Shown here: piece after piece, positions 1 to 64,000 of the stretch
Position numbering within the stretch: the first letter of the stretch is position 1
How the letters are laid out: every line of letters begins with the position of its first letter
Assembly: GCA_034429715.1 (NCBI GenBank)
Contig: DAOUFR010000058.1
Location: 7,811 to 71,810, forward strand
Reading direction: 5' to 3'
Source of the DNA: Dehalococcoidia bacterium
GTDB lineage: Bacteria > Chloroflexota > Dehalococcoidia > GIF9 > UBA5629
Length of the DNA stretch: 64,000 nucleotides
Made by a program: the position numbers and the translations under genes
The notes under the pieces: model-generated
What the model was told of the DNA's origin: nothing
The model's input: only the letters and a program-made list of their open reading frames with translations
Databases searched by the model: none

Positions 1-1
1 T

Positions 2-931
2 GAGTCTTTGGATAACGGTAAGATCGCCGTTATTGAAGCATTGAAAGAAGCGATCGACATCGGGCGTAAAACCGGCATCCCCGTCCAGATAGCGCATATT
101 AAAATAGGACACATACAAAATTCCGTAATGAAAGATCCGCAGCAAATGATTGATATGATCGTTGCAGCGCAGCAGGAAGGAATCGATGTAACTGCCGATC
201 AGTATCCATATGAGACAGAATGCGACCCATTACTGGTTACGCTGAATTACAAATATCTCACAGGCGGACAGCTTAAGAAGGAGTTTAAGACCAGCCAGGG
301 CAAAATGGAATTGAAAAAAGGTGCCGATGAGGCCTTGTCCCTGGTCCCGCCCGAAGATATTTTGATAGTCGGTTGTGATGTGAAGAAGGACTATGAAGGC
401 AAGAATATCAAACAAATTGCGGAACTCGAAAAAAGAGAGCCCGCAGATGTATACATGGACTGCGTCCTCATGGACAAGCCCCCATACTGCGCATACTTCA
501 CTCAGGACATTAACATCGTGCGTAGTTTCATGAAGTATGACTGGGTATTTACCGGCTCTGACGGGGCTCTATTTCCGAAATCTTTTGCTCCGATTGTGGG
601 GAAAATGCATCCCCGCTTCTACGGCACTTTTTCCCGTAAACTCAAGCAGTTTGTTCTTGATGAAAAATTGATGGACCTTCAGTCCGCGATCAGGTCTATG
701 AGTTCCATGCCGGCTGAGAAATTTAAGCTTAAAGGCAGAGGGAAGATAGCCGAAGGTTACTATGCCGATATTGCGGTAATAGATCTTAGCAAGCTGGCGG
801 ACAAAGCGACATATGAAGATCCCATTGAGTACCCGACCGGTGTGGTCGACCTGATCGTAAACGGAGTTATTGAAATTCGGGACGGCAATGCAACGGGTCA
901 GGCAGGTGGACGTGGATGTACGAAGGAGTGA
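2..931 (+). CDS. N-acyl-D-amino-acid deacylase (D-aminoacylase) family amidohydrolase, C-terminal ~310 aa; 5' end lies outside the window
   Basis: The reading frame is open to the window edge, and the track start at 8 is an internal TTG. The motifs DQYPYE, FTGSDG and HPRFYGTF are characteristic of the amidohydrolase-3/D-aminoacylase C-terminal half. Confidence 0.6.
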   Translation, partial: ESLDNGKIAVIEALKEAIDIGRKTGIPVQIAHIKIGHIQNSVMKDPQQMIDMIVAAQQEGIDVTADQYPYETECDPLLVTLNYKYLTGGQLKKEFKTSQGKMELKKGADEALSLVPPEDILIVGCDVKKDYEGKNIKQIAELEKREPADVYMDCVLMDKPPYCAYFTQDINIVRSFMKYDWVFTGSDGALFPKSFAPIVGKMHPRFYGTFSRKLKQFVLDEKLMDLQSAIRSMSSMPAEKFKLKGRGKIAEGYYADIAVIDLSKLADKATYEDPIEYPTGVVDLIVNGVIEIRDGNATGQAGGRGCTKE

Positions 932-937
932 GCATGA

Positions 938-1204
938 CTACCCCTCGCCCACATAAGCGGCAATAACTTCTTTGTTTGATGCTATTTCCGCGGGAGTTCC
1001 ATCGGCAATATTTTTACCAAAGTCGAGCACGACGATACGGTCCGCAAGATCCATCACCACGCCCATGTCATGCTCGATCAGCACTATTGAGTCAACGCCG
1101 TCGCGCAGGACAGTAGTATCCGAGTAGGATTCACCTGGGCCTTCGCAGATATCGTAAACAAAGCGTGCGATTGACATCGTGATAGAAAGAACATATAATT
1201 TCAA
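938..1204 (-). pseudogene. 3' remnant of an ABC-transporter ATP-binding protein gene (LivG/LivF-like)
   Basis: The last ~70 aa (TTVLRDGVDSIVLIEHDMGVVMDLADRIVVLDFGKNIADGTPAEIASNKEVIAAYVGEG) match the H-loop and C-terminus of branched-chain ABC ATPases. The ORF is only 88 aa and has no Walker A/B or signature motif. Its upstream part is degenerate and closed by a stop. Confidence 0.45.
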
Positions 1205-1385
1205 ATGAATGAACTGTTCAGTATATATGTAATTCTGAATTATAGTGGTTCATAGCAGTCATTTGTTAACATGGATATGTCTTTTGATTGTGTCCATTGC
1301 GTAAAATTTCTTACGTCCGGGTTATTCTAAATTCGTAATGAGTATCAACTGTACTAAATATCAAATAATATAAGGGGAAAGGGGT

Positions 1386-2537
1386 ATGAAAACTAAAACA
1401 AAGGGCCCCGTCGACCTGTTCGATGAGGTGATTGATCAGGGCTTGTGTACTAATTGCGGTGCATGCATAGGTTTCTGTCCATACCAGGTCTTCTACAAGG
1501 GAAAAGTTCGCCGTCTTGATTTCTGTTCAGGAACGGAAGGTCAATGCTATGATCATTGCCCGCGCACTTATACGAATATGGATGCGATTAGCAATAAGAT
1601 CGTCGGGCAGCCCTATAACGGCAGCTCAATAGGTACTATGAAAGCGATATTTATTACCAGAGCGAAAACCGCAGCCATAAGAAACAAAGGACAATACGGA
1701 GGAACTGTTACTGCACTTCTGACGTATGTACTTGAAAACGGGATCATCGACCGAGCCTTACTGTCAAAGACGACCAAAGAGAAATTGCCAGTAGGATTCG
1801 TGGCGCGAAATGGAAAAGAAGTCCGTGAATGCGCAGGCTCAAACTATATCGCTTATCCGGCACTTGAAGCTTTAAACAGGGTAAATCCGGAGAGCGGGGA
1901 TCGCATCGGTATTGTCGTCACTCCCTGCCAGGCTCAGGCGTTAGCTAAAATGCGAACCTATCCGTCACGGAAGAGACATAGCGCTGAAAACGTCAAACTG
2001 GTGATCGGTCTTTTTTGTACATGGGCTATGGCGTATGAAGGATTTTATGATTTCCTCCGACAACGCCTTGACATTCAAGATATCAAGAAGTTCGATATTC
2101 CCCCGCCTCCTGCCAATACTTTCGACGTACATCTTGCCAAAGAAACCAGGACATTTTCACTCGATGAAATCAGGAAATTCCGCATGCCGACATGTGCGTA
2201 TTGTCTGGATATGACAGCCGAATTGACCGATATTTCCGTGGGATCAGCAGAGGGTATACCCGGGTGGAATACTGTTATAGTTCGCACCGATGAAGGCGCC
2301 AGGGTGGTTGAGACTGCAAAAAATATGGGTATAATCGAGATTGATGAATTGCCGCCCGCAAATTTGGATCATCTAAAAATGGCGTCGATGAATAAGAAAA
2401 AACGCGCAGTCAGCGAGATTGTGAGAAAAACAGGCAATAGAAACGATATGCTCTACTTAGGCCTGCCGGGCACAGTTAAAGATGACCTGTTGTCACAAAC
2501 AGACGATCAGGGAGGAAGTGCCGATGTTAACCATTGA
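1386..2537 (+). CDS. FrhB/FdhB-family (coenzyme F420 hydrogenase/dehydrogenase beta-subunit-like) iron-sulfur flavoprotein
   Basis: The N-terminal 2x[4Fe-4S] ferredoxin motif (CTNCGACIGFCPY ... CYDHCP) is followed by an FrhB-like body. A GGGGAAAGGGG RBS lies upstream. The stop overlaps the iorA start by 14 nt. Confidence 0.6.
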   Translation: MKTKTKGPVDLFDEVIDQGLCTNCGACIGFCPYQVFYKGKVRRLDFCSGTEGQCYDHCPRTYTNMDAISNKIVGQPYNGSSIGTMKAIFITRAKTAAIRNKGQYGGTVTALLTYVLENGIIDRALLSKTTKEKLPVGFVARNGKEVRECAGSNYIAYPALEALNRVNPESGDRIGIVVTPCQAQALAKMRTYPSRKRHSAENVKLVIGLFCTWAMAYEGFYDFLRQRLDIQDIKKFDIPPPPANTFDVHLAKETRTFSLDEIRKFRMPTCAYCLDMTAELTDISVGSAEGIPGWNTVIVRTDEGARVVETAKNMGIIEIDELPPANLDHLKMASMNKKKRAVSEIVRKTGNRNDMLYLGLPGTVKDDLLSQTDDQGGSADVNH

Positions 2538-4464
2538 TATTGATGCTCCGGGCAAAAGACGAATATTCATCGGGAATGAAGCTATCGCAAGGGGGGCGCT
2601 GGAAGCCGGAGTAGGTTTTGCAGCGGCATATCCAGGGACTCCTTCCTCGGAGGTCCTCGGCAGCCTGGTCGAAGTGGCCAAATCGCAGAACATCTACGTA
2701 GAATGGTCTGTAAATGAGATGGTATCGCTTGAGGAAGCAGCAGCAGCATCGTACGCCGGCGTGCGTTCCCTGTGCGCCATGAAGATGAATGGTCTCAATG
2801 TGGCATTGGATTTTATATCCGGCCTTGTTATTACCGGCATAGGGAAGAAAGGCTTGGTACTGATGGTCGCCGATGATCCGCAGGCACATTCCAGCTCTGA
2901 AGAGGAAGACTCGCGTAATATAGCCAAGATGTTCGATATCCCTCTTCTTGAACCAAGCGATGCCCAGGAAGCCAAAGATATGATGAAATATCTGTATGAA
3001 TTGAGTGAGGAGATCGGTTCTATTTGCTTCCTGCGCAGCGTAACGAGGGTGGCACATGCCCGCGGCACAGTGACGCTGGGTGAGTTGCCGAAGATGAAAC
3101 ATCACGCGCGCTTTGATGACGTGCTGGATCTTAAAAAAATTATGCCCACGTCAATAATGCCGTTGCCCACATCCTTGCGGCACGCGTTTCAGCATATGAA
3201 GCTGGAAAAAGCGCGCGCCAAGTTCGAGCAATCGTCTTTTAACGAGTATCTGGGACCTCAGAAACCGGATTTACTAATAATCACATCCGGCAGTGGATGG
3301 ACATACTCGCAGGATGCAGTTGAAGCGCTGAAACTTCAAGAAAAGGTTGGTATCCTTAAGTTGGGTACTGTGTGGCCATTACCCGAAAAACTGGTAAAAA
3401 GCTGTTTGGATAGCGCAAGCAAGGTGCTTTTCGTAGAAGAGATCGATCCCTTTATTGAGGATGCGGTAATGGCGTATCGATCGAGTGTCTCCGTGGAAGG
3501 ATACAAAAATATATTCTATGGCAAGTTTACGCGACATATGAACGTGGTCGGTGAGTTGACGCCCGATGGGATCATAAAAGCTATAACGGACATCCTGAAT
3601 ATCCAGTATGAGGCTCAGACTGCGTCGTACGTCAAACGTCTTGAAACAGTGCCTCAAAACATCATGATGGAACGTATTCAGACCTTTTGTCCCGGATGTC
3701 CCCACCGCGCGACATACTGGTCTATTAAGAATGCGTTGATGATGGACGGGAGAAAGGGGTTTGTGACGGGTGATATCGGGTGCTATTCGATGGCTCTTGG
3801 CCCTGCCGGGTTTTTCATGAACAGGGTGCAGCAATGCATGGGGGGTGGAAGTGGACTAGCCAACGGATTTGGACAGCTCTGGAGATTCGGATTCGATCAG
3901 CCTGTCGTAGCAGTATGCGGAGATTCTACATTCTTCCACGCAGTTATGCCGGCGCTGATTAATGGTGTCCACAATAATGCTAACTTCGTGCTCGTTGTGC
4001 TTGATAATCGAGCGACAGCCATGACAGGTTTCCAGCCCAATCCCGGAACCGAGTTGACTGCTATGGGTGAACGAGCAAAGATGATTAGCATAGAGAAGAT
4101 TTGCCAGGCCATAGGAGCGCGGGTGGAAGTCTGTGATCCGTTCAATCTTTCAGACACGCAGGCAACTTTATTGGATTTATTAGAGAATGAAAAAGGAACC
4201 CGGGTGGCTGTGATGCGACGCAGTTGCGAGCTTGTTCGTGGCAGGAGAGAGGCGAAACCATACAAAGTCAGTGTTAATGCAGAGAAGTGCTGGTCTGATG
4301 AGTGCGGATGTAACAGACTTTGCACAGAAGTCTTTGGCTGCCCTGCCCTGGCAATCGATGAAGCAACAGGTAAAACTAAAATTGATGAAGTCTTGTGCAA
4401 TGGATGTGGTGTGTGTGCTGACATCTGTCCGCATGGTGCAATATTGAAGGAGGCAATCAAGTGA
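2524..4464 (+). CDS. iorA: indolepyruvate:ferredoxin oxidoreductase alpha subunit
   Basis: The N-terminus (IFIGNEAIARGALEAGV, GYPGTPSSE) is IorA-like. A TPP-binding region is present, and the C-terminus carries a 2x[4Fe-4S] motif (CNGCGVCADICP). ATG 2524 follows a GGAGG RBS; the track ORF starts earlier at 2482. Confidence 0.8.
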   Translation: MLTIDIDAPGKRRIFIGNEAIARGALEAGVGFAAAYPGTPSSEVLGSLVEVAKSQNIYVEWSVNEMVSLEEAAAASYAGVRSLCAMKMNGLNVALDFISGLVITGIGKKGLVLMVADDPQAHSSSEEEDSRNIAKMFDIPLLEPSDAQEAKDMMKYLYELSEEIGSICFLRSVTRVAHARGTVTLGELPKMKHHARFDDVLDLKKIMPTSIMPLPTSLRHAFQHMKLEKARAKFEQSSFNEYLGPQKPDLLIITSGSGWTYSQDAVEALKLQEKVGILKLGTVWPLPEKLVKSCLDSASKVLFVEEIDPFIEDAVMAYRSSVSVEGYKNIFYGKFTRHMNVVGELTPDGIIKAITDILNIQYEAQTASYVKRLETVPQNIMMERIQTFCPGCPHRATYWSIKNALMMDGRKGFVTGDIGCYSMALGPAGFFMNRVQQCMGGGSGLANGFGQLWRFGFDQPVVAVCGDSTFFHAVMPALINGVHNNANFVLVVLDNRATAMTGFQPNPGTELTAMGERAKMISIEKICQAIGARVEVCDPFNLSDTQATLLDLLENEKGTRVAVMRRSCELVRGRREAKPYKVSVNAEKCWSDECGCNRLCTEVFGCPALAIDEATGKTKIDEVLCNGCGVCADICPHGAILKEAIK

Positions 4465-5075
4465 AACATCTTTTTAAAGAGCCGGTTAATTTCATTGTTT
4501 CCGGGGTGGGTGGGCAAGGAAATGTAATGATTTCTTTAATAGTCGGTGGCGCATTGGTGGACATGGGTTACTATGTTGCTGTTGGAGAGACGTATGGTTC
4601 CAGCCAGAGGGGGGGTTCGGTTATGAGCCACGTCAGAATATCAGCCAATAAACAGTATGGACCTCTTATACCCGAAGGTCAGGCGCATATAATTCTGGGA
4701 ATGGAGCCAGTGGAAACTGTAAGAATGTTCAGGCAATTTGGAAATGAACACGTAGTAACGATTGTTAATCCAAGACCGATTCCTGCAGTTGGCATGATCT
4801 ACGATAAATATCCGGAAATACCTGTTTTACTCCAGCATATACGTAATATGTCCGCTAAGATCTATGTTGTAAATGCTACGGAAGAAGCGCAAAAGCTGGG
4901 GAATCCTATTCTGGCAAATATGGTCCTGATTGGAGCTCTTGTCGAAACATCATTGCTTCCGATTGAGGAGAAAGACATTAGGTTGAGCATAGAAGAGCTT
5001 TTCCCCAAAGCAATAGATATCAATATGAAGGCGTTAAAACTGGGAAGGGAAATTGTTCACAAGCAGGCCGCGTAG
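4461..5075 (+). CDS. iorB: indolepyruvate:ferredoxin oxidoreductase beta subunit
   Basis: The motif GVGGQGNVMISLIVGGA marks the POR gamma-domain family. The GTG start overlaps the iorA stop by 4 nt. Confidence 0.75.
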   Translation: MKHLFKEPVNFIVSGVGGQGNVMISLIVGGALVDMGYYVAVGETYGSSQRGGSVMSHVRISANKQYGPLIPEGQAHIILGMEPVETVRMFRQFGNEHVVTIVNPRPIPAVGMIYDKYPEIPVLLQHIRNMSAKIYVVNATEEAQKLGNPILANMVLIGALVETSLLPIEEKDIRLSIEELFPKAIDINMKALKLGREIVHKQAA

Positions 5076-5099
5076 TGCTTTGTATTTCAGCAGAGAAAA

Positions 5100-5130
5100 G
5101 TCTGTTTCAGTGAAACATATACTGAAATGA
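5100..5130. terminator. possible hairpin (7-bp inverted repeat TTTCAGT-N9-ACTGAAA) in the convergent gap between iorB and the TetR gene
   Basis: The inverted repeat sits at 5105-5111/5121-5127. A T-rich stretch follows on the minus strand. A weak CC-UUCG-GG hairpin with a T-run lies at 5147-5166 on the plus strand. Confidence 0.3.
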
Positions 5131-5191
5131 GTAGCAGTAATATTAGGCCTTCGGGAAATTTTTCAGTATGGTTATCTGAATCGTCGTAAAA

Positions 5192-5917
5192 TTACCTTCT
5201 GGACCTGGTGGTTTTCTGTGGCTCGATAAAGGCATTCTTAAGTGCGCTAACAACCGTTTCCTCACACAGCTTTTCATCCAGGTGTACAGGGTGCGGGCCA
5301 CCGCGCTTATGAACGGCAAACCAATTAGTTGTCTCGAAAATTAACCTTGCTGAAATAGAGGTATCAGGCACAGCTTTAAACAACTTCATCTTTATGCGCG
5401 AATCCAGATACTTCGACAGTAAATCGATGAGGTCTTCACGAACACGCTGATAAAAGAATTGAGCGAGGTCAGGATAATCTTCTGCCGATTGCATGACAAT
5501 GGCTATACCGTATCTATATCTTGATAGCGTATGATATAAATTGCGCAGGATGTTATCAAATTCCGCTTCAATATCGGGTACGTCTTTCCGATCAATAGCC
5601 TCTTCAATATATCGGAATACATGTCTTTCCTCAATCATCTTTTCCAACATGGCCACAGGCGTCATTTTGCGCGAAAGTTTTATCGGTAATACCACATGAG
5701 TTAAATCCTCATCATCCGAAAAAATACGCTTTAAAACAAAATGAAACAAGGCCTTCTTGCTTTTTACATAAAGATATAAAGTCCCTGGCGCTATGTCCAT
5801 GTCACCGGCTATTTTTGACATGTGCGTCTTGTTGTAACCGAACTTTGCAAATATCCTGGCACTGGTTAGGACAAGTTTATTTAAACGCTCAAGGCTCCTG
5901 TTATTTTGATCTGCCAT
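5192..5917 (-). CDS. TetR-family transcriptional regulator
   Basis: An N-terminal HTH (RIFAKFGYNKTHMSKIAGDMDIAPGTLYLYVKSK) is followed by an alpha-helical C-terminal domain. It is divergent from the AbfD-like operon. Confidence 0.75.
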   Translation of the reverse strand: MADQNNRSLERLNKLVLTSARIFAKFGYNKTHMSKIAGDMDIAPGTLYLYVKSKKALFHFVLKRIFSDDEDLTHVVLPIKLSRKMTPVAMLEKMIEERHVFRYIEEAIDRKDVPDIEAEFDNILRNLYHTLSRYRYGIAIVMQSAEDYPDLAQFFYQRVREDLIDLLSKYLDSRIKMKLFKAVPDTSISARLIFETTNWFAVHKRGGPHPVHLDEKLCEETVVSALKNAFIEPQKTTRSRR

Positions 5918-6000
5918 ATACAAGCCTACTAATATATATTTTGAAAAAGTTTAATATATGCGAGTTACAAAATCAAATTTATATAAATCAGTCATTCAGC

Positions 6001-6028
6001 TTGACATTTATTTACAGATTGTTATAAT
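6001..6028 (+). promoter_or_regulatory. sigma70-like promoter (TTGACA-16 nt-TATAAT) driving the AbfD-like genes
   Basis: TTGACA sits at 6001-6006 and TATAAT at 6023-6028, in an AT-rich divergent intergenic region. Confidence 0.5.
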
Positions 6029-6044
6029 GATTATTATAATGGAT

Positions 6045-6065
6045 ATGAATGAATAAGTCATTCAT
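6045..6065. promoter_or_regulatory. candidate TetR operator: inverted repeat ATGAATGA-N5-TCATTCAT
   Basis: 8-bp perfect arms sit at 6045-6052/6058-6065, just downstream of the -10 element. A further TCATTCA half-site lies at 5992-5998 next to the -35 element. Confidence 0.45.
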
Positions 6066-6178
6066 ATTATTACAGTAAGAGATCAGTATGGTTATCAAAT
6101 TAACTAATTTAATCATCCTATTTGCTGGCTCTTCTAATCACTGTCGCAAATTATTATTTAAATAGGCAGGAGAACAAG

Positions 6179-7642
6179 ATGCGGACTAAGAAAGAGTTCA
6201 TACAGGCGCTGAAGAAGAAGAGAAGAAACGTTTACTACGAGGGCAAGCTCATTGATCGCGATGACGAATTACAGATGCCTGCTATAGATACAATGGCAAT
6301 CACGTTCGATATGGCAAATGATCCTAAATATAAAGACCTGGTATTAGCCAAAAGCCACCTGACAAGTGAGACCATTAATCGGTGGACACATATACATCAG
6401 AGTAAAGAGGACTTGCATAAGAAACAAGATGCAACACGTGCCCTTTGCCGCTTGGTCGGAGGATGTCTGCATAGGTGCATGGGTATTGATGCCGCAAATG
6501 CTATTAATGCCATTTCATACGAAGCGGATAAGGCAAATGGTAATTCCACCGAATATCATAAAAATTTTCTCAAATGGCTTGAACGTTTCCAGAAAGAAGA
6601 CCTGGTTGGTTGTTGCGCGCAGACTGATGTGAAGGGAGACAGAATGAAACGTCCAAGTCAGCAGAAGGATCCGGACTTATATTTGAGGATTATTGAGAAA
6701 AAAAGCGATGGCGTTATAGTTCAGGGTTGCAAACTGCATAATTCTGAAGCTTCGTACGCTGATGAGATACTGGTTGTACCGACCCGTTCGCTGCTGCCGG
6801 AGGAAAAAGACTGGGCGATAGCTTTTGCTATACCTGCAGATTGGGAAGGTGTGACGCAAGTAGTGACGATTCATAACCTGAGGGAACGAAAACATTTCAG
6901 GAAAGGATTTATGCAGGGAGCTACTGATTCATACACAATATTTGATAAGTGTTTCATTCCCTGGGAAAGGGTATTTCTTTGCGGTGAGACAGTTCATGGC
7001 TCCGTAGGCGCGCTGCTTTTTGCGCTTTTCCACAGGCACAGTTTCTCCGGATGTAAACCTGCGTTGGGTGATCATTTAGTGGGGACGGCAGCATTAATAG
7101 CTGAATATAACGGCATTGAGAGGGCAGGACATGTAAGAGCTAAGCTGGCGGAGTTGATACGCGTCTCGGAACTCGGCTACGCTGCAGGTTTTACAGCGTC
7201 GGAACTTGCCATGCCGAAAGTGTACATGCCCGGTGTTGGTGTGGTCCCCTATGGTCCTGGCAGCTATTTCCCCGATTCGATCTATTGCAATGTTGGTCGT
7301 TGCCTGACAGGCGAGGCCGTTTACAGAGAGTCCGAGATCATTTGCGACCTTGCCGGTGGGATTCCGGCCACATTTCCGCATGAAGCTGATTTCTTGAATC
7401 CTAAAACGCGTGGCTTTCTTGAAAAATATACGATGCGTAATCCAAATAAGAAGATAGAGAATGCTATCAAGTTGTGGATGCATGTTGGTGATATGTTGTG
7501 TTCCGCTTCTGGCGGCATCTGGATGGTGGGAAATTATCACGGTGGCGGCTCACCCGTTATGGAGACAATAGCTATAACTGCACAATACGATATCGAAGAC
7601 CGCAAGCAGATAGTCAAGAAGGTGGCCGGTATGGAGGACTGA
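6179..7642 (+). CDS. 4-hydroxybutyryl-CoA dehydratase/vinylacetyl-CoA isomerase (AbfD) family [4Fe-4S] flavoenzyme, paralog 1
   Basis: The cluster-ligand pattern C-x3-C (GGCLHRCMG, Cys96/Cys100) plus H-x6-C (FHRHSFSGCKP) matches AbfD Cys99/Cys103/His292/Cys299. Length (487 aa) and fold family fit AbfD/HpaB. ATG 6179 follows a GGAG RBS. Confidence 0.6.
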   Translation: MRTKKEFIQALKKKRRNVYYEGKLIDRDDELQMPAIDTMAITFDMANDPKYKDLVLAKSHLTSETINRWTHIHQSKEDLHKKQDATRALCRLVGGCLHRCMGIDAANAINAISYEADKANGNSTEYHKNFLKWLERFQKEDLVGCCAQTDVKGDRMKRPSQQKDPDLYLRIIEKKSDGVIVQGCKLHNSEASYADEILVVPTRSLLPEEKDWAIAFAIPADWEGVTQVVTIHNLRERKHFRKGFMQGATDSYTIFDKCFIPWERVFLCGETVHGSVGALLFALFHRHSFSGCKPALGDHLVGTAALIAEYNGIERAGHVRAKLAELIRVSELGYAAGFTASELAMPKVYMPGVGVVPYGPGSYFPDSIYCNVGRCLTGEAVYRESEIICDLAGGIPATFPHEADFLNPKTRGFLEKYTMRNPNKKIENAIKLWMHVGDMLCSASGGIWMVGNYHGGGSPVMETIAITAQYDIEDRKQIVKKVAGMED

Positions 7643-7727
7643 GACTCACGATTTAATAGCGGATTACAGATACGAAGCAGCTTAATAATATTATAACCCA
7701 AAACATTGGTAAAAGGAGGATAAATCA

Positions 7728-9206
7728 GTGATTTCATCCAGCGAATACAGAAAAAGGCTAAGCAAACTCAGGCGCAATATATATAATGATGGTAGTCTGG
7801 TGGACCGGGAATACGATCGATTGCAAGGCGCAATAAACGTACTGGCCAGAGGCTATGATATTGTGACTGATCCGGAGTTCAAGGAATATGAAGATATACT
7901 TACTGCTACTTCCCATTTGACTGGAGAAAAGATAAATCGCTTCAACCATATCCATCGTAGTGTCCAGGATCTGCTTGCTAAACAGAGAATGACGCGATTG
8001 ACAACGCAGCAGGTTGGAGGCTGTATCGCACGCTGCATGGGTATAGATTCAACCAATGCGCTTTCAGTTATAACATACCTTACTGACCAGAAATATGGCA
8101 CAGAGTACCATAAACGCTTCGAGGCTTGGCTAAAGGATTTCCAAATTAATGATCGCACAGCTTGCTGTGCTCAGACCGATGTTAAAGGTAACCGACCCTG
8201 GCGCCCACACCAACAAAAAGACCTCGACCTTTATCTAAGGGTCGTGGAGAAGAAGAGCGACGGCATTGTAGTCAGAGGCGCTAAGGTACATAACTCATGG
8301 GCCTCAGTTGTGGAGCAAATTAACGTTATACCGACCAGGGCATTAACGAAAGAAGAAGGAGACTGGGCGGTGGCTTTCAACGTTCCTGCAGATGCCGATG
8401 GCATCAAACAGATAGTTAGTGTTACCAAGGCAGATCTGCCTGAAGGTATGACGGGTCCTGGGCCCTTTGGAAGTGCTGATTCCATGACTGTATTTGATAA
8501 TGTATTTATTCCCTGGGACCACGTTTTTCTCTGCGGTGAGTCAGAAATGGGCGGCTATTTAGCGTTGCTTTTCGCTCTATATCACCGGCACAGCTATACT
8601 GGATGCAAGCCCGCCATGACTGACATCCTGACCGGAGCCGTGGCCCTCATGGCTGAGGTCAATGGTATCGAAAAGGAGCACCATGTAAGGGAGAAGTTGT
8701 CCGAAATGATCTGTACATCGGAACTCTGCTACGGAAGCGGCATCGCCGCCGCGGTCAATGCCTCGAAGTCACCTTCTGGAACTTTTATACCTGATATGAT
8801 GTATTGCAATGTTAGCCGCAGGCATGCGGGAATTAATATTTATCATGAGTATGACATACTGGCAGATATTGCAGGGGGTATGCCTGCAACTTTGCCACGT
8901 CCCAAGGACTGGACCAACGAGGAAACACGTCCCTTCATAGAGAAATACATGGCCCGTAATCCCGATGTCAAAGTTGAGGACGTGCTCAAGGCTTTCTATT
9001 TCGTACAGACCTTTTCCTGCACTGAGATTGCCGGGGTATCACAATATGCCGGTGTTCACGGAGGCGGTTCACCCAGAATGGAGCAGATAGCTATAATGGG
9101 AGCTTATAATCTGGAAAATCCAAAAAATATTGCCAAAAGGCTGGCCGGAATTGAAACGGGCAAACCGTACACATTCGATCGCCTGGGTATCACGCCTATC
9201 CTATGA
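7728..9206 (+). CDS. AbfD-family dehydratase, paralog 2
   Basis: It carries the same C-x3-C (GGCIARCMG) and H-x6-C (YHRHSYTGCKP) motifs. It is roughly 45% identical to paralog 1 by eye. AGGAGG precedes the GTG start. Confidence 0.6.
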   Translation: MISSSEYRKRLSKLRRNIYNDGSLVDREYDRLQGAINVLARGYDIVTDPEFKEYEDILTATSHLTGEKINRFNHIHRSVQDLLAKQRMTRLTTQQVGGCIARCMGIDSTNALSVITYLTDQKYGTEYHKRFEAWLKDFQINDRTACCAQTDVKGNRPWRPHQQKDLDLYLRVVEKKSDGIVVRGAKVHNSWASVVEQINVIPTRALTKEEGDWAVAFNVPADADGIKQIVSVTKADLPEGMTGPGPFGSADSMTVFDNVFIPWDHVFLCGESEMGGYLALLFALYHRHSYTGCKPAMTDILTGAVALMAEVNGIEKEHHVREKLSEMICTSELCYGSGIAAAVNASKSPSGTFIPDMMYCNVSRRHAGINIYHEYDILADIAGGMPATLPRPKDWTNEETRPFIEKYMARNPDVKVEDVLKAFYFVQTFSCTEIAGVSQYAGVHGGGSPRMEQIAIMGAYNLENPKNIAKRLAGIETGKPYTFDRLGITPIL

Positions 9207-9230
9207 GGATGGTGATCACTATCATAGCAA

Positions 9231-9270
9231 AAAGGAGCTGCCTATAATACGGACAGCTCCTTTTAATATT
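9231..9270 (+). terminator. rho-independent terminator after the AbfD operon
   Basis: The stem AAAAGGAGCTG / CAGCTCCTTTT has a 13-nt loop and is followed by TTTTAATATT. Confidence 0.65.
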
Positions 9271-9390
9271 AAACAAGAAAACGTGATTAAGTAACTGTTG
9301 AACACGTCGAGCGCCTGTGTCGCAGCCAATAACGTTCCGGGTACCGGGCCTGCCCATCATCTTCCTGGCGATGTCAGCCCGTGCGGTGTA

Positions 9391-9419
9391 TTGACCATGC
9401 TGCTTTAAAACCGTATAAT
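9391..9419 (+). promoter_or_regulatory. sigma70-like promoter (TTGACC-17-TATAAT) immediately upstream of purF, giving a ~8 nt leader
   Basis: TTGACC sits at 9391-9396 and TATAAT at 9414-9419. The purF ATG is at 9434 with no SD between. Confidence 0.5.
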
Positions 9420-9433
9420 TCACGTGCAACCCG

Positions 9434-10864
9434 ATGCATGATTTGCACGAAAGCTGTGGCATTTTCGGTATTTACGCCCCCGGAGTAGATGTAGCCCGTA
9501 TCTCTTTCTTTGCTCTGTTTGCCCTTCAGCATCGCGGGCAGGAAAGCGCGGGTATAGCTACGGTCGAGGGTGGAAAGATCTATATCCATACGGATATGGG
9601 GCTTGTTTCACACGCATTCAACGAGGAAGAGTTGCTGCGTCTCAAGGGCAATATCGCCATCGGCCATAACCGATACTCCACCACAGGCTCCAGCGTTGCC
9701 TGCAATGCCCAGCCTATCCTGGCGGGCACCACTGACTTGCAGGTGGCCCTGGCCCATAACGGCAATATAATCAACAGCGCCGCCCTGCGGGCCAGTCTGG
9801 AGGAGCAGAGCTTCAAATTCAACTCGTCCACCGACTCGGAGGTGATCGGCTACCTGATGATCAGCTCTCCCGAGAAAGAGATAGAAGCAAAAATCAAGTA
9901 CGCCATGCGTCGTCTGCAGGGGGCCTACTCCCTGGTTATACTGGCAGGAGAAAGGCTCTACGGCGTGCGCGATCCCATGGGCGTCAGGCCGCTGTCGCTG
10001 GGGACCATCGACGGCGGGTGGGTGCTGGCATCCGAGACGTGTGCTTTCGATAATATCGGCGCCCAGTTCGTCAGGGAGATAGAGCCCGGCGAGATTGTTA
10101 CAATCGATGGTAACGGCGTGCGCAGCACACGTATCGAAAGCGAACGTAAGGCCCTCTGTATATTCGAATTTATCTACTTTGCCCGGCCCGACAGCCTGCT
10201 CAACGGTAAACTGATTTACTCCGCCCGGGAGCAGATGGGCGCAATACTGTCCAGGGAGTACCCGGTGGATGCCGATATGGTAATGGGTGTACCCGATTCA
10301 GCCACGGCCGCCGGAATAGGTTACGCCAGGGCTTCGGGCATCCCCTACCATGAAGGCCTGCTCAAGAACCGCTATGTGGCGCGTACCTTTATTGCACCGG
10401 ACCAGCGCCTGCGCGAACTGGGGGTCAGGCTGAAGTTCAACCCATTGACTCAGGAGATATCCGGCAAGCGACTGGTTGTAGTGGATGACAGCATCGTGCG
10501 CGGCACTACCACGCCTCGTGTTATCAACATGCTGAAAAAAGCCGGGGCCAGGGAGGTGCATATGAGGATCTGCGCACCGCCCATACGCTACCCCTGCTTT
10601 TTCGGCGTCGATATGGCTACGCGCTGGGAGTTGATAGCAGCGCATAAAACCGTGCCCGAGGTCAGAGACGCCATCGGCGCAGACACGCTCGGCCACATCA
10701 GCATGGACGGACTGATCGAGGCAGTAGGGCTGCCCAAGGAGATATTCTGCACCGCTTGCTTTACCGGCCAGTACCCGATGCCGGTGCAGCTTGAGATGGA
10801 CAAGTTACAACTGGAGACTCTTCCTTTAGACGTGGCAAGGAGCCTCAGTGAAATCGAAACCTAA
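9434..10864 (+). CDS. purF: amidophosphoribosyltransferase
   Basis: A 7-aa propeptide is followed by CGIFGI (the Ntn Cys). The PRTase motif VVVDDSIVRGTT and C-terminal Cys ligands are present. Confidence 0.9.
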   Translation: MHDLHESCGIFGIYAPGVDVARISFFALFALQHRGQESAGIATVEGGKIYIHTDMGLVSHAFNEEELLRLKGNIAIGHNRYSTTGSSVACNAQPILAGTTDLQVALAHNGNIINSAALRASLEEQSFKFNSSTDSEVIGYLMISSPEKEIEAKIKYAMRRLQGAYSLVILAGERLYGVRDPMGVRPLSLGTIDGGWVLASETCAFDNIGAQFVREIEPGEIVTIDGNGVRSTRIESERKALCIFEFIYFARPDSLLNGKLIYSAREQMGAILSREYPVDADMVMGVPDSATAAGIGYARASGIPYHEGLLKNRYVARTFIAPDQRLRELGVRLKFNPLTQEISGKRLVVVDDSIVRGTTTPRVINMLKKAGAREVHMRICAPPIRYPCFFGVDMATRWELIAAHKTVPEVRDAIGADTLGHISMDGLIEAVGLPKEIFCTACFTGQYPMPVQLEMDKLQLETLPLDVARSLSEIET

Positions 10865-11873
10865 GGGCGCTTATGCCCAGGCCGGTGTCGACATATCGGC
10901 TGCCGATAAGACCAAGGAACTGATTAAGGAACTGGTGCGGCCGACGTTCGGCCCCGAGGTGTTGACCGATATCGGGCATTTCGGCGCTTTCTTCAAGCTG
11001 AAAAAGTACAGGGACCCCGTGCTCGTCTCCAGCTCCGACGGCGTGGGCACCAAGCTGAAGATAGCCGTTCTTATGGACAAGCACGATACGGTCGGCATGG
11101 ACCTGGTCAACCATTGCGTTAACGACATACTCTGCAGCGGCGCCAGCCCCCTCTTTATGCTGGACTATGTGGCCCTGGGCAAGCTGCACCCGCACAAGGT
11201 GGCGGCCATAGTGTCCGGCCTGGCACAAGCCTGCAGGGAGGTGGGCTGCGCTCTGATCGGCGGCGAGACGGCCGAAATGCCCGGCATGTACAAATCGGCA
11301 GACTACGACCTGGCGGGATTCATCGTGGGTGTGGTGGAAAAAAATAGTCTGATCAGCGGTGAGAAGATCAGCGAAGGCGATACCGTGATCGGGCTTGCGT
11401 CAACAGGCCTGCATACAAACGGTTACTCGCTGGTACGCAAGGTGTTCAACATCGACCATGATTCGCTAACACTCAAGGTGATACATCCCGAGCTGGGCAG
11501 GACCCTGGGAGAGGAGCTGCTCGTGCCTCACCCCTGCTATTACAATGATCTAAAACCCTACCTGGGGGAGGTCCACGGCATCGCGCATATAACCGGTGGA
11601 GGGCTTGTGGGGAATATACCGCGAATCCTGCCTCAAAGCTGTTCGGTGGAGCTGGACAGGTCATCCTGGACGACGCCTGCCATATTTGAGCTCATTCAGA
11701 AGAGAGGCAATGTCAGGGATGAAGAGATGTTCCGCGTCTTCAATATGGGCGTGGGCATGGTCGTGCTCTGCGATAAGGAATGCTCCGATAAAATATTGCA
11801 GACCGTGACCGGTGCGAGCGTAATCGGCAGGGTTATCAAGGCCAATGGCAGCGAGAGAGTGATAATACGGTAA
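10848..11873 (+). CDS. purM: phosphoribosylformylglycinamidine cyclo-ligase (AIR synthetase)
   Basis: PurM/AIRS N- and C-domains are present (GAYAQAGVDI, DLAGF, GGLVGNIPR). The GTG start overlaps the purF end. Confidence 0.85.
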   Translation: MKSKPKGAYAQAGVDISAADKTKELIKELVRPTFGPEVLTDIGHFGAFFKLKKYRDPVLVSSSDGVGTKLKIAVLMDKHDTVGMDLVNHCVNDILCSGASPLFMLDYVALGKLHPHKVAAIVSGLAQACREVGCALIGGETAEMPGMYKSADYDLAGFIVGVVEKNSLISGEKISEGDTVIGLASTGLHTNGYSLVRKVFNIDHDSLTLKVIHPELGRTLGEELLVPHPCYYNDLKPYLGEVHGIAHITGGGLVGNIPRILPQSCSVELDRSSWTTPAIFELIQKRGNVRDEEMFRVFNMGVGMVVLCDKECSDKILQTVTGASVIGRVIKANGSERVIIR

Positions 11874-11883
11874 GGGGGTAGCC

Positions 11884-13416
11884 ATGCGAGCAATCCTGAG
11901 CGTTTCCAATAAATCAGGGCTGGTCGATTTCGCTAAAAAGCTGGGGAGTCTCAAGGTCGAGATATTCAGCACCGGCGGCACCAGGAAATCGTTGACCGAT
12001 TCAGGCCTTAAAGTACGCAGCATATCGGACATTACCGGATTTCCCGAGATACTGGACGGCCGGGTTAAAACGCTGCACCCCGCGGTGCATGGCGGGATAC
12101 TTGCGCGGCGCGACCTGGACCGGCATATGCAGGAGCTTGGCGATCATAAGATCGGCTTGATCGACCTGGTGGTGGTCAACCTGTATCCCTTTGTCGAGAC
12201 CGTTTCCAAAGCGGAAGTGACGCTGGAAGACGCGCTGGAGAATATCGATATCGGCGGCCCGACTATGATCAGGGCTGCGGCCAAGAATTTCCCGGCCGTT
12301 CTGGTGGTGGTGGACCCGGCGGACTATGATGAACTGATAGAAAAACTGAAGGCGGGACAGGTCGACACGGCCTTCCGCCGCAAGCTGGCGCAGAAAGCGT
12401 TTCAGCATGTTGCGCTCTATGACACGGCTATCTCACAGTACCTGCTGGAAGGCGAGACCTTCCCCGGGGACCTTACTCTGGCCCTGAGCAAAATGTATAA
12501 CCTTCGCTACGGCGAAAACCCGCATCAGCCTGCGGCGCTGTACGTTGAGAAGGTGGCGGGGCATAACCCCCGGGGTATCACCCAGGTCAAACGGCACTCC
12601 GGGCCCGAGCTTTCTTTCAACAACTTCCTTGATATCGACTCGGCATGGAATGTGGTGAGCGATTTTGTGGAGCCCGCCGTGGCGGTCATCAAGCACACAA
12701 ATCCCTGCGGCCTGTGCAGCAACAACGACCTTGTCGAAGCCTACGGCAGGGCGCTGGCCGGTGACCCCGTGGCAGCCTTCGGGGGTATCGTGGCCGTGAA
12801 CAGGGTAATGGATATCGCCCTGGCCACCGAGGTGGATAAGACGCATTTCGATGCAATCATAACGGGAGGGTATACGGAGGAGGCGCTGGCATTGCTGGGC
12901 CGCAAGAAGAGCCTGCGGCTGCTGTCCATGCCGGCTGAGCCGCCGGCTCCCGGGGGAAAAGCGGTGGAGTTTCGCCCTATTAGAGGAGGATTCCTCGCGC
13001 AGCTCAAGGATTTTTATACGGAAGAAGAATTCAAGCCCAGGGTCGTAACCAAACGCGCGCCGAGCGAGAGAGAATGGGAAGACCTCTTCTTCGCCTGGAA
13101 GGTGGTCAAGCATATTAAATCGAACGGCATAACGCTGGCCAGGGACCGCACGCTGCTGGGCATGGGAGCGGGCCAGCCCAACCGGTCTGTCAGCGCCCAG
13201 ATCGCCCTGGAGCGGGCAGGCGGAAAATCGAAGGGGGCTGTGCTGGGCTCGGATGCCTTCATCCCCTTCCCTGATACGGTGGAGCTGGCCGCAGCCGGCG
13301 GGGTGACGGCCATAATACAGGTGGGCGGATCGATCAGGGACCAGCAGTCCATCGATGCGGCCGACAAGCACGGCATGGCCATGGTTTTCACAGGAGTCAG
13401 GCATTTCAAGCATTGA
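11884..13416 (+). CDS. purH: bifunctional AICAR transformylase/IMP cyclohydrolase
   Basis: An MGS-like N-domain (RAILSVSNKSGLVDFAK, STGGT) is joined to an AICARFT C-domain. An AAGGGGG RBS is present. Confidence 0.9.
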   Translation: MRAILSVSNKSGLVDFAKKLGSLKVEIFSTGGTRKSLTDSGLKVRSISDITGFPEILDGRVKTLHPAVHGGILARRDLDRHMQELGDHKIGLIDLVVVNLYPFVETVSKAEVTLEDALENIDIGGPTMIRAAAKNFPAVLVVVDPADYDELIEKLKAGQVDTAFRRKLAQKAFQHVALYDTAISQYLLEGETFPGDLTLALSKMYNLRYGENPHQPAALYVEKVAGHNPRGITQVKRHSGPELSFNNFLDIDSAWNVVSDFVEPAVAVIKHTNPCGLCSNNDLVEAYGRALAGDPVAAFGGIVAVNRVMDIALATEVDKTHFDAIITGGYTEEALALLGRKKSLRLLSMPAEPPAPGGKAVEFRPIRGGFLAQLKDFYTEEEFKPRVVTKRAPSEREWEDLFFAWKVVKHIKSNGITLARDRTLLGMGAGQPNRSVSAQIALERAGGKSKGAVLGSDAFIPFPDTVELAAAGGVTAIIQVGGSIRDQQSIDAADKHGMAMVFTGVRHFKH

Positions 13417-13805
13417 GCAAAGGCGGTAAAATAGCAGCAGGCGGTGCAACTATGCTGATGATAAATATCGATACATTCAACCAGGCCCGGGCCAAGCTCG
13501 GGAATACTGCGACCAGGCGTGAGGGCATCGAGGAACTGCGTAAGTTCCTGGATATAAAGCAGGCGCACCTGTGGCGGTCGGAAGTCATAGCTCCCTGCTG
13601 CGGCAACCTGGGCGGATTCGCCTGCCAGCTGAGCGAGGAAACACAGCTCCTGGAGAAAGCGCTGCCCCTGCTGGAAAATGACGACCTGGACGGGGCGAAG
13701 CCCATGCTCGACCGGCTGGCGCAGCTGATTGGCTACGGCATGGGACAGAAGGAGACGCCGGACCTCATCCGGCGGCTGACCAACTCCCCCGGGCCATCTC
13801 ATTAG
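13413..13805 (+). CDS. hypothetical protein (130 aa; start could be ATG 13452)
   Basis: The ORF is in operon position and overlaps the purH stop by 4 nt. Codon usage is consistent with neighbours. I recognise no motif. Confidence 0.4.
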   Translation: MSKGGKIAAGGATMLMINIDTFNQARAKLGNTATRREGIEELRKFLDIKQAHLWRSEVIAPCCGNLGGFACQLSEETQLLEKALPLLENDDLDGAKPMLDRLAQLIGYGMGQKETPDLIRRLTNSPGPSH

Positions 13806-13836
13806 AAACAACTATAACTGGTTGTCGGAGGAAGAC

Positions 13837-14241
13837 ATGAGTAAGAGGCGGGCAATTATACCCAAAGGCTGGGAGATCTACGAGCACCTTACCTTTGCGC
13901 CGGCCGTGCGCAGGGGCAATATGCTCTACATCTCGGGCACCGATGCCACGGAGATCGACCTTCAGACCGGCAAACTGTTAATCAGGGGAGACATCGTGCA
14001 GCAGTACCGAACGATCTTTCTCAAGATGAAAACCATACTGGATGCGGCCGGCGCTACCTTTGATGACGTGGTCTGGACCTGCGACTATATAAAAACCAAA
14101 GAAGGGTACAAGGGGACGGCGGCTGTGCGACGGGAGTTCTTCGGCGCCAGCTTCCCCGCCTCCACCGGCATAGTGGTCCAGGACCTTCTGAGCAGGGACG
14201 CCCTGGTTGAGATGGACGCCGTAGCCATGCTCGACGGATAA
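13837..14241 (+). CDS. RidA/YjgF/L-PSP family reactive-intermediate deaminase
   Basis: RidA-family length and the C-terminal motif (GASFPASTGIVVQDL ... VEMDAVA) fit. A GGAGG RBS precedes the ATG at 13837. Confidence 0.7.
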   Translation: MSKRRAIIPKGWEIYEHLTFAPAVRRGNMLYISGTDATEIDLQTGKLLIRGDIVQQYRTIFLKMKTILDAAGATFDDVVWTCDYIKTKEGYKGTAAVRREFFGASFPASTGIVVQDLLSRDALVEMDAVAMLDG

Positions 14242-14242
14242 C

Positions 14243-14917
14243 ATGCACAAGACTGTAGTCATCGCCCACCGCGGCTTCCACAGGGACTTTCCCGAGAATA
14301 CGCTGGAGGCTTTTAAAGCCGCCCTCGATCTAGGGGCGGACGGGGTCGAGTTCGACGTGCAGGAGACCGCGGACGGTGGATTCGTTATCCATCATGATGC
14401 GGATATAGGTGGAAGCAGCATCGGCAGCCTTTCGCTGGCCGACCTGGCCGGGCGCAGGGTGGCAGGCGGCTACCGCATACCCACACTGCAGGAAGCGCTG
14501 AATATACTGGGCAAAGGGCTGGTGCTTCTGGTCGAGCTCAAACAGGTGCGTTCCCCGGACAAATTCCTGACCATACTGCGCAGCTATGTCGATAAGGCGT
14601 GGACGGTGCTGGTCTCTTTTGATGCCGCCCTGATCGAGAGACTGGCAGTGCTGGCGCCTGAGTTGCCCCGCGCTGTTATCAGCGAGCCCAAAGATAGCGG
14701 GCATAAGGTTGCCTCAGCCGGGACCGCCGGTTTCGCTCAGCTGGCCGCCGGTATGGTAACGGGCGATCTGGTTGAAAAAGCGCATGCCAGAGGAGACCTG
14801 GTGTTCGTCTGGGACGGCGGGGATGAGGAAACGATGAGACGGGCTGTGCGCTGCGGACCTGACGTGATCATGACCGACCGTCCCGATATCGTGATCAGGG
14901 AAATCCGGAAGCTATAA
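14243..14917 (+). CDS. glycerophosphodiester phosphodiesterase (GDPD family)
   Basis: The motifs HRGFHRDFPENTLEAF, GADGVEFDVQ and HHD mark the GDPD family. Confidence 0.75.
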   Translation: MHKTVVIAHRGFHRDFPENTLEAFKAALDLGADGVEFDVQETADGGFVIHHDADIGGSSIGSLSLADLAGRRVAGGYRIPTLQEALNILGKGLVLLVELKQVRSPDKFLTILRSYVDKAWTVLVSFDAALIERLAVLAPELPRAVISEPKDSGHKVASAGTAGFAQLAAGMVTGDLVEKAHARGDLVFVWDGGDEETMRRAVRCGPDVIMTDRPDIVIREIRKL

Positions 14918-15709
14918 ATCCCGGCTTTTCAGCCGCTCCCGGGCCAGCTCACAGGCGGCCGGGGAGACATCGATGCCGATCCATCGGCGGCCCAGCTTGT
15001 GAGCGGCGGCCAGGGCTGTGCCGCTTCCGCAAAAGGCGTCCAGCACGATATCCCCCTGATTGCTGCCGGCGGAGACTATTCTTTCGAGCAGGGCCAGCGG
15101 CTTCTGTGTAGGATAGTCCAGTCGCTCGCGGCTGGTCCTGCCCACCATGTTTATCTCCCAATAATCTTTCATACCTACCTGCGTATACCAGCCGGCCTCA
15201 TCCCGGTACTCAGCCACGCCCTGGAACCTGTAGGGCTTGAGCCCGCGGTTGTACGATTTCTCCTTCAGCCCGTTGAAAACATAATCGCCGGTCTTGGAAT
15301 AGAAGAGGATGATATCGTGCTTGCGCGAGAAGCGCCTGCGCGGGCTGGCTCCTCCCGACCTGTAGCACCAAACTATTTCGTTCTGAAAATTGCTGTAGCC
15401 GAATAAATCGGGGCCGTCCAGCAGCACCTTGACGTAATGCGACGCATGCCAGTCACAGTGATAGTAGAAGCTGCCCGTCGGCTTTAAAACGCGGTGCAGT
15501 TCTTTAATTCGTGGTTTCATATAATCAAGATAGGCGTTCACACCATCGAACCTGTCTTCAAAGCGCCTGTCGCCGGTGGTCTTGGGGGAGGTACTGTAGT
15601 TGCGGTTGGAATTGAAGGGCGGGTCGATATAGATCAGGTCGACGCTTTGCGAAGCTATATCCCTCAGCTTCACCAGGCAGTCGCCGCAGTAGATAATGCC
15701 GGTCTTCAC
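14912..15709 (-). CDS. beta-class (N6-adenine or N4-cytosine) DNA methyltransferase, orphan
   Basis: DPPF (motif IV) sits near the N-terminus and FCGSGTALAAA (motif I) near the C-terminus. I find no adjacent restriction endonuclease candidate. The 3' end overlaps the GDPD gene by 6 nt, convergently. Confidence 0.75.
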   Translation of the reverse strand: MKTGIIYCGDCLVKLRDIASQSVDLIYIDPPFNSNRNYSTSPKTTGDRRFEDRFDGVNAYLDYMKPRIKELHRVLKPTGSFYYHCDWHASHYVKVLLDGPDLFGYSNFQNEIVWCYRSGGASPRRRFSRKHDIILFYSKTGDYVFNGLKEKSYNRGLKPYRFQGVAEYRDEAGWYTQVGMKDYWEINMVGRTSRERLDYPTQKPLALLERIVSAGSNQGDIVLDAFCGSGTALAAAHKLGRRWIGIDVSPAACELARERLKSRDL

Positions 15710-15784
15710 AGATTCATTGTATCATGCGGGATGTCCCGGTTTAATGCTATTATTGGATAAAATCGATTACGCGAGAGGTTTAGT

Positions 15785-16294
15785 GTGACGGAATCGACGA
15801 TCAACCAGGTTAAATCGTTAATATTACCTTTGACGGCGTTGTTTATCATACCGGCCGCCATCCTGTGGGCGACCGGATTTAAAATCGGCTGGGGCCTGGG
15901 TCTGCCCTGGGATGCGGTGATCGTGCTGGCAGGCGGAATATTGATGGGTGCCGGGCTGTATTACCTTTCCATTACCATACGGCTTTTTGTCAATATCGGA
16001 AAGGGCACTCTGGCGCCCTGGTCGCCCACCAGGAAGCTGGTGGTCATCGGACCCTATCGCCACGTGCGCAATCCCATGATCAGCGGCGTGCTGATGACGC
16101 TGCTGGGTGAATCAATAGTCTTCGGTTCGATAGGAATATTCATCTGGTTCCTGCTGTTTTTCATCGTCAACCATATTTATTTCATATGTTCGGAGGAGCC
16201 GGGCCTGGAGAAGAGGTTTGGCGGGGAATACCTTATATATAAAAAGAACGTGCCACGCTGGATACCCAGGTTGCAGCCGTGGACCGGCCAATAA
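15785..16294 (+). CDS. isoprenylcysteine carboxyl methyltransferase (ICMT/PEMT) family membrane methyltransferase
   Basis: TM helices are present together with the C-terminal motif VVIGPYRHVRNPMISG. Confidence 0.65.
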   Translation: MTESTINQVKSLILPLTALFIIPAAILWATGFKIGWGLGLPWDAVIVLAGGILMGAGLYYLSITIRLFVNIGKGTLAPWSPTRKLVVIGPYRHVRNPMISGVLMTLLGESIVFGSIGIFIWFLLFFIVNHIYFICSEEPGLEKRFGGEYLIYKKNVPRWIPRLQPWTGQ

Positions 16295-16305
16295 AAGGGA
16301 TTAAT

Positions 16306-16953
16306 ATGGCATTTCAAAGGTCCGACCTGGTGAATTTCTATTCCCACCTGCTGGGCGCCGTGGCGTCACTGGCGGGCTATATAGTCCTGCTCTGCAACTC
16401 CTCCGGCTCCATGACAAAAATCGTTCTGTCCAGCATTTACAGCCTGTGTGCCATCTTCATCTTCACCTGCAGCGCCATTTACCACGGGCAGAAAGCGGGC
16501 GAAGACGAGAGAAATCCGTGGCGGCGGCTGGACCATATAGCGATCTTCTTTATGATAGCGGGCACGTATACGCCTATAAGCTATATTTACCTGGAAGGCT
16601 GGTGGCGCTGGGGCATCATCGGCGCGCAGTGGCTGCTGGTCATCCTTGGATTCGTCTTCAAGATGGTTTATATCCACGGCCCGCGCTGGCTGACTACAGT
16701 GATCTACGTCGTAATGGGCTGGATGTTACTGGTACCCCTTATATGGGGTCCTTTGCTGTCGACCATGCCGCTCCAATCGCTTTTATTGCTGTTGGCCGGC
16801 GGCGTTGCCTATACTCTTGGAGCGGTTTTCTACGCCATGAAGAAGCCCAACCCACTGCCAGGCGTATTCGGGTTCCACGAGATATTCCATCTGCTGGTCA
16901 TCGCAGGCGCGGTGCTGCACTATATGGTTATTTACTATGCCATAGCAGGATAA
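16306..16953 (+). CDS. hemolysin III / PAQR family membrane protein
   Basis: It has seven TM helices and the hlyIII motifs (YHGQ..., DHIAIFFMIAGTYTP, HEIFHLLV). Confidence 0.7.
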   Translation: MAFQRSDLVNFYSHLLGAVASLAGYIVLLCNSSGSMTKIVLSSIYSLCAIFIFTCSAIYHGQKAGEDERNPWRRLDHIAIFFMIAGTYTPISYIYLEGWWRWGIIGAQWLLVILGFVFKMVYIHGPRWLTTVIYVVMGWMLLVPLIWGPLLSTMPLQSLLLLLAGGVAYTLGAVFYAMKKPNPLPGVFGFHEIFHLLVIAGAVLHYMVIYYAIAG

Positions 16954-16970
16954 CGGGACGAGGGTAGAGT

Positions 16971-17741
16971 ATGAGAATCGAGATGCTGGGCGCCCATAAT
17001 ACGGAGACCGATAAAGCCCGACTACCATCTGTGCTGGTGGACGGTATCGTCGCGCTGGATGCGGGCGGCCTGACTGCTTCGCTGCCGCTGGAAAGGCAGC
17101 AGCAGATAAAGGCCGTATTGCTCACGCACCATCACTTCGATCACTGCAAGGACCTGATTATGCTGGGGGCCAACAGCCTGCCCTCTTCGACGGTTGATGT
17201 CTACGGCCTGCGCGATACGCTCGAAGTTGTTTATCTTTACCTGCTGGATGGGAAGCTGTATCGAGATTACACCTGCTGGCCCTCTGCGGAGAATCCGCGC
17301 ATGAAGCTGAAGCCTGTTGCGCTGTTTCAACCACTATCGCTGCAAAACCTTGAAGTACTGCCCCTGCCCGTCAGCCATTCCGTCCCGTCGGTCGGCTACT
17401 TCATCAAAGCGGACGGCGGAAAAAGCCTCTTTTACGCGGGCGATACGGGGCCGGGTCTGGAGGGGTGCTGGGAGCGGATAGCGCCGGACCTGCTTGTTAT
17501 CGAGGTTACGCATCTAAATCGCGCACAGAAAGACATGGAGAAGCTGCGTCACATGACGCCAGGGATGCTGGCGCAGGAGCTTTTAGAGTTTCGCAAGGCC
17601 AGGGGCTACCTGCCCCGGGTGATCGTCGGCCATTTGCCTGTGGCGTACGAGGATGAGATGCGCGAAGAGATAGCCACGGCCGGCAAGCAGCTCGAGATGG
17701 AGATAGAGGTCGGATACGAAGGGCTGACGGTCGAACTGTGA
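16971..17741 (+). CDS. MBL-fold metallo-hydrolase
   Basis: The HxHxDH motif (LLTHHHFDHCKD) is present. Confidence 0.7.
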   Translation: MRIEMLGAHNTETDKARLPSVLVDGIVALDAGGLTASLPLERQQQIKAVLLTHHHFDHCKDLIMLGANSLPSSTVDVYGLRDTLEVVYLYLLDGKLYRDYTCWPSAENPRMKLKPVALFQPLSLQNLEVLPLPVSHSVPSVGYFIKADGGKSLFYAGDTGPGLEGCWERIAPDLLVIEVTHLNRAQKDMEKLRHMTPGMLAQELLEFRKARGYLPRVIVGHLPVAYEDEMREEIATAGKQLEMEIEVGYEGLTVEL

Positions 17742-17757
17742 GCGAGTTTTAATACGG

Positions 17758-17843
17758 GTCATTGCGAGGAGCATAGCGACGAAACAATCCTGTGCGTAAT
17801 TGCGGGTACACCGGATTGCCACGCCCTTCGGGCTCGCAATGAC
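17758..17843. repeat. 86-nt structured palindromic element (11-bp terminal inverted repeat GTCATTGCGAG/CTCGCAATGAC; internal C-UUCG-G tetraloop hairpin) in a convergent intergenic region
   Basis: The arms sit at 17758-17768 and 17833-17843. An internal GCCC-TTCG-GGGC hairpin lies at 17823-17833. Its location between the convergent MBL and hbd genes suggests a bidirectional terminator, small RNA or REP-like element. Confidence 0.5.
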
Positions 17844-17886
17844 ATTTAAAAACTGAAGCGCTCGGAACGATGTAATTAAATCGTAC

Positions 17887-18771
17887 TTACAGTTTGGTCA
17901 CATCGAAAGGGGTCATCTTCCCGTCGGGCGAGTAATCGTAGAAACCTTTGCCGACCTTGCGGCCCAGCCTTCCGGCCTTGAGCATTTTCTCCATCAGCGG
18001 CGATGACGCCGCGATATCCGCAGCGCCCAGCGCGGCGAAAGATTTGCCCACTCTTACATAAGTATCGATGCCTGCGTTGTCGGCGATCTCGAAGGGGCCG
18101 ACATTCCAGTTGAACCCGTAACGCATGCCTTTATCCACGTCTTCCACTGTTGCGATGCCGTTCTCTACCAGCGACAGCGCCTCCCGGAATGCGACACCGC
18201 TCACGCGGTTCATGATGAACCCGGGTATATCTTTCATGACTTTGACCGGGTACTGGCCGAGGGAAGCTATGAAGTCCACGCCTTTCCTGAACACTTCATC
18301 CGATGTCTTTTCGCCCTTGATGACCTCCACCAGCCGCATCACCGGCACCGGGCCGAAGAAGTGCAGTCCGACCACCCTCTCGGGATGTACGGTCAGCGAA
18401 GCCAGGCGCGTAATGGGTATGCTGGATGTGTTGGAGGCCAGGATGGTATCCGCCGGGCAGGCGGCGTCCAGCTCCTTGAACAGCTCCTTTTTCATTTTCT
18501 CGTCCTCGAAGACAGCTTCGATAACCCATTTACAGCGGGGGGCCATGGAGAAGTCATTGACCGGATTGATCCTGTTTTGCACCACCTGGGCGCTGTCCTT
18601 GATCCTGCCCTTGGAGGCAAGCTTCTCGGTCGACCATTTTATCTGCGCCAGGCTCTTTGTGATCGCCTCCGGACTCATATCCTGCAGGAAGACGTTGTAA
18701 CCGGACTGCGCCGCCACCTGGGCGATGCCTCCGCCCATGAAACCTGCGCCGATAACCATGACGTCGTCCAT
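17887..18771 (-). CDS. 3-hydroxybutyryl-CoA / 3-hydroxyacyl-CoA dehydrogenase
   Basis: A Rossmann motif VMVIGAGFMGGGIAQV is followed by a HAD C-domain. ATG 18771 has a GGGGG RBS. The track ORF extends spuriously upstream. Confidence 0.8.
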   Translation of the reverse strand: MDDVMVIGAGFMGGGIAQVAAQSGYNVFLQDMSPEAITKSLAQIKWSTEKLASKGRIKDSAQVVQNRINPVNDFSMAPRCKWVIEAVFEDEKMKKELFKELDAACPADTILASNTSSIPITRLASLTVHPERVVGLHFFGPVPVMRLVEVIKGEKTSDEVFRKGVDFIASLGQYPVKVMKDIPGFIMNRVSGVAFREALSLVENGIATVEDVDKGMRYGFNWNVGPFEIADNAGIDTYVRVGKSFAALGAADIAASSPLMEKMLKAGRLGRKVGKGFYDYSPDGKMTPFDVTKL

Positions 18772-18954
18772 AATTAAGACCCCCTTGAGTGAATTTTGCC
18801 TTAAGAAATGAAGCCTGCCTATTGTGCACAAATCCAACGGAATTAGCAATACACTGTACTGGCCCATCGCATCGTTATATAATATTTAACGCCGCCTCAA
18901 AGGGCGCCCCCCACCGGGCGGTCGCCAAATAATTTAATTACGGAGGTATCCCCC

Positions 18955-19671
18955 ATGTCTTTAGTCGAATGGAGCGTTGACGAAAACATCGCGCTGCTCA
19001 CCATGAAGAATGGTGAGAACAGGTTTAATATGGGCTTCTGCAGCGAATTGCTCAAAGCGCTGGACGATATCGAGAAGAAGACCGCCGTCACCGCGCTTGT
19101 CGTGAAATCTGCCGACGAAAAGATCTGGTGCAACGGTATGGACCTCGACTGGCTCGTGCCCGCAATCGGACGCAAGGATCCCGAAGTGGAGAAATTTTTC
19201 GAGGTCCAGGATAGGGTTTACAGGCGCATTACCTTCTATCCCATGAATACGGTGGCGGCGCTGACCGGCCACGCGTTCGCCGGGGGCGCCATACTGGCCT
19301 GCTCTTTCGATTTTCTTTACATGCGCGCCGACCGCGGCTTCCTGTGTTTCCCCGAAGTCGATCTAAATATCCCCTTCCTGCCGTATATGGATGCTTTAAT
19401 CAAGAGGACCCTGCCCTCAACCAGAGTGCGCGAAGCCCAGTTGACCGGGAAGCGTTACACCGCTGCAGAGCTGGAGAAGCTCAACGTTGTGCGTAAAGCC
19501 TGCTCCTCGGCCGATGAGACCGTAAAAGAGGCGGTGGCCTTCGCCAAAAGCCTGAATAAGGGCAGAGGCATCGTGGGCGAGATGAAAAAAATCATGAACG
19601 CACGCATCGGAAATCTCATGGACAATGTGGTTAGACCTAAACTGGATACGGGCGGCGTTCCCATTAAATAG
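18955..19671 (+). CDS. enoyl-CoA hydratase/isomerase (crotonase) family protein
   Basis: It shows the crotonase fold signature. A GGAGG RBS is present. Confidence 0.65.
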   Translation: MSLVEWSVDENIALLTMKNGENRFNMGFCSELLKALDDIEKKTAVTALVVKSADEKIWCNGMDLDWLVPAIGRKDPEVEKFFEVQDRVYRRITFYPMNTVAALTGHAFAGGAILACSFDFLYMRADRGFLCFPEVDLNIPFLPYMDALIKRTLPSTRVREAQLTGKRYTAAELEKLNVVRKACSSADETVKEAVAFAKSLNKGRGIVGEMKKIMNARIGNLMDNVVRPKLDTGGVPIK

Positions 19672-19702
19672 CGTTTGACTCTGTGTGATACAAATTATGC
19701 AT

Positions 19703-21331
19703 ATGCGGAATACAGCGGTCCGGCTCTTGATACTGCCGGTTGTTTTCATATCAGCGATGCTGTGCGGCTGCGGCAGCCCCGCGATCGTGGGTTCACTGGT
19801 GAAGGTGCAGGCCGACAATGCTGTCGTCAACGGCGTAATCATCGATCAGGCCGGCTATATAGCTACCGGCAGCGGCGCGCTGGGCGACTCCACCTCTCTA
19901 TCTGTTGAGCTCAAGCCCGGGCAGAGCTACGAGGGCCGTTTGGTCTGCAGGGACAGTGAGAGGGACCTGGCCCTGCTTAAAATAGAGGCGCCTGAGCTCA
20001 AGTCGGCTTTACCGGGAGATTCGGACCTTGTGCACCAATGGGATGAGGTGACTGTGTGGGGATTCAAGCCCGGCGATGCCGCTCCGATAGAGTCAAAGGG
20101 CAGCGTGACTTCATTGCCCAAAGACGAGCAGATTACCTATTTACAGACCAACGCAGCCCTGGACCCATCGCTGGCGGGAAGCGCCGTATTGAACAAGGCG
20201 GGCGAGATGGTCGGCATGGTTTCATGGAATGCCGACCAGCCGGGTCGCGAAGGGTTCGCGCTGACATCCAACGAGATACAAAGAGTGCTGGATCAGGCCG
20301 GGGAAGCGGAATCCAACCCGCTTGCCGTCGCTTCGGTCGATTCTCCTTCGGTCTTCAGCGATCGCGCGGTGATATCCTGGCAGACCAACCGGCCGGCAAC
20401 CGGCCAGGTTGAGTTCGGATTAAAAGGCTCTTACGGTAACAAGACAGCGCTGGACGCGACCATGCTGAACACACATGCGGCCGTGCTGCAGGGATTGGTA
20501 CCTAAAACGGCCTATTATTTCCGGGTGCTTTCCGTCGACTGTTGCGGCAATGCTGTGGCTTCAAAGGGATATACGCTCACGACCACAGCGGCCGGCGCCC
20601 AGGCGGGCGAGTTCACGATCTCGAATGTTGACGTATACGATATTACCAGCACAGCCGCTTCGGTGAGATGGATTACCAGCAAACCGGCTACGGGCGTCGT
20701 CAACTACACTGCGGATAAAGAAACCGAATCCGACAGCGAAATGGACAATAGCTTTGTGTACGAACATAAATTCAGGTTGAACGGCCTGTATCCTCAGACG
20801 CGCTACAGCGTGGCCATCAAGTCCGAAACTGATTTCGATGAGTCTGCGCAACAGACGTTGAATCCTTTCACGACACCGCCGACCTCCCCTGTTTGCTGCA
20901 AGATGAATTGCAAGATACTGGATTTCTCTTTTAAAACTCTCCAGGGCGATGATTTTACAAACAAAGACATCGCGGGAAAGAAGGTATTTATTGTTTTCAC
21001 CAAGACCACCTGCCCGAACTGCATGAAGCAGGCTCTTTTCCTCAACGACGTCTATCGCGACTGGCCGAAGGGGACCGATATGATGATGTTCATGGTGGCC
21101 AGCAGCGAGAAGCAAGCTGATGTCGAGGAGTGGATCAAGAAATACGGACTGGTCATGCCCGTTTATATAGATCCGACTGCGAAGCTGGTCAGCGGGTGCC
21201 AGTTCAGGACCATCCCCACGGCGCTCTTCCTGGATACGGGATCGGTCATAAGGGATTATAAGAGCGGCGGATTCGGTAATAGAAAGGATATGGAAGCTGC
21301 CCTGAAGTATTTTTATGAACAAGAGCGATAG
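19703..21331 (+). CDS. lipoprotein with an HtrA/trypsin-like domain (apparently catalytically dead), 2 x FN3 domains and a C-terminal TlpA-like thioredoxin domain
   Basis: A lipobox (AMLCGC) is present. The trypsin-like region aligns to HtrA with the catalytic His replaced by Gly (YIATGSGAL) and the catalytic Ser by Ala (DPSLAGSAV), while the Asp is kept (RDLALLKI). Two FN3/PAP-N-like repeats (VISWQTNRPATGQVEFG..., ASVRWITSKPATGVVNY...) follow. The redoxin domain carries CPNC. Confidence 0.6.
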   Translation: MRNTAVRLLILPVVFISAMLCGCGSPAIVGSLVKVQADNAVVNGVIIDQAGYIATGSGALGDSTSLSVELKPGQSYEGRLVCRDSERDLALLKIEAPELKSALPGDSDLVHQWDEVTVWGFKPGDAAPIESKGSVTSLPKDEQITYLQTNAALDPSLAGSAVLNKAGEMVGMVSWNADQPGREGFALTSNEIQRVLDQAGEAESNPLAVASVDSPSVFSDRAVISWQTNRPATGQVEFGLKGSYGNKTALDATMLNTHAAVLQGLVPKTAYYFRVLSVDCCGNAVASKGYTLTTTAAGAQAGEFTISNVDVYDITSTAASVRWITSKPATGVVNYTADKETESDSEMDNSFVYEHKFRLNGLYPQTRYSVAIKSETDFDESAQQTLNPFTTPPTSPVCCKMNCKILDFSFKTLQGDDFTNKDIAGKKVFIVFTKTTCPNCMKQALFLNDVYRDWPKGTDMMMFMVASSEKQADVEEWIKKYGLVMPVYIDPTAKLVSGCQFRTIPTALFLDTGSVIRDYKSGGFGNRKDMEAALKYFYEQER

Positions 21332-21351
21332 ACATTTAAAAGGGGAATGAG

Positions 21352-21390
21352 AAAGGCCGGCGTCCCCCGGGGGACGCCGGCCTTTAATTT
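21352..21390. terminator. bidirectional rho-independent terminator (perfect 14-bp stem GGCCGGCGTCCCCC/GGGGGACGCCGGCC)
   Basis: The stem sits at 21355-21382 and is flanked by TTTAATTT on the plus strand and TTTCTC on the minus strand. It lies between convergent genes. Confidence 0.75.
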
Positions 21391-21395
21391 AACGG

Positions 21396-23147
21396 TTAAG
21401 ACCTGAACACGAAGCTGAGAGCGCCTGCGAGATCGATAGTGTCACCATCTTTAATCGCCTGCCTGCCTGTGCCCTTGATGGAGGACCCGTTCAGCCTGGT
21501 GCCGTTGGTGCTGCCACGGTCCTCGATGTAATACTGGCCGTTTTCATAGGAGACTGTGACATGTTGCCTGGATATAAGGTCTGCCTTATCCGGGGAAACC
21601 ATGTGCTGGAAGTCCCTTCGTCCCAGCGGCGCGTCACCCGCCAGCGAAAGTTCGCTTCCGTTGGAGGCAACGAATTTGGCCGCTGGACCGACGGGTACCG
21701 GCGAGGTTTTGGGAGAGCCTGTTGCCGGCAGAGTGGCTACGGGTGAAGTGACAGCAGGCATCGTGCCGGAGCGCCCGCCGCCGTAATGAACGGCCTGCGC
21801 AGCAGGTTTCCTCAGCAGAAGGATGACTATGATTATGGCGGCTGCGGCCAGCAGCGCAACGAGCAGGATATAGGGTAGCCACCATGACAGCGTGCCATTA
21901 CTGCTGCCGGCGGTGCTGACCGGGTCGGTGGCGGTGGAGGCGGCTTCGGTTGTGCCGCTATAGGTGCCGCCGGTGTAATAGGTGCTGCCGACATAGGGCG
22001 CCACCGTTACCGTGGTGCTGGCCACCCCCGAGCCTGCGCTGTTCGACGCGGTAAGTGTATAAGTGGTCGTGTAGGCGGGAGTTACAACGTACACTCCCGT
22101 ATTGGGCACCGAGCCAACCGAAGGCGATATGCTGACATTAGCCGTGTTGTTGACCGTCCATGACAGTGTGGATGATTGCCCCGGCTGGATATAGCTGGGA
22201 TTGGCCGTGAACGAGCTGATCACAGGCGCATAGACCGGAGAAGGTGTGGACGGCACCACCACGACAGGATAGCTACGATAGTAAGGTGTTACCCATGAGT
22301 TGGAGTACCACCGGTACCCGTAGGGATAGTATGGTGCAAAGGGATTATACGGATTGTATGGTGGCCTGTGTGGTGGCGGTGGCCCAGGGGGCGGCGGCCC
22401 GGGAGGCGGTGGCCCGGGAGGCGGTGGCCCGGGAGGTGGCGGCCCAGGAGGTGGTGGTCCTGGAGGAGGAGGCAATGGTGGAGGTGGAGGAGGTGGCATC
22501 GGCGGAGCAGGGAAAGAGTCCGGTCCCGGCACCGATATCGGTGGATGGACTTGGACTGTAATTGGCGATGAAGGTGGCAGAGGGGGTGGCGGGAGCGCAT
22601 CACCCGCAGGTGGTTCAGCCTGGGCGACCTGAATAGGCGGCTGAAGCTCCTCAGACACCTGTTCTGAAGAGGTAATAGCAGGGTCTTCAATTGCAGAATC
22701 CTGCGATGGGACGATAGGCTCGGAACCGGTTGCAACCGTGGTCTCGATCACCGGTTCAGGCAAAGGTGGAGGTGGTGGTGCGACCAACTCGGTAGTGGAC
22801 GCAACCGTGGTCTCGACCACCGGCGCGGGCGGCTCAGGAGTAGATGTAACCGTAGTCTCGACCACCGGAGCTACCGGATCAGGTGCAGACGCAACCGTGG
22901 TCTCGACCACCGGAGCTACCGGCTCGGGTGCAGATGCAACCGTGGTCTCTGCTACCGGCGCGGGTGGCTCAGGAGTAGATGTGATCGTGGCCTCTTCCAC
23001 AACAGCCGGGGTGGTTGTCTCTGTGGCTATGGAAGTTTCCGATGGCGCCGGTGCATCGTCCGCAGAGGCAGGTATCAGCGGCAGCATTAAGACAGAGCAG
23101 ACAAGAAGCGCTGCCGCCAGGAACTGAACAATTTTTTTAGCAGTCAT
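21396..23147 (-). CDS. membrane-anchored FHA-domain protein with a repetitive Pro-rich ectodomain, an Ig/PKD-like domain, one TM helix and a C-terminal cytoplasmic FHA domain (583 aa)
   Basis: A signal peptide is followed by about five copies of the 15-aa repeat ETTVASAPEPVAPVV, then (PPPGP)x6, a Tyr/Trp-rich segment and an Ig-like domain. The TM helix is LPYILLVALLAAAAIIIVILLL. The FHA motif is GRR...ISRQH...GSTNGTRLNG. A GAGGAGG RBS is present. Confidence 0.75.
   Translation of the reverse strand: MTAKKIVQFLAAALLVCSVLMLPLIPASADDAPAPSETSIATETTTPAVVEEATITSTPEPPAPVAETTVASAPEPVAPVVETTVASAPDPVAPVVETTVTSTPEPPAPVVETTVASTTELVAPPPPPLPEPVIETTVATGSEPIVPSQDSAIEDPAITSSEQVSEELQPPIQVAQAEPPAGDALPPPPLPPSSPITVQVHPPISVPGPDSFPAPPMPPPPPPPLPPPPGPPPPGPPPPGPPPPGPPPPGPPPPGPPPPHRPPYNPYNPFAPYYPYGYRWYSNSWVTPYYRSYPVVVVPSTPSPVYAPVISSFTANPSYIQPGQSSTLSWTVNNTANVSISPSVGSVPNTGVYVVTPAYTTTYTLTASNSAGSGVASTTVTVAPYVGSTYYTGGTYSGTTEAASTATDPVSTAGSSNGTLSWWLPYILLVALLAAAAIIIVILLLRKPAAQAVHYGGGRSGTMPAVTSPVATLPATGSPKTSPVPVGPAAKFVASNGSELSLAGDAPLGRRDFQHMVSPDKADLISRQHVTVSYENGQYYIEDRGSTNGTRLNGSSIKGTGRQAIKDGDTIDLAGALSFVFRS
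22381..22470. repeat. 6 x 15-bp tandem repeat (GGCCCGGGAGGCGGT) encoding PPPGP repeats on the minus strand
   Basis: The repeat units are directly visible in sequence. Confidence 0.8.
22738..23025. repeat. about 6 x 45-bp tandem repeat (four near-perfect copies at 22801-22980) encoding 15-aa ectodomain repeats
   Basis: The unit gcaaccgtggtctcgaccaccgg[a/c]gc... recurs at 45-nt period and is in-frame coding within the FHA583 gene. Confidence 0.8.
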
Positions 23148-23176
23148 TTTAACCTCCTCTTTGATTACGATGATTA

Positions 23177-24724
23177 CTATATTTTAAAGGTGATACTCAA
23201 TTTATCGGCCAGCTCAATGACATCGCCGTCCACGAGGGGTTGTTTGCCGCTGTCGCGGATCTCCGAACCGTTGAGCCTGGTGCCGTTTGTGCTGCCGGGA
23301 TCCTCGACGTAGTATTTTCCGTCCTCATACCATACGTTGATGTGCTGCCTTGAGATGAACGATGCTCTGTCCGACGGCAGCAGTTTTTCAAAGTCCTGGC
23401 GTCCGAGCGTCCTGGTATTGCCGGCCAGCAGCATCTCCCCGCCGTCGGGCATGATAAGTTTGGCGGGAGGAGCTTCTGTGATGGATGTGGACGCCCCCGA
23501 TGTGCCCGCAGTCGATGTAGCGGCGCTGGATGTAGCGGTACCCGCGCTTGCAGCCGATGTACGTGGCGACTTGGGAGAGCGGGGCTTTTTCACCATCATA
23601 ACGACTATTATTATGGCGGCTATAGCCAGCAGCGCCAGAAGTCCGTAAAGAAGGTAGAAGGGTTGCTCGACGGTGACGGTAACGGCTGCCGTCTGCGTCG
23701 TGCCGTCGATATAAGTGGCGGTGAGGCTATATGTAGTCGTTTGATTGGGCGCTACCATCGCTGTGCCCACGGCATCGAAATTACCCAGCCCGTCGATGTA
23801 TACCTGTAAGGCGGCGGGAGCGTTCCATGAAAGCGTGGTGGACTGTCCGGACTGTATGGTGGGTTGCTGCACGCTCAACGCAGGCGGCACCCTCGGTATA
23901 ACGTTAATGGTGGCGGAAGACGTCACCGTGCTTCCCGAGCTGCCCGTAGCCGACAGTGTGTAAGTGGTGGTCGCGCCGGGTGTGACAGTTGTCGATCCGG
24001 ATGTCCCCACCGTACCTATGCCGGGTGATATGATAACGCTGCTGGCGTTGCTCGTGGTCCAGGTCAGTGTGACGGTTTGTCCGACGTCTATAGACGATGC
24101 ATTTGCGCTGAAAGAATTGATCACGGGTTGATAGATCGGCCTGGGCGACGGCCCGCTGTAAGGTGAAATGCTGCCGCGTGCGTAATTGAAGCTCAGAGTA
24201 CGCTCCGACCAGGAGAAGCCGGAGTTGTACCACATCTTCCAGACATAGAGCCCGTCGGGATCCCATGACTCAGCACTGAACGGCCCGATGCGCCATACGC
24301 CCGCGTAAGGCCTGTACCATCTGTAACACAGCCAGTGCCCGTAGGGCGTGGTCCCTGACGGATAGTATTCCCACAGGTAGAAGTACCCCGGGCCGTTAAA
24401 GGAAACAAGCAGGTAGCACAGGTCGTTACGATAAAGATTGTAGAGCGTTTGCCCGTAGCTGGTTACCAGGTAGGCGTTTACGATGGACCCTGCTGCTCCT
24501 GCCGGAGGGGATGGCGGCACCGTCATCTGAAGGCTGGGCCAGGTCTGGTTGTAAGTGTCAACACCGACCGGCGGCTCGACCATTTCCCCGCCTTCGTCCG
24601 GCGGCTGCCAGCTTTCATCGGGATTAATTGGCGGTGATGGCTGTGCCTGAGCCGGCGAAAATACTGCAGCTGCGGCTGATAAAACCATGCACGCGATCAG
24701 CAGCGGTAAAACTATCTTTTTCAT
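23177..24724 (-). CDS. membrane-anchored FHA-domain protein with the Tyr/Trp-rich ectodomain and two Ig-like domains (515 aa)
   Basis: A signal peptide is followed by the shared motif block (YFYLWEYYPSG...WLCYRWYRPYAGVWRIGPF). Two Ig/PKD-like domains follow (PVINSFSANASSIDVGQTVTLTWTT..., PALSVQQPTIQSGQSTTLSW...). The TM helix is LLALLAIAAIIIVVMMV, and the FHA domain is C-terminal. Confidence 0.75.
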   Translation of the reverse strand: MKKIVLPLLIACMVLSAAAAVFSPAQAQPSPPINPDESWQPPDEGGEMVEPPVGVDTYNQTWPSLQMTVPPSPPAGAAGSIVNAYLVTSYGQTLYNLYRNDLCYLLVSFNGPGYFYLWEYYPSGTTPYGHWLCYRWYRPYAGVWRIGPFSAESWDPDGLYVWKMWYNSGFSWSERTLSFNYARGSISPYSGPSPRPIYQPVINSFSANASSIDVGQTVTLTWTTSNASSVIISPGIGTVGTSGSTTVTPGATTTYTLSATGSSGSTVTSSATINVIPRVPPALSVQQPTIQSGQSTTLSWNAPAALQVYIDGLGNFDAVGTAMVAPNQTTTYSLTATYIDGTTQTAAVTVTVEQPFYLLYGLLALLAIAAIIIVVMMVKKPRSPKSPRTSAASAGTATSSAATSTAGTSGASTSITEAPPAKLIMPDGGEMLLAGNTRTLGRQDFEKLLPSDRASFISRQHINVWYEDGKYYVEDPGSTNGTRLNGSEIRDSGKQPLVDGDVIELADKLSITFKI

Positions 24725-24891
24725 ATCTATAAAGCACCTCCAGGTGATCGTGTATCTTTATTAAGTATAAGGGCACATTACACCCTCTGCTTGACCCTGG
24801 CCTGACAGGTTCCTGACAAACACCTGATAAAAAGGCGGATGCTCGGATTGAACCAGGTACCGGGCAGGGCCCTCATGAGGAAATAAAGAGG

Positions 24892-26004
24892 TTAATGGTT
24901 GGATCGGAACTTCAGACTGGCCTTGCCGGCCATCTCGATAACGTCCCCGTCTTTCAATTCCAGTGGGCCTGAGTCACGAATACTGGCAGCATTGACGGCA
25001 GTGCCGTTGGCGCTGCCCATGTCTTCGATGAAAGCCTTCCCGTCTGTGAAGCTGATCTTAAAGTGCTGCTTTGATATCATCCCCAGCTCATCCAGTCCCA
25101 GCGACCTGGCGACCTGGGCGCGTCCGATTATCTCGCTTTCTTCACCCAGGCGAATCTTCAATCCGTTGGGTAATTCCAGGACGGCCCTGGCTGTGCCGTG
25201 CAGCGGCGCTTTTGGTGTAATACCCGGATGCTCGAGCAATTCCACCAGCGGCTGCTGCGTCATATTCCGGGCGTAATTCTGTTCGCGCAGGCGGCGTCGC
25301 CCATACAGTGCCAGGAGCACAATGACGACTATGGCGGAAGGGGCAATCAGCAGGAAAAGGGGATTGGTTATAAATTTCAGCAGGTTGTTGTCCGCTGTGT
25401 CAGGCTGTTCAGGTGTCGAGGGGGTGGCTGGCTGAGCCGGCTCTTCCGTGCCCTTGACATAGTTCCAGAAGACAAGGTGGCTTCTCTGCGCTTCGCTGCT
25501 GCCTGCCGCCCATTGTCCGTTTCCGTAAAAGAAGAGCCTGTAGATATGCTGGCCCTCCAGCTCGTCCTCGCCCGGCCGGAACGGCCCGAACCTCCATCGT
25601 CCCTGCTCTTTCAACTGCCATTTGTAGGCAATCCATCTGCCCTGGTCATATCTGTCCGACGGATAGTATTCATATATATACAACCAGCCCGGCATATTGA
25701 CATCGACATCGAGGTACCATTGCTCGTCGCCCGTGAAGGTGTCGCCGCCTTCGGCGGATATCCCATGTATGGTCGCAACCAGATCAGGCGATTCGCCTGA
25801 AGGCAGTGCAGTAGTGCTGTGCAATATGAAATTAACGGGCGGCTTAATCTCATTATGCTGGGTATCATCCATGGGATCCGGTATGGTGAAGTTGTCGGTA
25901 GGCGCCCCCATGGCATACGCGCATACATGTGTGAGGGCTACTGCGCTGAGGGAAGCGAACAGGACGGCCAGCGCAAATATCAATGCCGGTACCGGCCGTT
26001 TCAC
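24892..26004 (-). CDS. membrane-anchored FHA-domain protein with the Tyr/Trp-rich ectodomain (370 aa)
   Basis: A signal peptide is followed by the shared block (WLYIYEYYPSD...WIAYKWQLKEQGRWRFGPF). The TM helix is LFLLIAPSAIVVIVLLALY, and the FHA domain is C-terminal. The GTG start overlaps the kinase stop (GTGA). Confidence 0.75.
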   Translation of the reverse strand: MKRPVPALIFALAVLFASLSAVALTHVCAYAMGAPTDNFTIPDPMDDTQHNEIKPPVNFILHSTTALPSGESPDLVATIHGISAEGGDTFTGDEQWYLDVDVNMPGWLYIYEYYPSDRYDQGRWIAYKWQLKEQGRWRFGPFRPGEDELEGQHIYRLFFYGNGQWAAGSSEAQRSHLVFWNYVKGTEEPAQPATPSTPEQPDTADNNLLKFITNPLFLLIAPSAIVVIVLLALYGRRRLREQNYARNMTQQPLVELLEHPGITPKAPLHGTARAVLELPNGLKIRLGEESEIIGRAQVARSLGLDELGMISKQHFKISFTDGKAFIEDMGSANGTAVNAASIRDSGPLELKDGDVIEMAGKASLKFRSNH

Positions 26005-27017
26005 TTAGATACCCCCACTTCTTTCACCTCGCATTCGTTTGCAGACAGAAGTGCTGACCGCATGGCCGTGGCGCTGGCAAATCTGCTGCCCGGTGAAAAC
26101 ATAATGGCCTGGGCCAGGCAGCGTGATGTCCTTGCCGAGATACCCGCCGAGATCATGTAGTCCGCCACCTTGCCGGCCTCGGTGTAGCTCCGCGGCCAGT
26201 TGGTGCGGATCAGCTCGGTGCACAGATCGTTGGGCTGTCTGAGCGTGAGCAGGTAGATACAGGTCTGCGCCAGGCCGCACAGGTCGCAACGCTGGTCGCT
26301 CTCGCCGCCTATGAATAATTCAGGTATATCGAAACCCTTGTTGGCTATCTGGGTGAAGGGATCCGTCTTGACCGTGTCCCTTTTCATGCTCTCCAGGCTT
26401 TTGGCCGTGCCGAAGTCGATCAGTTTGATGCCGCCGTTTCCGCTGAGCATGATGTTCTTGGGATTGACGTCCCTGTGCACAATACCCGCGGCGTGGATAT
26501 AGGCCAGGGCGTCCAGCGCCTGTCCGGCCCAGGCCAGGAGCTTCTGCTCACCGGCCGATGTCCTGGGAGAGGACGACATGACAGGTTCACCTGTTACGAG
26601 CTCCAGTACCAGGTGGAATTCCCCTTTGTAATAGAAATCATCAAGGTATGTGACTATATTGGGATGCTGCAGCCTTTTGAGGAAAGCGGCTTCCTGGCGT
26701 AGCTTGTCCAGATAAACATTGTCCATGGTGGTGCCCCTGCGGGGCGTCTTGATGATGCATTTCTTACCGCTGGTGCGGTCCCTGGCCAGCCAGATGTTTG
26801 CCATGCCTCCTTGTTTGAAGGCCGGTGCTTTAAGCTCGTAGCGGCTGTTGATGCGGTGCTTGCGTTCAGGCTGGGCCTGCTGTTGCGTCGGCCTGCCCTG
26901 GCGCCGGGCTGAGGCGTTCGCCTTGTGCCGCTGGACCGCCTGGATAATAGCCACTGTGACCGGTATGCTGGTGAAGATCAGTGCAAAGACTATGACAAAG
27001 ATGGTCGGATCGTCCAT
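26001..27017 (-). CDS. Ser/Thr protein kinase (Hanks-type, atypical motifs) with an N-terminal TM helix
   Basis: Subdomain motifs are present: ANIWLARD...KCIIK (Lys), HRDVNPKNIM (catalytic loop) and DFGTAK. The N-terminal TM helix is IFVIVFALIFTSIPVTVAIIQAV. The ATG overlaps the PP2C stop by 1 nt (TGATG). The track ORF is extended spuriously upstream. Confidence 0.8.
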   Translation of the reverse strand: MDDPTIFVIVFALIFTSIPVTVAIIQAVQRHKANASARRQGRPTQQQAQPERKHRINSRYELKAPAFKQGGMANIWLARDRTSGKKCIIKTPRRGTTMDNVYLDKLRQEAAFLKRLQHPNIVTYLDDFYYKGEFHLVLELVTGEPVMSSSPRTSAGEQKLLAWAGQALDALAYIHAAGIVHRDVNPKNIMLSGNGGIKLIDFGTAKSLESMKRDTVKTDPFTQIANKGFDIPELFIGGESDQRCDLCGLAQTCIYLLTLRQPNDLCTELIRTNWPRSYTEAGKVADYMISAGISARTSRCLAQAIMFSPGSRFASATAMRSALLSANECEVKEVGVSK

Positions 27018-27820
27018 CAGACTGTTTTTACCCCCGTCTTTGCCGACACCAGTGCCTGCCAGGAGGGGAGGCCGCCGGGTTGGGCGATGATAACCGATAT
27101 GTTGTCGGGGCCGCCGGCCAGGTTGGCCCGGGAGATCAGGTCCGCGCAGGCCTGCCGCGGACTCTGCGAGGCAAGCACCGTTTCCTCGATTCTGCCAGCA
27201 GGGAGCACCCCGCACAGGCCGTCCGAGCACAGCAATATGTTGTCCCCGGCATAAAGCTTGATTTGTATCAGGTCCGGCAGGCTATTATCATTGTAACCCA
27301 GCACGCGTGTTATCTCGTTGCGGCGCGGATGTGTCAGGGCTTCCTCCGCCGATATATCACCGGTATCTACCAGCTCCTGCACCACGGAATGGTCCGTTGT
27401 GACCTGAATGATCTCCCTGGTGTTGATAATGTAACAGCGGGAATCCCCTATGTGGGCAACGTACATATCCTGCCCTGTAATAAGGGCCGCGGTGAGAGTG
27501 GTGCCCATACCCTGCAGCGACTTTTCTGTTGCAGCTTCGAGGACGGCGTTGTTAGCCTTGCTGAAAGCCGAGGCCATCAGCGGCAATCCGGGCGCCGTCT
27601 GCCGAGCCAGCAGTCCGGAGATACATTCGACCTGGAAAATCCTGATAGCCAGGTCGCTGGCGATTTCCCCTGCTTCGTGTCCGCCCATGCCGTCCGCCAC
27701 CGCGAACAGACCGGCAGATACCGTACCTGAATTAGTATGCAGGTCGAAGGTGCTGTAGAAAACACTGTCTTCGTTGAGTTTTCTCACCAGGCCGGTGTCC
27801 CAGCCGTAACCTATCTCCAA
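27017..27820 (-). CDS. PP2C-family Ser/Thr protein phosphatase
   Basis: Metal-binding motifs are present (NEDS, FAVADGMGGHEAGEIAS, DG...D). An AAGGAG RBS precedes the TTG start. Confidence 0.85.
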   Translation of the reverse strand: MEIGYGWDTGLVRKLNEDSVFYSTFDLHTNSGTVSAGLFAVADGMGGHEAGEIASDLAIRIFQVECISGLLARQTAPGLPLMASAFSKANNAVLEAATEKSLQGMGTTLTAALITGQDMYVAHIGDSRCYIINTREIIQVTTDHSVVQELVDTGDISAEEALTHPRRNEITRVLGYNDNSLPDLIQIKLYAGDNILLCSDGLCGVLPAGRIEETVLASQSPRQACADLISRANLAGGPDNISVIIAQPGGLPSWQALVSAKTGVKTV

Positions 27821-27842
27821 TCAAATCTCCTTCATTTGCATA

Positions 27843-28334
27843 TTAGCTCAACCGGAAGATGAGTGTGGCTCCCGGCTGTCTGGCCAGCTCTATACTATCT
27901 CCGTCCCTGAGAGCCTGCCTGCCTTTATGGTGGATATCGATATTGTTTACCCGTGTGTGATTGGTGCTTCCGGTGCCGTCGCGCCCGTGGTCCTGGACAA
28001 AATAAGTGCCGTTCTCGCGCGTAACGAGCAGATGCTGTCTGGAGATGCTCATCAGCGCATCTTGCGAGAGTTTGCCCTCGAAGTTACTGCGCTGAATGAA
28101 CTGGGAATTGTCCGCCAGAGTGATCTCCTCGCCTCCCGGCATGATCATCCTGGCCACGGCTCCCTGCGCTGCAGCTTCCGCAGCCTCTTCCATGACGGTG
28201 TCGTTGCTTGTACATTCCTTTTCGTCCGCCAGGTAATGCCCGCAGCTGTAACAGAAAAAGCTGCCGGCCCCGTTCAAGCCCTGGCAGGCCGGGCAGATGA
28301 CGCTGACGCTGATTACCTCTTCCATTACGATCAC
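27843..28334 (-). CDS. zinc-ribbon + FHA domain protein (163 aa), first gene of the kinase/phosphatase operon
   Basis: The N-terminus carries CPACQG...CYSCGH (4-Cys zinc ribbon), and the C-terminus an FHA domain (SRQHLLV...GSTNHTRVNN). Confidence 0.7.
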   Translation of the reverse strand: MIVMEEVISVSVICPACQGLNGAGSFFCYSCGHYLADEKECTSNDTVMEEAAEAAAQGAVARMIMPGGEEITLADNSQFIQRSNFEGKLSQDALMSISRQHLLVTRENGTYFVQDHGRDGTGSTNHTRVNNIDIHHKGRQALRDGDSIELARQPGATLIFRLS

Positions 28335-28364
28335 ATCATTCTAGTCTGCTGAAAAACCGACTGC

Positions 28365-28393
28365 TTGACAGCTTTCTGACGAATACCTAATAT
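28365..28393 (+). promoter_or_regulatory. sigma70-like promoter (TTGACA-17-TAATAT) for the FHA/winged-helix regulator gene
   Basis: TTGACA sits at 28365-28370 and TAATAT at 28388-28393, in a divergent intergenic region shared with the kinase operon. Confidence 0.45.
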
Positions 28394-28483
28394 AAATCTG
28401 ACATATATATTCAATGTGATGGTTGCCCTTGATATATTATACTGCAAGAGGAAATACAGCCTGCATATAGCAGGAGGCCCGTT

Positions 28484-29167
28484 GTGGCTTTTATTATAGT
28501 CAAGAAAGGCGATGCCGAAGACATCGGCAAGATTTTTACCCTCAGGCAGGCTGCCACGGTAGTCGGCCGGCGTACTCCCCAGTATAAGCCGGATATCGAA
28601 TTAAACGACGAGGCGGTATCCAGACGGCATTGCGAGATACTGGAAAAAGAAGGCCATTATCAGATAAGAGACCTGGGCAGCACGAACGGGACCGTGCTCA
28701 ACGACGACAGGATACTGTCGGGCAGGTTATATGACCTGAAACACAATTGCAAGATCGGGCTTGGTATGGCAGTAGGGCCGGCGCATTCCCTTTTGATATT
28801 CAAAGAGACGGAGAGCACCAATTTACTGGGGGGAAAGGGGGCAGGAGCAAGCCAGAAAGCTGTAGCGATGGATGTTAGCTGGCTCAAAATTGATGAGGCC
28901 AAGAAAGAGGTGCATGTGGACGGCGAGCCTGTGAAACTATCGCGCAAAGAGTACGAATTACTTAGTTATCTCTACGAAAACGCCGGTGTGGTCTGCCTGC
29001 GCGACGAGATTATCAAAGCCGTATGGTTCGATAGTCTGGACCCGGCCGCCATATCGGATGCGACGCTCGACCAGCTCGTGCACCGACTGCGGGAGAAGAT
29101 AGAACCCGACACCGCCAACCCCACCCGCATTATCAGCCGCAAGGCCTTCGGATACATGCTGGTATAA
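28484..29167 (+). CDS. FHA domain fused to an OmpR/PhoB-type winged-helix DNA-binding domain (transcription factor)
   Basis: The N-terminal FHA domain is GRR...VSRRHCEI...GSTNGTVLND. The C-terminal trans_reg_C-like region is VHVDGEPVKLSRKEYELLSYLYENAGVVCLRDEI...FGYMLV. AGGAGG precedes the GTG start. Confidence 0.7.
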   Translation: MAFIIVKKGDAEDIGKIFTLRQAATVVGRRTPQYKPDIELNDEAVSRRHCEILEKEGHYQIRDLGSTNGTVLNDDRILSGRLYDLKHNCKIGLGMAVGPAHSLLIFKETESTNLLGGKGAGASQKAVAMDVSWLKIDEAKKEVHVDGEPVKLSRKEYELLSYLYENAGVVCLRDEIIKAVWFDSLDPAAISDATLDQLVHRLREKIEPDTANPTRIISRKAFGYMLV

Positions 29168-29168
29168 A

Positions 29169-30041
29169 CTAATATTTGAAGGGCCGGTCCTTCCACCATG
29201 GGTAGAACGCAGGCATATCTTTGCTCGGCTTCATGGGGAAGGCGGGCGTCCTCTTCTCGAGGAACGACAAGATGCCTTCTTTGGCATCGGGCACGCCGAA
29301 AATCCAGTTGAGCGCCTTCGACTCCACCTGGTGGGCTTCCATGGGATGGTCTGCGCCCAGCATCTTCCACATAAGCTGGCGGCAGAACGCCACTGAAATG
29401 GGGGATGAGTTGTTGGCGATGCCGGCGGCGATCTCACGTGCCCGGGGCAGCAGCGCCTCGGGCTCCAGCAGTTCGCTCACCAGGCCCTTCTCGAAGGCCT
29501 CCTTCGCGCTGAACACCCGGCCGCTGTAAACCCACTCGGTCGCAACACCCATATTAACCAGCCGAGTTAAAAACCAGCTGGCGCAGCCGTCGAAAACAAT
29601 GCCGCGCCGGCAGAACACCAGTCCCATTTTGGCGCTGGTCGAGGCGATACGGATATCCATGGGGAACGTCATGGTTATGCCGAAGCCCACTGCCGGCCCG
29701 TTGATGGCCGCTATTAGCGGTTTCTTCATGTCGTATATGCGCAGCGATACGATGCCGCCCTCATCCCGGTGCGGTTGGTCGTCCTCCCGGCCCAGGAACC
29801 GTTCCATGAAGTACGAACCCTTGGCTTCTTCGCCGCCTCCCAGGGCAGCCCCTGCGCTGAATGCCCGGCCGGCGCCGGTGACTATCACCACACGCACGTC
29901 ATCGTCGTTATCGGCTCTCTCGAACGCGTCAAGCAGCTCTCTGCAGGTAGACGCCGTGATCGAGTTCATCTTGTCCGGATTGTTGAGCGTCAGCGTGAGA
30001 ATACCCTCCGCTACCTCGTATTTAAGCTCCTTGTACTCCAT
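29169..30041 (-). CDS. enoyl-CoA hydratase/isomerase family protein
   Basis: A crotonase signature is present (ILTLTLNNPDKMNSI, VVIVTGAGRAFSAGA). An AAGGAGG RBS is present. Confidence 0.75.
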   Translation of the reverse strand: MEYKELKYEVAEGILTLTLNNPDKMNSITASTCRELLDAFERADNDDDVRVVIVTGAGRAFSAGAALGGGEEAKGSYFMERFLGREDDQPHRDEGGIVSLRIYDMKKPLIAAINGPAVGFGITMTFPMDIRIASTSAKMGLVFCRRGIVFDGCASWFLTRLVNMGVATEWVYSGRVFSAKEAFEKGLVSELLEPEALLPRAREIAAGIANNSSPISVAFCRQLMWKMLGADHPMEAHQVESKALNWIFGVPDAKEGILSFLEKRTPAFPMKPSKDMPAFYPWWKDRPFKY

Positions 30042-30108
30042 GGGTTCCTCCTTTATCTACAATTTGAACGGCCTCTTGCCCCAGGCCGGGCTGAAGACGG
30101 ATAAAAAC

Positions 30109-31134
30109 TTATACCTGGATTGAAATTCCGTGGTCCTTCAGATCAGTGAGTATCTCAAAAGCCGCCCGGTGTTTGGTGTAAAGCAGCTCCGAAACGCCCT
30201 TGTTTGCCCCCTGTTTATGGGTGATCCTGAGCTCGCATGAGGCCAGTTTGCTGTTGAGACAATGCTTGCTCCCACCCGGCGGATTGTAGTAATTAAGTCC
30301 GGCGAACAGCTCTTTAGGGGCATGCATACGGCCTCTGATATCGACGTCGTCGTCGCATGACGCGAAATGCCAGTCGAAATAGGTGAATTTTCCCTCCGCT
30401 CTGATCGTCTGCATTACGTTGTTAAGCTTGTATTCCTGGCCTTTATGCCTGAGCGTGATGAGCGTCATGCGGGGTGTCCACAAAGGCCCTATTTTAACCC
30501 TGGCCGTGGCCACCTCGAGGAAGCTGTCACGGCTGTTGTCGAACCCGGCGACCTGACCCCAGGCGTAAAGGTCGGTATGCTTGGAGCCCCAGTTATGGTT
30601 CTGGCTGCCTATCCAGTTCTCGATTTTGATCTGGTCGCCGTCGACCTCCAGAGTGCCGTTGAAGCGGGCCAGGGGCAGCGGAACGCACAGCTTGGCCTTG
30701 GGGAAGTTGCCCGAATACATTTTCATGGGCAGGGGGAAGATGGGCCGGCTATCCCCACTGTATTTGAGGTCCCAGGTGATCGTATGGTTATGTGATGTGG
30801 CGCTGCCCTTGAGCCAGTCTTTATGCAGAAAAGCGTCTCCGATCCTGACGTCGAGGCCTGAACGACTGAAAGAGCACTGGCCGATATGCAGCTCTTTTTT
30901 CACTGCTGTACTGGACGGAGTCTCGCCGTTGAAATAGACCGCCCAGAGCTCGCCGATGGCCTTTTCGGGACGGCCGTGGGGATTGAAGATGGTGTACCTG
31001 ATCCAGAAAGCTAGAGGGCGCTCAGGATGATTGGCGCGCAGGAAATAGCTCTCGTAGTGGCCTGTCTGCTGTCCCGGCTGGTAGATAGCGCAGTTGGCGG
31101 CGCCCGACCAGTCTTTCTCTGTTGTCTTCATCAT
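30109..31134 (-). CDS. hypothetical protein (341 aa, Trp-rich; possibly a CrtC/AttH-like lipocalin-fold hydratase)
   Basis: A strong GGGAGG RBS supports real coding. I recognise no confident motif. The CrtC/AttH suggestion rests only on composition and an HYESYF-type N-terminal segment. Confidence 0.5.
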   Translation of the reverse strand: MMKTTEKDWSGAANCAIYQPGQQTGHYESYFLRANHPERPLAFWIRYTIFNPHGRPEKAIGELWAVYFNGETPSSTAVKKELHIGQCSFSRSGLDVRIGDAFLHKDWLKGSATSHNHTITWDLKYSGDSRPIFPLPMKMYSGNFPKAKLCVPLPLARFNGTLEVDGDQIKIENWIGSQNHNWGSKHTDLYAWGQVAGFDNSRDSFLEVATARVKIGPLWTPRMTLITLRHKGQEYKLNNVMQTIRAEGKFTYFDWHFASCDDDVDIRGRMHAPKELFAGLNYYNPPGGSKHCLNSKLASCELRITHKQGANKGVSELLYTKHRAAFEILTDLKDHGISIQV

Positions 31135-31178
31135 TAACCTCCCGGAGCCTGATAATCATAACGTAAAACCGGTTAAAA

Positions 31179-32429
31179 CTAAATGCCGCCCTCGATACAG
31201 TATTCCCGCAGTGTGTTAAGGGCTGCGAAAAACTCCTTCATCATGGTGCCCACCGTGTACATACCGCGCTTTGTGACTGAAATTATGCTGTTTTTCTCCT
31301 GGATAACACCGGCAATTTTAAAGAATAGCAGCTCCGCCCATATCCTGGCGTGGATATCCGAATCGAAGCGCTGTTTGAACTGCTGCGTGCTCAGGCTCAT
31401 ACCGAATAACCTGGTCAGCATGTAGTAACGGTATTGCTCGGTAGCGGAGAGATGACGTGTGCGGACTATGGGCAACCTTTCTTCCGCGATCAGCTTATGG
31501 TAGCCGTCCAGCGAGAAGGAATTGACCAGGAAATCGCCTCCCAGGAAGCTGACGGACCCGGCGCCGACGCCGATATAGTCATCGTAGTCGATGATATATT
31601 CGTCGATCATGAGGTCGCCGCGCGAAAAGCACCAGGCTGTCGAAGCTTTGTATCCGCCGTCCATCAGCTCCTGCAGGATTATCTCGTAATATTGCTTTTC
31701 GCGTTTGGTATCCACCCGGCGGAATTTTTTGGTCAGCGCATCCAGTTTATGTGGAGAGGGCATGAGCGGGTAGAAAGTGGCCTGGTCGGTGCCGAGGTCC
31801 TTGAAGATTTTTATATCGGAGCGGAACTGCTCCGGTGTCTGTGTGGGGAAGTTGAACATGAGGTCCACGTTGACCGTATCGAATTTGCCCTGCGCCAGCT
31901 TAAGCTTCTGTATGGAGTCTTCGCCCTTGAAAAGCGTCCTGCCCATGGCTTTAAGAAGGGAGTTATCGAAGCTTTGAACACCGATGGAAAGCCGGTTGAC
32001 TCCCATCTGTTTCAGCTGATCAACGGTGTCAGGCGTCAGCTCGCGCGGTGTGGTCTCAAGCGAGATGCGCCTGATCTCGAATTTCGATCTGAGGAAATCG
32101 ACGAAGCCGGACAGCTCGTCCATGAGGACGGTGGGCGTGCCGCCCCCGAAATAGAAGTCGTTGAATTTGAAACCCAGCGCGGCGTACAGGTCGACTTCCC
32201 GGCGCAGGTCTGCGAAGTAAGCGCGGGCTTGATCCTCCTTGAACAGGTAACGGTTGAAGCAGCAGAAGGGACACAGGGTGCGGCAGAAAGGGATGTGGAT
32301 ATAGAGGGATACCCTGTCCCCCCGTATAATGCCCTCTGAAGCGATGCGGGAAAGGTCCGCATCGCCTGTAAACCTGAGGAACTTCTGGCCTTCGTAGCGG
32401 ACGACCGAGCCGGCAAATAAACTGATCAT
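31179..32429 (-). CDS. radical SAM enzyme, HemN/HemW-like (oxygen-independent coproporphyrinogen-III oxidase family)
   Basis: The CxxxCxxC motif (IHIPFCRTLCPFCCF) sits in a HemN-like N-terminus, and a HemN C-terminal domain follows. Confidence 0.7.
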   Translation of the reverse strand: MISLFAGSVVRYEGQKFLRFTGDADLSRIASEGIIRGDRVSLYIHIPFCRTLCPFCCFNRYLFKEDQARAYFADLRREVDLYAALGFKFNDFYFGGGTPTVLMDELSGFVDFLRSKFEIRRISLETTPRELTPDTVDQLKQMGVNRLSIGVQSFDNSLLKAMGRTLFKGEDSIQKLKLAQGKFDTVNVDLMFNFPTQTPEQFRSDIKIFKDLGTDQATFYPLMPSPHKLDALTKKFRRVDTKREKQYYEIILQELMDGGYKASTAWCFSRGDLMIDEYIIDYDDYIGVGAGSVSFLGGDFLVNSFSLDGYHKLIAEERLPIVRTRHLSATEQYRYYMLTRLFGMSLSTQQFKQRFDSDIHARIWAELLFFKIAGVIQEKNSIISVTKRGMYTVGTMMKEFFAALNTLREYCIEGGI

Positions 32430-32480
32430 GTTTATTGAATGTGCAGCAGCTTAAAATTATCTGTGGTCGAGTTTACCAAG

Positions 32481-33089
32481 CTAAGCAAGCAATCCGTACA
32501 AAATGGTTTGAACCATTCTGTCCCCGGCAGCCGTTAAGTCGAAGCTGCCATCTTTTAAACACCATTCATACAGGATACCCCGATAACTCATCATGATAAA
32601 CCGGGTGATTTCCGTAGCGTCCGTATCGTCTTTTAGTATGCCGACTTTTAAACACTCATCTATCTGTTCAAGCACAGTATTAAACAATATGCCCCTCTCT
32701 GCTGCCATCACAGGATCTTTTCTGCCGGCGCTGATCTGACTCTGCATAACCACTTTAATAAAATCCACACCCAGATTGTCCATGTACCGGGATACAGATG
32801 CGCATAAGAATTTGAGCTTGTCGATCCGGCTATCTATTTCAGGTAGGACAGGAATTACTTCATCTCTAATTAATTTATTTATCGCCATGAAGTGCTCCAT
32901 GATAACCGCGTCTTTGGACTTGAAATGGATATAGAATGTCCCCAACGAAACGCCGGATTTTCTGCAGATCTCACTGATGGTAACCCTGTCGTATCCCTTT
33001 TTTGAGAACAGCGTAAGGGATGTCTGGTAAATCTTCTTGTGCGTAGCCAGCGACTGTTTTTTTCGATGAGTGGACTTTTTATTATTCAT
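32481..33089 (-). CDS. TetR-family transcriptional regulator
   Basis: The HTH is TLFSKKGYDRVTISEICRKSGVSLGTFYIHFKSKD. Confidence 0.75.
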   Translation of the reverse strand: MNNKKSTHRKKQSLATHKKIYQTSLTLFSKKGYDRVTISEICRKSGVSLGTFYIHFKSKDAVIMEHFMAINKLIRDEVIPVLPEIDSRIDKLKFLCASVSRYMDNLGVDFIKVVMQSQISAGRKDPVMAAERGILFNTVLEQIDECLKVGILKDDTDATEITRFIMMSYRGILYEWCLKDGSFDLTAAGDRMVQTILYGLLA

Positions 33090-33154
33090 GATAGGTACCT
33101 TCGCTATACAGTTAAACTATTATATTTGTAACTAACGTGAATTACAATTCAGGC

Positions 33155-33206
33155 TTGACAATATTTTGATAGTAGAATAGAATACATTCACTGAATATAT
33201 TCTATT
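33155..33206 (+). promoter_or_regulatory. sigma70-like promoter (TTGACA-17-TAGAAT) overlapped by the inverted repeat AATAGAATA-N13-TATTCTATT (candidate TetR operator)
   Basis: TTGACA sits at 33155-33160 and TAGAAT at 33178-33183. The inverted-repeat arms sit at 33176-33184 and 33198-33206. Confidence 0.45.
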
Positions 33207-33221
33207 ATTAGGAGGCTGTTG

Positions 33222-33974
33222 ATGGATTTGGGATTAAAAAACAAAACTGCTTTAGTTACAGGCGCCGGGAGTGGTGTGGGGCGAGAGGTAACGCGAGTGC
33301 TATGTTCAGAGGGGGCCATTGTTGCCGCTGCCGATATAGATTTGAAGAAAGCAGAGCAAACGGTTGAGTTGATGCAAGGTCTTAATGGCAGGGCGTTCGC
33401 CTATGAAATGGATGTGATCAACTGGAATAAGGTGCAGGATACCGTAGCCCTTTTTATAAAGAAAGCAGGTCATATAGATATTCTGGTCAATAATGCAGGC
33501 TATGGAGTATATAAGACCTTTGATACCACAACTTATGATGACTGGATGACCGATATCAATGTTAATCTCATCGGATCGCTGAACTGCGCAAGGGCGGTGA
33601 TTTCTCATATGTTGGAAAATAAATATGGGAAGATTGTAAATGTAGTATCCGATGCTGGAAAGACTGGTGAACGCTTTTTAGTAACTTATTCTGCGGCAAA
33701 AGCGGCCGTTATCGCTTTTGCTAAAGCGCTGGCGAAGGAAACAGGCAGGAGCAATATCAACGTCAATTGTGTTGCGCTCAGCAGTATTAAGACGCCGCTT
33801 ATTTTACCTTTTCTTACTCCGGAAGCCGAGAAGAAGATGATCAAGAGTTATCCGCTTGGTAGATTGGGGCTTCCGGAAGACCCTGCGAGTTTAATTGTGT
33901 TCCTGGCGTCCGACAGGGCGTCATGGATAACGGGGCAGGCTTTTTCGGTCAATGGCGGATATGCCATGGTTTAG
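33222..33974 (+). CDS. short-chain dehydrogenase/reductase (3-oxoacyl/3-hydroxyacyl-CoA reductase-like)
   Basis: TGAGSGVG marks the NAD(P) site and the catalytic YxxxK lies in YSAAK. Confidence 0.75.
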   Translation: MDLGLKNKTALVTGAGSGVGREVTRVLCSEGAIVAAADIDLKKAEQTVELMQGLNGRAFAYEMDVINWNKVQDTVALFIKKAGHIDILVNNAGYGVYKTFDTTTYDDWMTDINVNLIGSLNCARAVISHMLENKYGKIVNVVSDAGKTGERFLVTYSAAKAAVIAFAKALAKETGRSNINVNCVALSSIKTPLILPFLTPEAEKKMIKSYPLGRLGLPEDPASLIVFLASDRASWITGQAFSVNGGYAMV

Positions 33975-34002
33975 GCTTTCAAATAGAAGGAAGAAGGTTG
34001 TG

Positions 34003-35280
34003 ATGAAAGAAGTCTATGTCATTGGATCGTATTCAACTGTGTTCAAACGCTGGCCTGAGAAATCCGTAAAAGACCTAACAAGAATGGCTTATCTGGGAGT
34101 GCTTGAGGATATGGGGCTTGATGGTATATATCCTGAGAGTACCTGGTTCTCCAATTGCGGCTGGGGGCACACAATTCCAAGAGTGGAGGATGATCCGGGG
34201 GTGCTCGGTCAGATGAATATAAGGGGCCAGGTTGCCTTGGCACCTCTGGTGAATGAAGGATTATTTCCCAGACATATTCCGATAACAAACATTGAAAGCG
34301 CCTGTGCCAGCGGTTCGGTTGCGTTTCACGGGGCTTGGAGGGATATCCTTTCGGGAAATGTCGAAATCGCCCTTGCAATAGGTGCAGAAAAAGTATTTTT
34401 TCCGAAACAGCTGGCTAAAGTAGTGGAGTTATTCTCGGGAGGCATCGATGTTACTCGGGTGAGCGAGCTTTTCGAACAATATAAAACAGTCGGCGCCGAA
34501 TACGGAAAGGAATGGGCGGCATCTCCCGGCCATACGCTTTTTATGGATGTTTATGCCACACTGGCAGCCAGGCATATGAAGAAATTTGGTACCACGGTAG
34601 AACAGCTGGCGGTTGTTGCATCCAAGAATCATTTTCACGGCTCCCTCAATCCTCTGGCACAGTATCGGTTTGAGGTACCGGTTGAGAAGGTATTAAACGA
34701 TTATATGGTCAGCTGGCCTCTAACACGGTCCATGTGCTCACCTCTTGGAGACGGCGCTGCCGCCGCCATAGTCTGCTCCGATAAATTCTTAAGAAAGCTT
34801 CCAAGTTCGGTTAAAAAACGCGCAGTTAAAATTTTAGCCAGCGTACCGGCATCCGGATGTGAACACGCTATAGATGAGCCGTCGATAACTAACTGGGCAT
34901 CTCAAAAAGCTTACAAAATGGCAGGTATAAAAGCTGACGATGTGTGCTTTGCTGAAGTCCATGACGCTTCCTCCTTTGCTGAAGTCAATCAGCTGGAGCA
35001 ACTGGGATTTTGCCCATTGGGAACTGGGGGTACATATTCAGAAAGCGGTGCAACCAGATTTGACGGTGAAAAACCCATAAATACATCGGGTGGATTGGAA
35101 TCAAAAGGGCATCCGATCGGAGCAACCGGTCTATCTCAAATCAATGAAATCGCGATCCAATTGAGAGGAGAGGCGGGCAACAGACAGGTGCGGCGGCCCA
35201 AAATTGGTTTAGTTGAAAACGGCGGCGGCCTCATTGGCTTTGAAGAAAGCTGCTGTGTAATAACGATTTTGAGTAAGTGA
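34003..35280 (+). CDS. thiolase-like protein (SCP-x / nsLTP-type)
   Basis: It has a thiolase fold with an active-site Cys in NIESACASGS and C-terminal motifs. An RBS precedes ATG 34003. Confidence 0.7.
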   Translation: MKEVYVIGSYSTVFKRWPEKSVKDLTRMAYLGVLEDMGLDGIYPESTWFSNCGWGHTIPRVEDDPGVLGQMNIRGQVALAPLVNEGLFPRHIPITNIESACASGSVAFHGAWRDILSGNVEIALAIGAEKVFFPKQLAKVVELFSGGIDVTRVSELFEQYKTVGAEYGKEWAASPGHTLFMDVYATLAARHMKKFGTTVEQLAVVASKNHFHGSLNPLAQYRFEVPVEKVLNDYMVSWPLTRSMCSPLGDGAAAAIVCSDKFLRKLPSSVKKRAVKILASVPASGCEHAIDEPSITNWASQKAYKMAGIKADDVCFAEVHDASSFAEVNQLEQLGFCPLGTGGTYSESGATRFDGEKPINTSGGLESKGHPIGATGLSQINEIAIQLRGEAGNRQVRRPKIGLVENGGGLIGFEESCCVITILSK

Positions 35281-35303
35281 GTTATCTGAGGAGGAGAAGG
35301 AAG

Positions 35304-36860
35304 ATGTCGGAAAATGTCACACTGCAATTTTTACTGACTAATTCATTATTAAAATTCAGAGAAAGGGTCTTTGCGAAAATTGGTGATAATGAATATACCT
35401 ATCTTGATGTCCATCTGTGTTCGAATCGTATTGCTAACGCTATAAAGAAGGCAGGTTTTGGGCGCGGTGATTGCGTTGGCACGATATTGGTAAATGGTAT
35501 CGAACTGCTGAGTTGCGTGTTCGGTATCTATAAAGCCGGAGCTGCCTCAGTGGCCATGAACGTTATGGTAGGTGACAACGATATCGTTTACATTATTAAC
35601 GACGCTAAAGTCAATCTATTGATTATTGATTCAGCTCTGGTAGACAGGATTTTGAGTCTCAAGCCAAAATGCCCCACCCTGAAAAAAATCGTTGTTGTGG
35701 GCGCTGCTACGACTGACGGCTATACCTCCTATGAAGACTTTCAGAGCGGCCAGCCGGATACGACTCCCATATTGACTGCAAAACCTGATGACAATGCGGT
35801 GATTGTATACACGGGTGGCACTACCGGAAAGCCAAAAGGTGTGATTCATACGCAACGTTCGGGCTGGAATTTTGTAATCGCACAAACTGTAGGATTGAAC
35901 TGGCTGCGGGAAGACTCACTGCTGATCATGACTCCTCTGGGCCATGCTGTGGGCGCCATTATGTTTAGCGGAGCCACTGTGGGGTGCAAATTTATCATTG
36001 AGAAGCAGTTTGATCCGTTTAAAATACTCGAAATCATAGAAAAAGAGCGGGTTCAAAAGGTATTCCTTGTTCCAACCATTATCTATGTCCTTCTCGATCT
36101 TTTAAAGCAGAAAAAGTACGATTTGAGCTCATTGAACAGTATTTATTATGGAGCATCTCCCATCTCTGCCAACAGGCTTAAGGAGGCTATTGACCAATTC
36201 GGTCCCATATTGATGCAAAAATATGGCCAAAGTGAATGTCCCAATATGGTTACTACATTATCGATTGCAGACCATCTGAATGCGCTGGAAAATCCCAAAT
36301 TATTGCTTAGCTGCGGCAGGCCCGACGTCATGGCCGATGTAAAAATATTTGATGACAATGATAAAGAACTGAAAGTTGGTGAATTGGGTGAGATTTGTGT
36401 TCGAACGCCGTTTTCTATGAAAGGTTATTTGAATCAACCTGAATTGACCAGGCAAACGCTGAGAAATGATTGGCTCCATACGGGCGATATGGGAAGAATG
36501 GATGAGAATGGGTATGTATATATTGTAGATAGAAAAAAAGACATGGTTATCAGCGGCGGTATGAACGTATATCCAGCCGAGGTCGAAGGTGTAATAAGTA
36601 AACATCCCAAGGTAAAGCAGGTTTCTGTTATCGGCATCCCCGATGAAAAGTGGGGTGAGGCGGTAACTGCCGTAATCATTCCCGATGGAGATCTGTCCGA
36701 GCAGGATATCAAGGATTTCTGCCGAAATAAGCTTTCAAAATACGCTCAACCAAAAATTATCGTGTTCCAGGAACAGCTGCCACTCACACTGCTGGGTAAA
36801 GTCGATAAAAAAGCTTTGAGAGCTCCGTTCTGGAAGGGCGTAGAAAGGGCAGTGCATTAA
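35304..36860 (+). CDS. AMP-dependent acyl-CoA synthetase/ligase
   Basis: The AMP-binding motif YTGGTTGKPKGV and the C-terminal motif (GEICVRTP...KGY) are present. Confidence 0.8.
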   Translation: MSENVTLQFLLTNSLLKFRERVFAKIGDNEYTYLDVHLCSNRIANAIKKAGFGRGDCVGTILVNGIELLSCVFGIYKAGAASVAMNVMVGDNDIVYIINDAKVNLLIIDSALVDRILSLKPKCPTLKKIVVVGAATTDGYTSYEDFQSGQPDTTPILTAKPDDNAVIVYTGGTTGKPKGVIHTQRSGWNFVIAQTVGLNWLREDSLLIMTPLGHAVGAIMFSGATVGCKFIIEKQFDPFKILEIIEKERVQKVFLVPTIIYVLLDLLKQKKYDLSSLNSIYYGASPISANRLKEAIDQFGPILMQKYGQSECPNMVTTLSIADHLNALENPKLLLSCGRPDVMADVKIFDDNDKELKVGELGEICVRTPFSMKGYLNQPELTRQTLRNDWLHTGDMGRMDENGYVYIVDRKKDMVISGGMNVYPAEVEGVISKHPKVKQVSVIGIPDEKWGEAVTAVIIPDGDLSEQDIKDFCRNKLSKYAQPKIIVFQEQLPLTLLGKVDKKALRAPFWKGVERAVH

Positions 36861-36900
36861 AAAGCAACTTATCGAGATTAGTGGTTGAAGGAGTAATAAA

Positions 36901-38052
36901 TTGGATTTCACATATTCAGAATTTCAAGAATCCACCAGGAAACTTGTTCATGAATGGGTAGAGAACGAGGTTAGACCGGAGGAATATCATCGTTTCACTT
37001 CAGGCGTATGGGATTCTGCTTTATTTCGCCGACTGGGTGAACTGGGTATTTCACAGATGCTGTTCTCTGAAGAGTGGGGTGGCGTCAATGCGGACTATCT
37101 CACATGGTGCCTTGTTCTGGAGACTGTGGCTCGCGGCGATCCCGAGATGGCAGGTTGCCTGATGGTTACGATGGCTAATGCAAGGCAAGTTGTTGAGACG
37201 GCGACGGAAGAACAGAAGGCGGCCTTCAAAGATAAATACCTGACGCCTGTAATCAACGCTGAATGCATGTGTTCGGGAGCGATTACGGAGCCGGAAGCAG
37301 GCACTGACGTTTCGCGTATACAGACAAAAGCCAACCTTGTTGACGATAAATGGATTATTAATGGAGAAAAAACTTATATAACTAATTCAGGACTGGAGAA
37401 TAACGTTTTTATAAGCGTACTTTGTGTTACCGATAACAAAGGATCGAAAGAGTTCAATTACATCTTCGTACCTACCGATACTCCAGGTATCACAATTAAT
37501 CCTATGAGGACCATGTACGGTTCCAGTCATGAGCTCGGGCAGATATTTTTTAATGATTGCTGTGTACCGGCATTTAATCTGCTCGGTCAAAGGGGGAAAG
37601 GTCAAAAATATGTGGTGCGAGATGTTTTTGCTACTGCCAGGATAGGTGTCGCTTCTTTAGCACTGGGTGTAGCCGATGCCTGCTTCGAAGATGCGCTGAG
37701 TTATGCTAAAAATCGTATAGCGTTCGGGCGTCCCATCTCCAAGCATCAGTATATTAAATTTTCGCTTGCTGAAATGGCTCTCACAAATGAGTTGAGCAGA
37801 ATGATGCGGGATAAAGCTGCCATGTCTGTAGTGGGCGGCACTTATAACATGAAATTGAGCTCGATGTCGAAATTTTTCTGCTGTGAATCAGCCAATCAAG
37901 TGGCTTATAAAGCAATTCAGATACACGGTGGATTAGGCCTGATGGATGAAGTGCGCGTGTCACGGTTCTACAGGTTTGTCAGAGGAATGACAATCGCTGA
38001 CGGTACTTCGGAAATACAAAGACACATCATTGCGAGAGAACTGGATATATAG
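36901..38052 (+). CDS. acyl-CoA dehydrogenase
   Basis: An ACAD fold is present with the catalytic Glu region near the C-terminus (IADGTSEIQRHIIAREL). A TTG start follows a GAAGGAG RBS. Confidence 0.8.
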   Translation: MDFTYSEFQESTRKLVHEWVENEVRPEEYHRFTSGVWDSALFRRLGELGISQMLFSEEWGGVNADYLTWCLVLETVARGDPEMAGCLMVTMANARQVVETATEEQKAAFKDKYLTPVINAECMCSGAITEPEAGTDVSRIQTKANLVDDKWIINGEKTYITNSGLENNVFISVLCVTDNKGSKEFNYIFVPTDTPGITINPMRTMYGSSHELGQIFFNDCCVPAFNLLGQRGKGQKYVVRDVFATARIGVASLALGVADACFEDALSYAKNRIAFGRPISKHQYIKFSLAEMALTNELSRMMRDKAAMSVVGGTYNMKLSSMSKFFCCESANQVAYKAIQIHGGLGLMDEVRVSRFYRFVRGMTIADGTSEIQRHIIARELDI

Positions 38053-38071
38053 GTAATTACAATATATAAAT

Positions 38072-38884
38072 GTGCCGGGCAAGCTGTGCAGCGGCAACAG
38101 GAGGTGCGTTATTTCAACTGATACACTGATCTTCGATAGAGATGGACAGGTGGGTATAATCACTTTTAATCGACCTGAGCGACTTAATGCTATTAACTGG
38201 CAGATGGCACATGATTTTTCAGTTCTCTTTGATGATATCTATGATGATGAAAGTATAAAAACCATTATCCTCACCGGTTCCGGCAAAGGGTTCTGCGCCG
38301 GAGCCGATATCGTGGAAATAATGGACCCGGATGCCAGGCATATATCAGAGAATATGGGTTATGAAATTTTTAATAAAATTGAGAATCTTCGGAAGCCGGT
38401 CATTGCCGCCATTAACGGTAGCTGCAACGGGGGTGGATTGGAATTAGCATTATGCTGTGATTTTCGTATAGCTTCGGAGAAGGCAAATTTCGGTTTAGGC
38501 GAAGTTAAAATAGGTGTCATGCCGGCGGCCGGCGGCACTGCGCGTTTACCACGTTTGATCGGGGTGGCGAGGGCCAAAGAGATGCTGTATTTCGGGAACC
38601 GTATCAATGCAAAGGAAGCTGCCGAGATAGGTCTGATAAACCGGGTCGTCAGCCATGATGCTTTGCTGGAAGAAACTCGAAAATGGGCAAATGAGCTTGC
38701 CGAAAGAGCGCCGTTATCGCTTCAGATGTTAAAGTGGTGTGTCAACTACGGCATGCAGATGGATCTTCCAGGCGCGCTGCAATACGAGGCAAGATGCGCG
38801 GCCACTCTACGAAAAAGCGAGGATTTTAAAGAAGGCGTCAGCGCGTTTGTCGAAAAACGCAGACCTGACTTTAAAGGGATGTAA
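38072..38884 (+). CDS. enoyl-CoA hydratase/isomerase family protein (start codon uncertain)
   Basis: A crotonase signature is present (GIITFNRPERLNAIN, ILTGSGKGFCAGADI). An AGGAGG sequence inside the track ORF suggests the true start lies downstream of 38072. Confidence 0.7.
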   Translation: MPGKLCSGNRRCVISTDTLIFDRDGQVGIITFNRPERLNAINWQMAHDFSVLFDDIYDDESIKTIILTGSGKGFCAGADIVEIMDPDARHISENMGYEIFNKIENLRKPVIAAINGSCNGGGLELALCCDFRIASEKANFGLGEVKIGVMPAAGGTARLPRLIGVARAKEMLYFGNRINAKEAAEIGLINRVVSHDALLEETRKWANELAERAPLSLQMLKWCVNYGMQMDLPGALQYEARCAATLRKSEDFKEGVSAFVEKRRPDFKGM

Positions 38885-38989
38885 TTCCTGAGGCCATAAT
38901 ATCCAGGCCTTGTGAATCTGCCACGTGCTTTGGTGATATGGATTCCAAAAGGTGCACCATCATTTAGCTTTAATGAGGAGAACATTGTC

Positions 38990-40177
38990 ATGCAAGCCCT
39001 CTCGGGATTAAGAGTATTGGATCTCTGCCATTTAGGTCCCGGTATGTATGCCACCATGATACTGGGCGATTTCGGCGCCGAGGTCATAAAAATTGCGAGA
39101 CCAACTGATAATATTGATGCGTTCAAAGACGATCGAGTTGCGTGGAGCCTGGGCAGAGTTCTGTATTCCAATCATCGCGCCTATAATCGAAATAAACAGA
39201 GCATGATTTTAAATTTAAAATCTCCTGAAGGAAAGGAGATTTTTTACAGGCTCTGCAAAACTTCAGATATTATCGTCGAAGGATTCAGGCCGGGTATCAC
39301 CAAAAAACTTAGAATAGACTACGAGTCCGTTAGAAAAATTAATACCAGCATAATATATGCGTCATTAAGCGGATATGGACAGGACGGTCCATATGTAGAG
39401 ATGCCGGGGCATGATCTGAACTACACTGCGATGAGTGGCGTATTGAATATGATTGGGAATCCACAGGCAGCCCCGGTAATCCCGATGAATTTCATAGCAG
39501 ATCTTGCCGGCGCCGCCTTACATGCAACCATCGGGATATTGATCGCCCTTGAAGCCAGGCGAAAGACCGGGAAGGGGCAGTACATCGATATCTCCTATCT
39601 TGACAGCGTTCTTTCCTTGGCTACGCCTTTCATCTTCGATCATATGAATTACGGCGTGGAATATGAACGCGGCAGTTCGCCATTCAACGGAGGATATCCC
39701 TGCTACAACATATACAGGACGAAAGATGGCAAATATATCACTATAGGTTGTATTGAACCCGTATTCTGGATCAATTTATGCCGTTTCATCGGCAGGGAAG
39801 ATTTTATTCCGGATCAACTATGCGAGGCAGAAAAAAAGCAGCAAATATTTAGTTATATATGCGATTTTTTTCTCAATAAAAATCGTGATGAGTGGTTCGA
39901 ACTGATGAAAGACAAAAATATACCTGTCGGAAAGGTCTATGACCTTAAAGAGCTTCCATTCGATCAGCAGATACAGCACAGGAAAATGCTGAAGGAAATT
40001 AAAATTGTTGGAGAGCGTGCCGAAAAGGTGGTAGATACCGGCATTAAGCTATCAGAGACGCCTGGAGGAATTTCCAGAGCGTCTCCTTTATCGGGAGAAC
40101 ATACAGAAACTATTTTATTGCAGTTAGGTTACAATAAATCTGAAATTGAAGAACTCCGAAACAAAGGCATTATTTAA
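38990..40177 (+). CDS. family III CoA-transferase (CaiB/BaiF/BbsEF-like)
   Basis: The N-terminus is LSGLRVLDLCHLGPGMYATMILGDFGAEVIKI and the catalytic Asp region is present. GAGGAG precedes ATG 38990. Confidence 0.8.
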   Translation: MQALSGLRVLDLCHLGPGMYATMILGDFGAEVIKIARPTDNIDAFKDDRVAWSLGRVLYSNHRAYNRNKQSMILNLKSPEGKEIFYRLCKTSDIIVEGFRPGITKKLRIDYESVRKINTSIIYASLSGYGQDGPYVEMPGHDLNYTAMSGVLNMIGNPQAAPVIPMNFIADLAGAALHATIGILIALEARRKTGKGQYIDISYLDSVLSLATPFIFDHMNYGVEYERGSSPFNGGYPCYNIYRTKDGKYITIGCIEPVFWINLCRFIGREDFIPDQLCEAEKKQQIFSYICDFFLNKNRDEWFELMKDKNIPVGKVYDLKELPFDQQIQHRKMLKEIKIVGERAEKVVDTGIKLSETPGGISRASPLSGEHTETILLQLGYNKSEIEELRNKGII

Positions 40178-40243
40178 ATGACCAGCGCATAGCCGAGCTC
40201 ATCTGAGAAATCGTACGTATTTGATCTGCATAAGCATATCAAG

Positions 40244-41539
40244 CTATTTGGCTTCCAACAATCCCATAGCGCGGTCCACCTCGCGGGCGCGGTGGTAATC
40301 AGCGTTGAAGTATTTGGACGACCACAGGTAGCCGAAGCTGCTGAGGAAGCCGATACCGGATATGACGAGGAATGACGTTTGTATGTTAACGGCGTCGGAA
40401 ACAGCCCCCATCAGTATGGGACCCCACATGCCGCCCAGGATGTAGCCGGTGAGCATATAGAGACCCATGGCCGTGGAGCGCTGATAGGCGGGCACGATCT
40501 CCTGCACCGCGTTGAGCTGGGCTGCGACAAAGGCGGAGGTGAAGAACACGCCGATGGCGAATACCGGCAGGGAAACGAAGTAAGTGCCCGCCGCCATGAA
40601 GATGCTGGCCAGCAGCATGACCACAACGATGACCAGTACTTTGTTGCGCGGGTTATTCTGAGAGACCTTATCCGTCACCCATCCGCCCAGCGGCATGGCG
40701 ATGATAGCCGTTAGAGCAAGGCCGGCCGAGACTGAGCTGGCCAGCACCGTGTCCATGCCCATAGTGCGGTTCAGCAGCACCGGCACCCAGGGCACATAGC
40801 CCAGCACGTAGCACATCTCGAGCGCGATGGTAAGATAAAGGATGGGCAGGGTTTTGATCTTTACGAACTCCTTGAGCGTCGAACCCAATGCGTTGCTGCG
40901 GGGTACATCCCCCGCTTTGTGAAGCGCCGATTTGTCTATCTTATAGTCGGGCATGAACCAGGCCAGGATGCCGAAGATGATGCCCGGTGCGGCCACAGCC
41001 ATGAACGCGGCCTGCCAGCCGAAGCTCTTGGTGACGAAACCCCCGATCAGGAAGCCGAAGGCCGAACCAAAGGGTATAGCAGCCACCCAGATACCGGTAA
41101 CCAGCGCGCGCCTGGCCTTGTTGATCATAGCGGCGATAAGGGCCATGCCACCCGAGACGAAACTGGCCTCACCGACTCCCACCACCGTCCTGGTGGCCAG
41201 CAACTGCCCGAAGTTAATGCAGAAGCCGGACAGCAGGCTGGCCACGCTCCAGATAACGGACATCAACGAGATCATTTTGGACCGGCTCCAGCGGTCGATA
41301 AGGTAGGACAGCGGAAGCGCAAAGACCGCTACCCCGATAAGCACCACAGACATCAGCCAGCCCACCTCGGTATCGCTCAGCCCCAGGTCGGCCTTTAAGG
41401 CCGGCGTCATGGGGCCGATCACCGACCGCAGCGCGTAGTCCATCATATAGAGGACGAAAAGTACAACTATCGTGTACCAGACCTGCCACGGCTTCACTTT
41501 AATCAGGACATCGCTATTTTCCGTTTGCCCTTTTTTCAT
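40244..41539 (-). CDS. MFS transporter
   Basis: It has 12 predicted TM helices and the MFS signature. GGAGG precedes ATG 41539. Confidence 0.75.
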   Translation of the reverse strand: MKKGQTENSDVLIKVKPWQVWYTIVVLFVLYMMDYALRSVIGPMTPALKADLGLSDTEVGWLMSVVLIGVAVFALPLSYLIDRWSRSKMISLMSVIWSVASLLSGFCINFGQLLATRTVVGVGEASFVSGGMALIAAMINKARRALVTGIWVAAIPFGSAFGFLIGGFVTKSFGWQAAFMAVAAPGIIFGILAWFMPDYKIDKSALHKAGDVPRSNALGSTLKEFVKIKTLPILYLTIALEMCYVLGYVPWVPVLLNRTMGMDTVLASSVSAGLALTAIIAMPLGGWVTDKVSQNNPRNKVLVIVVVMLLASIFMAAGTYFVSLPVFAIGVFFTSAFVAAQLNAVQEIVPAYQRSTAMGLYMLTGYILGGMWGPILMGAVSDAVNIQTSFLVISGIGFLSSFGYLWSSKYFNADYHRAREVDRAMGLLEAK

Positions 41540-41604
41540 CACAACCTCCGACATTTATTGTGGCAGCGGCATATACGCGCCGCCCCATATAATAGGAATA
41601 TATT

Positions 41605-42801
41605 CTATTTTTTTACAACAGTGGCCGAGCAATTACCCTGTTTGCCGGCATTGACTGTGAAACCGACTTTAGCGCCCTCGATCTGCCTCGGTCCGGAAAC
41701 GCCCCTCATCTGCCATGTAAGCTCGCATACCTGGGCCATGGCCTGGGCCGGGATAGCCTCTCCAAAAGAGGCACAGCCGCCGCTGGTATTGACCGGCATC
41801 CTGCCCCCCATCCCCGTAACGCCTTCCCGCAACAGCTTCTCAGCGTCTCCCCGCTTGCAGAGCCCGATCTCCTCGTACCAGCCCAGCTCGAAGGCAGAGC
41901 TGAGATCGTATACTTCCGCCAGGTCCAGGTCTTCGGGTCCGATACCAGCTTCTTCGTAGGCGTTGTAGGCCGCCCGGACTCCCATGCCGTTGCTGAACTC
42001 GAGATCACCCGAGTCGCTGGCAATATCCAGGCCGTAGCCTCCGCTCCTGGGATCGGGGTATTTGGGAGTGGCTATTCCCACGCTGGCCAGTCTGACAGGC
42101 TTACGGATGTGTTTTTTAGCCGCCTTCATGCTGCTGAGGACGATTGCAGCTGCGCCGTCGCTGGTCGCGCATAGCTCATACAGTCGCAGAGGATAAGTTA
42201 CCATGGGTGATTTGAGCACATCCTCGACGGTAAACGTTTTCTTGAAGCGCGCAAGGGGATTGAGCGATCCGAATTTGGCATTTTTTACCTTCACCAGGGC
42301 AAGGTCGTTTTCGGTCATTCCATAATGGTGCATCCTGTATGTAGCCATGAAAGCAAAACCCGTGGGATTGGTCAGCCCCAGTATCCTGAAACGCTGTGAA
42401 TCCAGGTCGTTCGGATCATCTTCCCGGCCAACAGTGGTGACACCGAAGAAACCGGAGGGCGAAATGCTGGCCGCCACGACCAGTACATAATCACAGAAGC
42501 CGGAGTTGATGTAGGCCTGCGCTGTCTTCAACGCGTATCCGCCTGTTGCGCAGGCGTTATACACATTGACCACCGGTATGCCGTTATTGCCTATTTTTTG
42601 CGATAATCTGCAGCCGGCTAACAGGCCATCGACACCGCTCCATGGATCCGAACCTGCCACGACAAACTGGATGTCTTTCCACTCCAGGCCGGCGTCTTTC
42701 AAAGCTTTTTGAGCCACCTCAAGATTCAGCTCGGGAACGCTCTTATCTTTTATTTTTCCCCAGGGATGCATAGCAACTCCCAGAATAGCTACTTCATTCA
42801 T
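41605..42801 (-). CDS. thiolase (SCP-x type; catalytic partner of the DUF35 protein)
   Basis: A thiolase fold is present with the active-site Cys in VYNACATGG. It lies immediately downstream of the DUF35 gene. Confidence 0.8.
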   Translation of the reverse strand: MNEVAILGVAMHPWGKIKDKSVPELNLEVAQKALKDAGLEWKDIQFVVAGSDPWSGVDGLLAGCRLSQKIGNNGIPVVNVYNACATGGYALKTAQAYINSGFCDYVLVVAASISPSGFFGVTTVGREDDPNDLDSQRFRILGLTNPTGFAFMATYRMHHYGMTENDLALVKVKNAKFGSLNPLARFKKTFTVEDVLKSPMVTYPLRLYELCATSDGAAAIVLSSMKAAKKHIRKPVRLASVGIATPKYPDPRSGGYGLDIASDSGDLEFSNGMGVRAAYNAYEEAGIGPEDLDLAEVYDLSSAFELGWYEEIGLCKRGDAEKLLREGVTGMGGRMPVNTSGGCASFGEAIPAQAMAQVCELTWQMRGVSGPRQIEGAKVGFTVNAGKQGNCSATVVKK

Positions 42802-42841
42802 TATTTCACCTCATTATTTAACGCTGATATTTGTGTTGCCC

Positions 42842-43291
42842 TCATTTGTGAGCAGGCCTGAACTTCCATGCCATAACGTCGTTGCCCTGGCTGTCCTCAT
42901 ACAGCTTCTCGATTACGACGTCCATATCCATGCCGACCTCCAGGTTTTTCTCGTCATAGCCGGAGGAAATCTGGCCTGTGATGCTGATGCCTTCAGGCAG
43001 GCTGACCATCCCGACCCCGAAGGGAACAAATGGATCCGGTGCGTGGTATGGCGGGGGCGGCGAAAAATAGTTGATGGAATAGGCCTCCAGTTTGCCTTTA
43101 TTGCTGAGCATCACCGATTGCATGGTACCGTCTTTTTTGCAGTTCGGATTGCGGCATACCTGTGCCGGCGGGAAGAAATAGCCGTTGCACAAAGAGCATT
43201 TGCTGGCTATGATATGCGGCTCCCTGGGCGGCATGGTGAACCAGCCCTGGATGGCGGGAACCTGTTGTTTTTGCGCGTTTTGATCGCTCAT
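42842..43291 (-). CDS. DUF35 Zn-ribbon/OB-fold protein (BbsA-like thiolase partner)
   Basis: It carries CSLCNGYFFPPAQVCRNPNC (a rubredoxin-like Zn ribbon) followed by an OB-fold region. An AAGGAGG RBS is present. Confidence 0.75.
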   Translation of the reverse strand: MSDQNAQKQQVPAIQGWFTMPPREPHIIASKCSLCNGYFFPPAQVCRNPNCKKDGTMQSVMLSNKGKLEAYSINYFSPPPPYHAPDPFVPFGVGMVSLPEGISITGQISSGYDEKNLEVGMDMDVVIEKLYEDSQGNDVMAWKFRPAHK

Positions 43292-43327
43292 GGATGACCT
43301 CCTTAATTCTTATCCGATCTTTGTTTC

Positions 43328-44215
43328 TTACGTTAGCTTCGTGGTATCGAAAGCAGTCTTTGCCCCATCGGGCATGTAGTCGTAGAACCCTTTGCCTGCC
43401 TTCTTGCCCAGGCGTCCGGCCTGTACCATCTTGTCGATCAGTGTAGATGTCGGAGCATACGATTCAACTCCCATAGCCTTGAACGCCTGGCCGACACGCT
43501 GATAGACGTCCAGCCCTGCGTAGTCCGCCATCTCGAACGGGCCCAGAGTCCATCCGTACCCATATTTCATACCTGCATCGACATCCTGAACCGTAGCAAT
43601 GCCCTGTTCCACCAGGTTAAGGGCCTCGCGGAAGGCCGTGCCACTGATACGGTTCATGATGAAACCGGGTATATCTTTCATGACTTTCACCGGATATTTA
43701 TTAAGCGAAAGTATGAAATCCACGCTTTTCTGGAAAACCGCTGCGGATGTTTTTTCTCCTTTGATCACTTCAACCAGCAGCATCAGAGGTACCGGACCAA
43801 AGAAGTGCAGCCCCACCATCCTCTCGGGATGCTGTGCATCCATGGCCAGCCGTGTAATACGTATGCTGGATGTGTTGCTGGCTAGAATGGTCTCCGCCGG
43901 ACAGATTCTTTCCAGCTCCTGGAAAAGTCCTTTCTTGAGTTTTTCGTCTTCATAAACCGCTTCGATGACCCACGGGCACTTTGCGGCGACGGCAAGATCT
44001 TTTACTGCGCTGATCCTCTCCTGTACGGCTTTAGCCGGATCCCTGAGCTGGCCCTTGCTCTCGAGTTTCCCGGTCGACCAGCGGATATCGGCGAGGGCTT
44101 TTTCAACAGCCTCAGCATTGGAATCATACAGGTAGACGCGGTAGCCATTCTGGGCGGCAACCTGTGCGATGCCGGTGCCCATAAAGCCGGCGCCGACGAC
44201 GAGGACGTTTTCCAT
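43328..44215 (-). CDS. 3-hydroxyacyl-CoA dehydrogenase (paralog of the 17887-18771 gene)
   Basis: VLVVGAGFMGTGIAQV is present. It is roughly 65% identical to the other Hbd by eye. Confidence 0.8.
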   Translation of the reverse strand: MENVLVVGAGFMGTGIAQVAAQNGYRVYLYDSNAEAVEKALADIRWSTGKLESKGQLRDPAKAVQERISAVKDLAVAAKCPWVIEAVYEDEKLKKGLFQELERICPAETILASNTSSIRITRLAMDAQHPERMVGLHFFGPVPLMLLVEVIKGEKTSAAVFQKSVDFILSLNKYPVKVMKDIPGFIMNRISGTAFREALNLVEQGIATVQDVDAGMKYGYGWTLGPFEMADYAGLDVYQRVGQAFKAMGVESYAPTSTLIDKMVQAGRLGKKAGKGFYDYMPDGAKTAFDTTKLT

Positions 44216-44312
44216 TTATTATTCTCCTTCTGACTTTTATTACCTGTCTAACGGGAATCAGCCGTCTCAACCGGCAAACCTTCGATTTTCAAACTTCAGC
44301 TTGTGGTAGGTG

Positions 44313-45608
44313 TCATTTTTCGGCCAGCAGATGCTCGTGTTTGACCTTATCCATGTCAGCAATATAGGGCCGGGAAGCCATGAAATAGCACAGTCCGCCC
44401 AAAACGCCGCCCAGGGTAGCAATTATCAGCGCGGTGCCCAGCGCCTGCGCATCCTGCCCCAGCGCATTGGAGATGGCTCCGACCAGGTAAGGGCTCCAGC
44501 CGCCGCCGAATACGTACATGAAAAAGATCATGGCGCCCCATACCAGGCCTTTCTGGGCTACCGGGGCGACATCCTGAGCCATGGCCATGATGCAGGGAAT
44601 CGCCATCACATTTAAAATGCCGTAGACAATGATGAGGACCATGCCCAGCGGCCCTTTTAACTGTAAGAACAGGGCTGCTGCAAGGAAAAAGGCGCTGAGT
44701 ATAATGGTGATGGCCGGCACATAGAGCCTGCCCCTGGGATTTTTCCTGAACCACAAATCCGCCAGGAATCCGCCCAGTGGCGAGCCGATGATGGCAGCCA
44801 GGACGATAGGAACAAGTATGCTGTTGGCGGCCTGCACATCCACTCCCCAGGCACGTCCGATAAAAGCCGGCGACCAGAAGAGAAATGACATCGACATAAC
44901 GTTGGCCAGGCCGTAGCCGACGAAGGTCCAGACCAGCGTGGGGATTTTAAAGAGACCGATTATTGAGTGGCCGAAATCCACCTTCATGCCGGGCGCCTGG
45001 TCTGCTTCCACGGTCTTGTAATCCTTCATAAAGAATGCCATCAGACCCAGGGCGATGCCCGGTATGGCGAAGATGAAGAACGGCGCCTGCCATCCGTACT
45101 GCTTGGCTACAATGCCTCCGGCGAGTGAACCCAGCGCTATTCCCAGCGGCACAGCTGCATTGAACACGCCCATGGCTATGCCGCGCGCCTTTTTCGAGTA
45201 AGCGGCGCCGATCATGGCCGAGCCGCCCGGCACAAATCCGGCTTCACCCACTCCGACAAGACTGCGGGGGACCAGGAAGCTCCAGAAATTCCAGGCAAAT
45301 CCGTTGGCGGCAGTGAACATACTCCAGAGCAGCGCCATTATGCCGACAGCCTTGCGCCTGCTCCAGCGGTCTATCAGATAGGAAATGGGAAATGAGAAGA
45401 CCGCGATGCTCAAAAGGAATACCGTCCCGAGGATACCCATTTCACTATCATTAAGCCCCAGGGCGGCTTTCATGGGCTCTACAACGGCGGCCACGACCTG
45501 CCGGTCCATGAAGTTAACCATCAGGAGGAGAGTACAGGTGATCAGTATATATAGTTTTCCCCCAGCTCCGGCCTTATATTCTTTTGGCGCACCTGTATCT
45601 GTCGACAC
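44313..45608 (-). CDS. MFS transporter (paralog of the 40244 gene)
   Basis: TM topology and MFS motifs fit. An AGGAGG RBS precedes the GTG start. Confidence 0.75.
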   Translation of the reverse strand: MSTDTGAPKEYKAGAGGKLYILITCTLLLMVNFMDRQVVAAVVEPMKAALGLNDSEMGILGTVFLLSIAVFSFPISYLIDRWSRRKAVGIMALLWSMFTAANGFAWNFWSFLVPRSLVGVGEAGFVPGGSAMIGAAYSKKARGIAMGVFNAAVPLGIALGSLAGGIVAKQYGWQAPFFIFAIPGIALGLMAFFMKDYKTVEADQAPGMKVDFGHSIIGLFKIPTLVWTFVGYGLANVMSMSFLFWSPAFIGRAWGVDVQAANSILVPIVLAAIIGSPLGGFLADLWFRKNPRGRLYVPAITIILSAFFLAAALFLQLKGPLGMVLIIVYGILNVMAIPCIMAMAQDVAPVAQKGLVWGAMIFFMYVFGGGWSPYLVGAISNALGQDAQALGTALIIATLGGVLGGLCYFMASRPYIADMDKVKHEHLLAEK

Positions 45609-45667
45609 TAACCACCTCCTTTTCAGTGGGCTGTTATCGTATCGTTCTGCCGATTATTATTCTTTTT

Positions 45668-47029
45668 TTACCAGTCCAGGCCTTTGGATCTGCGGACCTT
45701 CCTGTAATGGTCCATGGTCTGTTCGAAGGCCTCGGCCCTGGCCAGTGTGTCCTGGGGATTGAAAACACGCTTGTCGATGATGTCGCCCTCGACCCACAGG
45801 GTGGGGACGTCCAGCTTCTTGAGCAGGAAATCCTGTATCGGTCGGAGATTGGAACTGGCTGCGCGGCAGGAGATAAGAGGATGCAGGAAAAATCCGTCGG
45901 CGCGATACCCCCCGGCGTAATTCAGATAGCATGCTACGATGGGATTATTGATGCTGTTCTTCCGGGCATGCTGATGTATGTTGAATACGAAGTTACGAGA
46001 GAGGCGCGCCAGCTTCTCTACGGGATTGCTGACCCTGCTCAGGTCCGGTGGTTTGGGGGCGTGATAGCCGTAGCCTTCGAAGACGAAATTCCAGCCCCTC
46101 TCGGCCAGGCTGTCGAAGAACTTGAGGCTGTGCCAGGGGGGCAACTCGGCGAAGATCAGCCGGTACCTCTCGGGATAGTTGATGGCTGCTTCTTTATTTT
46201 TAATCCTCTCCTGTACCTCGGCCAGCATGTCCTGGTACAATTTAAGAGACATCTTCATATCACCGGCGAAGAAAAGCGACGGCGGCATGCTGCTCCAGAA
46301 ATCTGTGCTGTGCATGGGCCCGGGTATGGCCTTGCGGGCCTCGCTGATCTGCCAAACGGTTTCGTGGATCTGAATGGCCAGGTCCATCAGCTCTTCGAAC
46401 CTGTTCCAGTCCATCTTCTTCTTGAAAAGTTTCTCCAGGAAGGAGATGTAATCGTTGAGCTCTTTAACCAGGAACTTCACCTGATACCCTTCGAGATCCT
46501 CCTCCGAGCCCTCGGCAGTGCCCATCACCGGCATCTCAAGGCACCATTGCGGCGCATCGAAGTACCTGGCCAGCGCCTGGAACCACTTGAAGCGCGCATC
46601 GCAGAAGATGCCCGAGCCGAGCAATAGCTGTGGTCTGGCCATTCCGCCCAGCGGGGCGTCGGGTGGAATATTGCCGTTGTTTTCCTTCATCATGCGGCAG
46701 GAGTAGCCGATAGTGGCCCTGCCGTATCCGCACATATGGTTGGGGAAGCCGTCAGAGTCCGAGGCGTCTAAGAATTGCTCGGCTGTGCCGGAGGCCGCCA
46801 GCAGCGTGGAATAATTCTCGGGATATACGATATTGAGGTCCATGGCCTTGAGAGGGATATCCCCTTCGAAGATGGTGAGCATGGACCAAACAGTAGGTCG
46901 GCCCTCTTTGCTGGCCTGCAGCGTATCGACATAGTCCTGCTGTACCAGGTTGCGCAGCGGGTACATGCTCTTCAGGCGGTTGATGGCCCTTTTCTTCTCG
47001 GTTTTAACCGTAGTTTCTGTTTCACTCAT
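45668..47029 (-). CDS. benzoyl-CoA reductase BzdO/BcrB-like (2-hydroxyacyl-CoA dehydratase family) large subunit, extra paralog
   Basis: It is about 80% identical by eye to the 52390-53751 gene across its full length. GGGAG precedes the ATG at 47029. Confidence 0.7.
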   Translation of the reverse strand: MSETETTVKTEKKRAINRLKSMYPLRNLVQQDYVDTLQASKEGRPTVWSMLTIFEGDIPLKAMDLNIVYPENYSTLLAASGTAEQFLDASDSDGFPNHMCGYGRATIGYSCRMMKENNGNIPPDAPLGGMARPQLLLGSGIFCDARFKWFQALARYFDAPQWCLEMPVMGTAEGSEEDLEGYQVKFLVKELNDYISFLEKLFKKKMDWNRFEELMDLAIQIHETVWQISEARKAIPGPMHSTDFWSSMPPSLFFAGDMKMSLKLYQDMLAEVQERIKNKEAAINYPERYRLIFAELPPWHSLKFFDSLAERGWNFVFEGYGYHAPKPPDLSRVSNPVEKLARLSRNFVFNIHQHARKNSINNPIVACYLNYAGGYRADGFFLHPLISCRAASSNLRPIQDFLLKKLDVPTLWVEGDIIDKRVFNPQDTLARAEAFEQTMDHYRKVRRSKGLDW

Positions 47030-47135
47030 AAAATACACTCCCAGTGGAGAGAAGCATTCTCCAGGCGAGAAAGCGACTACTCTCAGGACGCAGTGAATAC
47101 GAAGCGGATAAAAGGCGAAACTTCGATACCGGTTG

Positions 47136-48695
47136 CTATATTATTCTGCTGTCCTTGCCCTTCCAGTATTTTTCCTTTACCAAACGGCGTAATATCTTGC
47201 CGGTGGGAGTCATGGGCAGCTCCGTAACGAAGTCCACGGTGCGCGGACGTTTATAGCCGGCCAGCTTTCCCTTGGTGAAATCGACGATCTCTTCCTGCGT
47301 AGCGCTCATGCCGTCCTTCAGCAGGACCACCGCCTTGACCGACTCGCCCCAGAATTCATCAGGCACGCCGACGATGGCCACCTCTCTGACCGAAGGATGT
47401 GCATAAATGACGTTCTCAACTTCGGTGGGGTAGATGTTCTCGCCGCCGGAAATGATCATGTCGTTTTTGCGGTCGACCAGGTACAGGTAATTCTCCTCGT
47501 CCACGTATCCCATATCACCCACAGCACACCAGTCGCCGCGGAAGGCGGCCCTGGTGGCCTCGGGATTCTTCAAGTAGCCTTTGAAGATATTGATGCCGCG
47601 TGTATATATCTCACCTATCTCGCCGGGCTTCATCTCATTGCCGTCGGGGTCCAGTATCTTGATCTGCTTGCCGAAAACGGCCTGCCCTACCGAATTCAAC
47701 TTCCTGAGCTGGTCCTCCGGCCGCAGAGCTGTCACCACACCCGTCTCGGTGGCGCCGTAGCCCTCGTATAGTCGGCCGTTTTTGAAGAAGGACAGTATCT
47801 CTTTTTTGGTCTTGGCTGAAATTGGGGCGGATGATGAGAGTAGCGTTGTCATGCTCGAGACGTCGTACTTATTGCGCACCTCCTCGGGCAGGGCCAGGAT
47901 AATGTTGTACATGGTCGGCACCATGCTGGAGATATTGACCTTATATTTATCGATCAGCTGAAGTATCTCCTCGCCGTTGAATCCGCGCAGGTGATATATA
48001 TGGATGGTCATACCGTTGAGGAACGAGGCCATCACGTTGTTGATGGAATTTGAGTGGAAGGTGGGCATGACGATCAGGTTAACCATATAGGAGGTAACGA
48101 ATTCGATATTCATGGCTATCGCTGTTTCAACGCCCGTTTTGTGCTGGGTGATGGCGCCCTTGGGGAAGCCGGTGGTGCCTGATGTATAACCTATGCATAA
48201 AATGTCCTCGGGATCGATTTTTACATCTGGCTCTGAGATGGGGCCGTCTTTTATCAGGTCCTGATAGAGGCCGCCTGCATCGCGGAATTTCTTACTCCCC
48301 ACCACCCAGTATTTATCCGCCGGTATCTGTTTTATGTCCTTCGCCGCTGTTTCCATGACCGGTATGAATTCTTCTCCCAGTATCATGGCGCAGGCATCGG
48401 AGTTGTCGATGACGTACTTGATCTCGGGCGCCTGGAAGCGCCAGTTGACCGGCACCATGATGATACCGGATTTGGCGCAGGCCATAATCAACTCGACGAA
48501 CTGATAGCAGTTCATGAGCAGTATCCCCAGCCTGTCGCCTTTTTTTAACCCGCTGGCCAATAGATTATTGGCAATGCGGTTTACGCGGCGGTTGAGCTCC
48601 TCGTATGTGAAAGAGGCATCATTGCCGACGATGGCATTGCGTTTGGGATACTTGTTGACACTATTGAGCAGAAGTTCGCCTACTACCAGGTTCAT
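47136..48695 (-). CDS. AMP-dependent acyl-CoA synthetase/ligase
   Basis: YTSGTTGFPKG and GEIYTRG...KGY are present. An AGGAGG RBS is present. Confidence 0.8.
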   Translation of the reverse strand: MNLVVGELLLNSVNKYPKRNAIVGNDASFTYEELNRRVNRIANNLLASGLKKGDRLGILLMNCYQFVELIMACAKSGIIMVPVNWRFQAPEIKYVIDNSDACAMILGEEFIPVMETAAKDIKQIPADKYWVVGSKKFRDAGGLYQDLIKDGPISEPDVKIDPEDILCIGYTSGTTGFPKGAITQHKTGVETAIAMNIEFVTSYMVNLIVMPTFHSNSINNVMASFLNGMTIHIYHLRGFNGEEILQLIDKYKVNISSMVPTMYNIILALPEEVRNKYDVSSMTTLLSSSAPISAKTKKEILSFFKNGRLYEGYGATETGVVTALRPEDQLRKLNSVGQAVFGKQIKILDPDGNEMKPGEIGEIYTRGINIFKGYLKNPEATRAAFRGDWCAVGDMGYVDEENYLYLVDRKNDMIISGGENIYPTEVENVIYAHPSVREVAIVGVPDEFWGESVKAVVLLKDGMSATQEEIVDFTKGKLAGYKRPRTVDFVTELPMTPTGKILRRLVKEKYWKGKDSRII

Positions 48696-48763
48696 GTTTG
48701 TAATCCTCCTGAATTAATTGAATTTAATGATCGTAATCTGATCTGGATTTCGCGACGCCGCTG

Positions 48764-49327
48764 TTATTGCGGCTTTTTACTATCAGACGATTCATCAAAA
48801 TTGGAGATTATTTTTATAGCGCTCTCCGTCCACTCCAGCAAAGCTTCATACTGTGCAAGGGTCCGGTCCACAACCAGCGTCCAGTAAAGCTTATCCAGCG
48901 GGTCCGCCGAGCCCCACAGGTCGCTATTAATGGCCGGTTTCACCATCGCCTTATATTTATCGACCTCAACCCTCAGTATTTTTGAGTATTTTTTTATGTC
49001 GTTCACAATATCCTTTCTGCTGACACGACTTCCATACCATAGCTTGGTCAGGAGAGTTTCACGGGGCACGACGAATTCAGGAGGCTCCTTAAGCCATTTT
49101 TTTAATTCTTCTGTGCCTTTGTCGGTTATAGTGAAAACGTTTTTGTTGGGCAGCTTCTCCTGGTCCACTCTTTCACATTCGACCAGTCCCTCCTCGGCCA
49201 GCAGGTTCAGTTTGCGATAAATCTGGCTGAGTGAAGGGCGCAGAGGCTCGAAAAACATTTTCGACAGATCGTACCCTGTTTTAGGACCGTAACTGAGGAA
49301 TCCCAGCAAGCCGTGTTTCAACGACAT
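48764..49327 (-). CDS. PadR-family transcriptional regulator
   Basis: The N-terminal winged HTH is LLGFLSYGPKTGYDLSKMF...LVE. Confidence 0.7.
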   Translation of the reverse strand: MSLKHGLLGFLSYGPKTGYDLSKMFFEPLRPSLSQIYRKLNLLAEEGLVECERVDQEKLPNKNVFTITDKGTEELKKWLKEPPEFVVPRETLLTKLWYGSRVSRKDIVNDIKKYSKILRVEVDKYKAMVKPAINSDLWGSADPLDKLYWTLVVDRTLAQYEALLEWTESAIKIISNFDESSDSKKPQ

Positions 49328-49376
49328 ATCAATAAGCTCCTATGATAGATATTCCTATGGGCAGTACTCGCTTAAG

Positions 49377-49402
49377 CATGTATAGACCCAGGTCAATACA
49401 TG
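49377..49402. promoter_or_regulatory. inverted repeat CATGTAT-N12-ATACATG upstream of padR (candidate PadR operator)
   Basis: The arms sit at 49377-49383 and 49396-49402, about 50-75 nt upstream of the padR start codon. Confidence 0.4.
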
Positions 49403-49510
49403 CCGCCAAATAAGATAACATATGCCTGAAATGCATGTCAAACCGGATTGTAATCACGAGGACGGGGAATCAGAGAAGTTGTAAATACGGCCGTTATAAT
49501 GAATGGAAGG

Positions 49511-50293
49511 CTATGAAATGGAGCGGTCTCTGGCGATCAGTGCCGCGCCCAGGGCAGCGATGATGCGGGGGTTCTGCGGCACCAGCACTTTGAGTTTCAG
49601 CTTTTCCTCGATGCTCCGGACCAGGCCGATATCGAGCGCGCCGCCTCCGATGACAGCCACCTCCGGCCGGATGTTGACGCCGCGTGTCAGGGCGCTGACC
49701 TTATCGGCGATAGAGCGGTGGATGCCGGCCACGATATCCTCAGGTTTATCGCCCTGCGCGATACGGGTGATGACCTCGGTCTCCAGGAATACCGTGCAGG
49801 ACGTGGAGAAGCTGGACGGTTGCGTGGATTTTAAAGAGAGAGGACCCAGGTCCTCGATGTTCAGTTGCAGTATGCGCGCCACCAGCTGCAGAAGGCGGGC
49901 GCTGCCTGTGGCACAAATCTCGGAGATATTGAAGTTGATGACCTGGCCGTTTTCATCGATATCGATGAGCTGGCTTCCCTGTCCGCCGATATCCACTATT
50001 GTGCGGGCGGAAGGGAAGACAAGGTTAACTCCCCGGGCGTTGCAGACGATGACTCCGTGATAGCTGTCGGCCTCAGCGTTGCGGCCGCCGGTGCCCGTTG
50101 AGCCGCTGGCTTTGATATCCTCGGGCTTAAGGCCCGCCCTGTTTATAACCTCTTCTTTGAGCGCGGTTGCGGTAGTGGCATAGTTGTTGCCCGAAGGTAC
50201 TACGGATGCGGCTTTGATATTCCGGCTGTCGTCTATAATGACGGCCTTGCCGCCGACGGATCCGATATCGATACCGAGATAATAGGCGCTCAT
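49511..50293 (-). CDS. BCR/HgdC-type ATPase subunit (BzdP/BcrD-like, BadF/BadG/BcrA/BcrD ATPase family)
   Basis: The N-terminal actin-like fold is YLGIDIGS, and the bridging-[4Fe-4S] Cys pair lies in VIVCNARG / SEICATGSARLL. It overlaps the upstream ATPase gene by 4 nt. Confidence 0.75.
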   Translation of the reverse strand: MSAYYLGIDIGSVGGKAVIIDDSRNIKAASVVPSGNNYATTATALKEEVINRAGLKPEDIKASGSTGTGGRNAEADSYHGVIVCNARGVNLVFPSARTIVDIGGQGSQLIDIDENGQVINFNISEICATGSARLLQLVARILQLNIEDLGPLSLKSTQPSSFSTSCTVFLETEVITRIAQGDKPEDIVAGIHRSIADKVSALTRGVNIRPEVAVIGGGALDIGLVRSIEEKLKLKVLVPQNPRIIAALGAALIARDRSIS

Positions 50294-51177
50294 TTAGTCT
50301 TCTCCCCGAAATCCACACGGGCCTCGGTGAGCTTCTTTTCACGATGCGCCTGGTATTCGCCGCGCTGCACCAGTTTGAAGGCCTCGTCGCGCGCCAGTAT
50401 GGCCGCTCCCAGCGAGCCGGTGATGAGCGGCTCCTCGGGAATTAGCACGGGCACGCCCAGCACGGTCTCCATGGCTTTGACCATGCCGGCGTTCTTGGCC
50501 ACACCACCGGTGAAGACCACGGGCACTTCCACTTTGAGCTGTCGAGCCAGCTTGACCACGCGCGTGGCTATGGCTATATAGACTCCCGCCAGTATATCAG
50601 GCAGGGGTTCCCCCGTTGACAGACGTGAGATGATCTCCTGCTGGGCGAAGATGGTGCAGAGGCTGTTGATCTTGACCGGAGTATCGGTTTGAAGGGATAT
50701 TTTGCCCATCTCGTTGAGGTCCAGCCCCAGGGTCTCGGCGGCCACCTCCAGGAACCTGCCTGTGCCGGCTGCGCATTTGTCGTTGGTCAGAAAATCTACA
50801 AGGCGTCCATTTTTGATTTTGAGCACCTTGGCGTCCTGTCCCCCGATATCAATGGCCGTCCTGACATCGGGAAAAAGCGCAGCCACACCTTTAGCGTGGC
50901 AGGTCAGCTCGGTGATCTGCTTGTCGGCAAAGGGCACATTGACGCGGCCGTAGCCGGTGGAGACGATATAAGCGATATCCGCAAGCGGCAGTCCGGCTTT
51001 ATGCAGGGTATCTTCCATGACCTTGTTGGCGCGCAGGCGGTGCTGGGCGCCGGTGGGGCCGACAACATAGGCCAGCATCTTGCCTTCGGCGTCCACTATT
51101 GTTGCCTTGGACATCGTGGAGCCGATATCGATGCCGGCGAAATAAAGGCGTGAGGTCAGATCATCGATGCCGGGCAC
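50290..51177 (-). CDS. BCR/HgdC-type ATPase subunit (BzdQ/BcrA-like), distinct from the adjacent ATPase
   Basis: FAGIDIGS, ELTCHAKG and NDKCAAGTGRFLE are present. It is only about 35% identical to the neighbouring ATPase. Confidence 0.75.
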   Translation of the reverse strand: MPGIDDLTSRLYFAGIDIGSTMSKATIVDAEGKMLAYVVGPTGAQHRLRANKVMEDTLHKAGLPLADIAYIVSTGYGRVNVPFADKQITELTCHAKGVAALFPDVRTAIDIGGQDAKVLKIKNGRLVDFLTNDKCAAGTGRFLEVAAETLGLDLNEMGKISLQTDTPVKINSLCTIFAQQEIISRLSTGEPLPDILAGVYIAIATRVVKLARQLKVEVPVVFTGGVAKNAGMVKAMETVLGVPVLIPEEPLITGSLGAAILARDEAFKLVQRGEYQAHREKKLTEARVDFGEKTK

Positions 51178-51186
51178 AGTGCTACC

Positions 51187-52359
51187 TTATCCCAGCGTCT
51201 CCAGGAATGCCTCAACCCTGGTTTTGATGGGCGCCAGCGATCGTTCGCTGTAATCGTGCTCGATATAGATACTGGGAATGCCCAGCGTATCGAGATAGTG
51301 CCGCAGGTTGGGTACCTCGTAGCCATGAGTGTCGCAGTATTTGACGCTCTGCAGAATTGCGCCGTTGACTTTCCAGTCGGTGACGGCCTTCTTGATATAG
51401 TTGAACCTGCTGTCCAGGTCCCTGTCGTAGTTGCGCTCGAGCTCATGGTGCTTGGTATCGCGATAGGTGCGCGGGCACTTGAGATCGACCAGGTAGCGCT
51501 GCGCCAGGGAGTGCAGATTATAAGGTGCTTTAACGTCTGCCCAGAACGCTCTGGTGCCGACGCAGGTGTCATCGACTACGACGCTGGCATCTGCGCTCTC
51601 TATGAGCTCATAAAGCGACGTATTGTCGAAAACCGGTCCCCATACCAGCAGGCGAGCCTTCTTTTTAGCAGGCTTTATTCTGCGTTCCCTGACCTCTTTG
51701 ATGACGTCTTCCAGGAGTTCGTTGCCTTCATCCACGGGCAGGCTGAAAAGAGCCACCAGTACTTCTATATTCTCCACGGATGTCAGAAGGGGCGGATCCG
51801 ACTTACGCAGATCGTAGAGCTCCCTCACCAGCTTGCGCTGTTTATTATGAAGCTCACAGGCTTTCTTCAGCTTGTCGTCGGTCAGCTTCTCCCCGGCCAG
51901 TTCTTCCAAGTGTCGTTTGAAGGAGTTGATCTGCCCTTCGAAGTAGTCGACGGCAGGTTCGTGGTCGGTATGGGGCACATCTATGAGATGGGAGAATGGT
52001 GCATCCTTGACATAATCACGCCAGGATATGACCAGGGTCATTCCGATATCGCAGGTATGCGCTCCTACGATGCCGTCCAGGAAGTTGAATTTGCCTTTGA
52101 GTCCCAGGTCGATAATGCTGCGCAGGAAGGGGCAGACCACCGTGGTGGATACCTGGTCGGCGGCGGTGATCGGCTCGCTCATATCGCCGAAGACGCGGAA
52201 GGGCACCATGCCCAGCGCGCTGATGACCTCGACAGGCGGGTAGAGGCAGATATAGCCGATGATCTTCTTGCCGGCCTTGCGCAGCTCGCGCACGCGCCGC
52301 CCCCTGTCCGCATAGATCTCATGTGCTCTTGAAAGACCCTTGGTTGTAGCTATTACCAT
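51187..52359 (-). CDS. BzdN/BcrC-like subunit (2-hydroxyacyl-CoA dehydratase/benzoyl-CoA reductase family)
   Basis: Cys motifs CPFLRS, HTCD, DDTCVG and YCDTHG are typical of the HgdB/BcrC family. A GGGAG RBS is present. Confidence 0.7.
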   Translation of the reverse strand: MVIATTKGLSRAHEIYADRGRRVRELRKAGKKIIGYICLYPPVEVISALGMVPFRVFGDMSEPITAADQVSTTVVCPFLRSIIDLGLKGKFNFLDGIVGAHTCDIGMTLVISWRDYVKDAPFSHLIDVPHTDHEPAVDYFEGQINSFKRHLEELAGEKLTDDKLKKACELHNKQRKLVRELYDLRKSDPPLLTSVENIEVLVALFSLPVDEGNELLEDVIKEVRERRIKPAKKKARLLVWGPVFDNTSLYELIESADASVVVDDTCVGTRAFWADVKAPYNLHSLAQRYLVDLKCPRTYRDTKHHELERNYDRDLDSRFNYIKKAVTDWKVNGAILQSVKYCDTHGYEVPNLRHYLDTLGIPSIYIEHDYSERSLAPIKTRVEAFLETLG

Positions 52360-52389
52360 CTCAATCTCCCGGTTTTTATTATTCTTGGC

Positions 52390-53751
52390 TTACCAGTCCA
52401 GTCCCTTGGATTTCCTGACCGTCCTGTAGTGGTTCATGGTCTGCTCGAAGGCCTCGGCCTTGGCCAGCACTTCCTGAGGATTGAAGACGCGTTTGTCGAT
52501 GATGTCGCCCTCCACCCACAGGCTGGGTATATCCAGCTTGTCCTGCTCGAAGTGCTGTATCGTCCTGAGGCTGCAGCTGGCTGCGCGGCAGGAGATAAGC
52601 GGATGCATGAAGAAGCCGTCGGCCTTAAAGCCACGGGCGATCTTGAGGTAGGTTTCGACCACGGGATTGGAGATGCCGTCCTTCTTTGCATCGGGGAAGA
52701 TGTTGAACCAGAAATTGCGCGAGAAGCGCGCCAGCTTCTCGCAGGGATCGCTGACCTTGCTCAGGTCGAGCGGCCTGGTGTTATGGTAGCCGAAGCTCTC
52801 GAAGACGAAATTCCAGCCTTTCTCGGCCAGATTGTCAAAGAACTTGAGGCTGTGCCAGGGCGGGAGCTCGGCGAAGATCAGCCGGTATCTTTCCGGGAAG
52901 TTGATGCCCGATTCCCTGTTCTTGACACGCTCCTGCACCTCGGCCAGCATATCCTGGTACAGCTTGAGCGATACCTTCATATCGCCTGCAAAAAAGAGGG
53001 CGGGCGGCATGCTGCTCCAGAAGTCCGTGCTGTGCATGGGCCCGGGTATGGCCTTGCGGGCCTCGCCGATCTGCCAGGTGGTCTCGTGTATTCTGGTAGC
53101 CAGGTCGATCAGCTCCTCCAGCTTGGCCCAGTCCATCTTTTTCTTCAGCAGCTTTTCCAGGAATTCTATAAAGTCCTTAATTTCCCTGGTGAGAAATTTA
53201 ACCTGATAATCTTCCAGGTCCGCTTCAGTGCCTTCGAAAGTGGCCATCATGGGCATCTCGAGGCACCATTCAGGCGCATCGAAATATCGGGCCAGCGCCT
53301 GGAACCATTTGAAGCGGGCGTCGCAGATAATGCCCGAACCGAGCAGCAGCGCCGGTTTGGCCATGCCGCCCAGCGGCGCATCGGGCGGTATCTTGCCGTT
53401 GTTTTCTTTCATCATGCGATAGGAGTAGCCGATGGTGCTCCTGCCGTATCCGCACATATGGGTGGGGAAGCCGTCGGAGTCCGACGCGTCCAGGAACGGC
53501 TCGGCTGCGCCCGAGGCCGCCAGAAGCGTGGCGTAGTTCTCGGGATAAACGATGTTAAGCCCCATGGCCTTGAGCGGGAGGTCGCCCTCCCAGTAATTGA
53601 GCATGGACCATACGGTCGGCTTGCCCTCGTTGCTGGCCTGCAGAGTGTTGACATAGTCCTGCTGTACCAGGTTGCGCAGCGGATACATGCTTTTCAGCCG
53701 GTTAATGGCTCTCTTCTTCTCGGTCTTGGCGGGAGTTGCGGTTTCACTCAT
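52390..53751 (-). CDS. BzdO/BcrB-like large subunit (2-hydroxyacyl-CoA dehydratase/benzoyl-CoA reductase family)
   Basis: HgdA/BcrB-like motifs are present (MCGYGRSTIGY, GSGIICDARF). It is the first gene of a four-gene O-N-Q-P operon. Confidence 0.7.
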   Translation of the reverse strand: MSETATPAKTEKKRAINRLKSMYPLRNLVQQDYVNTLQASNEGKPTVWSMLNYWEGDLPLKAMGLNIVYPENYATLLAASGAAEPFLDASDSDGFPTHMCGYGRSTIGYSYRMMKENNGKIPPDAPLGGMAKPALLLGSGIICDARFKWFQALARYFDAPEWCLEMPMMATFEGTEADLEDYQVKFLTREIKDFIEFLEKLLKKKMDWAKLEELIDLATRIHETTWQIGEARKAIPGPMHSTDFWSSMPPALFFAGDMKVSLKLYQDMLAEVQERVKNRESGINFPERYRLIFAELPPWHSLKFFDNLAEKGWNFVFESFGYHNTRPLDLSKVSDPCEKLARFSRNFWFNIFPDAKKDGISNPVVETYLKIARGFKADGFFMHPLISCRAASCSLRTIQHFEQDKLDIPSLWVEGDIIDKRVFNPQEVLAKAEAFEQTMNHYRTVRKSKGLDW

Positions 53752-53869
53752 TTTGCACCCCTTTATGATTAGATATAAGTAACAGCTTTAATACCAGAAT
53801 TAAATCTTAGAATATCGCTGGCCTTATTGCAAAGACATGCATGAAACATTCATTCATCGGTTCGACCTG

Positions 53870-55387
53870 TCACTTTATCTGGCCGTCGTTCAGCATCTTG
53901 ACCAGCTCTTTTTTCAGTATCTTTCCCATGGGGTTGCGCGGCACCTGTTGCAGTATATAGACGTGACGCGGCACCTTGAAGCGCGCCAGCTTGTCGCCTA
54001 AAAAGTCGGTGATATCCTTCTCGGTTAATGTCGTACCAGGCTTGGGCACCACGATGGCTACGGGTACCTCGCCCAGGCGGACGTCCCGCTGAGGCACCAG
54101 CGCGGCGTCGGCCACCGACGGATGTTTGTACATTATCTCTTCAACCTCGCGCGGGAATACCTTCTCGCCTCCGACGTTGATCAGCTCCTTCTTGCGGTCG
54201 ACCATGAAGAAGTAGCCGTCCTTATCGTAATACCCCATGTCTCCGGTATGCAGCCATCCCCCGCGCAGCGTCTCGGCAGTCTCTTTGGGCTTTTTATAAT
54301 AGCCTTTCATCACAATCGGGCCCTGGATGACCAACTCGCCCACCTCCCCTGCTGCCAGAAGCTTGCCCGATTCGTCCATGACGCCCACTTTCACGCCGGG
54401 ATAGGCCAACCCGACGCTGCCCTGTTTGTAGGCGAGGCCTGAGCGCTGCATGGTGGCCGAGGCCGAGCATTCGGTCAGTCCCCAGGCCTCGAGTATCACG
54501 ACGTTAAGTGCGGCAGAGGAGTCCTTCATGAGCTGCGCGGGCATGGCCGAAGCCCCGGAGATGCCTATTCGCAGTGAGGAGAGGTCGTACTTGCCGCGGT
54601 CCGGATGGTTGATCAACATGAAATACATGGCAACCACCATGGGCAGGAAGGTGACCTTGTGTTTCTCGATCTGTTCGAAGATCTCGACGGGATTAAAGGG
54701 GTCCAGCAGCACGAACGATGAGCCGGTGACCAGCGAACAGAGTATCACGGTGATACCGAAGCCGTGGAATGCCGGGACCACCATAAGCGCGCGGTCGTTG
54801 TCCCCCAGTTTGAGCAGGCTGACGATGATGTCGGCATGGAAAAACAGGTTGGCGTGCGTCAGCATGGTACCCTTGGGTTCGCCGGTGGTGCCCGATGTGT
54901 AGAGGATCTCGACCACGTCTTTTTCCTTACACAGGGCCTTAAAAGGAGTCGACGGCGCCTCCGCCTCGAGCTTTGAGAACTCCAGACCTTCCCGGTAGGC
55001 GCCGTTTACGATCAGGTGTTTGAAGAGGGGTGGTTTATTTGTGATTTTGCTGAAGTGCTCGGCAAAGGCCGGATTTGCCACCAGGGCGACCGAGTCGCTG
55101 TCCCGCAGCAGGTATTCCAGCTCCCGCTCCTTGTAAAAAATATTGACCGGCACGGCCACCGCTCCCAGGTAAGCACAGGCGAAATAGGTCACGATGAACT
55201 CGGGACAGTTATTGAGCATGATGGCGACTTTGTCATCAGGTTTGACGCCGAGCTTTTTGAGGGCATGTGCGAACTTTTGCGCCCTGGTCAGAAGCTGGCT
55301 GTAGGTTACAGGCTGGTCCTTGTAAATTAGTGCAGGTTTGTCTCCAATCTTGGAGGCCCTGGCCTCCAGCATACCGGGCAGATGCAT
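53870..55387 (-). CDS. AMP-dependent acyl-CoA synthetase/ligase
   Basis: YTSGTTGEPKG and GELVIQGP...KGY are present. A GAGGAGG RBS is present. Confidence 0.8.
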   Translation of the reverse strand: MHLPGMLEARASKIGDKPALIYKDQPVTYSQLLTRAQKFAHALKKLGVKPDDKVAIMLNNCPEFIVTYFACAYLGAVAVPVNIFYKERELEYLLRDSDSVALVANPAFAEHFSKITNKPPLFKHLIVNGAYREGLEFSKLEAEAPSTPFKALCKEKDVVEILYTSGTTGEPKGTMLTHANLFFHADIIVSLLKLGDNDRALMVVPAFHGFGITVILCSLVTGSSFVLLDPFNPVEIFEQIEKHKVTFLPMVVAMYFMLINHPDRGKYDLSSLRIGISGASAMPAQLMKDSSAALNVVILEAWGLTECSASATMQRSGLAYKQGSVGLAYPGVKVGVMDESGKLLAAGEVGELVIQGPIVMKGYYKKPKETAETLRGGWLHTGDMGYYDKDGYFFMVDRKKELINVGGEKVFPREVEEIMYKHPSVADAALVPQRDVRLGEVPVAIVVPKPGTTLTEKDITDFLGDKLARFKVPRHVYILQQVPRNPMGKILKKELVKMLNDGQIK

Positions 55388-55664
55388 TTTAACCTCCTCT
55401 ATGAGTTATCCGGACCTGATCAATATGGTGCTCTATGGAGGTACAGCCCCGCGAGGATCATAACAGGGCAGGCTGAGCCCGCATAAAATGGTAAAGCATC
55501 GCCTGTCGAAATGTAAAGAAGTATGTTTTTGTGTTTGAATGTTAACCACGCATCTCCCGCCGTCAGATACTTGACTATTGATATCCTTCTGTTAGAATAA
55601 GCGACTGTCAGTCAGTTATATCCAGCTTATTGCAGGGTGTTTTGCATAGCCTGGACTTGTCCTG

Positions 55665-55687
55665 GCATCGCAGTGAGAAGCTGCGAT
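55665..55687 (+). promoter_or_regulatory. 8-bp inverted repeat CATCGCAG-N7-CTGCGATG in the leader of the 55711 ligase gene
   Basis: It lies 24-46 nt upstream of the ATG. A candidate promoter TTGACT-16-TAGAAT sits at about 55575-55603. Confidence 0.35.
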
Positions 55688-55710
55688 GAATATCAGCAGG
55701 AGGTGCTGGG

Positions 55711-57309
55711 ATGAACCTGGCCAACCTTGTAGTTGAAGGGATCAGGAAATTCGGGGAATACCAGTGCTGTTATTTCGAGGGTAAATGGTATACCAACGTT
55801 GAGTTGGATGAGATGTCCAGCCGCCTGGGCAACGCGCTCAAATCGATCGGCATCAGCAAGGGAGACCGCGTGGTCACGCAGCTGCCGAACTGCCCTGAGA
55901 TCGGCTGTGCGTTCAATGCCGCCTATAAAATCGGCGCCATTGCCGTGCCTATGAATCCCATATTGCGGCCGGACCAGATATCCCATATTTACAGGGATTG
56001 CGGCGCCGGGGTGACCATAACGACTTCCGATTACCTGCCCTGGATCAGGGAGGCGCAGAAAAACGCGCCGGGCCTCAAGAACATAGTCCTGGTTGATAAG
56101 GACGATGAGCCGGGGGCACTCTCCTTGAGAAAGCTAATGGAGAGCTCCAGCAATGAATTGAAGGTGGAGGAAATGGATTCCGACGACCTGGCGGCGCTGA
56201 TCTATACATCCGGCACTACCGGAAATCCAAAGGGTGTAATGCATACCCACTTCTCGCTGTGGATCAATGCGGTTTGCTTCGCTGATTTTACAGCCATGTG
56301 TTCCCCCACTACGCTGACCAATGCACACCGGGATCTTAACAAGCTGACTTATCAGATCGAGGAGACCCAACAGGTAGTTACGGGACACGACCGGCATGTA
56401 TTATTTCTGGCAGTACTGCCGCTGTCTCATTCGTACGGCCTGTCTTTTATGAATTTCGGCAACCTGGTCGGATCCAGATATGTGGTGATGAAGTGGTGGA
56501 ATCCGGCGGCGGCGCTCAATTTCATTCAGGAGATGCGCATCGAGTACCTTGCTATGGTTCCGACCATGTACGTTCACATGCTGGACCAACCCGACTTCGA
56601 TAAGTATGACCTCAGTTCCCTTAAATACTGCAACTCGGGGGCTGCGGCGCTCGATCCGGGCGTCGCATCCAGGTGGAAGGACAAGACCGGCGTCCACATA
56701 CACGAGGGCTGGGGACTGACGGAGTCCGGCGCTCTGACAGCGGGCAATCCCACCACGCGCCCTCCCAAGATCGGCTCCATCGGCGTCAACATGCTAAAGT
56801 GCAACACAATGAAAATATTCGACGACCAGGACTGCGAGCTACCGACTGAGGGAAGGGGGGAGCTGGTTATCAGAGGACCCGCTGTAATGAAAGGTTATTG
56901 GAATATGCCGGAAGAGACGGCTGAAACGCTTAAAAACGGCTGGCTGCATACCGGTGACATCGGTTACATGGACAGAGATGGCTACTTTTATATCACTGAT
57001 AGAAAGAAGGATATAATCATCCGCGGAGGAGAAAACGTTTCGCCCAGGGAAGTCGAAGAAGTTGTCGGCCGGCATCCCAAGGTGCTTGAAGCGGGCTGTG
57101 TGGGGATCAAAGACAGGGTATACGGGGAGGAGATAAAGGCGTTCGTCGTGCTCAGAGAGGGCGAGCAGTGCAGCGAGGCTGAGATCATCGAGCACTGCAA
57201 ACGATATCTGCCCTCGTTTAAAACGCCCGGCAAGGTGCAGTTTATAAACGCGCTGCCCAAGAATATCCTGGGCAAGGTATTGCGGGCTGACCTGCGAAAG
57301 CTGAGGTAG
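55711..57309 (+). CDS. AMP-dependent acyl-CoA synthetase/ligase
   Basis: YTSGTTGNPKG and GELVIRGP...KGY are present. An AGGAGG RBS is present. Confidence 0.8.
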   Translation: MNLANLVVEGIRKFGEYQCCYFEGKWYTNVELDEMSSRLGNALKSIGISKGDRVVTQLPNCPEIGCAFNAAYKIGAIAVPMNPILRPDQISHIYRDCGAGVTITTSDYLPWIREAQKNAPGLKNIVLVDKDDEPGALSLRKLMESSSNELKVEEMDSDDLAALIYTSGTTGNPKGVMHTHFSLWINAVCFADFTAMCSPTTLTNAHRDLNKLTYQIEETQQVVTGHDRHVLFLAVLPLSHSYGLSFMNFGNLVGSRYVVMKWWNPAAALNFIQEMRIEYLAMVPTMYVHMLDQPDFDKYDLSSLKYCNSGAAALDPGVASRWKDKTGVHIHEGWGLTESGALTAGNPTTRPPKIGSIGVNMLKCNTMKIFDDQDCELPTEGRGELVIRGPAVMKGYWNMPEETAETLKNGWLHTGDIGYMDRDGYFYITDRKKDIIIRGGENVSPREVEEVVGRHPKVLEAGCVGIKDRVYGEEIKAFVVLREGEQCSEAEIIEHCKRYLPSFKTPGKVQFINALPKNILGKVLRADLRKLR

Positions 57310-57355
57310 AATATACCCCACTCACAGTAATCAAATAGCGTCAGGAGATTTTACG

Positions 57356-57874
57356 ATGAATAGGAAAGACGCTGCTTATGACATTAAGACGGCGGCGGTG
57401 TGCGGTCTCTTCTGCCCTGCCTGCACCCTCTACATCGGGACTCAGGAAGATCCGCATAGGCTGCAATTCCTGGCTGATAGATTCAAGCTCCCGCTGGAGG
57501 AGGTCCGCTGCGGTGGATGCCGTTCTGAATTGCGATCTTTTTATTGCCGCGGCGTCTGTAAGATGGCCGTGTGCGCGGCCGAGAAAGGGATCGAGTTTTG
57601 CGGAAGCTGCGAATCATATCCCTGCCGGGAGTTAAAGGATTTCCAGTGTGCCATGCCGCACAGGATCGAGCTGTGGAGGTCTCTGGACCGTATCCGGGAT
57701 GCCGGTCCTGAGACATGGTACGGCGAGATGCTGGAGCATTACGCCTGCCCGTCCTGCGGGACGATCAACTCCGCCTACGACTTTCAGTGCAGGAAGTGCG
57801 GTAATGACCCGGGCTGTGCTTATGTTGCTGAGCACAGGGATGAGATAATCAGGCAGCTCGGCAAGATGAAATAA
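57356..57874 (+). CDS. DUF3795-family Cys-rich (zinc-binding) protein
   Basis: Multiple CxxC pairs are present (CGLFCPAC, CGGC, CRGVC, CGSC, CPSCG, CRKCG), matching the DUF3795 pattern. Confidence 0.55.
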   Translation: MNRKDAAYDIKTAAVCGLFCPACTLYIGTQEDPHRLQFLADRFKLPLEEVRCGGCRSELRSFYCRGVCKMAVCAAEKGIEFCGSCESYPCRELKDFQCAMPHRIELWRSLDRIRDAGPETWYGEMLEHYACPSCGTINSAYDFQCRKCGNDPGCAYVAEHRDEIIRQLGKMK

Positions 57875-57918
57875 GAACGTGCAGGTTTAAAAAACGCGCC
57901 CGTTCAACTATCAAACGC

Positions 57919-57950
57919 AGGGGCGGACCTTCAGGTCCGCCCGCGATTGT
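57919..57950. terminator. bidirectional rho-independent terminator (GGGCGGACC-TTCA-GGTCCGCCC)
   Basis: A perfect 9-bp stem sits at 57921-57942 between convergent genes and is followed by a T-rich stretch. Confidence 0.65.
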
Positions 57951-57951
57951 C

Positions 57952-59415
57952 TTATTTACAGTAATTCTTTATCAACTGGATATAGAAATCGATCATCTCG
58001 CTGTAGTTGTCGACCGAGATACGCTCGTTGGTGCCGTGTAGCAGCACCAGGCCCTCGCTGGTGAACCTCTGAGGCAGAAAGCGCAGGATGTTGGGTGATA
58101 GGCCGATGTAGCGGGATGCGTCAGAGGCCGAGTTTACCAATGCCGGCGTGACCAGTGCTTCAGGGAAAACGTCTTTAATGGACTGGTTGAAAGTCTGGAA
58201 GGCCCAGGTGTCGGTGCCGGATATGGGGGATGCCTCGGTAGCGCCCTGCCCGTATAGCGAAACCTTGACGCGCGGATCGTCGATCACTTTTATAACGCGC
58301 TGGGTTACTTTCTCGACAGTGTCGCCCGGCATGAGGCGGAAATTAATCACGGCCGATGCCCGAGAGGGAAGAACATTTTCACGCTGGCTTCCCTGCAGCA
58401 TGGTGGGCGCCGTGGTGGTCCTCAGCGTAGCGTCGGTCGGTGGTGAGGCAGCCAGCTGGCTTTCGATGACCGGTCCCAGCAGCCACATATTGGCGAAGAT
58501 GGTTTTGTACAGGGGCGTCATCTCCGGGCCCAGGTAATCGAACATCCATGATGCGGGGCCTGCCAGATTGCCGGGGAAGGGATTTTTCTCAAGCTTATCC
58601 ACGGCCGCGGCGACAATGCCGGCTGCTGTCTGCCGCGGCGGCATGGAAGAATGCCCGCCCTCGGATTCGGCTGTAAGCTCCAGGTTGAGGTAACCCTTCT
58701 CGGCAATGCCTATGAGCGCGACCGGCACTTTAATGCCTGGTATCGCTCCGCTTATAATGACCTCACCCTCATCCGTGATCATCTCGAAGTCCTGTCCCTG
58801 CTCCTTGAAGTATTGCGCGATCTTGCCCGCTCCCTGCATGCCGGTTATCTCCTCGTCAAAACCCGAAGCCAGGTATATGGAGCGCACCGGCTGGAAGCCG
58901 TCCTTGATCAGATATTCCATGGCTTCCAGCATGCCGAGCAGGGTGCATTTGTCATCCAGCGTGCCGCGGCCCCAGATATAGCCGTCGGCGATTGTGCCCG
59001 AGAAGGGCGGATATTTCCAGCCTTCATCCAACGCAGGAACAACATCCTGGTGGGCCAGCAGCAGGATTGGCTTTTTCTGGGGGTCGCTGCCTTTCCAGAT
59101 ATACAGCAGACCGTAACCATTGATCACTTTCACTTCCAGGTTTGAGTACACAAGAGGATAGCTCTTCTTGAGGTATTCCTGCAGTTTGGCGAAGGGCTCA
59201 TAGTCCACCTTGGAGGCGTCCTCATTGAAAACGGTCTTGAATTTGATGGATTCCGACAACCGCAGCGCGGCCTGGTCTTTATCGATATTGTAGGTTACCT
59301 TGTCGCCGGCCGGCAGCTGTTTTGAACTGAATGTCATTGTCCTGATGGCGATAACGCCCCCCAGTATAACGATGACGGCCAGGATACACAGAACGACGAT
59401 GACCCAGGTCTTCAT
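57952..59415 (-). CDS. M20-family metallopeptidase (dipeptidase/carboxypeptidase-like), N-terminal membrane anchor
   Basis: LLAHQDVVPA, GRGTLDDKC and the M20 dimerisation region are present. GAGGAGG precedes ATG 59415. Confidence 0.7.
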   Translation of the reverse strand: MKTWVIVVLCILAVIVILGGVIAIRTMTFSSKQLPAGDKVTYNIDKDQAALRLSESIKFKTVFNEDASKVDYEPFAKLQEYLKKSYPLVYSNLEVKVINGYGLLYIWKGSDPQKKPILLLAHQDVVPALDEGWKYPPFSGTIADGYIWGRGTLDDKCTLLGMLEAMEYLIKDGFQPVRSIYLASGFDEEITGMQGAGKIAQYFKEQGQDFEMITDEGEVIISGAIPGIKVPVALIGIAEKGYLNLELTAESEGGHSSMPPRQTAAGIVAAAVDKLEKNPFPGNLAGPASWMFDYLGPEMTPLYKTIFANMWLLGPVIESQLAASPPTDATLRTTTAPTMLQGSQRENVLPSRASAVINFRLMPGDTVEKVTQRVIKVIDDPRVKVSLYGQGATEASPISGTDTWAFQTFNQSIKDVFPEALVTPALVNSASDASRYIGLSPNILRFLPQRFTSEGLVLLHGTNERISVDNYSEMIDFYIQLIKNYCK

Positions 59416-59547
59416 TTTACCAACCTCCTCGGGCAAGAAATTTACAGCATTCTAACACGATGACTGTGGTGCTACAAAAGTGTGATGAAGGTCAACAAAG
59501 AATCGCTTCGCTTCCTGCATTGAACATATTTATCATCGCAGCGCCGC

Positions 59548-60459
59548 TCACTCTACGGGCATGCGGGCGCTGCCGGTGGCCCGTATCATCCAGTTGACCT
59601 TGCTGCGGTCGCTGTACCAGAACGTCGAATTATAGAAAGTATCGATGGCCACCGGCGAGATATTAGGAGGACGCCCGCTGGCCAGGTCGGAGTGCTCGTT
59701 GATGATGCTATCGTCCACACCTACATGTATGCCCTTGTGCATGCCTGTTCCGGTGAACAGGTAAACCTGGAAATCGTTTTCAATGGGAAGCGGCGGTATG
59801 TCGAAATCCACCCAGGACGGCTCCCGGTAGGGGAAGGCGCCTTTAACAGGAAATTTGGCGATGGCATATACCTGTTTGTAGAGTGGGGTATTGAACATAT
59901 CCAGGACGGAAAGCTCAAAAGTCTTGCCTTCCCAGGCCACGCCGTAGATGCCGCCGCAGATGCTGATCTTTTTGAGCACGAAAGGCCTGGCCGGAAGTGT
60001 GAAGCTGATGAGGAAGCCGTTATTGTATCCCGCCCACAGAGCATCCTGCGAGACGCCGCTATCGTATTTAAGCTCTACATCCCTCTCCTCTACGGCGGTG
60101 ACAACGAGTGTTGCGCTGGCACTGTCAAGCTGGATTTTATAAGTGCCCGGCTTCTCTCTGGAGATATTGAAGATTATTTTAGCGATCTTTTCCGGCTGGA
60201 TGGTGATTGTTTTAGTGGCCACCTCTTCGCCGTTCATGGTGAGCACGGCTGTGAAATTGCCGGCCAGCCCGCCGGTGTTGGTCACCTGGGCTGTGACTGT
60301 AGCTTCTTCGTCAACCTGTACCTGTGCAGGCGTGACTCCCAGCGATACGACCTGGAAAGAGGCGGGCCGTACCTGCGGCTGTTGGGAGCAGGCGAAGCCT
60401 ATCGCCGTGACCAGCAGCATGAGAGGCACAAAGGTAGGGGCTATTATCCGGCGGAACAT
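59548..60459 (-). CDS. hypothetical secreted/lipoprotein (303 aa), beta-rich
   Basis: A signal peptide is followed by Cys (LVTAIGFACSQ). No catalytic motif is recognisable. Confidence 0.5.
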   Translation of the reverse strand: MFRRIIAPTFVPLMLLVTAIGFACSQQPQVRPASFQVVSLGVTPAQVQVDEEATVTAQVTNTGGLAGNFTAVLTMNGEEVATKTITIQPEKIAKIIFNISREKPGTYKIQLDSASATLVVTAVEERDVELKYDSGVSQDALWAGYNNGFLISFTLPARPFVLKKISICGGIYGVAWEGKTFELSVLDMFNTPLYKQVYAIAKFPVKGAFPYREPSWVDFDIPPLPIENDFQVYLFTGTGMHKGIHVGVDDSIINEHSDLASGRPPNISPVAIDTFYNSTFWYSDRSKVNWMIRATGSARMPVE

Positions 60460-60509
60460 CTGCAGCAGGGCAAGTATAATGCACCCACCCTGCTGCAGGC
60501 AACCCGCCG

Positions 60510-62183
60510 CTATTTTTTAGTCTTGAGTATCTCTCTCAGTTCCCGTTTGAGTATCTTGCCCACGGCGCTCAAAGGAAGCTCATCCATAAATATGATCTGC
60601 TTCGGCACCTTGTACGGGGCAACCTTCTCGCGCATAAAGCTGGTGATGGACTGACGGGTGGCGTCGTTCGGCTCCACGCCCGGCTTGAGCACGATAGCCG
60701 AGGCAACGATCTCGGTGAACTCCCTGCCGGGGTCAGGCACGCCCACCGATGCGCACATGGATATGTCCGGATGCTGGGCTAAAATATCGTCCAACTCGCG
60801 TGTGAAGACTTTCATGCCGCTGACGGAGACCATATCCTTGAGCCGGTCGACGATGTAGAAGAAGCCGTCCTCATCCATAGTCGCGACATCACCGGTATGC
60901 ATATAGCCCTCACGTATGGAGTTGGCCGTCTCATCTGGTTTGTTATGATAGCCTTTCATGATCTGCGGGCCGCGGGCGCAGAACTCGCCCGGCTCTCCCA
61001 GCTTGGCCAGCTCGCCGGTAGCCGGGTCGACCAGCTTGACCTCTGTATCGGGCAGCGGCATTCCCACCGATCCGACCTTCTTTTTACCCAGGTATGGCTG
61101 GCAGGTTATTAAAGGGCTGGTCTCCGTCATGCCGTAGACCTCGATCAGCTTGTTATCCCCCACGATTTCATAGAACTGCTTGATCAGCTCGGCCGGGAAG
61201 GGCGCCGCTCCGCTGGCGTAGAACTTGACGAAGGAAAGGTCCATCTTCTGAAAGTTCTCGTTCTTCATCATCTCCATGAAAAGGGTGGGCACATTGGCCA
61301 CTACCGTGGGCCTGTACTTCTTGATCTGGGTGATGATAAACGCCACGTCACGGGGATTAGGTATAAGGACCTGGGTCATGCCGATGGACAGGCCGACGAA
61401 GGCGTAGAGCAGGCCGGCCTGATGGAAGAGCGGGAAGGCGGATACCCCCACCTCCTCGCCGATCTTGGCCTCCGTCCAGGTCACCCATTGATATATCTGG
61501 TGCGAGACGTTGCGATTGGTGAGCACAGCGCCTTTGGAAGGTCCCGTCGTGCCGCCCGTATACTGCATCAGGCAATCCGAGTCACGGTCCACCCAGGTAT
61601 TTATCTCCTTGTCGGGGTATTTCTTGAGAATATCGATGGTATTGAAGACATCGATGCCGTCCTGTTTTTTAACTTCGCCGATGGGCGCGTTCCAGTCCAC
61701 CGGGCCCATAAAGTCGAAGACGCCGGCCACCGCCAGTGTTTTTACCTTTGTCTTGGCTATCACGGCATTGACGCGCGGCAAATTGACATCGAAAGTGACC
61801 AGCACTGTAGCCCCCGAGTCGTTGAGTTGATGTTCCAATTCGTGCTCGGTGAGCAGCGGGCTGACGCCCGTTGTGATGCACCCCACCTTTTGAGCGCCAA
61901 CAAAACAGATAAGGTAAGCAGGAATATTGGGCATGTTCAATCCGACGACATCACCCTGCTTAACACCCCTATCCAGCAGGAAACCGGCGAATTTGTTGGA
62001 CATGACGTCGAGCTCTTTGAAGCTGATGACCGTGTCGATGTAGATCATGGCCGCCCTGTCGGGCACTTCTCGGAAACTCCTGCGAGCCATGTCGATGAAG
62101 GACATCCAGGGATAGGCGAGGTTAGCCGGGACATGCGCATCGTAGTGCTTGAGCCAGGGTTTGGCGGAATACGGATCGTACAT
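60510..62183 (-). CDS. AMP-dependent (long/medium-chain) acyl-CoA synthetase/ligase
   Basis: YTGGTTGPSKG and GEFCARGP...KGY are present. An AGGAGG RBS is present. Confidence 0.8.
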   Translation of the reverse strand: MYDPYSAKPWLKHYDAHVPANLAYPWMSFIDMARRSFREVPDRAAMIYIDTVISFKELDVMSNKFAGFLLDRGVKQGDVVGLNMPNIPAYLICFVGAQKVGCITTGVSPLLTEHELEHQLNDSGATVLVTFDVNLPRVNAVIAKTKVKTLAVAGVFDFMGPVDWNAPIGEVKKQDGIDVFNTIDILKKYPDKEINTWVDRDSDCLMQYTGGTTGPSKGAVLTNRNVSHQIYQWVTWTEAKIGEEVGVSAFPLFHQAGLLYAFVGLSIGMTQVLIPNPRDVAFIITQIKKYRPTVVANVPTLFMEMMKNENFQKMDLSFVKFYASGAAPFPAELIKQFYEIVGDNKLIEVYGMTETSPLITCQPYLGKKKVGSVGMPLPDTEVKLVDPATGELAKLGEPGEFCARGPQIMKGYHNKPDETANSIREGYMHTGDVATMDEDGFFYIVDRLKDMVSVSGMKVFTRELDDILAQHPDISMCASVGVPDPGREFTEIVASAIVLKPGVEPNDATRQSITSFMREKVAPYKVPKQIIFMDELPLSAVGKILKRELREILKTKK

Positions 62184-62278
62184 AGTTACCTCCTGTTTTT
62201 ATTTTTCAGGCGCAGCCGAAGCTACGCTCCTTCAACCCAAGTGGAGGCGGATCACAAGTATTCAGATGTTGTAGATCT

Positions 62279-63247
62279 TCAGCCGCTGAAAATGTTCCTG
62301 GGATTCTCCACCATCATTTGCCCTATCTGCGCATCGGTCACTCCCGCCTGCTTGAGCTGAGGGATGATGTTCTTGAAAAGATGAGTATAAGACCAGTTGA
62401 CTATGAGAGCCTGTATAAAATCGGGCATGACGGTTTGGCGTCCCATGATGCGCGTTACGCAATCCTGAGAAAGCACGATGCGGTCGGCAAATCCCAGCCC
62501 CAGCAGCCCCAATATCGTAGCCTTACGCAGGTTGTCGGGGAAGATGAAACCGATGCCCCAGCGATCGAATCCCAGGTAGACGCCCTTATCTATCACCGAC
62601 ATCTGATATTCCAGGCTGGCATTGCCGCACATGTGTCCGACCACTATTTTTTTTGGATCCACGCCTTCCCCCAGCAACAGCGCCGCCTGCTCAGCCCCCA
62701 TGGTACCCTGTTGAGTATGCGTTATTATGGGCACACCCGTCTCCTTTTGTGCTCTGGCCGCAGCCTTAAGCACCTTTTCCTCATAGGGAGTGATGCAGCC
62801 ATGGCTGGTACCCACCTTGATGACACCGGCCCTTACACCGGTTTTGCCGATGCCGACCGTCAGTTCCTGCATGAAGGATTCGTACATCTCAGTGGTGATA
62901 TCCATCACCTGGCTGCGAAATTTCAGGTAGACCGGCATGCCCTCGGCCTCGAAGTACATGCCTGTAGCGCATACAATATTTAAACCGGTGTTCTCAGCAA
63001 CTATCTTATCCAGCTCTACGTTTCTCCAGAGATCGCAGGGGGTAGCGTCCACCACGGTTTTAATACCGAATTTTTTCGCCTCTCCCACTGACTCTGCACA
63101 GGCGGATGCCAGCTCCTTGAGGTCGACTGGAGGTGCCACGGCATCCTGTTCCCATCCCGGGTAAGCCAGCACCATATGCTCGTGCATAAGAGTGGGTCCC
63201 ATCTGGTCAACGGGCAACGTGCCGAGCACGGTATTGATCTTCACCAT
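62279..63247 (-). CDS. phosphotriesterase (PTE/PHP) family binuclear-metal hydrolase (lactonase-like)
   Basis: The N-terminal motif G.TL.HEH (LGTLPVDQMGPTLMHEHMV) and other metal-ligand His/Asp are present. An AAGGAGG RBS is present. Confidence 0.7.
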   Translation of the reverse strand: MVKINTVLGTLPVDQMGPTLMHEHMVLAYPGWEQDAVAPPVDLKELASACAESVGEAKKFGIKTVVDATPCDLWRNVELDKIVAENTGLNIVCATGMYFEAEGMPVYLKFRSQVMDITTEMYESFMQELTVGIGKTGVRAGVIKVGTSHGCITPYEEKVLKAAARAQKETGVPIITHTQQGTMGAEQAALLLGEGVDPKKIVVGHMCGNASLEYQMSVIDKGVYLGFDRWGIGFIFPDNLRKATILGLLGLGFADRIVLSQDCVTRIMGRQTVMPDFIQALIVNWSYTHLFKNIIPQLKQAGVTDAQIGQMMVENPRNIFSG

Positions 63248-63354
63248 TCCTGCCTCCTTACAACTGCCTCAACCTGGGAGATGAAATAGAACTTAACGCA
63301 ATATAGCATCGCTAATAGGCAAAGTCAATATGCGGCCACGACTAAAAAAGGGGA

Positions 63355-63383
63355 TTGACAGCGCAACCTTCAAAGTGTAATAT
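63355..63383 (+). promoter_or_regulatory. sigma70-like promoter (TTGACA-17-TAATAT) for the terminal TetR gene
   Basis: TTGACA sits at 63355-63360 and TAATAT at 63378-63383. Confidence 0.45.
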
Positions 63384-63453
63384 ATAAAACAAGCGCTTGA
63401 TTTATATATATATTTTGTAGATTCAATCGACAAGTAAGGGGGCATGAAAGGCA

Positions 63454-64000
63454 TTGGGTCGTAAAAGTCTGGCAACAGAGCGGCGGAGGCAGATACTAAG
63501 GGGCGCTGCGTCTCTTTTCATCAGGAAGGGTTATCTGAACACGTCGGTGCGCGATATTGCCGGTGAGCTCGGCATGAACGTGGCCACGCTGTATCACTAT
63601 GTAGGCTCCAAGAACGGTATACTCGGCCTTTTCCACGAATATACTATGAATGCCATCGATTTCTTCTCTAAAAAATACCAGGCGATGATCGAGAGCATGG
63701 AGCCGCAGCGCGCTTTGAAATACGCCGTCAGGGAATACTTGAAATGGGTGGAGGAGTACCAGGACCTGACCGTTTTCTGGTATCAGGAAGCAAAAAACCT
63801 TAGCCCCGCCCAGTTTAAGGCGCTGAAAATGCAGGAAGAGCGCACGATACAGATATTCCAGACGATACTCGAAAGGGGTATCAGGTCCGGTAAGTTTAAA
63901 GTCAAGAATCCCGCTCTGGCCGCCAATAACATCGTTGTCCTTTGCGATATGTGGGCCTTCCGCAGATGGCTGCTGAAAGAGCACTTCACGCTGGAGCAGT
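63454..64000 (+). CDS. TetR-family transcriptional regulator, 3' end outside the window; probable TTG start
   Basis: The HTH is RRRQILRGAASLFIRKGYLNTSVRDIAGELGMNVATLYHY. The plus-strand frame is open to the window end. It was not listed in the ORF track because it has no ATG. The overlapping minus-strand ORF 63496-63984 is antisense. Confidence 0.65.
   Translation, partial: MGRKSLATERRRQILRGAASLFIRKGYLNTSVRDIAGELGMNVATLYHYVGSKNGILGLFHEYTMNAIDFFSKKYQAMIESMEPQRALKYAVREYLKWVEEYQDLTVFWYQEAKNLSPAQFKALKMQEERTIQIFQTILERGIRSGKFKVKNPALAANNIVVLCDMWAFRRWLLKEHFTLEQ

What the first reader, a model, noticed from the sequence alone, without database searches (positions are those of the whole stretch)
5192..9270. 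TetR-controlled tandem pair of AbfD-type [4Fe-4S]/FAD dehydratase paralogs
Two adjacent genes (487 and 492 aa) both keep the AbfD cluster ligands (C-x3-C and H-x6-C), but they are clearly divergent paralogs. Upstream lies a divergent TetR gene. The intergenic region has a textbook TTGACA-16-TATAAT promoter, followed by a perfect 8-bp-arm palindrome ATGAATGA-N5-TCATTCAT plus a third half-site at the -35 element. A clean rho-independent terminator follows the second paralog. Radical 4-hydroxybutyryl-CoA dehydratases are rare enzymes, mostly known from 4-aminobutyrate fermentation and archaeal CO2-fixation cycles. A regulated tandem pair with no adjacent abfT/abfH-like partners suggests different, possibly novel, substrates.
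Basis: partly seen in the sequence, partly recalled or inferred. Interest (0 to 1): 0.6.

Follow-up and report, generated by a model that had tools for sequence, protein, structure and literature searches.

The report
TetR-linked pair of atypical AbfD-like enzymes
Two neighbouring genes next to a TetR-type repressor gene encode iron-sulfur flavoenzymes related to 4-hydroxybutyryl-CoA dehydratase, but they belong to two widespread, unstudied sister groups that lack a key catalytic glutamate, so they probably act on other acyl-CoA compounds and are mislabelled in databases.

Summary
A divergent tetR-like gene (5192-5917, -), a perfect TTGACA-16-TATAAT promoter, a 10-bp-arm palindrome, two AbfD-like genes (A 6179-7642, B 7728-9206) and a terminator hairpin (9230-9264) are all present. 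Both proteins match solved 4-hydroxybutyryl-CoA dehydratases (1U8V E 1e-89 and 1e-96; model TM 0.92) far better than HpaB monooxygenases, and both keep the Cys99/Cys103/His292/Cys299 cluster ligands. Neither is a canonical dehydratase. Catalytic Glu455 is Gly (A) or Ala (B), Glu257 is Asp, Thr190 is Ser, and A alone also has Tyr296Phe and Gln101His. A and B fall in two separate, well conserved orthogroups (bootstrap 100 each) outside the canonical clade (98). In other genomes each occurs as a single gene among beta-oxidation-type genes. None of 80 A-type loci carried a B-type gene nearby, so the A+B tandem was seen only here. The locus lies in a low-GC block (43-49% against 55-59%), which suggests horizontal acquisition. 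The TetR is very rare. A second near-perfect copy of its palindrome lies upstream of a benzoyl-CoA-reductase-like operon 48 kb away. Best reading: a TetR-repressed operon for two uncharacterised radical acyl-CoA dehydratase/isomerase variants. Substrates are unknown.

The parts
5192..5917 (-). tetR-family regulator gene (241 aa), divergent from the A-B operon
   Evidence: Pfam TetR_N 30 bits against cutoff 24. PDB matches cover the HTH region only. Gene call and database protein are 241 aa. Only one 67% and one 33% homologue were found among 5.8 billion proteins.
5991..5998 (.). operator-like half-site GTCATTCA, ending two bases before the -35 hexamer
   Evidence: It lies within a 16-nt direct repeat of the palindrome's right arm region (88% identical). 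The only two GTCATTCA in the window are both in this intergenic region.
6001..6028 (+). predicted sigma-70 promoter of the A-B operon (TTGACA-16-tgTATAAT)
   Evidence: 12/12 consensus match with TG extension. The intergenic region is 25.5% GC.
6043..6067 (.). perfect palindrome ATATGAATGA-N5-TCATTCATAT, the candidate TetR operator. It lies about +8 to +32 of the A-B promoter and covers the -35 of a candidate tetR promoter on the minus strand (6061->6033).
   Evidence: 0.05 matches expected by chance.
6179..7642 (+). gene A: AbfD-like [4Fe-4S]/FAD protein, 487 aa, a divergent member of the A-type orthogroup (signature R C H C S D H F C K G G)
7728..9206 (+). gene B: AbfD-like [4Fe-4S]/FAD protein, 492 aa, a typical member of the B-type orthogroup (signature R C A C S D H Y C K A G)
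9230..9270 (+). terminator-like hairpin (13 bp, one bulge) with a short U run. It coincides with the right edge of the low-GC block.
   Evidence: z = -5.8; GC shift near 9.3 kb.
53837..53857 (.). second copy of the palindrome (ATGCATGA-N5-TCATTCAT, 1 mismatch), about 86 nt upstream of the first gene of a BCR/2-hydroxyacyl-CoA-dehydratase-like operon. Tentative second operator.
   Evidence: Operon genes.

Best explanation
A horizontally acquired catabolic module. A rare TetR-family repressor is transcribed divergently from a two-gene operon.

Regulation (inferred). The repressor dimer binds the perfect palindrome just downstream of the strong A-B promoter, and possibly the half-site beside the -35. 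This would block both the operon promoter and its own promoter until a small-molecule effector releases it. The effector is probably an acyl-CoA or organic acid.

Enzymes (shown by sequence and model). Both products have the 4-hydroxybutyryl-CoA dehydratase fold and a Cys3-His ligated [4Fe-4S] site facing FAD.

Function (inferred). They belong to two sister, uncharacterised subfamilies in which the canonical acid/base Glu455 is replaced by Gly or Ala, and Glu257, Thr190 and Ala460 are replaced by the smaller Asp, Ser and Gly. I therefore expect AbfD-like chemistry on acyl-CoA thioesters other than 4-hydroxybutyryl-CoA. That chemistry would be flavin/iron-sulfur-assisted gamma-elimination of water, or delta3-to-delta2 double-bond isomerisation. 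Likely substrates are bulkier or longer 4-hydroxyacyl- or 3-enoyl-CoA intermediates of anaerobic beta-oxidation-type pathways. A and B probably have different substrates. The residue next to the flavin-contacting Ser is Glu in A-type and Trp/Phe/Tyr in B-type, and A alone carries Q101H and Y296F.
For: Family placement. A and B hit 1U8V at E 2.5e-89 and 2.1e-96, and 6VJR at 5.8e-81 and 1.4e-87, against about 1e-30 for HpaB. The AF2 model of A has pLDDT 92 and TM 0.92 to 1U8V, against 0.83-0.85 to HpaB structures. The ligands C99/C103/H292/C299, plus R90 and K300, are invariant in A, B and all 237 full-length close homologues.

Difference from canonical 4HBD. E455 is G/A, E257 is D, T190 is S and A460 is G across the clade. 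The alignment is anchored by the ungapped HG[AG]GSP motif. T190, E257, Y296 and E455 are reported as important for dehydratase activity (bioRxiv 10.1101/2020.02.05.935528, section 9). NJ bootstrap is 100 for A-type, 100 for B-core, 77 for A+B together and 98 for canonical 4HBD. Two loci (L080, L083) carry a canonical-signature 4HBD 2-3 kb from a tetR plus A-type pair, so the two kinds coexist.

Acyl-CoA context. In 80 species-level loci, A-type genes neighbour a TetR in 46, an SDR in 28, a 3-hydroxyacyl-CoA dehydrogenase in 20, an acyl-CoA dehydrogenase in 12, and an enoyl-CoA hydratase and an acyl-CoA synthetase in 8 each. B-type genes sit next to an SDR, two family-III CoA-transferases and an ABC uptake system.

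Regulation. Promoter, palindrome and half-site. No terminator-like site is found between A and B.
Against: No member of either subfamily has been characterised, and I found none in the literature held here. The substrate class therefore rests on residue differences and neighbourhoods.

I could not inspect coordinates, so I cannot show that the four smaller residues line the substrate pocket.

In this window the immediate neighbours are an indolepyruvate-type oxidoreductase and purine biosynthesis genes, not beta-oxidation genes.

The window's TetR is not orthologous to the TetR that usually precedes A-type genes (about 30% identity, HTH only). It is too rare for comparative support of the operator.

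Y296F may mean that A has little or no AbfD-type activity.
Confidence: 0.6

Rival explanations
1. Both genes encode genuine 4-hydroxybutyryl-CoA dehydratase/vinylacetyl-CoA isomerases, used for 4-hydroxybutyrate or 4-aminobutyrate fermentation or a 4-hydroxybutyrate CO2-fixation cycle. Another residue would substitute for Glu455.
For: They have the same fold and cluster ligands, and R90, K300 and (in B) Y296 are conserved. Some sources name close homologues '4-hydroxybutyryl-CoA dehydratase/vinylacetyl-CoA-Delta-isomerase'. A-type proteins have a Glu at position 191 that could in principle replace a lost acid.
Against: E455 is absent from the whole clade, and E257 and T190 are altered. The clade is separate from the one holding both solved 4HBDs. 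It is only 35-38% identical to them, whereas the bacterial and archaeal 4HBDs share 59%. Canonical 4HBD genes coexist beside A-type genes in L080 and L083. No 4-hydroxybutyrate dehydrogenase or AbfT-type CoA-transferase was seen among the annotated genes in the window.
Confidence: 0.12
2. A is a catalytically impaired partner. A and B assemble into a hetero-oligomer in which B supplies the chemistry, and A contributes half of the shared FAD/substrate channel or a regulatory role.
For: A alone has Y296F and Q101H, while all 120 closest homologues have Y296 and 116 have Q101. A differs at 9 of 216 near-invariant orthogroup positions (controls mostly 0-2, two at 6-7). The changes lie mainly in residues 63-97 (six of nine, flanking the cluster Cys motif), plus Y296. 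B differs at 0 of 172. In 4HBD the active-site channel and FAD site are built by two monomers (bioRxiv 10.1101/2020.02.05.935528, section 8). The genes are 85 bp apart with no terminator-like site between them.
Against: A is intact, 77-80% identical to its orthologues, and on a branch of ordinary length. A-type and B-type proteins function alone in every other genome examined. At 48% identity a hetero-interface is not assured. No tool here tests assembly.
Confidence: 0.15
3. The tandem is a fortuitous juxtaposition inside a mosaic, horizontally acquired island. A and B serve unrelated pathways, and the TetR and palindrome may control only one of them or only tetR itself.
For: No other locus has A and B together (0 of 80 A-type loci and none of the B-type loci examined). 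The usual partner genes of each type are missing here. The block 1-9.3 kb has 43-49% GC against 55-59% elsewhere. The TetR is non-orthologous to the usual one.
Against: The two genes share a strand, an 85-bp spacer, matching GC (46.6% and 47.7%), a single strong upstream promoter and a single downstream hairpin. That is the layout of one transcription unit.
Confidence: 0.12
4. They are cluster-free HpaB-type two-component aromatic monooxygenases, as public annotation suggests ('aromatic ring hydroxylase', '4-hydroxyphenylacetate 3-hydroxylase family').
For: Pfam HpaB_N and HpaB domains match, and sources give those names.
Against: TIGR02309 scores are 138 and 125 bits against a cutoff of 480. 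The four cluster ligands are all present, whereas Thermus HpaB has none at those columns. The proteins are much closer to 1U8V and 6VJR. The host lineage and its relatives are anaerobes. No flavin-reductase partner was seen among the annotated genes.
Confidence: 0.01

Closest known systems
4-hydroxybutyryl-CoA dehydratase / vinylacetyl-CoA delta-isomerase AbfD of Clostridium aminobutyricum (PDB 1U8V)
   Same: Full-length homology (E 1e-89 and 1e-96). Same fold (TM 0.92). The Cys99/Cys103/His292/Cys299 [4Fe-4S] ligands, R90 and K300 are conserved, and so is the HG(A/G)GSP motif. It is an acyl-CoA enzyme of anaerobes.
   Different: Only 36-38% identical. E455 is Gly/Ala, E257 is Asp, T190 is Ser, A460 is Gly and Q101 is His/Ala; A also has Y296F. 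They fall in a different clade. No abfH or abfT neighbours. Relatives sit among beta-oxidation-type genes rather than 4-aminobutyrate fermentation genes.
Oxygen-tolerant archaeal 4HBD of Nitrosopumilus maritimus (PDB 6VJR)
   Same: Same fold and ligands (E 1e-81 and 1e-87, TM 0.91).
   Different: 35% identical. The bulky tunnel-closing residues of the archaeal enzyme (T102, R441, N442, L77) are not present. A has G, A, S, T and B has G, E, I, N at those columns. Oxygen tolerance by that mechanism is therefore not expected. The catalytic Glu is missing.
HpaB-family two-component flavin monooxygenases (e.g. Thermus HpaB, 2YYG)
   Same: Same overall three-domain fold and Pfam domains.
   Different: About 27% identical. 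HpaB has no cluster ligands and uses O2-dependent chemistry with a reductase partner. The window proteins score far below the family cutoffs.
Divergent tetR/tetA-type repressor-operator modules
   Same: The regulator gene is divergent from the target operon. A palindromic operator overlaps face-to-face promoters in a short AT-rich intergenic region.
   Different: The ligand-binding domain matches no known family. The repressor is nearly unique in public data. Binding and effector are untested.

Membership tests
AbfD / 4-hydroxybutyryl-CoA dehydratase family (cluster-bearing branch of the HpaB fold) | HpaB_N + HpaB_C three-domain fold, full-length similarity to 1U8V and 6VJR | tested here: met
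   Pfam 282+175 bits (A) and 257+202 bits (B). PDB phmmer E 1e-89 and 1e-96. AF2 model TM 0.92 and 0.91.
AbfD / 4-hydroxybutyryl-CoA dehydratase family (cluster-bearing branch of the HpaB fold) | [4Fe-4S] ligands Cys99, Cys103, His292, Cys299 | tested here: met
   All four align without gaps in A (C96, C100, H285, C292) and B (C99, C103, H286, C293), and in all close homologues.
Canonical 4-hydroxybutyryl-CoA dehydratase (functional 4HBD) | Catalytic residues T190, E257, Y296 and E455, reported as important for dehydration | tested here: not met
   A has S, D, F, G. B has S, D, Y, A. The role of these residues is taken from bioRxiv 10.1101/2020.02.05.935528, section 9.
Canonical 4-hydroxybutyryl-CoA dehydratase (functional 4HBD) | Groups phylogenetically with the characterised bacterial and archaeal enzymes | tested here: not met
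   The canonical clade (bootstrap 98) excludes A and B, which form their own clades (100 and 100; joint 77). The method was NJ only, not ML.
Canonical 4-hydroxybutyryl-CoA dehydratase (functional 4HBD) | Pathway partners nearby (4-hydroxybutyrate dehydrogenase, 4-hydroxybutyrate CoA-transferase or ligase) | tested here: not met
   None among the annotated genes of the window. A few short ORFs were not scanned, and the rest of the genome is unknown.
Canonical 4-hydroxybutyryl-CoA dehydratase (functional 4HBD) | Dehydrates 4-hydroxybutyryl-CoA to crotonyl-CoA; contains FAD and [4Fe-4S] | not testable with these tools
   Needs anaerobic biochemistry.
HpaB-type two-component monooxygenase | Reaches the family equivalog score; no Fe-S ligands; flavin reductase partner | tested here: not met
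   TIGR02309 scores are 138 and 125 bits against cutoff 480. Cluster ligands are present. No reductase gene was seen among the annotated genes.
TetR-family repressor with divergent operator | N-terminal TetR HTH domain | tested here: met
   PF00440 scores 30 bits against cutoff 24. PDB TetR hits cover residues 9-105.
TetR-family repressor with divergent operator | Palindromic operator overlapping the promoter(s) of the regulated or own gene | tested here: met
   A perfect 10-bp-arm palindrome lies at 6043-6067, next to the 12/12 promoter and over a 10/12 minus-strand promoter. This is sequence evidence only.
TetR-family repressor with divergent operator | Protein binds the operator and is released by an effector | not testable with these tools
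   Comparative support was not obtainable because the repressor has almost no homologues.
Rho-independent terminator | GC-rich hairpin followed by a U run | tested here: inconclusive
   The hairpin is stable (z = -5.8), but only four U follow and they are part of the stem. The consensus scan did not report it.

The most novel reading that the evidence does not exclude
The A-type and B-type groups are a widespread, unstudied family of radical [4Fe-4S]/FAD acyl-CoA enzymes. They would catalyse a reaction not yet assigned to any enzyme in anaerobes, such as dehydration of medium- or long-chain or branched 4-hydroxyacyl-CoA. That would be the oxygen-independent counterpart of the phosphorylation-elimination routes known from aerobes. 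In this genome the remodelled A subunit (Q101H, Y296F) and B would form a hetero-oligomer with hybrid active sites, co-regulated by one TetR with a benzoyl-CoA-reductase-like enzyme.
Probability: 0.15. Interest if true: 0.7.

Novelty: new variant of a known kind. Interest (0 to 1): 0.45.

Why it matters
AbfD is treated as a key enzyme of the 4-hydroxybutyrate CO2-fixation cycles (PMC12794621) and is used to infer 4-aminobutyrate-type butyrate synthesis from genomes. Proteins of the A and B groups are common in Dehalococcoidia, Syntrophales, Desulfobacterales and other anaerobes. Public sources label them either '4-hydroxybutyryl-CoA dehydratase' or 'aromatic ring hydroxylase'.

The residue and tree evidence says both labels are probably wrong. 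Pathway inferences from metagenomes that count these genes may therefore be inflated.

The family also offers a clean target for enzymology. It has the same cofactors as a textbook radical dehydratase, lacks the catalytic glutamate, and sits in beta-oxidation-like gene neighbourhoods. This particular locus adds a natural Y296F/Q101H variant, a testable repressor-operator pair, and a possible regulatory link to a BCR-like reductase.

Tried and rejected
- Riboswitch or other RNA in the 144-nt leader or elsewhere: no Rfam hit at gathering thresholds, and no tRNA.
- Comparative support for the operator. A metagenome scan with the TetR found only one 22% relative. A protein search found one 67% homologue on a 1.7-kb contig whose DNA could not be fetched. 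The TetR usually next to A-type genes is not orthologous.
- Recurrent partnership with a FadH-like 2,4-dienoyl-CoA reductase. It was seen beside A-type genes in only 2 loci, and 3-4 kb away beyond ribosomal-protein genes in B-type loci. It is absent from the window. Dropped as sporadic.
- Whether tandem AbfD-like pairs generally contain a Y296F partner: no. The three A+A' tandems (L064, L069, L074) have normal signatures in both copies.
- Primary literature on AbfD variants and structure (Zhang et al. 2015; Martins et al. 2004) is not held. Residue roles are taken from a preprint that cites them. My recollection that Y296F retains less than 1% dehydratase activity is from memory and unverified.
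- Literature searches for characterised AbfD paralogs, or for these groups in Dehalococcoidia or Syntrophales, found nothing relevant.
- The missing self-hit for protein A in the first homology search is a clustering artefact. Its 90% cluster is represented by a 36-aa fragment.

Full report
**1. What is in the sequence**

The region holds a tetR-like gene on the minus strand. The ORF runs 5192-5923 from a TTG, but the gene call on an independent assembly and the database protein both start at the ATG at 5917, giving 241 aa. Two plus-strand genes follow. A is 6179-7642 (487 aa, GGAG ribosome-binding site). B is 7728-9206 (492 aa, GTG start, AGGAGG 7 nt upstream).

The 255-bp intergenic region is 25.5% GC. 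It contains a 12/12 sigma-70 consensus promoter with a TG extension at 6001-6028. The 21-nt core is expected 0.05 times per 64 kb even with two mismatches allowed.

The half-site GTCATTCA at 5991-5998 ends two bases before the -35 hexamer. The only two copies of this 8-mer in the window are both in this region. A 10/12 promoter-like site on the minus strand (6061->6033) places a possible tetR -35 inside the right arm of the palindrome. That gives the classic face-to-face arrangement of a divergent repressor and target pair.

After B there is a 13-bp hairpin with one bulge at 9230-9264 (z = -5.8). Its U run is short, and the simple terminator scan did not report it. No terminator-like site lies between A and B.

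**2. What the two proteins are**

Both carry Pfam HpaB_N and HpaB domains. Both fall far below the equivalog cutoffs for HpaB monooxygenases (138 and 125 bits against 480). Against solved structures, the best matches are the two 4-hydroxybutyryl-CoA dehydratases:
- 1U8V: E 2.5e-89 for A and 2.1e-96 for B.
- 6VJR: E 5.8e-81 for A and 1.4e-87 for B.
- HpaB-type oxygenases: 1e-32 or weaker.

An AlphaFold model of A (pLDDT 92, pTM 0.91) superposes on 1U8V with TM 0.92 and on 6VJR with 0.91. HpaB structures give 0.83-0.85.

I rebuilt 1U8V numbering from the printed alignment and checked it against the published residue names. The cluster ligands Cys99, Cys103, His292 and Cys299 are present in A, in B and in all 237 full-length close homologues. 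So are R90 and K300. These proteins belong to the cluster-bearing branch.

**3. They are not canonical dehydratases**

[quoted passage not shown] It lists E455, Y296 and H292 (given there in N. maritimus numbering as E449, Y299 and H295) as critical catalytic residues (bioRxiv 10.1101/2020.02.05.935528, sections 9 and 11).

| Position (1U8V) | 90 | 99 | 101 | 103 | 190 | 257 | 292 | 296 | 299 | 300 | 455 | 460 |
|---|---|---|---|---|---|---|---|---|---|---|---|---|
| AbfD and N. maritimus 4HBD | R | C | Q | C | T | E | H | Y | C | K | E | A |
| A | R | C | H | C | S | D | H | F | C | K | G | G |
| B | R | C | A | C | S | D | H | Y | C | K | A | G |

The E455 column is secure because the ungapped HG(A/G)GSP motif follows three residues later.

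The loss of E455, together with E257D, T190S and A460G, is shared by the 120 closest homologues of A and the 65 closest of B. It is a property of the clade, not damage to these copies. All four changes are to smaller side chains. One reading is a more spacious pocket, but I could not inspect coordinates to confirm it. Position 191, next to the flavin-contacting residue, is Gly in 4HBD, Glu in A-type and Trp/Phe/Tyr in B-type. This points to different active sites in the two groups.

**4. Phylogeny and distribution**

A profile search of 1.84 billion 50%-cluster representatives found 2578 clusters at E<1e-3 and 321 at E<1e-30. Most of the full-length representatives I aligned keep the four ligands but have very varied 'catalytic' positions. 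The canonical signature is only one of many.

In a neighbour-joining tree rooted on Thermus HpaB, A falls inside an A-type clade and B inside a B-type clade. The two form a joint group separate from the clade holding both solved 4HBDs. Bootstrap support is 100 for A-type, 100 for B-core, 77 for A+B together and 98 for canonical 4HBD.

Pairwise identities:
- A to B: 50%.
- A or B to AbfD: 36-38%.
- A or B to the archaeal enzyme: 35%.
- A to its orthologue P0012: 77%; B to its orthologue P0130: 81%.
- The two solved 4HBDs to each other: 59%.

A-type proteins at 60-80% identity occur in Dehalococcoidia, Syntrophales/Smithella, Desulfobacterales, Spirochaetota, Abyssubacteria, Poribacteria and a Hodarchaeales bin. 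The closest genomes are Dehalococcoidia, so that is the likely source lineage.

**5. Genomic context elsewhere**

In 80 species-representative loci carrying an A-type gene, none has a B-type gene nearby.
- Three loci have a tandem A-type duplicate, with normal signatures in both copies.
- Two loci (L080, L083) have a canonical-signature 4HBD 2-3 kb away, next to the tetR plus A-type pair. This coexistence argues against redundancy with true 4HBD.

The commonest neighbour is a TetR of about 231 aa, present in 46 loci. It usually lies directly upstream on the same strand with a gap of about 63 bp. Next come an SDR (28 loci), a 3-hydroxyacyl-CoA dehydrogenase (20), an acyl-CoA dehydrogenase (12), and an enoyl-CoA hydratase and a long-chain acyl-CoA synthetase (8 each). 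B-type genes sit just downstream of an SDR. Nearby are a solute-binding protein, two family-III CoA-transferases and an ABC transporter.

Both groups therefore live in acyl-CoA catabolic settings, not in 4-aminobutyrate fermentation clusters.

**6. What is special about this locus**

- The A+B tandem was seen only here.
- A is an unusual A-type member. It alone has Y296F (0 of 120 homologues) and Q101H (116 of 120 have Q). It differs at 9 of 216 near-invariant positions, six of them in residues 63-97, which flank the cluster Cys motif. Controls mostly differ at 0-2, with two at 6-7. B differs at 0 of 172. The sequence of A is identical in an independent Logan assembly, which may derive from the same sample.
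- The TetR is not the usual one. It shares about 30% identity over the HTH only. It has just two detectable relatives among 5.8 billion proteins.
- The block 1-9.3 kb covers an amidohydrolase, an FrhB-like protein, indolepyruvate-type oxidoreductase alpha and beta subunits, tetR, A and B. It has 43-49% GC and GC3 of 0.42-0.53. The adjacent purF/purM/purH genes have 55-59% GC and GC3 of about 0.7. The shift coincides with the hairpin after B. This points to horizontal acquisition and explains the unrelated downstream genes.

**7. A possible wider regulon**

The only other close match to the palindrome in the window is ATGCATGA-N5-TCATTCAT at 53837-53857, with one mismatch. It lies in a 118-bp gap about 86 nt upstream of an operon encoding two HGD-D-family subunits and two BcrA/D-type ATPases. 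An acyl-CoA ligase lies upstream, and a PadR, another ligase, a third HGD-D protein, transporters, a 3-hydroxyacyl-CoA dehydrogenase and a thiolase lie downstream. If real, the same repressor would couple the AbfD-like pair to a benzoyl-CoA-reductase-like or 2-hydroxyacyl-CoA-dehydratase-like system. This is a lead, not a finding.

**8. Mechanism proposed**

Shown by sequence or model:
- the AbfD fold and the cofactor ligands;
- the clade-wide loss of E455;
- the operon-like layout;
- the promoter and palindrome.

Inferred:
- The TetR dimer represses both divergent promoters until an effector binds.
- The enzymes carry out AbfD-type flavin/iron-sulfur chemistry, either gamma-dehydration or delta3-to-delta2 isomerisation.
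- They act on acyl-CoA substrates other than 4-hydroxybutyryl-CoA, with different specificities for A and B.
- The tunnel-closing residues that make the archaeal enzyme oxygen tolerant are not present, so the proteins are probably oxygen sensitive.

Because the 4HBD active-site channel is built from two monomers, a hetero-oligomer with hybrid sites is possible. It is untested.

**9. Verdict**

This is a new variant of a known enzyme kind, in a lineage-specific arrangement. No characterised member of either subfamily was found in the literature available here. That library lacks most subscription journals.

Interest is moderate. The locus itself is a regulated two-gene operon. The family behind it is widespread, probably mis-annotated, and a good target for enzymology.

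Noticed in passing
window 53837-53857: A second near-perfect copy of the A-B operator palindrome (ATGCATGA-N5-TCATTCAT, 1 mismatch). It lies about 86 nt upstream of the first HGD-D gene of a BCR-like operon. Only 0.05 such matches are expected by chance in the window.
   Followed up: partly
window 45668-55387 (minus strand): A cluster resembling class I benzoyl-CoA reductase or 2-hydroxyacyl-CoA dehydratase. It has three HGD-D-family proteins, two BcrA/D-type ATPases, a PadR regulator and two acyl-CoA ligases, flanked by MFS transporters, a 3-hydroxyacyl-CoA dehydrogenase and a thiolase. All NCBIfam matches are below the equivalog cutoffs.
   Followed up: partly
window 1-9300 and 32000-40200: Two low-GC blocks (43-49% against 55-59% elsewhere). 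Each carries a TetR gene plus acyl-CoA metabolism genes. The second holds TetR, SDR, thiolase, acyl-CoA ligase, acyl-CoA dehydrogenase, enoyl-CoA hydratase and a family-III CoA-transferase. Both look like horizontally acquired catabolic modules.
   Followed up: partly
window 33176-33206: A large palindrome (AATAGAATACATTCA-N1-TGAATATATTCTATT, 15-nt arms, 93% complementary) lies between the second tetR gene (32481-33089, -) and the SDR gene (33219, +). It is a likely operator of that regulator.
   Followed up: no
window 21396-29167: A dense signalling cluster: four FHA-domain proteins, a Ser/Thr protein kinase, a PP2C phosphatase and an FHA plus winged-helix (Trans_reg_C) regulator.
   Followed up: no
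window 1386-5075: An FrhB/FdhB-like Fe-S flavoprotein gene overlaps the start of an indolepyruvate:ferredoxin oxidoreductase alpha gene, which is followed by the beta subunit. This suggests a dedicated electron-transfer partner for the 2-oxoacid oxidoreductase. It lies in the same low-GC block as the A-B operon.
   Followed up: no
loci L080 (2718-4169) and L083 (3516-4955): In two Syntrophaceae/deltaproteobacterial genomes, a 4HBD with the full canonical catalytic signature lies 2-3 kb from a tetR plus A-type gene pair. L083 also has a large biotin-carboxylase/carboxyltransferase fusion beside it.
   Followed up: partly
protein A (window 6179-7642) in the protein collection: The 90% cluster containing protein A is represented by a 36-aa fragment. 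A homology search with A therefore returns no self-hit. This is a database artefact that could hide the protein from cluster-level surveys.
   Followed up: yes
window 17887-19671 and 29169-30041: Further beta-oxidation-type genes are scattered in the high-GC backbone: a 3-hydroxyacyl-CoA dehydrogenase and two enoyl-CoA hydratases. The window has five AMP-forming acyl-CoA ligases in total, so the organism is heavily invested in acyl-CoA catabolism.
   Followed up: no

Follow-up and report, generated by a model that had tools for sequence, protein, structure and literature searches.

A complete coding sequence in the program-made list of open reading frames of the window, the 64,000-nucleotide stretch of Dehalococcoidia DNA that was analysed, runs from 19703 to 21331 on the plus strand and encodes a four-domain lipoprotein of 542 amino acids plus stop. 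Alternative in-frame starts lie on the same strand at 19685 (GTG) and 19697 (ATG), with the start at 19703 being favoured by the N-termini of homologues, which correspond to the Met of MRNTA..., and an orthologue of equal length (P0001) is 92% identical to the 542-residue protein. The gene is convergent with two minus-strand FHA genes (21396-23147 and 23177-24724), a bidirectional intrinsic-terminator hairpin lying at 21352-21385 between it and the convergent FHA gene.

The signal peptide (19703-19771, plus strand, as are all the coding features given below) terminates in a lipobox, L20-C21-G22-C23 (nt 19760-19771), of which C23 is the predicted lipid-modified Cys. As predicted from the sequence, the N-terminus (MRNTAVRLLILPVVFISAM-LCGC) has the n-region, h-region and lipobox ([LVI][ASTVIC][GAS]C) of a Sec/SPII lipoprotein; residues 2-21 form a helix of low pLDDT in the AF2 model, and the family alignment gives the lipobox pattern L-[SC]-[SAG]-C. 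Then follow an S1C/HtrA-fold pseudo-protease domain (19790-20317, residues 30-205; Pfam Trypsin_2, phmmer and Foldseek), two FN3 or purple-acid-phosphatase-N-like (PAP-N-like) domains, a Cys-rich linker, PVCCKMNC (20879-20920, residues 393-406), and a ResA/TlpA-class thioredoxin-fold domain (20921-21328, residues 407-542; Pfam AhpC-TSA/Redoxin, NCBIfam ResA and Foldseek). The first FN3 domain (20318-20596, residues 206-298; Pfam Pur_ac_phosph_N and fn3) is all-beta and the second (20597-20878, residues 299-392; Pfam fn3 at 306-381 and Arylsulfotran_N) is a beta-sandwich in the AF2 model, although the inter-domain geometry of the full-length model is uncertain (pTM 0.60). A first-pass annotation, made from the sequence alone, had described the product as a lipoprotein with two FN3/PAP-N-like domains, and both parts of this description are borne out, the lipobox Cys being kept in 55/55 full-length family members and Pfam matching both Pur_ac_phosph_N and fn3 over two stretches (219-294 and 306-381).

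The same annotation had aligned the N-terminal domain by eye to HtrA, with Gly in place of the catalytic His, Ala in place of the nucleophilic Ser and the Asp kept, and had called it a probable pseudo-protease. The HtrA-like fold is supported by a Trypsin_2 match over residues 43-172 (Pfam, 5.7e-17), by phmmer matches to DegQ, DegP and DegS (2e-14 and weaker) and by Foldseek, in which residues of about 30-205 superpose on the DegS-deltaPDZ and HTRA1 protease domains with a target TM of 0.75-0.81, an rmsd of 2.4-3.0 A and 25-28% identity. The HMMER alignment to DegQ places Gly58 (codon 19874-19876) at the catalytic His position, Asp88 (19964-19966) at the Asp position and Ala158 (20174-20176) at the Ser position; the same three columns are recovered by MAFFT with bona fide HtrA outgroups (H/D/GNSGG) and by the fold comparison, so that the substitutions read by eye are upheld by three alignments in agreement. 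Ser156 occupies the position of the oxyanion-hole Gly193. The HtrA motifs GDSD, QTNAAxxP and DxAxxK (which carries the catalytic Asp) are kept, as are the family-specific invariant or nearly invariant residues C82, W175/N176 and G181-R-E-G184. No PDZ domain was found in the 542-residue protein (Pfam, E <= 1), whereas the outgroup HtrAs carry PDZ families, and the protein does not reach the cutoff of the Do/DegP/DegQ/DegS model TIGR02037 (65.1 bits against 416.2) or of any other NCBIfam HtrA model, all of which are likewise far from reached.

Across 60 homologue clusters the nucleophile column holds Ala in 56, Thr in three and Ser in one, the single Ser-bearing member having Gln at the His position, with Tyr being found at the nucleophile position in L027 and L029. 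The His column is far more mixed (Q17 H14 G8 N7 S6 R3 K3 D2), Asp is kept at its own position in 53/60 members and the Gly193 position is non-Gly in 41/60. A complete catalytic triad is absent from all 60 homologue clusters and from all 25 species-representative genes. Judged by its active-site residues the domain cannot be a serine protease, having lost the nucleophile together with, in most members, the His and the oxyanion-hole Gly. In a rooted tree the Ser to Ala change maps to the family stem, after which His was lost at least four independent times and Asp sporadically, with the Thr and Tyr members being scattered tips; the earlier assignment as a probable pseudo-protease is thus strengthened by the missing triads, the loss of the nucleophile on the stem and the non-Gly residues at position 193. 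Purifying selection nevertheless still acts on the dead domain, for which dN/dS is 0.15-0.30 (thioredoxin domain, 0.05-0.15) and mean pairwise identity is 58%, similar to that of the FN3 domains. The catalytic residues were lost long ago, yet the domain is still kept by selection.

Among known proteins, HtrA, DegP, DegQ and DegS (MEROPS S1C) share the chymotrypsin-type two-barrel fold, the HtrA motifs and an extracytoplasmic location with the dead domain, while the family differs in lacking a full triad and a PDZ domain, in being lipid-anchored and in its fusion to two FN3 domains and a thioredoxin. MamO and the inactive MamE paralogues resemble the family in their degenerate HtrA triad, in having a residue other than Gly at position 193 and in being selected for a non-catalytic role (PMC4794232). 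The oxyanion hole of MamO is blocked at position 193, a block of the same kind as that in the 41 non-Gly members here, and MamO still binds peptide in its groove (PMC4794232). Unlike the family, MamO keeps His and Asp and has Thr at the Ser position, carries a surface di-His metal site and adjoins the active MamE, and has neither FN3 nor thioredoxin domains (PMC4794232); MamO and the Dehalococcoidia pseudo-protease have independent evolutionary origins. A second parallel is the S1C domain of RsgI9 of Clostridium thermocellum (PDB 7sjy, at ranks 17 and 27 among the Foldseek neighbours of the dead domain), which is also an extracellular, membrane-anchored S1C-fold domain and serves there as a ligand-binding module, binding cellulose (PMC12203970). 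It differs in being part of an anti-sigma factor, in binding polysaccharide, in having an NTF2 partner domain and in lacking a redox domain.

The C-terminal domain is a thioredoxin fold of the ResA/TlpA/CcmG class with an invariant CxxC, here C437-P-N-C440 (nt 21011-21022), and an invariant cis-Pro (T503-I-P505). The Redoxin/AhpC-TSA match (Pfam, residues 404-534, about 5e-12) agrees with the TlpA-like CPNC domain proposed in the initial reading, and ResA is matched by NCBIfam (1.8e-14; 54 bits, short of the cutoff of 170) and by phmmer (1.3e-11), with CxxC and cis-Pro (TIPT) in register with ResA and StoA in the phmmer alignment. The domain-only AF2 model has a pLDDT of 91 and superposes on ResA over about 135 residues with a target TM of 0.88-0.91 and an rmsd of 1.6-1.8 A; after ResA, the Foldseek neighbours are Etrx1/2, StoA, SdbA, DsbE/F, TlpA and CcmG, thus spanning reductases (ResA, Etrx and CcmG) and oxidases (SdbA and Mtb DsbE/F). 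A domain with these invariant motifs may be redox-active, whether as a reductase or as an oxidase. Along with CxxC and cis-Pro, Q443, C82, C281, C399 and C499 are invariant in 60/60 clusters and 25/25 genomes. C281 lies in the predicted F-G loop (VDCCGN) of the first FN3 domain. In the linker, which packs against the thioredoxin core in the domain-only model (segment pLDDT about 89), C399 is accompanied by C398, a Cys in 45/60, and C403, a Cys in 55/60; inspection of the alignment revealed no co-variation between the partly conserved C280 and C398.

ResA, StoA, TlpA and CcmG resemble the family in fold, in the register of CxxC and cis-Pro and in being membrane-tethered and extracytoplasmic. 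A Glu three residues past CxxC tunes the active sites of ResA and StoA (PMC3914529), whereas this Glu is absent from the family, which has the invariant Gln443 in its place, and Thr or Ser replaces the usual Trp before CxxC. The family also adds the Cys-rich N-terminal segment and C499, places its thioredoxin domain C-terminal to three other domains rather than directly past the anchor, and has no ccdA, resBC or ccm nearby. Also comparable are Etrx1 and Etrx2 of Streptococcus pneumoniae, TlpA-like thioredoxin lipoproteins anchored to the outside of a single membrane which, like the family, are without the ResA-type Glu (PMC3914529), and Etrx is matched in sequence (4HQS, E = 8e-9) as well as in structure. 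The Etrx proteins are however single-domain and share their loci with the genes of the partner proteins CcdA and MsrAB2 (PMC3914529), while the family has three extra domains and no such neighbours.

Some 60 clusters of proteins, together with 25 species-representative genomes, carry the same four-domain gene, all carriers being uncultured Dehalococcoidia/Chloroflexota with an identical syntenic position. The architecture had been called unusual from the outset, which is fair given that the fusion was found in one Dehalococcoidia lineage only. Precedents exist for pseudo-HtrA domains (MamO and RsgI9) as well as for thioredoxin lipoproteins (Etrx1/2), and we found no description of an HtrA-thioredoxin fusion in the literature. 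When the full-length family profile, FN3 domains included, was searched, the best 150 matches were mostly giant multi-FN3 surface proteins, with three full-length family representatives among them (P0047, P0108 and P0162). A word-index search with the linker plus thioredoxin domain returned four proteins and no genuine standalone close relative; P0225 and P0226, considered as standalone relatives, both start inside family sequence and read as fragments, and every gene on the P0228 contig is broken by frameshifts.

In the window and two related loci, CcdA/DsbD, Msr, cytochrome-maturation and HtrA genes were absent within about 10 kb, and neither were resBC, ccdA or ccs genes found within about 10 kb of the lipoprotein gene; the context therefore indicates no partner or client. 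Those neighbouring genes that are conserved encode cytoplasmic enzymes of a generic kind. A functional link to the crotonase-family gene that is always adjacent upstream was rejected in favour of general synteny, because conservation extends to the entire PEMT-TrhA-MBL-3HCDH-ECH block, the products of which are cytoplasmic or generic.

We favour, at a probability of about one half, a reading in which the protein works outside the cytoplasm as a lipid-anchored thiol-disulfide oxidoreductase and its dead protease domain now serves for recognition instead of catalysis. The dead domain would bind an extended or unfolded polypeptide, or a specific partner, in the old substrate groove and may oligomerise too, as HtrA protease domains do. 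It would thus select or hold a client whose cysteines the CxxC domain would reduce, oxidise or isomerise, with the FN3 pair acting as a spacer or arm and the extra cysteines (C82 and C281; C399 and C499) probably stapling domain junctions or forming a second redox or metal site. DsbC/DsbG and protein disulfide isomerase (PDI) couple a CxxC thioredoxin domain to a domain that binds polypeptide or oligomerises but has no catalytic role, and the present protein may be a functionally analogous 'hold-and-exchange' machine, the binding modules being non-homologous and the likeness one of proposed logic only. DegP with a mutated active-site Ser keeps chaperone activity, and by analogy with MamO and the S1C domain of RsgI9 a role as a binding module is plausible for the dead domain. 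Two features sit less easily with the oxidoreductase and recognition reading: Trp175, a nearly invariant residue of the L2 loop, might occupy the S1 pocket and block the canonical binding of peptides, and a membrane-distal thioredoxin domain would be awkward for membrane CcdA to recharge unless the protein folds back. A more specific version, which we put forward only tentatively, is that of an HtrA-derived holdase joined to an oxidoreductase in a single-chain, membrane-tethered 'capture-and-exchange' machine for folding or repair at the surface of anaerobic Dehalococcoidia. The fossil groove, possibly with the neighbouring invariant Cys82, would grip unfolded exported proteins, while the distal CxxC domain on its arm of two FN3 domains would reduce or isomerise their cysteines.

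Were this more specific version correct, the protein would represent the first naturally occurring fusion between an HtrA-derived holdase and a thiol-disulfide oxidoreductase, and a DsbC/PDI-like solution would have arisen independently from a protease. The broader proposal would, if true, mean that the design principle of DsbC and PDI has been independently invented; if wrong, the fusion would be an ordinary lineage-specific domain shuffle. HtrA-derived pseudoenzymes are known from few systems (MamO/MamE and RsgI9), to which the family adds a clean and datable example in which loss of the nucleophile came first, followed by repeated losses of the general base and sporadic losses of the Asp, with selection maintaining the fold, and the hard-wiring of the dead domain to a redox domain gives a testable hypothesis for the use of a fossil groove. 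Chloroflexota and Dehalococcoidia are abundant uncultured anaerobes of sediment and peat, and to our knowledge their extracytoplasmic thiol-redox biology has hardly been explored; a surface oxidoreductase that is both conserved and single-copy would be a reasonable entry point to that of Dehalococcoidia.

Several features of the dead domain would also be in keeping with a purely structural role, in which it forms a membrane-proximal pedestal or homotrimer platform presenting one to three thioredoxin domains on FN3 stalks, with all specificity residing in the thioredoxin domain. In the clade of the query the His position is hypervariable (G/S/N/D/Q/R/K), the residues of the active-site loops are as poorly conserved as expected of a disused groove, dN/dS is above that of the thioredoxin domain, and the conserved GDSD and QTNAA motifs are by our own reading mainly structural. 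We regard this role as unlikely nonetheless, as the conservation of C82, W175/N176 and G181-R-E-G184 suggests a function beyond folding and a two-barrel domain of 175 residues is costly when an FN3 stalk is already present.

The dead domain might instead be the regulatory partner of an active HtrA encoded elsewhere, as MamO is for MamE, with the thioredoxin domain reducing clients in a 'reduce-then-degrade' scheme. MamO activates MamE-dependent proteolysis and pairs of inactive and active HtrAs have evolved repeatedly (PMC4794232), reduction is reported to open a substrate to degradation by a Deg protease in the case of HhoA and PsbO (PMC3446894), HtrA protease domains are well established as the oligomerisation unit, and the purifying selection on the dead domain would fit such a role. 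This arrangement appears rather improbable, however, as no HtrA gene adjoins in any locus examined, unlike the co-located MamO and MamE, a long stem separates the family from the HtrAs in the rooted tree, so that it is not a recent duplicate of an active neighbouring gene, and there is no PDZ domain through which to couple it to HtrA-type regulation.

Metal handling, in which the extra cysteines (C82, C281, C399, C499 and CCxxxC), with or without CxxC, would bind Cu, Zn or Fe in the manner of a Sco/TlpA-type metallochaperone or of MamO, is very doubtful. Even with the lipobox excluded, seven Cys positions show no or almost no variation, there are matches to SCO1/SenC (weak, Pfam E = 0.017) and to MamO (NCBIfam, 1e-11), and MamO sets the precedent of a dead HtrA domain turned metal binder (PMC4794232). 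Set against this, the MamO match is no better than the generic HtrA matches (43.8 bits against a cutoff of 800), the structures nearest to the thioredoxin domain are ResA, Etrx and StoA and not Sco, and the four invariant cysteines each fall in a different domain or segment. The protease-like domain has no pair of conserved His: apart from the old catalytic position, the sole His column of at least 30% is position 111 (33%), and a MamO-like di-His site is thereby ruled out.

Automatic labels of the JGI style, 'peroxiredoxin' and 'S1-C subfamily serine protease', would have the protein be a peroxiredoxin (in line with the AhpC-TSA match) or an active protease with a non-canonical nucleophile (in line with Thr in three clusters and Ser in one), either of which is hardly credible: the peroxidatic PxxxT/SxxC motif is absent, with Ile430 at -7, Lys434 at -3 and CxxC instead, leading us to reject the peroxiredoxin label, the first peroxiredoxin (Bcp1) ranks only 47th among the Foldseek matches, and the nucleophile position is almost always Ala, its exceptions being isolated tips or paired with Gln for His, with the sole His of the protease-like domain in the 542-residue protein, H111, not conserved.

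The strong bidirectional terminator that had been noted between the lipoprotein gene and the FHA genes was found to be a hairpin with a perfect 15-bp GC-rich stem and a CCGG loop, its flanks being A-rich on the 5' side (AAA) and T-rich on the 3' side (TTTAATTT). A consensus terminator scanner did not report it, but it was recovered both by folding the region directly (-34 kcal/mol, z = -4.2, with 0/200 shuffles folding as well) and by comparing loci, the hairpin being kept with compensatory stem changes in 15/15 related loci.

The gene under study is a single ORF on the plus strand running from 19685 (GTG) or 19703 (ATG) to 21331, with 19703 the likely start because orthologues begin at the Met of MRNTA. 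Pfam places Trypsin_2 at residues 43-172 (E = 5.7e-17), Pur_ac_phosph_N/fn3 in two stretches at 219-294 and 306-381, and AhpC-TSA/Redoxin at 404-534 (E about 5e-12), recovering both the two FN3/PAP-N-like domains and the redoxin domain proposed in the first-pass annotation, while the NCBIfam Do/DegP/DegS and ResA models gave sub-threshold matches (65 bits vs a cutoff of 416 and 54 bits vs 170, respectively). The N-terminus, MRNTAVRLLILPVVFISAM-LCGC, reads as a predicted signal peptide and lipobox, and the lipobox pattern L-[SC]-[SAG]-C, cysteine included, is kept in 55/55 full-length family members, in keeping with the earlier call of a lipoprotein. The product, predicted to be lipid-anchored and extracytoplasmic, has two FN3 domains between a dead HtrA fold and a ResA-class CxxC domain that is intact. 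In some clades (P0019, P0020, P0013 and P0012) the signal peptide has a twin-arginine-like motif, e.g., NRRSFFAAIF in P0019, which is absent from that of the query and its clade (MRNTAVRLL), and judging by these motifs the clades may not all use the same export route (Tat or Sec). The PAP-N-like FN3 repeats match those of giant multi-FN3 proteins (P0076-P0224 among those listed; 1,000-6,000 aa, up to 25 copies), suggesting that the FN3 pair derived from a widespread surface-protein repeat type.

At the catalytic positions, phmmer against PDB chains aligned query 'gyiatgsGalgd' with DegQ 'giiitndHvirn' (His), 'dserDlallki' with 'dsetDlavlki' (Asp) and 'aaldpslAgsavln' with 'aainpgnaggalvn' (Ser), the DegQ chain being an S193A crystallisation variant of wild-type GNSGG. 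MAFFT alignment with five genuine HtrA proteases as outgroups, each reading H, D and GNSGG, gave identical catalytic columns, and the Pfam model covers the entire protease-like domain. Since these three independent alignments agree, the query has G58, D88 and A158, with S156 at the Gly193 position of the oxyanion hole, as alignment by eye had indicated (Asp kept, Gly for His, Ala for Ser). The sole His of the domain, H111, is not conserved, and there is no substitute general base. The trypsin-like nature of the N-terminal region was borne out by an AF2 model based on 60 sequences of the family (mean pLDDT 85), in which this domain superposes on the protease domains of DegS-deltaPDZ and HTRA1 (target TM 0.75-0.81, rmsd 2.4-3.0 A, 25-28% identity). 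The fold is present and the protein lies outside HtrA membership, failing in triad, PDZ domain and curated score.

A complete His-Asp-Ser triad occurs in 0/60 clusters and in none of 25 intact species-representative genes, the two most divergent of which have G-R-Y-G-A vs the G-N-S-G-G of HtrA. The Ser position holds Ala in 56 clusters, Thr in three and Ser in one, the last having Gln at the His position. In an HtrA-rooted neighbour-joining tree of the protease-like domain the family forms a single clade at the end of a long stem, its ancestral state being H-D-A. At least four clades have lost His independently, and losses of Asp are sporadic; within the query's clade the His position is hypervariable (G/S/N/D/Q/R/K). 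Position 193 is non-Gly in 41/60 members, 10 of these having Glu, the residue argued in MamO to sterically forbid the active L1 conformation (PMC4794232). By the Nei-Gojobori method on eleven close pairs, dN/dS was 0.15-0.30 in the dead domain, compared with 0.07-0.27 in the FN3 domains and 0.05-0.15 in the Trx domain, and the mean pairwise identity of the dead domain (58%) is similar to that of the FN3 domains. The domain is a genuine, ancient pseudo-protease that has been selectively retained, upholding what had been suspected at first reading.

Residues 407-517 were aligned by phmmer with ResA (1.3e-11), StoA and the pneumococcal lipoproteins Etrx1/2, with the CxxC and 'TIPT' cis-Pro loop in register, and a domain-only model (pLDDT 91, pTM 0.86) had ResA as its nearest structure (target TM 0.88-0.91, rmsd 1.6-1.8 A), so the earlier assignment of the CPNC motif to a TlpA-like domain stands. 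Next in the structural ranking were Etrx1/2, StoA, SdbA, Mtb DsbE/F, TlpA and CcmG, the neighbours including reductases as well as oxidases and giving no indication of direction. Invariant residues are C437, C440, T503, P505 and Q443. The fold, CxxC, cis-Pro and predicted location are those of the TlpA-like class, whereas the features of the ResA/StoA subfamily are missing, its Glu three residues past the CxxC being an invariant Gln in the target family and its usual Trp before the CxxC being Thr or Ser. Substitution of that Glu changes active-site properties in ResA and StoA, and Etrx1/2 have Ser there (PMC3914529).

By analogy, we give a probability of about 0.5 to the dead domain being a recognition, holding or oligomerisation module, which would bring clients to the CxxC oxidoreductase domain. 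One precedent is that DegP active-site mutants retain chaperone activity. Two others are MamO, whose groove still binds peptide (PMC4794232), and the RsgI9 S1C domain, a ligand-binding sensor (PMC12203970). As caveats, the near-invariant Trp175 in loop L2 may block the S1 pocket, which bears on groove binding, the Trx domain lies at the membrane-distal end and the AF2 inter-domain geometry is uncertain (pTM 0.60). A purely structural or trimerisation pedestal is an unlikely role for the dead domain, and so is a partner role beside an active HtrA of the MamO/MamE type. MamO resembles the target only in being a degenerate HtrA. No HtrA, CcdA/DsbD, Msr or cytochrome-maturation gene was found within about 10 kb of the target or among the 20 larger window ORFs scanned, which point to an acyl-CoA metabolism of anaerobic kind (HGD-D dehydratases, AMP-ligases, HpaB/AbfD-like, PFOR-like, FrhB).

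Beyond the CxxC and lipobox four cysteines are invariant, C82, at a position usually Gly in HtrAs and six residues ahead of the old catalytic Asp, C281 within FN3-1 (VDCCGN loop), C399 within the segment PVCCKxNC and C499 six residues ahead of the cis-Pro; C398, C403 and C280 are common, not invariant, and show no co-variation. We infer that C82-C281 and C399-C499 could staple domain junctions. B. japonicum TlpA, too, has a structural disulfide away from its active site. Alternatively, the extra cysteines could form a second redox or metal site; metal handling through them is improbable. That the target is a peroxiredoxin or cryptic protease is highly improbable, the first peroxiredoxin standing only at rank 47 among structural neighbours of the Trx domain, and the 'peroxiredoxin' name of some source annotations is unsupported because the peroxidatic motif PxxxTxxC is absent from that domain.

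About 62 clusters with the same four domains (45-92% identity) came out of a search of 5.8 billion proteins, the next matches being ordinary HtrA proteases with PDZ domains (E about 1e-10). When one genome per species was scanned, 27 full-length loci emerged, all in MAGs of uncultured Dehalococcoidia/Dehalococcoidales/Chloroflexota sampled from sediment, peat, fen and lake. In these searches and a linker plus Trx word-index search the fusion was seen only in this Dehalococcoidia/Chloroflexota lineage, and no description of an HtrA-thioredoxin fusion was found in the literature search, in agreement with the view that the architecture is unusual; its components and ideas (pseudo-HtrA; thioredoxin lipoprotein) are each already known. 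As a pseudoenzyme the family makes a neat case that yields a testable hypothesis, but its hosts are uncultured and the genomic context gives no clue to the client.

Gene order is constant (PEMT-like methyltransferase, TrhA/PAQR, MBL hydrolase, 3-hydroxyacyl-CoA dehydrogenase, crotonase-family gene, target), with FHA genes downstream, and since the block is always the same the target is a vertically inherited, single-copy, lineage-specific gene. It diverges faster than its cytoplasmic neighbours (41-48% vs 60-79% identity at the deepest comparisons). The crotonase-family gene (18955-19671) ends 14-32 nt upstream of the target with no terminator found between them, and the two overlap by 4 nt in a 50%-identical relative; they are likely co-transcribed, though the neighbours are generic. 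Downstream, a hairpin at 21352-21385 with a perfect 15-bp GC-rich stem and A-rich and T-rich flanks recurs (12-16 bp) at the same place in 15/15 related loci with compensatory stem changes, which fits a bidirectional terminator shared with the convergent FHA gene, in line with the strong one that the first-pass annotation placed there. At L001, a locus from the clade at 50% identity, the target is followed by another crotonase-family gene (11696-12406) and so lies between two ECH paralogues, and LigD/Ku genes are inserted ahead of the FHA genes. Every gene at locus L038 is frameshift-split, and the 'standalone thioredoxin' P0228 is therefore an assembly artefact; interruptions of the target ORF at loci L018 and L032 are probably assembly errors rather than pseudogenes.

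Within the target, 20851-21150 (the Cys-rich linker and CxxC, ~300 nt) is 85% identical to the closest relative's locus, L004, vs 93-97% in the flanks, the excess being mostly synonymous (dS 0.51 vs 0.13 in the protease part), and may be a small patch of recombination or gene conversion. The minus-strand genes 21396-23147 and 23177-24724 each encode a large membrane protein that has a signal or TM segment at its N-terminus, an Ig-like extracellular part and a cytoplasmic FHA domain at its C-terminus. In the former, units of about 15 aa (TTVASxPEPVAPVVE) repeat in tandem and there is a (PPPPG)x7 run; since this repeat and proline stretch (about 22270-22960) differs or is shorter in L004, a 92-94% identical relative, the extracellular part of the protein is length-variable. 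The rest of the FHA island (24892-29167; Pfam labels transferred from the syntenic L004) comprises an FHA protein, Ser/Thr kinase, PP2C phosphatase, small FHA protein and FHA plus Trans_reg_C regulator. Positions 1-8000 and 32000-40000 have a G+C of 43-48% vs about 55% and strong positive GC skew, carry FrhB-like, PFOR-like, two HpaB/AbfD-like paralogues, thiolase, AMP-ligase, acyl-CoA dehydrogenase and family III CoA-transferase genes, and could be either islands gained by transfer or operons that differ in expression. A dense anaerobic acyl-CoA/aromatic-acid metabolism cluster occupies 44313-63247, with three HGD-D (2-hydroxyacyl-CoA dehydratase/benzoyl-CoA reductase-like) subunits, five AMP-binding ligases, MFS transporters, an M20 peptidase and a phosphotriesterase-family protein.

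Follow-up and report, generated by a model that had tools for sequence, protein, structure and literature searches.

The locus is a seven-gene phospho-threonine signaling cluster that encodes a single kinase, a single phosphatase, and five FHA proteins, including one with a DNA-binding domain. We consider that it probably functions as a self-contained, autoregulated Hanks-type Ser/Thr module that connects the cell surface to transcription and is conserved as a unit in an uncultured Dehalococcoidia lineage, a reading for which we infer the biochemistry from sequence. All seven open reading frames lie where the original prediction had placed them in the window (i.e., the whole 64-kb stretch of DNA analyzed), and profile matches from Pfam and NCBIfam gave five FHA proteins, one Hanks kinase with complete catalytic motifs, and one Stp1-type PP2C, the very inventory that had been proposed. 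No additional kinase, PP2C, or FHA gene was detected within the 64-kb window; further kinases may be present elsewhere in the cluster-bearing genomes. All five FHA domains retain the Arg, Ser, His, and Asn residues needed for phospho-threonine binding, and in orthologue alignments the conserved threonines of the cluster map to the kinase activation segment and to the linkers of FHA515, FHA583, and the regulator.

The same seven-gene architecture co-occurs in ~50 species-level uncultured Dehalococcoidia MAGs, with gene order and orientation kept in essentially every locus that was long enough. The flanking genes differ between clades while the internal order stays; in at least two species, FHA515 and FHA583 do not adjoin the core. 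Across these ~50 species the cluster is syntenic, vertically conserved, and under purifying selection, its GC content equals that of the surrounding 10 to 32 kb in the window, and no mobile-element genes flank it there. These features argue against a role in anti-phage defense or conflict centered on a Ser/Thr kinase, as in PD-T4-6 or Stk2, which we regard as scarcely credible. The kinase does match the PADLOC PD-T4-6 and mad6 kinase models (E values down to 1e-44), but these matches reflect the generic kinase fold, and none of the five FHA proteins, the regulator included, matched a defense model.

The kinase gene (26001..27017, minus strand) encodes a Hanks-type Ser/Thr kinase of 338 aa, as supported by Pfam (Pkinase, E = 5.7e-30), orthologue conservation, and hydropathy. 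The 409-aa kinase frame originally listed was rejected as an upstream extension overlapping PP2C, since orthologue calls of 335 to 340 aa fit the 338-aa product. Its catalytic motifs (GxGxxx loop, β3 Lys in IIK, HRDVNPKN, DFG, and IPE) are invariant across orthologues, as are T204 and T222 of the activation segment. Hydropathy and the positive-inside rule predict a single N-terminal transmembrane (TM) anchor (residues 6 to 24) that leaves ~5 residues outside; hydropathy and domain searches found neither a sensor domain nor an ectodomain. The juxtamembrane segment is variable among orthologues and holds no conserved Ser or Thr. Upstream of the kinase gene lies that of a soluble PP2C of 267 aa (27017..27820, minus strand), which starts with TTG preceded by an AAGGAG ribosome-binding site. 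This phosphatase passes the cut-off of the Stp1/IreP model NF033484 of NCBIfam (245.3 versus 230 bits), matches Pfam PP2C (E = 6.5e-15), conserves the metal-binding motifs DGMGGH, SDGL, and GGxDN, and shows no TM helix by hydropathy. The two gene overlaps that had been proposed were read directly from the sequence: in TGATG at 27017 the PP2C stop overlaps the kinase ATG, and in GTGA at 26004 the kinase stop overlaps the GTG start of FHA370. Overlaps of 1 nt and 4 nt recur in the gene calls of two relatives, and the kinase and PP2C are predicted to be translationally coupled to FHA370.

Three of the FHA proteins are predicted type-I membrane proteins, each with a signal/anchor helix and one TM helix according to hydropathy and the positive-inside rule; the original proposal of single-TM proteins with a cytoplasmic FHA domain and an ectodomain agrees with these data and with an AF2 model of FHA515. 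More specifically, FHA370 (24892..26004, minus strand; GTG start) comprises a signal/anchor helix, a domain that we call ectodomain X (~85 to 190), a TM helix (216 to 234), a linker, and an FHA domain (293 to 358; Pfam E = 1.3e-12). FHA515 (23177..24724, minus strand) begins with a signal/anchor helix, ectodomain X (~80 to 182), and two Ig-like domains (201 to 276 and 282 to 353), followed by a TM helix (357 to 378), a disordered Ser/Thr/Ala linker, and the FHA domain (421 to 514; Pfam match 440 to 505, E = 4e-12); the AF2 model (mean pLDDT 72.8) agrees with this hydropathy topology. FHA583 (21396..23147, minus strand) carries a signal/anchor helix (6 to 24), variable Thr/Pro-rich repeats with a (PPPPG)n stretch, one Ig-like domain (~300 to 385) that is 54% identical to that of FHA515, a TM helix (427 to 445), a linker, and a cytoplasmic FHA domain (508 to 573; Pfam E = 2.5e-13). 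Its gene contains tandem repeats (45 nt ×4 and 15 nt ×6), its orthologues range from 371 to 589 aa, and conservation is confined to residues ~260 to 583. Taken together, FHA370, FHA515, and FHA583 are paralogues that expose β-sandwich/Ig-like ectodomains at the cell surface and, on the cytoplasmic side, end in an FHA domain that follows a disordered linker. In the linker of FHA515, T403 and T413 are each 97% conserved and the remainder is variable, and T481 in the linker of FHA583 is 100% conserved among orthologues.

The orthologues of FHA515 are 56 to 90% identical over their full length, and its ectodomain X is nearly invariant among them. This domain, common to FHA370 and FHA515 (25% identity, E = 6e-16), is rare, with 79 representatives among 1.84 billion proteins. 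All four of the strong matches checked by Pfam carry a C-terminal FHA domain. Distantly related sequences come from surface proteins, including archaeal ones, one of which has a weak SlaA-like match. A Foldseek search of FHA515 against the PDB returned generic Ig-array matches, S-layer proteins among them; as modeled, the Ig-like ectodomains seem generic, and the matches do not hint at a ligand.

These surface features bear on an alternative that we consider rather unlikely, in which the locus is an envelope or cell-division scaffold, the Dehalococcoidia counterpart of actinobacterial fhaA-fhaB-pstP-pknA-pknB. The TM-FHA proteins would then recruit phosphorylated envelope or division proteins and organize surface (S-layer) assembly without external sensing, and the FHA-winged-helix (wHTH) protein would merely set expression of the module. 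The archaeal, SlaA-like, and S-layer matches described above are consistent with such a role, as is the very strong constraint on the FHA515 ectodomain, which is expected of a structural partner. The strong conservation of the cluster would likewise fit a housekeeping role if those cluster-bearing MAG contigs that measure 1.2 to 1.3 Mb are whole genomes. In the actinobacterial fhaA-fhaB(fipA)-pstP-rodA-pbpA-pknA-pknB cluster, too, a membrane Hanks kinase and a PP2C share an operon with FHA proteins, one of which is TM-anchored; the PP2C described here belongs to the Stp1/IreP family, and the TM-linker-FHA layout of FHA515 resembles and aligns with the FhaB/FipA model. However, no FHA protein reaches the FhaB/FipA cut-off of 125 bits (maximum 47.6), and the kinase lacks a PASTA domain (111.7 bits against the PASTA-kinase model versus a cut-off of 450). 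In keeping with what had been predicted, RodA, FtsW, and PBP are missing from the flanks, which encode metabolic enzymes, and neither the cluster nor its flanks hold division, peptidoglycan, or S-layer genes. The locus further differs from the actinobacterial one in its soluble PP2C, in its number of FHA proteins (five, of which three bear large Ig-like ectodomains), and in its dedicated DNA-binding output; a dedicated transcription factor with operators suggests a regulated rather than a constitutive role. The scaffold alternative overlaps with the signaling module that we favor, because sensor and scaffold roles are compatible.

The smallest FHA protein is soluble and encoded at 27843..28334 (minus strand; 163 aa), with an N-terminal CPxC...CxxC zinc ribbon (weak DZR match), a variable acidic linker, and a C-terminal FHA domain (95 to 150; Pfam E = 4e-9). 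Its four cysteines are conserved in 51 orthologues. The true start is likely the ATG at 28325, giving 160 aa, the length called for this gene in the locus of a relative (L001). As orthologue alignments revealed no conserved Ser or Thr in the linkers of this protein and of FHA370, the two may merely read phospho-sites rather than serve as substrates. FraH of Anabaena likewise combines a zinc ribbon/finger with an FHA domain. Sulfolobus ArnA, which acts with ArnB and the kinases ArnC/ArnD and reads kinase-made phospho-sites (PMC6509490), has the same architecture: it is small and soluble, with a 4-Cys zinc ribbon/finger at its N-terminus and an FHA domain at its C-terminus. Control by the locus of a secretion machine or surface appendage whose genes lie elsewhere, in the manner of the T6SS proteins PpkA/PppA/Fha1/TagH or the archaeal ArnA/ArnB archaellum switch, would account for this likeness, as well as for weak matches to Yop-YscD_cpl and VI_FHA/TagH and for the setting of one distant ectodomain X protein, whose ArnA/ArnB-like cluster encodes DZR-FHA, vWA-DZR, FHA, PP2C, and two kinases. 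We nevertheless judge such a role quite improbable, in view of profile scores far under the family cut-offs (at most 40.5 versus 120.25 bits for TagH) and of the lack of secretion, pilus, or archaellum genes within 10 kb of any locus examined. Moreover, unlike the ArnA/ArnB system, the cluster is bacterial, uses a PP2C phosphatase, and has neither a vWA partner nor a link to an archaellum.

The presumed output of the module is the divergently encoded FHA-wHTH regulator (28484..29167, plus strand; 227 aa), which joins an N-terminal GarA/OdhI-like FHA domain (25 to 94; Pfam E = 2.7e-17), a linker, and a C-terminal OmpR/PhoB-type winged helix (Trans_reg_C, 147 to 226; E = 1.9e-18). Its two halves matched separately in a sequence search of the PDB, the wHTH to RegX3, WalR, and PhoB and the FHA domain to OdhI and GarA, and its best NCBIfam wHTH matches are PhoB-type. 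The FHA domain occupies the position that the receiver domain has in OmpR/PhoB response regulators. Unlike those regulators, the protein has no receiver domain or phospho-Asp, and no histidine kinase is involved; with an FHA domain and a conserved linker Thr at the input position, control would come via Ser/Thr phosphorylation. That threonine, T112 in FKExExT, is 100% conserved in 47 sequences and could, by analogy, form a GarA-like intramolecular pThr-FHA switch, although GarA and OdhI regulate enzymes, lack a DNA-binding domain, and carry their phospho-Thr motif N-terminal to the FHA domain rather than C-terminal, in the linker. An AF2 model of the regulator (mean pLDDT 47.9) was too poor to relate the linker to the FHA domain. 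A functional precedent is offered by EmbR/PknH of M. tuberculosis, in which the FHA domain mediates phosphorylation of EmbR by the kinase and phosphorylation raises promoter binding (PMC6213207). Both systems pair a Hanks kinase with a transcription factor that joins an FHA domain to an OmpR-type winged helix (Trans_reg_C). In contrast, EmbR is a wHTH-BTAD-FHA protein of the SARP family and the regulator has no BTAD; their similarity is marginal (E = 2.4e-4, FHA only), and here the genes of the presumed kinase and phosphatase lie next to that of the regulator, which is furthermore equipped with Pho-box-like operators of its own.

These candidate operators lie at both cluster promoters. In the divergent promoter/operator region between the regulator gene and the minus-strand operon (28338..28403), the hexamers TGTCAG (28403-28398), CGTCAG (28381-28376), and TGTCAA (28370-28365), in minus-strand sense, are spaced by 22 and 11 bp, and GTCAAG is followed after 20 nt by a -10-like TAGAAT (28343-28338). 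The internal region upstream of FHA515 (24764..24829, minus strand), identified from sequence and an alignment of 36 loci, has four hexamers with an exact 11-bp period, i.e., TATCAG (24829-24824), TGTCAG (24818-24813), TGTCAG (24807-24802), and GGTCAA (24796-24791), and again GTCAAG, 20 nt, and a -10-like element (TATACT, 24769-24764). Neither minus-strand sense promoter has a -35 hexamer, and the repeats end 20 nt upstream of the -10. At the divergent region, a 43-nt block is nearly invariant in 51 non-redundant loci and the phased pair is present in 48 of 53; the internal pair is present in 36 of 39, stays beside FHA515 despite an insertion of 0.8 to 2.4 kb after FHA370, and is absent from loci without FHA515 and FHA583. 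A promoter scan of the divergent region also detected, on the plus strand, a perfect sigma-70 promoter (TTGACA-17-TAATAT, 28365-28393) toward the regulator gene; this 29-nt pattern occurs once in the window versus not at all in shuffled sequence. As this promoter covers the same DNA as the minus-strand sense promoter, promoter direction and identity are ambiguous. A second motif, ATATATTATACTGCAA (28432..28447, plus strand), is conserved in both sequence and placement in most of the 51 loci. It includes TATACT (28438-28443), precedes the regulator start by a constant 46 to 48 nt, and may serve as a further binding site or as a second -10 element.

The repeat unit at both operators consists of 7 conserved and 4 variable nt with the core CTGTCAG. 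The E. coli Pho box has the same repeat-unit definition and the core CTGTCAT (PMC4415409), and the candidate operators share with Pho boxes their 11-bp-phased direct repeats at the usual -35 position. Given this near identity, the repeats could be bound by another OmpR-family regulator encoded elsewhere in the genome, e.g., a true PhoB. In that case the cluster would form part of a canonical PhoB/PhoP regulon such as that of phosphate starvation, and the FHA-wHTH protein would control targets elsewhere. Several observations render this improbable: (i) the sites lie at the regulator's own divergent promoter and the sole other cluster promoter; (ii) phased repeat pairs are confined to these two regions within the 64 kb, and almost so within 1.78 Mb of related loci; (iii) the in-cluster wHTH is itself PhoB-like and the only one of OmpR/PhoB type in the window; and (iv) in the same species, its recognition helix, with the invariant sequence AISDAT.DQL.HRLRE, and the operator both show almost no variation. 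The phased repeats suggest that the PhoB-like FHA-wHTH protein regulates its own expression, and the proposal that a DNA-binding FHA protein forms the output of the cluster has thereby gained indirect support.

In the module that we favor, the kinase would autophosphorylate on its activation segment, in which T204 and T222 are invariant, and the FHA-tailed surface proteins would dock at phospho-Thr of the kinase or of one another's linkers, for which T403 and T413 of FHA515 and T481 of FHA583 are candidate sites. These proteins would act as detachable ectodomains, co-receptors, or scaffolds, coupling kinase activity to the state of the cell surface. Phosphorylation of T112 of the regulator by the kinase would create an FHA-pThr contact, either as intermolecular dimerization or through an intramolecular lock that is released, and would place the wHTH domains head-to-tail on the repeats. 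Bound there, the regulator would activate both sense promoters lacking a -35, as PhoB does at Pho boxes, and occlude the consensus sigma-70 promoter of its own gene, which lies on the opposite strand; PP2C would reset the system.

No published account of this gene ensemble was found in the searchable literature, in line with the original view that it is not a described system. Each component nonetheless comes from a well-known family (Hanks kinase, PP2C, FHA, and OmpR-type wHTH), and EmbR/PknH, FhaB/FipA, and ArnA provide precedents, which places the cluster closer to known systems than had first been judged. We view it as a hitherto undescribed variation on a well-known theme in bacterial signaling rather than as a new type of system.

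The arrangement set out in the original prediction, namely six co-directional genes on the minus strand and one divergent gene on the plus strand (21396-29167), is present in the region, as are the five FHA proteins, one kinase and one PP2C phosphatase that it listed, all with Pfam matches well above the curated cut-offs. More specifically, Pfam assigned an FHA domain to FHA583, FHA515 and FHA370 (membrane FHA proteins named by length in aa), to the 163-aa zinc-ribbon protein (Zn-ribbon-FHA) and to the 227-aa regulator (28484-29167, plus strand); the regulator also matched Trans_reg_C, and the kinase and phosphatase matched Pkinase and PP2C, respectively. The start/stop overlaps can be read in the sequence as predicted (TGATG at the PP2C stop/kinase start; GTGA at the kinase stop/FHA370 start), and both recur in the gene calls of two relatives that are 93% (L001, the closest relative; L numbers denote related or comparison loci, cited in their own coordinates) and 64% identical. 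Beyond the cluster, the 64-kb window holds no second kinase, PP2C, FHA or OmpR-type winged-helix (wHTH) gene. Long antisense ORFs, e.g., 25198-25800 and 27080-27730 (both plus strand), were rejected as non-genes, as confirmed genes occupy the same DNA and no orthologue supports them.

A pattern-based scan with one genome per species found the regulator in ~50 uncultured Dehalococcoidia MAGs and, among its confirmed matches, in no cultured organism. When gene neighborhoods were checked by tblastn with all seven proteins, order and orientation (FHA583, FHA515, FHA370, kinase, PP2C, Zn-ribbon-FHA, then the divergent regulator) were kept in essentially every sufficiently long locus, and the genes flanking the cluster varied from clade to clade, so that the seven genes behave as a module. 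FHA515 and FHA583 are absent beside the core in two species, and 0.8 to 2.4 kb is inserted between FHA370 and FHA515 in four species; on this sequence evidence, both observations point to two transcription units. In one species (L041, 4157-6391, plus strand), a 744-aa surface protein is encoded on the opposite strand between FHA370 and the candidate FHA515 operator; judged from its sequence, it is beta-helix-like, contains a CARDB-like region and is anchored by a C-terminal TM segment, and the same point also has insertions in L045, L047 and L051. The cluster is real, conserved and undescribed: as predicted, we found no account of it in the literature searched, which covered subscription journals incompletely. 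Every component is of a familiar family, and the signaling logic has clear precedents.

The cluster is flanked by genes for enoyl-CoA hydratases, a 3-hydroxyacyl-CoA dehydrogenase, a radical-SAM protein and a secreted trypsin-fn3-redoxin fusion. This last protein (19685-21331, plus strand; convergent to FHA583) is a membrane-anchored fusion of Trypsin_2, purple-acid-phosphatase-N/fn3 and AhpC/Redoxin domains that in several clades stands beside the cluster (76-89% identical in L001, L006, L008 and L009; 64-68% in L031, L034 and L046; 40% in L038; not in L002 or L020), and it is possibly a partner in envelope quality control. The window also has two blocks in which GC content is low (1-9200 and ~32400-40200; 43-51% versus 53-59% over roughly 10-32 kb and 40-64 kb). 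The first carries F420-dehydrogenase-beta-like and POR-type oxidoreductase genes, a TetR gene and two tandem HpaB-family paralogues; the second carries a TetR gene followed by SDR, thiolase, AMP-ligase, acyl-CoA dehydrogenase, enoyl-CoA hydratase and family III CoA-transferase genes. At the position of the second block L001 has a Peripla_BP_6 gene, so this block looks acquired, and it resembles an acyl-CoA catabolic island. An N6/N4 DNA methyltransferase gene (PF01555; 14912-15709, minus strand) lies between glycerophosphodiester phosphodiesterase and PEMT-like genes, and no restriction partner was recognized among the neighboring ORFs examined.

With its start at the ATG at 27017, the kinase gene specifies a 338-aa Hanks-type protein (PF00069, 105 bits versus a 31.7 cut-off), in which the motifs IIK, HRDVNPKN, DFG and IPE are invariant across 46 orthologues; T204 and T222 of the activation segment are invariant too. 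A 409-aa kinase ORF from 27230 was discarded as an artefactual upstream extension that overlaps a confirmed gene and lacks orthologue support. A single N-terminal TM helix leaves ~5 residues outside and is followed directly by the catalytic domain, with which the protein ends; it contains no sensor domain. The kinase falls outside the PASTA type (PknB/Stk1/PrkC; NF033483, 111.7 bits versus 450, with the kinase domain alone matching). Docking sites had been suggested in the juxtamembrane segment, but this segment is not conserved and carries no conserved Ser/Thr, which argues against them. The phosphatase scores as a member of the Stp1/IreP family (NF033484, 245.3 bits versus a 230 cut-off), with the metal-binding motifs DGMGGH, SDGL and GGxDN conserved. 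Matches of the kinase to the PD-T4-6 and mad6 kinase models of PADLOC, which supplies no cut-offs, would be the starting point for reading the cluster as a defense system. These matches reflect the generic kinase fold and were dropped as evidence for defense; no other cluster gene matched a PADLOC defense model, and the synteny is chromosomal and conserved. We consider a defense function extremely improbable.

The topology predicted for three of the FHA proteins (an ectodomain, one TM helix and a cytoplasmic FHA domain) was borne out. FHA370, FHA515 and FHA583 each consist of an N-terminal signal/anchor helix, an ectodomain, a TM helix followed by basic residues, a linker and a C-terminal FHA domain. 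To judge from their sequences, the three are a mosaic paralogue family: FHA370 and FHA515 have in common an N-terminal ectodomain that we call domain X, FHA515 and FHA583 have in common an Ig-like domain, and pairwise identity between FHA domains is 37-53% for the four FHA proteins on the minus strand (these three and Zn-ribbon-FHA). All five FHA domains of the cluster retain the pThr-binding Arg, Ser-x-x-His and Asn, as read from sequences and alignments. An AF2 model of FHA515 comprises three beta-sandwich domains, the TM helix, a disordered linker and the FHA domain, and a Foldseek search with this model against the PDB returned generic Ig arrays alone, S-layer proteins included. Across species, full-length FHA515 is 56-90% identical; domain X is nearly invariant, and the Ser/Thr/Ala-rich linker is variable save for T403 and T413. 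Likewise, T481 is invariant in the linker of FHA583, which has a variable Thr/Pro-rich repeat region including a (PPPPG)n stretch. Its in-frame tandem repeats (22375-22507 and 22801-22981) consist of six 15-nt units, encoding (PPPPG)n, and four 45-nt units encoding ETTVASAPEPVAPVV-like sequences; this N-terminal part, which differs in length between orthologues (of 371-589 aa), has the look of an extended spacer across the envelope.

A profile search with domain X yielded 79 representatives among 1.84 billion proteins, always with the domain close to the N-terminus. All four strong matches examined with Pfam have a C-terminal FHA domain, and the weaker matches are surface proteins with CARDB or Big arrays. 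Two distant relatives (L085, 1647-3746; L086, 1494-3245) are surface proteins with CARDB arrays. One such protein has an archaeal context, with a family B DNA polymerase gene and one of the archaeal prepilin-peptidase type as neighbors, and another shows a weak SlaA-like (S-layer) match, a hint that domain X is connected with envelopes of the S-layer type. A further distant relative is encoded within a separate phospho-signaling cluster on a metagenome contig (L084, 649-11888), in the order Pkinase, two genes without matches, DZR-FHA, vWA-DZR, unknown, FHA, PP2C, a 611-aa surface protein, a gene without matches and a second Pkinase; the 611-aa protein combines domain X with Big/Ig arrays and a C-terminal double zinc ribbon. 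Domain X thus appears to be repeatedly associated with kinase/PP2C/FHA/Zn-ribbon modules.

In Zn-ribbon-FHA, the CPxC...CxxC motif is conserved in 51 orthologues and the FHA domain spans residues 95-150. In Armatimonadota, a 303-aa Zn-ribbon-FHA-FHA protein is encoded directly 5' of a PP2C gene (L054, 9719-11461; similarly in L053, L058 and L081), a recurrent pair in Fimbriimonadaceae MAGs, showing that the pairing of Zn-ribbon-FHA with PP2C reaches beyond Dehalococcoidia. The Zn-finger-FHA protein ArnA (PMC6509490) has an N-terminal four-Cys zinc module and a C-terminal FHA domain in common with Zn-ribbon-FHA, a likeness in architecture only; the ArnA module is a RanBP2-type finger, and the two were compared by architecture alone. 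This likeness would suit control of an appendage or secretion machine, as in the ArnA/ArnB or T6SS pathway. However, ArnA has a vWA partner, ArnB, and acts in archaellum control, whereas no vWA gene occurs in the cluster; a vWA-DZR gene was seen only in the unrelated locus L084, whose own cluster resembles ArnA/ArnB. With respect to the T6SS proteins PpkA/PppA/Fha1/TagH, TIGR03354 reached at most 40.5 bits versus 120.25, and the flanks contain no T6SS genes. Control of such a machine seems to us very unlikely.

The regulator consists of a GarA/OdhI-like FHA domain (25-94), a linker with an invariant T112 within FKExExT, and a PhoB-like winged helix (Trans_reg_C, 147-226) whose recognition helix is invariant. 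The wHTH scores 66.7 bits against PF00486 (cut-off 26.2) and matches RegX3, WalR and PhoB in the PDB, and PhoB-type NCBIfam scores all fall far under their cut-offs. There is no receiver domain: residues 1-100 are the FHA domain, with no Response_reg match in Pfam. An AF2 model built on a 13-sequence alignment (mean pLDDT 47.9) was too poor for the FHA domain and linker. Relatives of the regulator number several hundred, mostly of 227 aa, and those with a named organism are usually from Dehalococcoidia or Chloroflexi/Chloroflexota; the best 120 listed are 61-93% identical, the closest being that of L001 (93%). Armatimonadota "relatives" at 25-29% identity proved to be Zn-ribbon-FHA-FHA proteins beside PP2C rather than FHA-wHTH proteins, and were therefore dropped as evidence for a wider distribution. 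The literature searched, with the coverage it had, contains no description of regulators with an N-terminal FHA domain and a C-terminal wHTH.

Phased CTGTCAG repeats of OmpR/PhoB-type ~11-bp periodicity are conserved at both cluster promoters and are candidate regulator sites. In the divergent region between Zn-ribbon-FHA and the regulator, a 43-nt block, TTGCTTGACAGCTTTCTGACGAATACCTAATATAAATCTGACA (28362-28404), is nearly invariant across 51 non-redundant loci whose proteins are merely ~60% identical, and it contains the hexamers TGTCAG, CGTCAG and TGTCAA at 22- and 11-bp spacing. In the internal region between FHA370 and FHA515, the array TATCAG-N5-TGTCAG-N5-TGTCAG-N5-GGTCAA (24829-24791, operon sense) has an exact 11-bp period; it stays beside FHA515 despite inserted DNA and is absent where FHA515 is absent. 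In both blocks, GTCAAG is followed after exactly 20 nt by a -10-like hexamer (TATACT or TAGAAT), and neither block has a -35 consensus when read in the operon sense. The 64-kb window, both strands counted, contains three occurrences of the phased pair pattern, all within these two regions. Of the divergent regions 48 of 53 carry it, as do 36 of 39 internal regions; in 1.78 Mb (both strands) there were only 9 further matches, most of them, by their coordinates, at the same two spacers, where region boundaries or the neighbor-gene match had failed. Scanning metagenomes for three phased TGTCAG hexamers gave 120 loci, of which only 4 carried the cluster, with the match in the intergenic regions of the cluster itself; the others matched by chance or through repeats.

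On its opposite strand, the divergent block also reads as a consensus sigma-70 promoter (TTGACA-17-TAATAT) facing the regulator gene. A minus-strand sigma-70 consensus was sought in the divergent region and not found, which fits, and does not prove, activator-dependent promoters. In most species, a second conserved motif, ATATATTATACTGCAA (28432-28447, plus strand), precedes the regulator start by a fixed distance of 46-48 nt; it may be an additional -10 element or a further site of protein binding. The regulator's GGAGG ribosome-binding site and a hairpin (CCTGC-ATATA-GCAGG, 28460-28474) overlap, both in the window and in close relatives. Like the repeats here, a Pho box consists of 7 conserved and 4 variable nt, repeated head-to-tail in place of the -35 element, with the E. 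coli core CTGTCAT (PMC4415409). Given this similarity, the repeats might instead be bound by a different OmpR-family regulator such as PhoB; we rate this as decidedly unlikely, and the repeats keep almost entirely to the promoters of a cluster that encodes its own PhoB-like winged helix.

By analogy, the cluster would work like a hybrid of EmbR/PknH, in which a kinase acts on an FHA-bearing OmpR-like regulator (PMC6213207), and a PhoB-type response regulator, in a setting that recalls fhaA-fhaB-pstP-pknAB; it is a member of none of these families. EmbR/SARP proteins have an N-terminal OmpR-type wHTH and a BTAD, with the FHA domain C-terminal in EmbR, whereas the regulator here has no BTAD match and the reverse order; its match to EmbR is weak and runs via the FHA domain. 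OmpR/PhoB response regulators have the C-terminal Trans_reg_C in common with it, but their receiver with its phospho-acceptor Asp is absent here. An envelope or division scaffold like FhaAB/PknAB is a rival reading of the cluster. In the actinobacterial FhaA/FhaB-PstP-RodA-PbpA-PknAB cluster, however, SEDS (RodA/FtsW) and PBP genes lie inside, and here, as the original prediction held, no RodA, FtsW or PBP gene occurs in the cluster or its flanks (window, L001 and L002), nor does PASTA. The FhaB/FipA equivalog model (NF049868) gave at best 47.6 bits (regulator) and 40.8 bits (FHA515) versus 125. A scaffold of this kind is, in our estimate, unlikely.

With the parts, their topology, their conservation and the candidate operators in hand, we lean on balance toward a self-contained, autoregulated Ser/Thr pathway, of which the single steps are less certain than the whole. 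In such a pathway, the kinase would be activated by phosphorylation of its own activation segment, and the three FHA-tailed surface proteins would attach to phospho-Thr on the kinase or on each other's linkers, thereby supplying the sensor-less kinase in trans with domains outside the cell or holding it in a scaffold at the envelope, with Zn-ribbon-FHA as a soluble adaptor. The kinase would phosphorylate T112 of the regulator, and the ensuing FHA-pThr interaction would lead to dimerization or to release of autoinhibition, placing the wHTH domains on the direct repeats; binding would activate the two -35-less operon promoters and occlude the regulator's own promoter, and PP2C would reset the system. 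Only tentatively do we suggest the fuller version of this scheme, a Ser/Thr equivalent of a two-component system with a split receptor, in-trans inputs, an FHA domain in place of the regulator's receiver, T112-driven FHA dimerization on Pho-box-like repeats and a self-feedback loop.

Bacterial Hanks-kinase pathways tend to be diffuse: their substrates are many, their inputs unknown, and a dedicated transcription factor is rare. In the present cluster, 7.8 kb provides for each step that a possible pathway would need, from candidate receptors, kinase and phosphatase to adaptor, transcription factor and likely operator, and its conservation in ~50 species would make it an unusually tractable model, one that would address how phospho-threonine reading can replace phospho-aspartate signaling. 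Our analysis has added the likely operator, the rare surface domain and the taxonomic range; the familiarity of the component families and the uncultured hosts set its limits, although the proposed steps are open to in vitro reconstitution with recombinant proteins despite the latter. If the receptor is indeed split, FHA-wHTH proteins would be an undescribed class of Hanks-kinase-dependent response regulators, and domain X would be a new sensor or S-layer-contact domain shared with archaeal surface proteins. Domain X is a rare, unnamed surface domain whose sole distant relatives are surface proteins, some archaeal and one with a weak S-layer-like match, and it bears on the cell envelope of Dehalococcoidia, of which little is understood.
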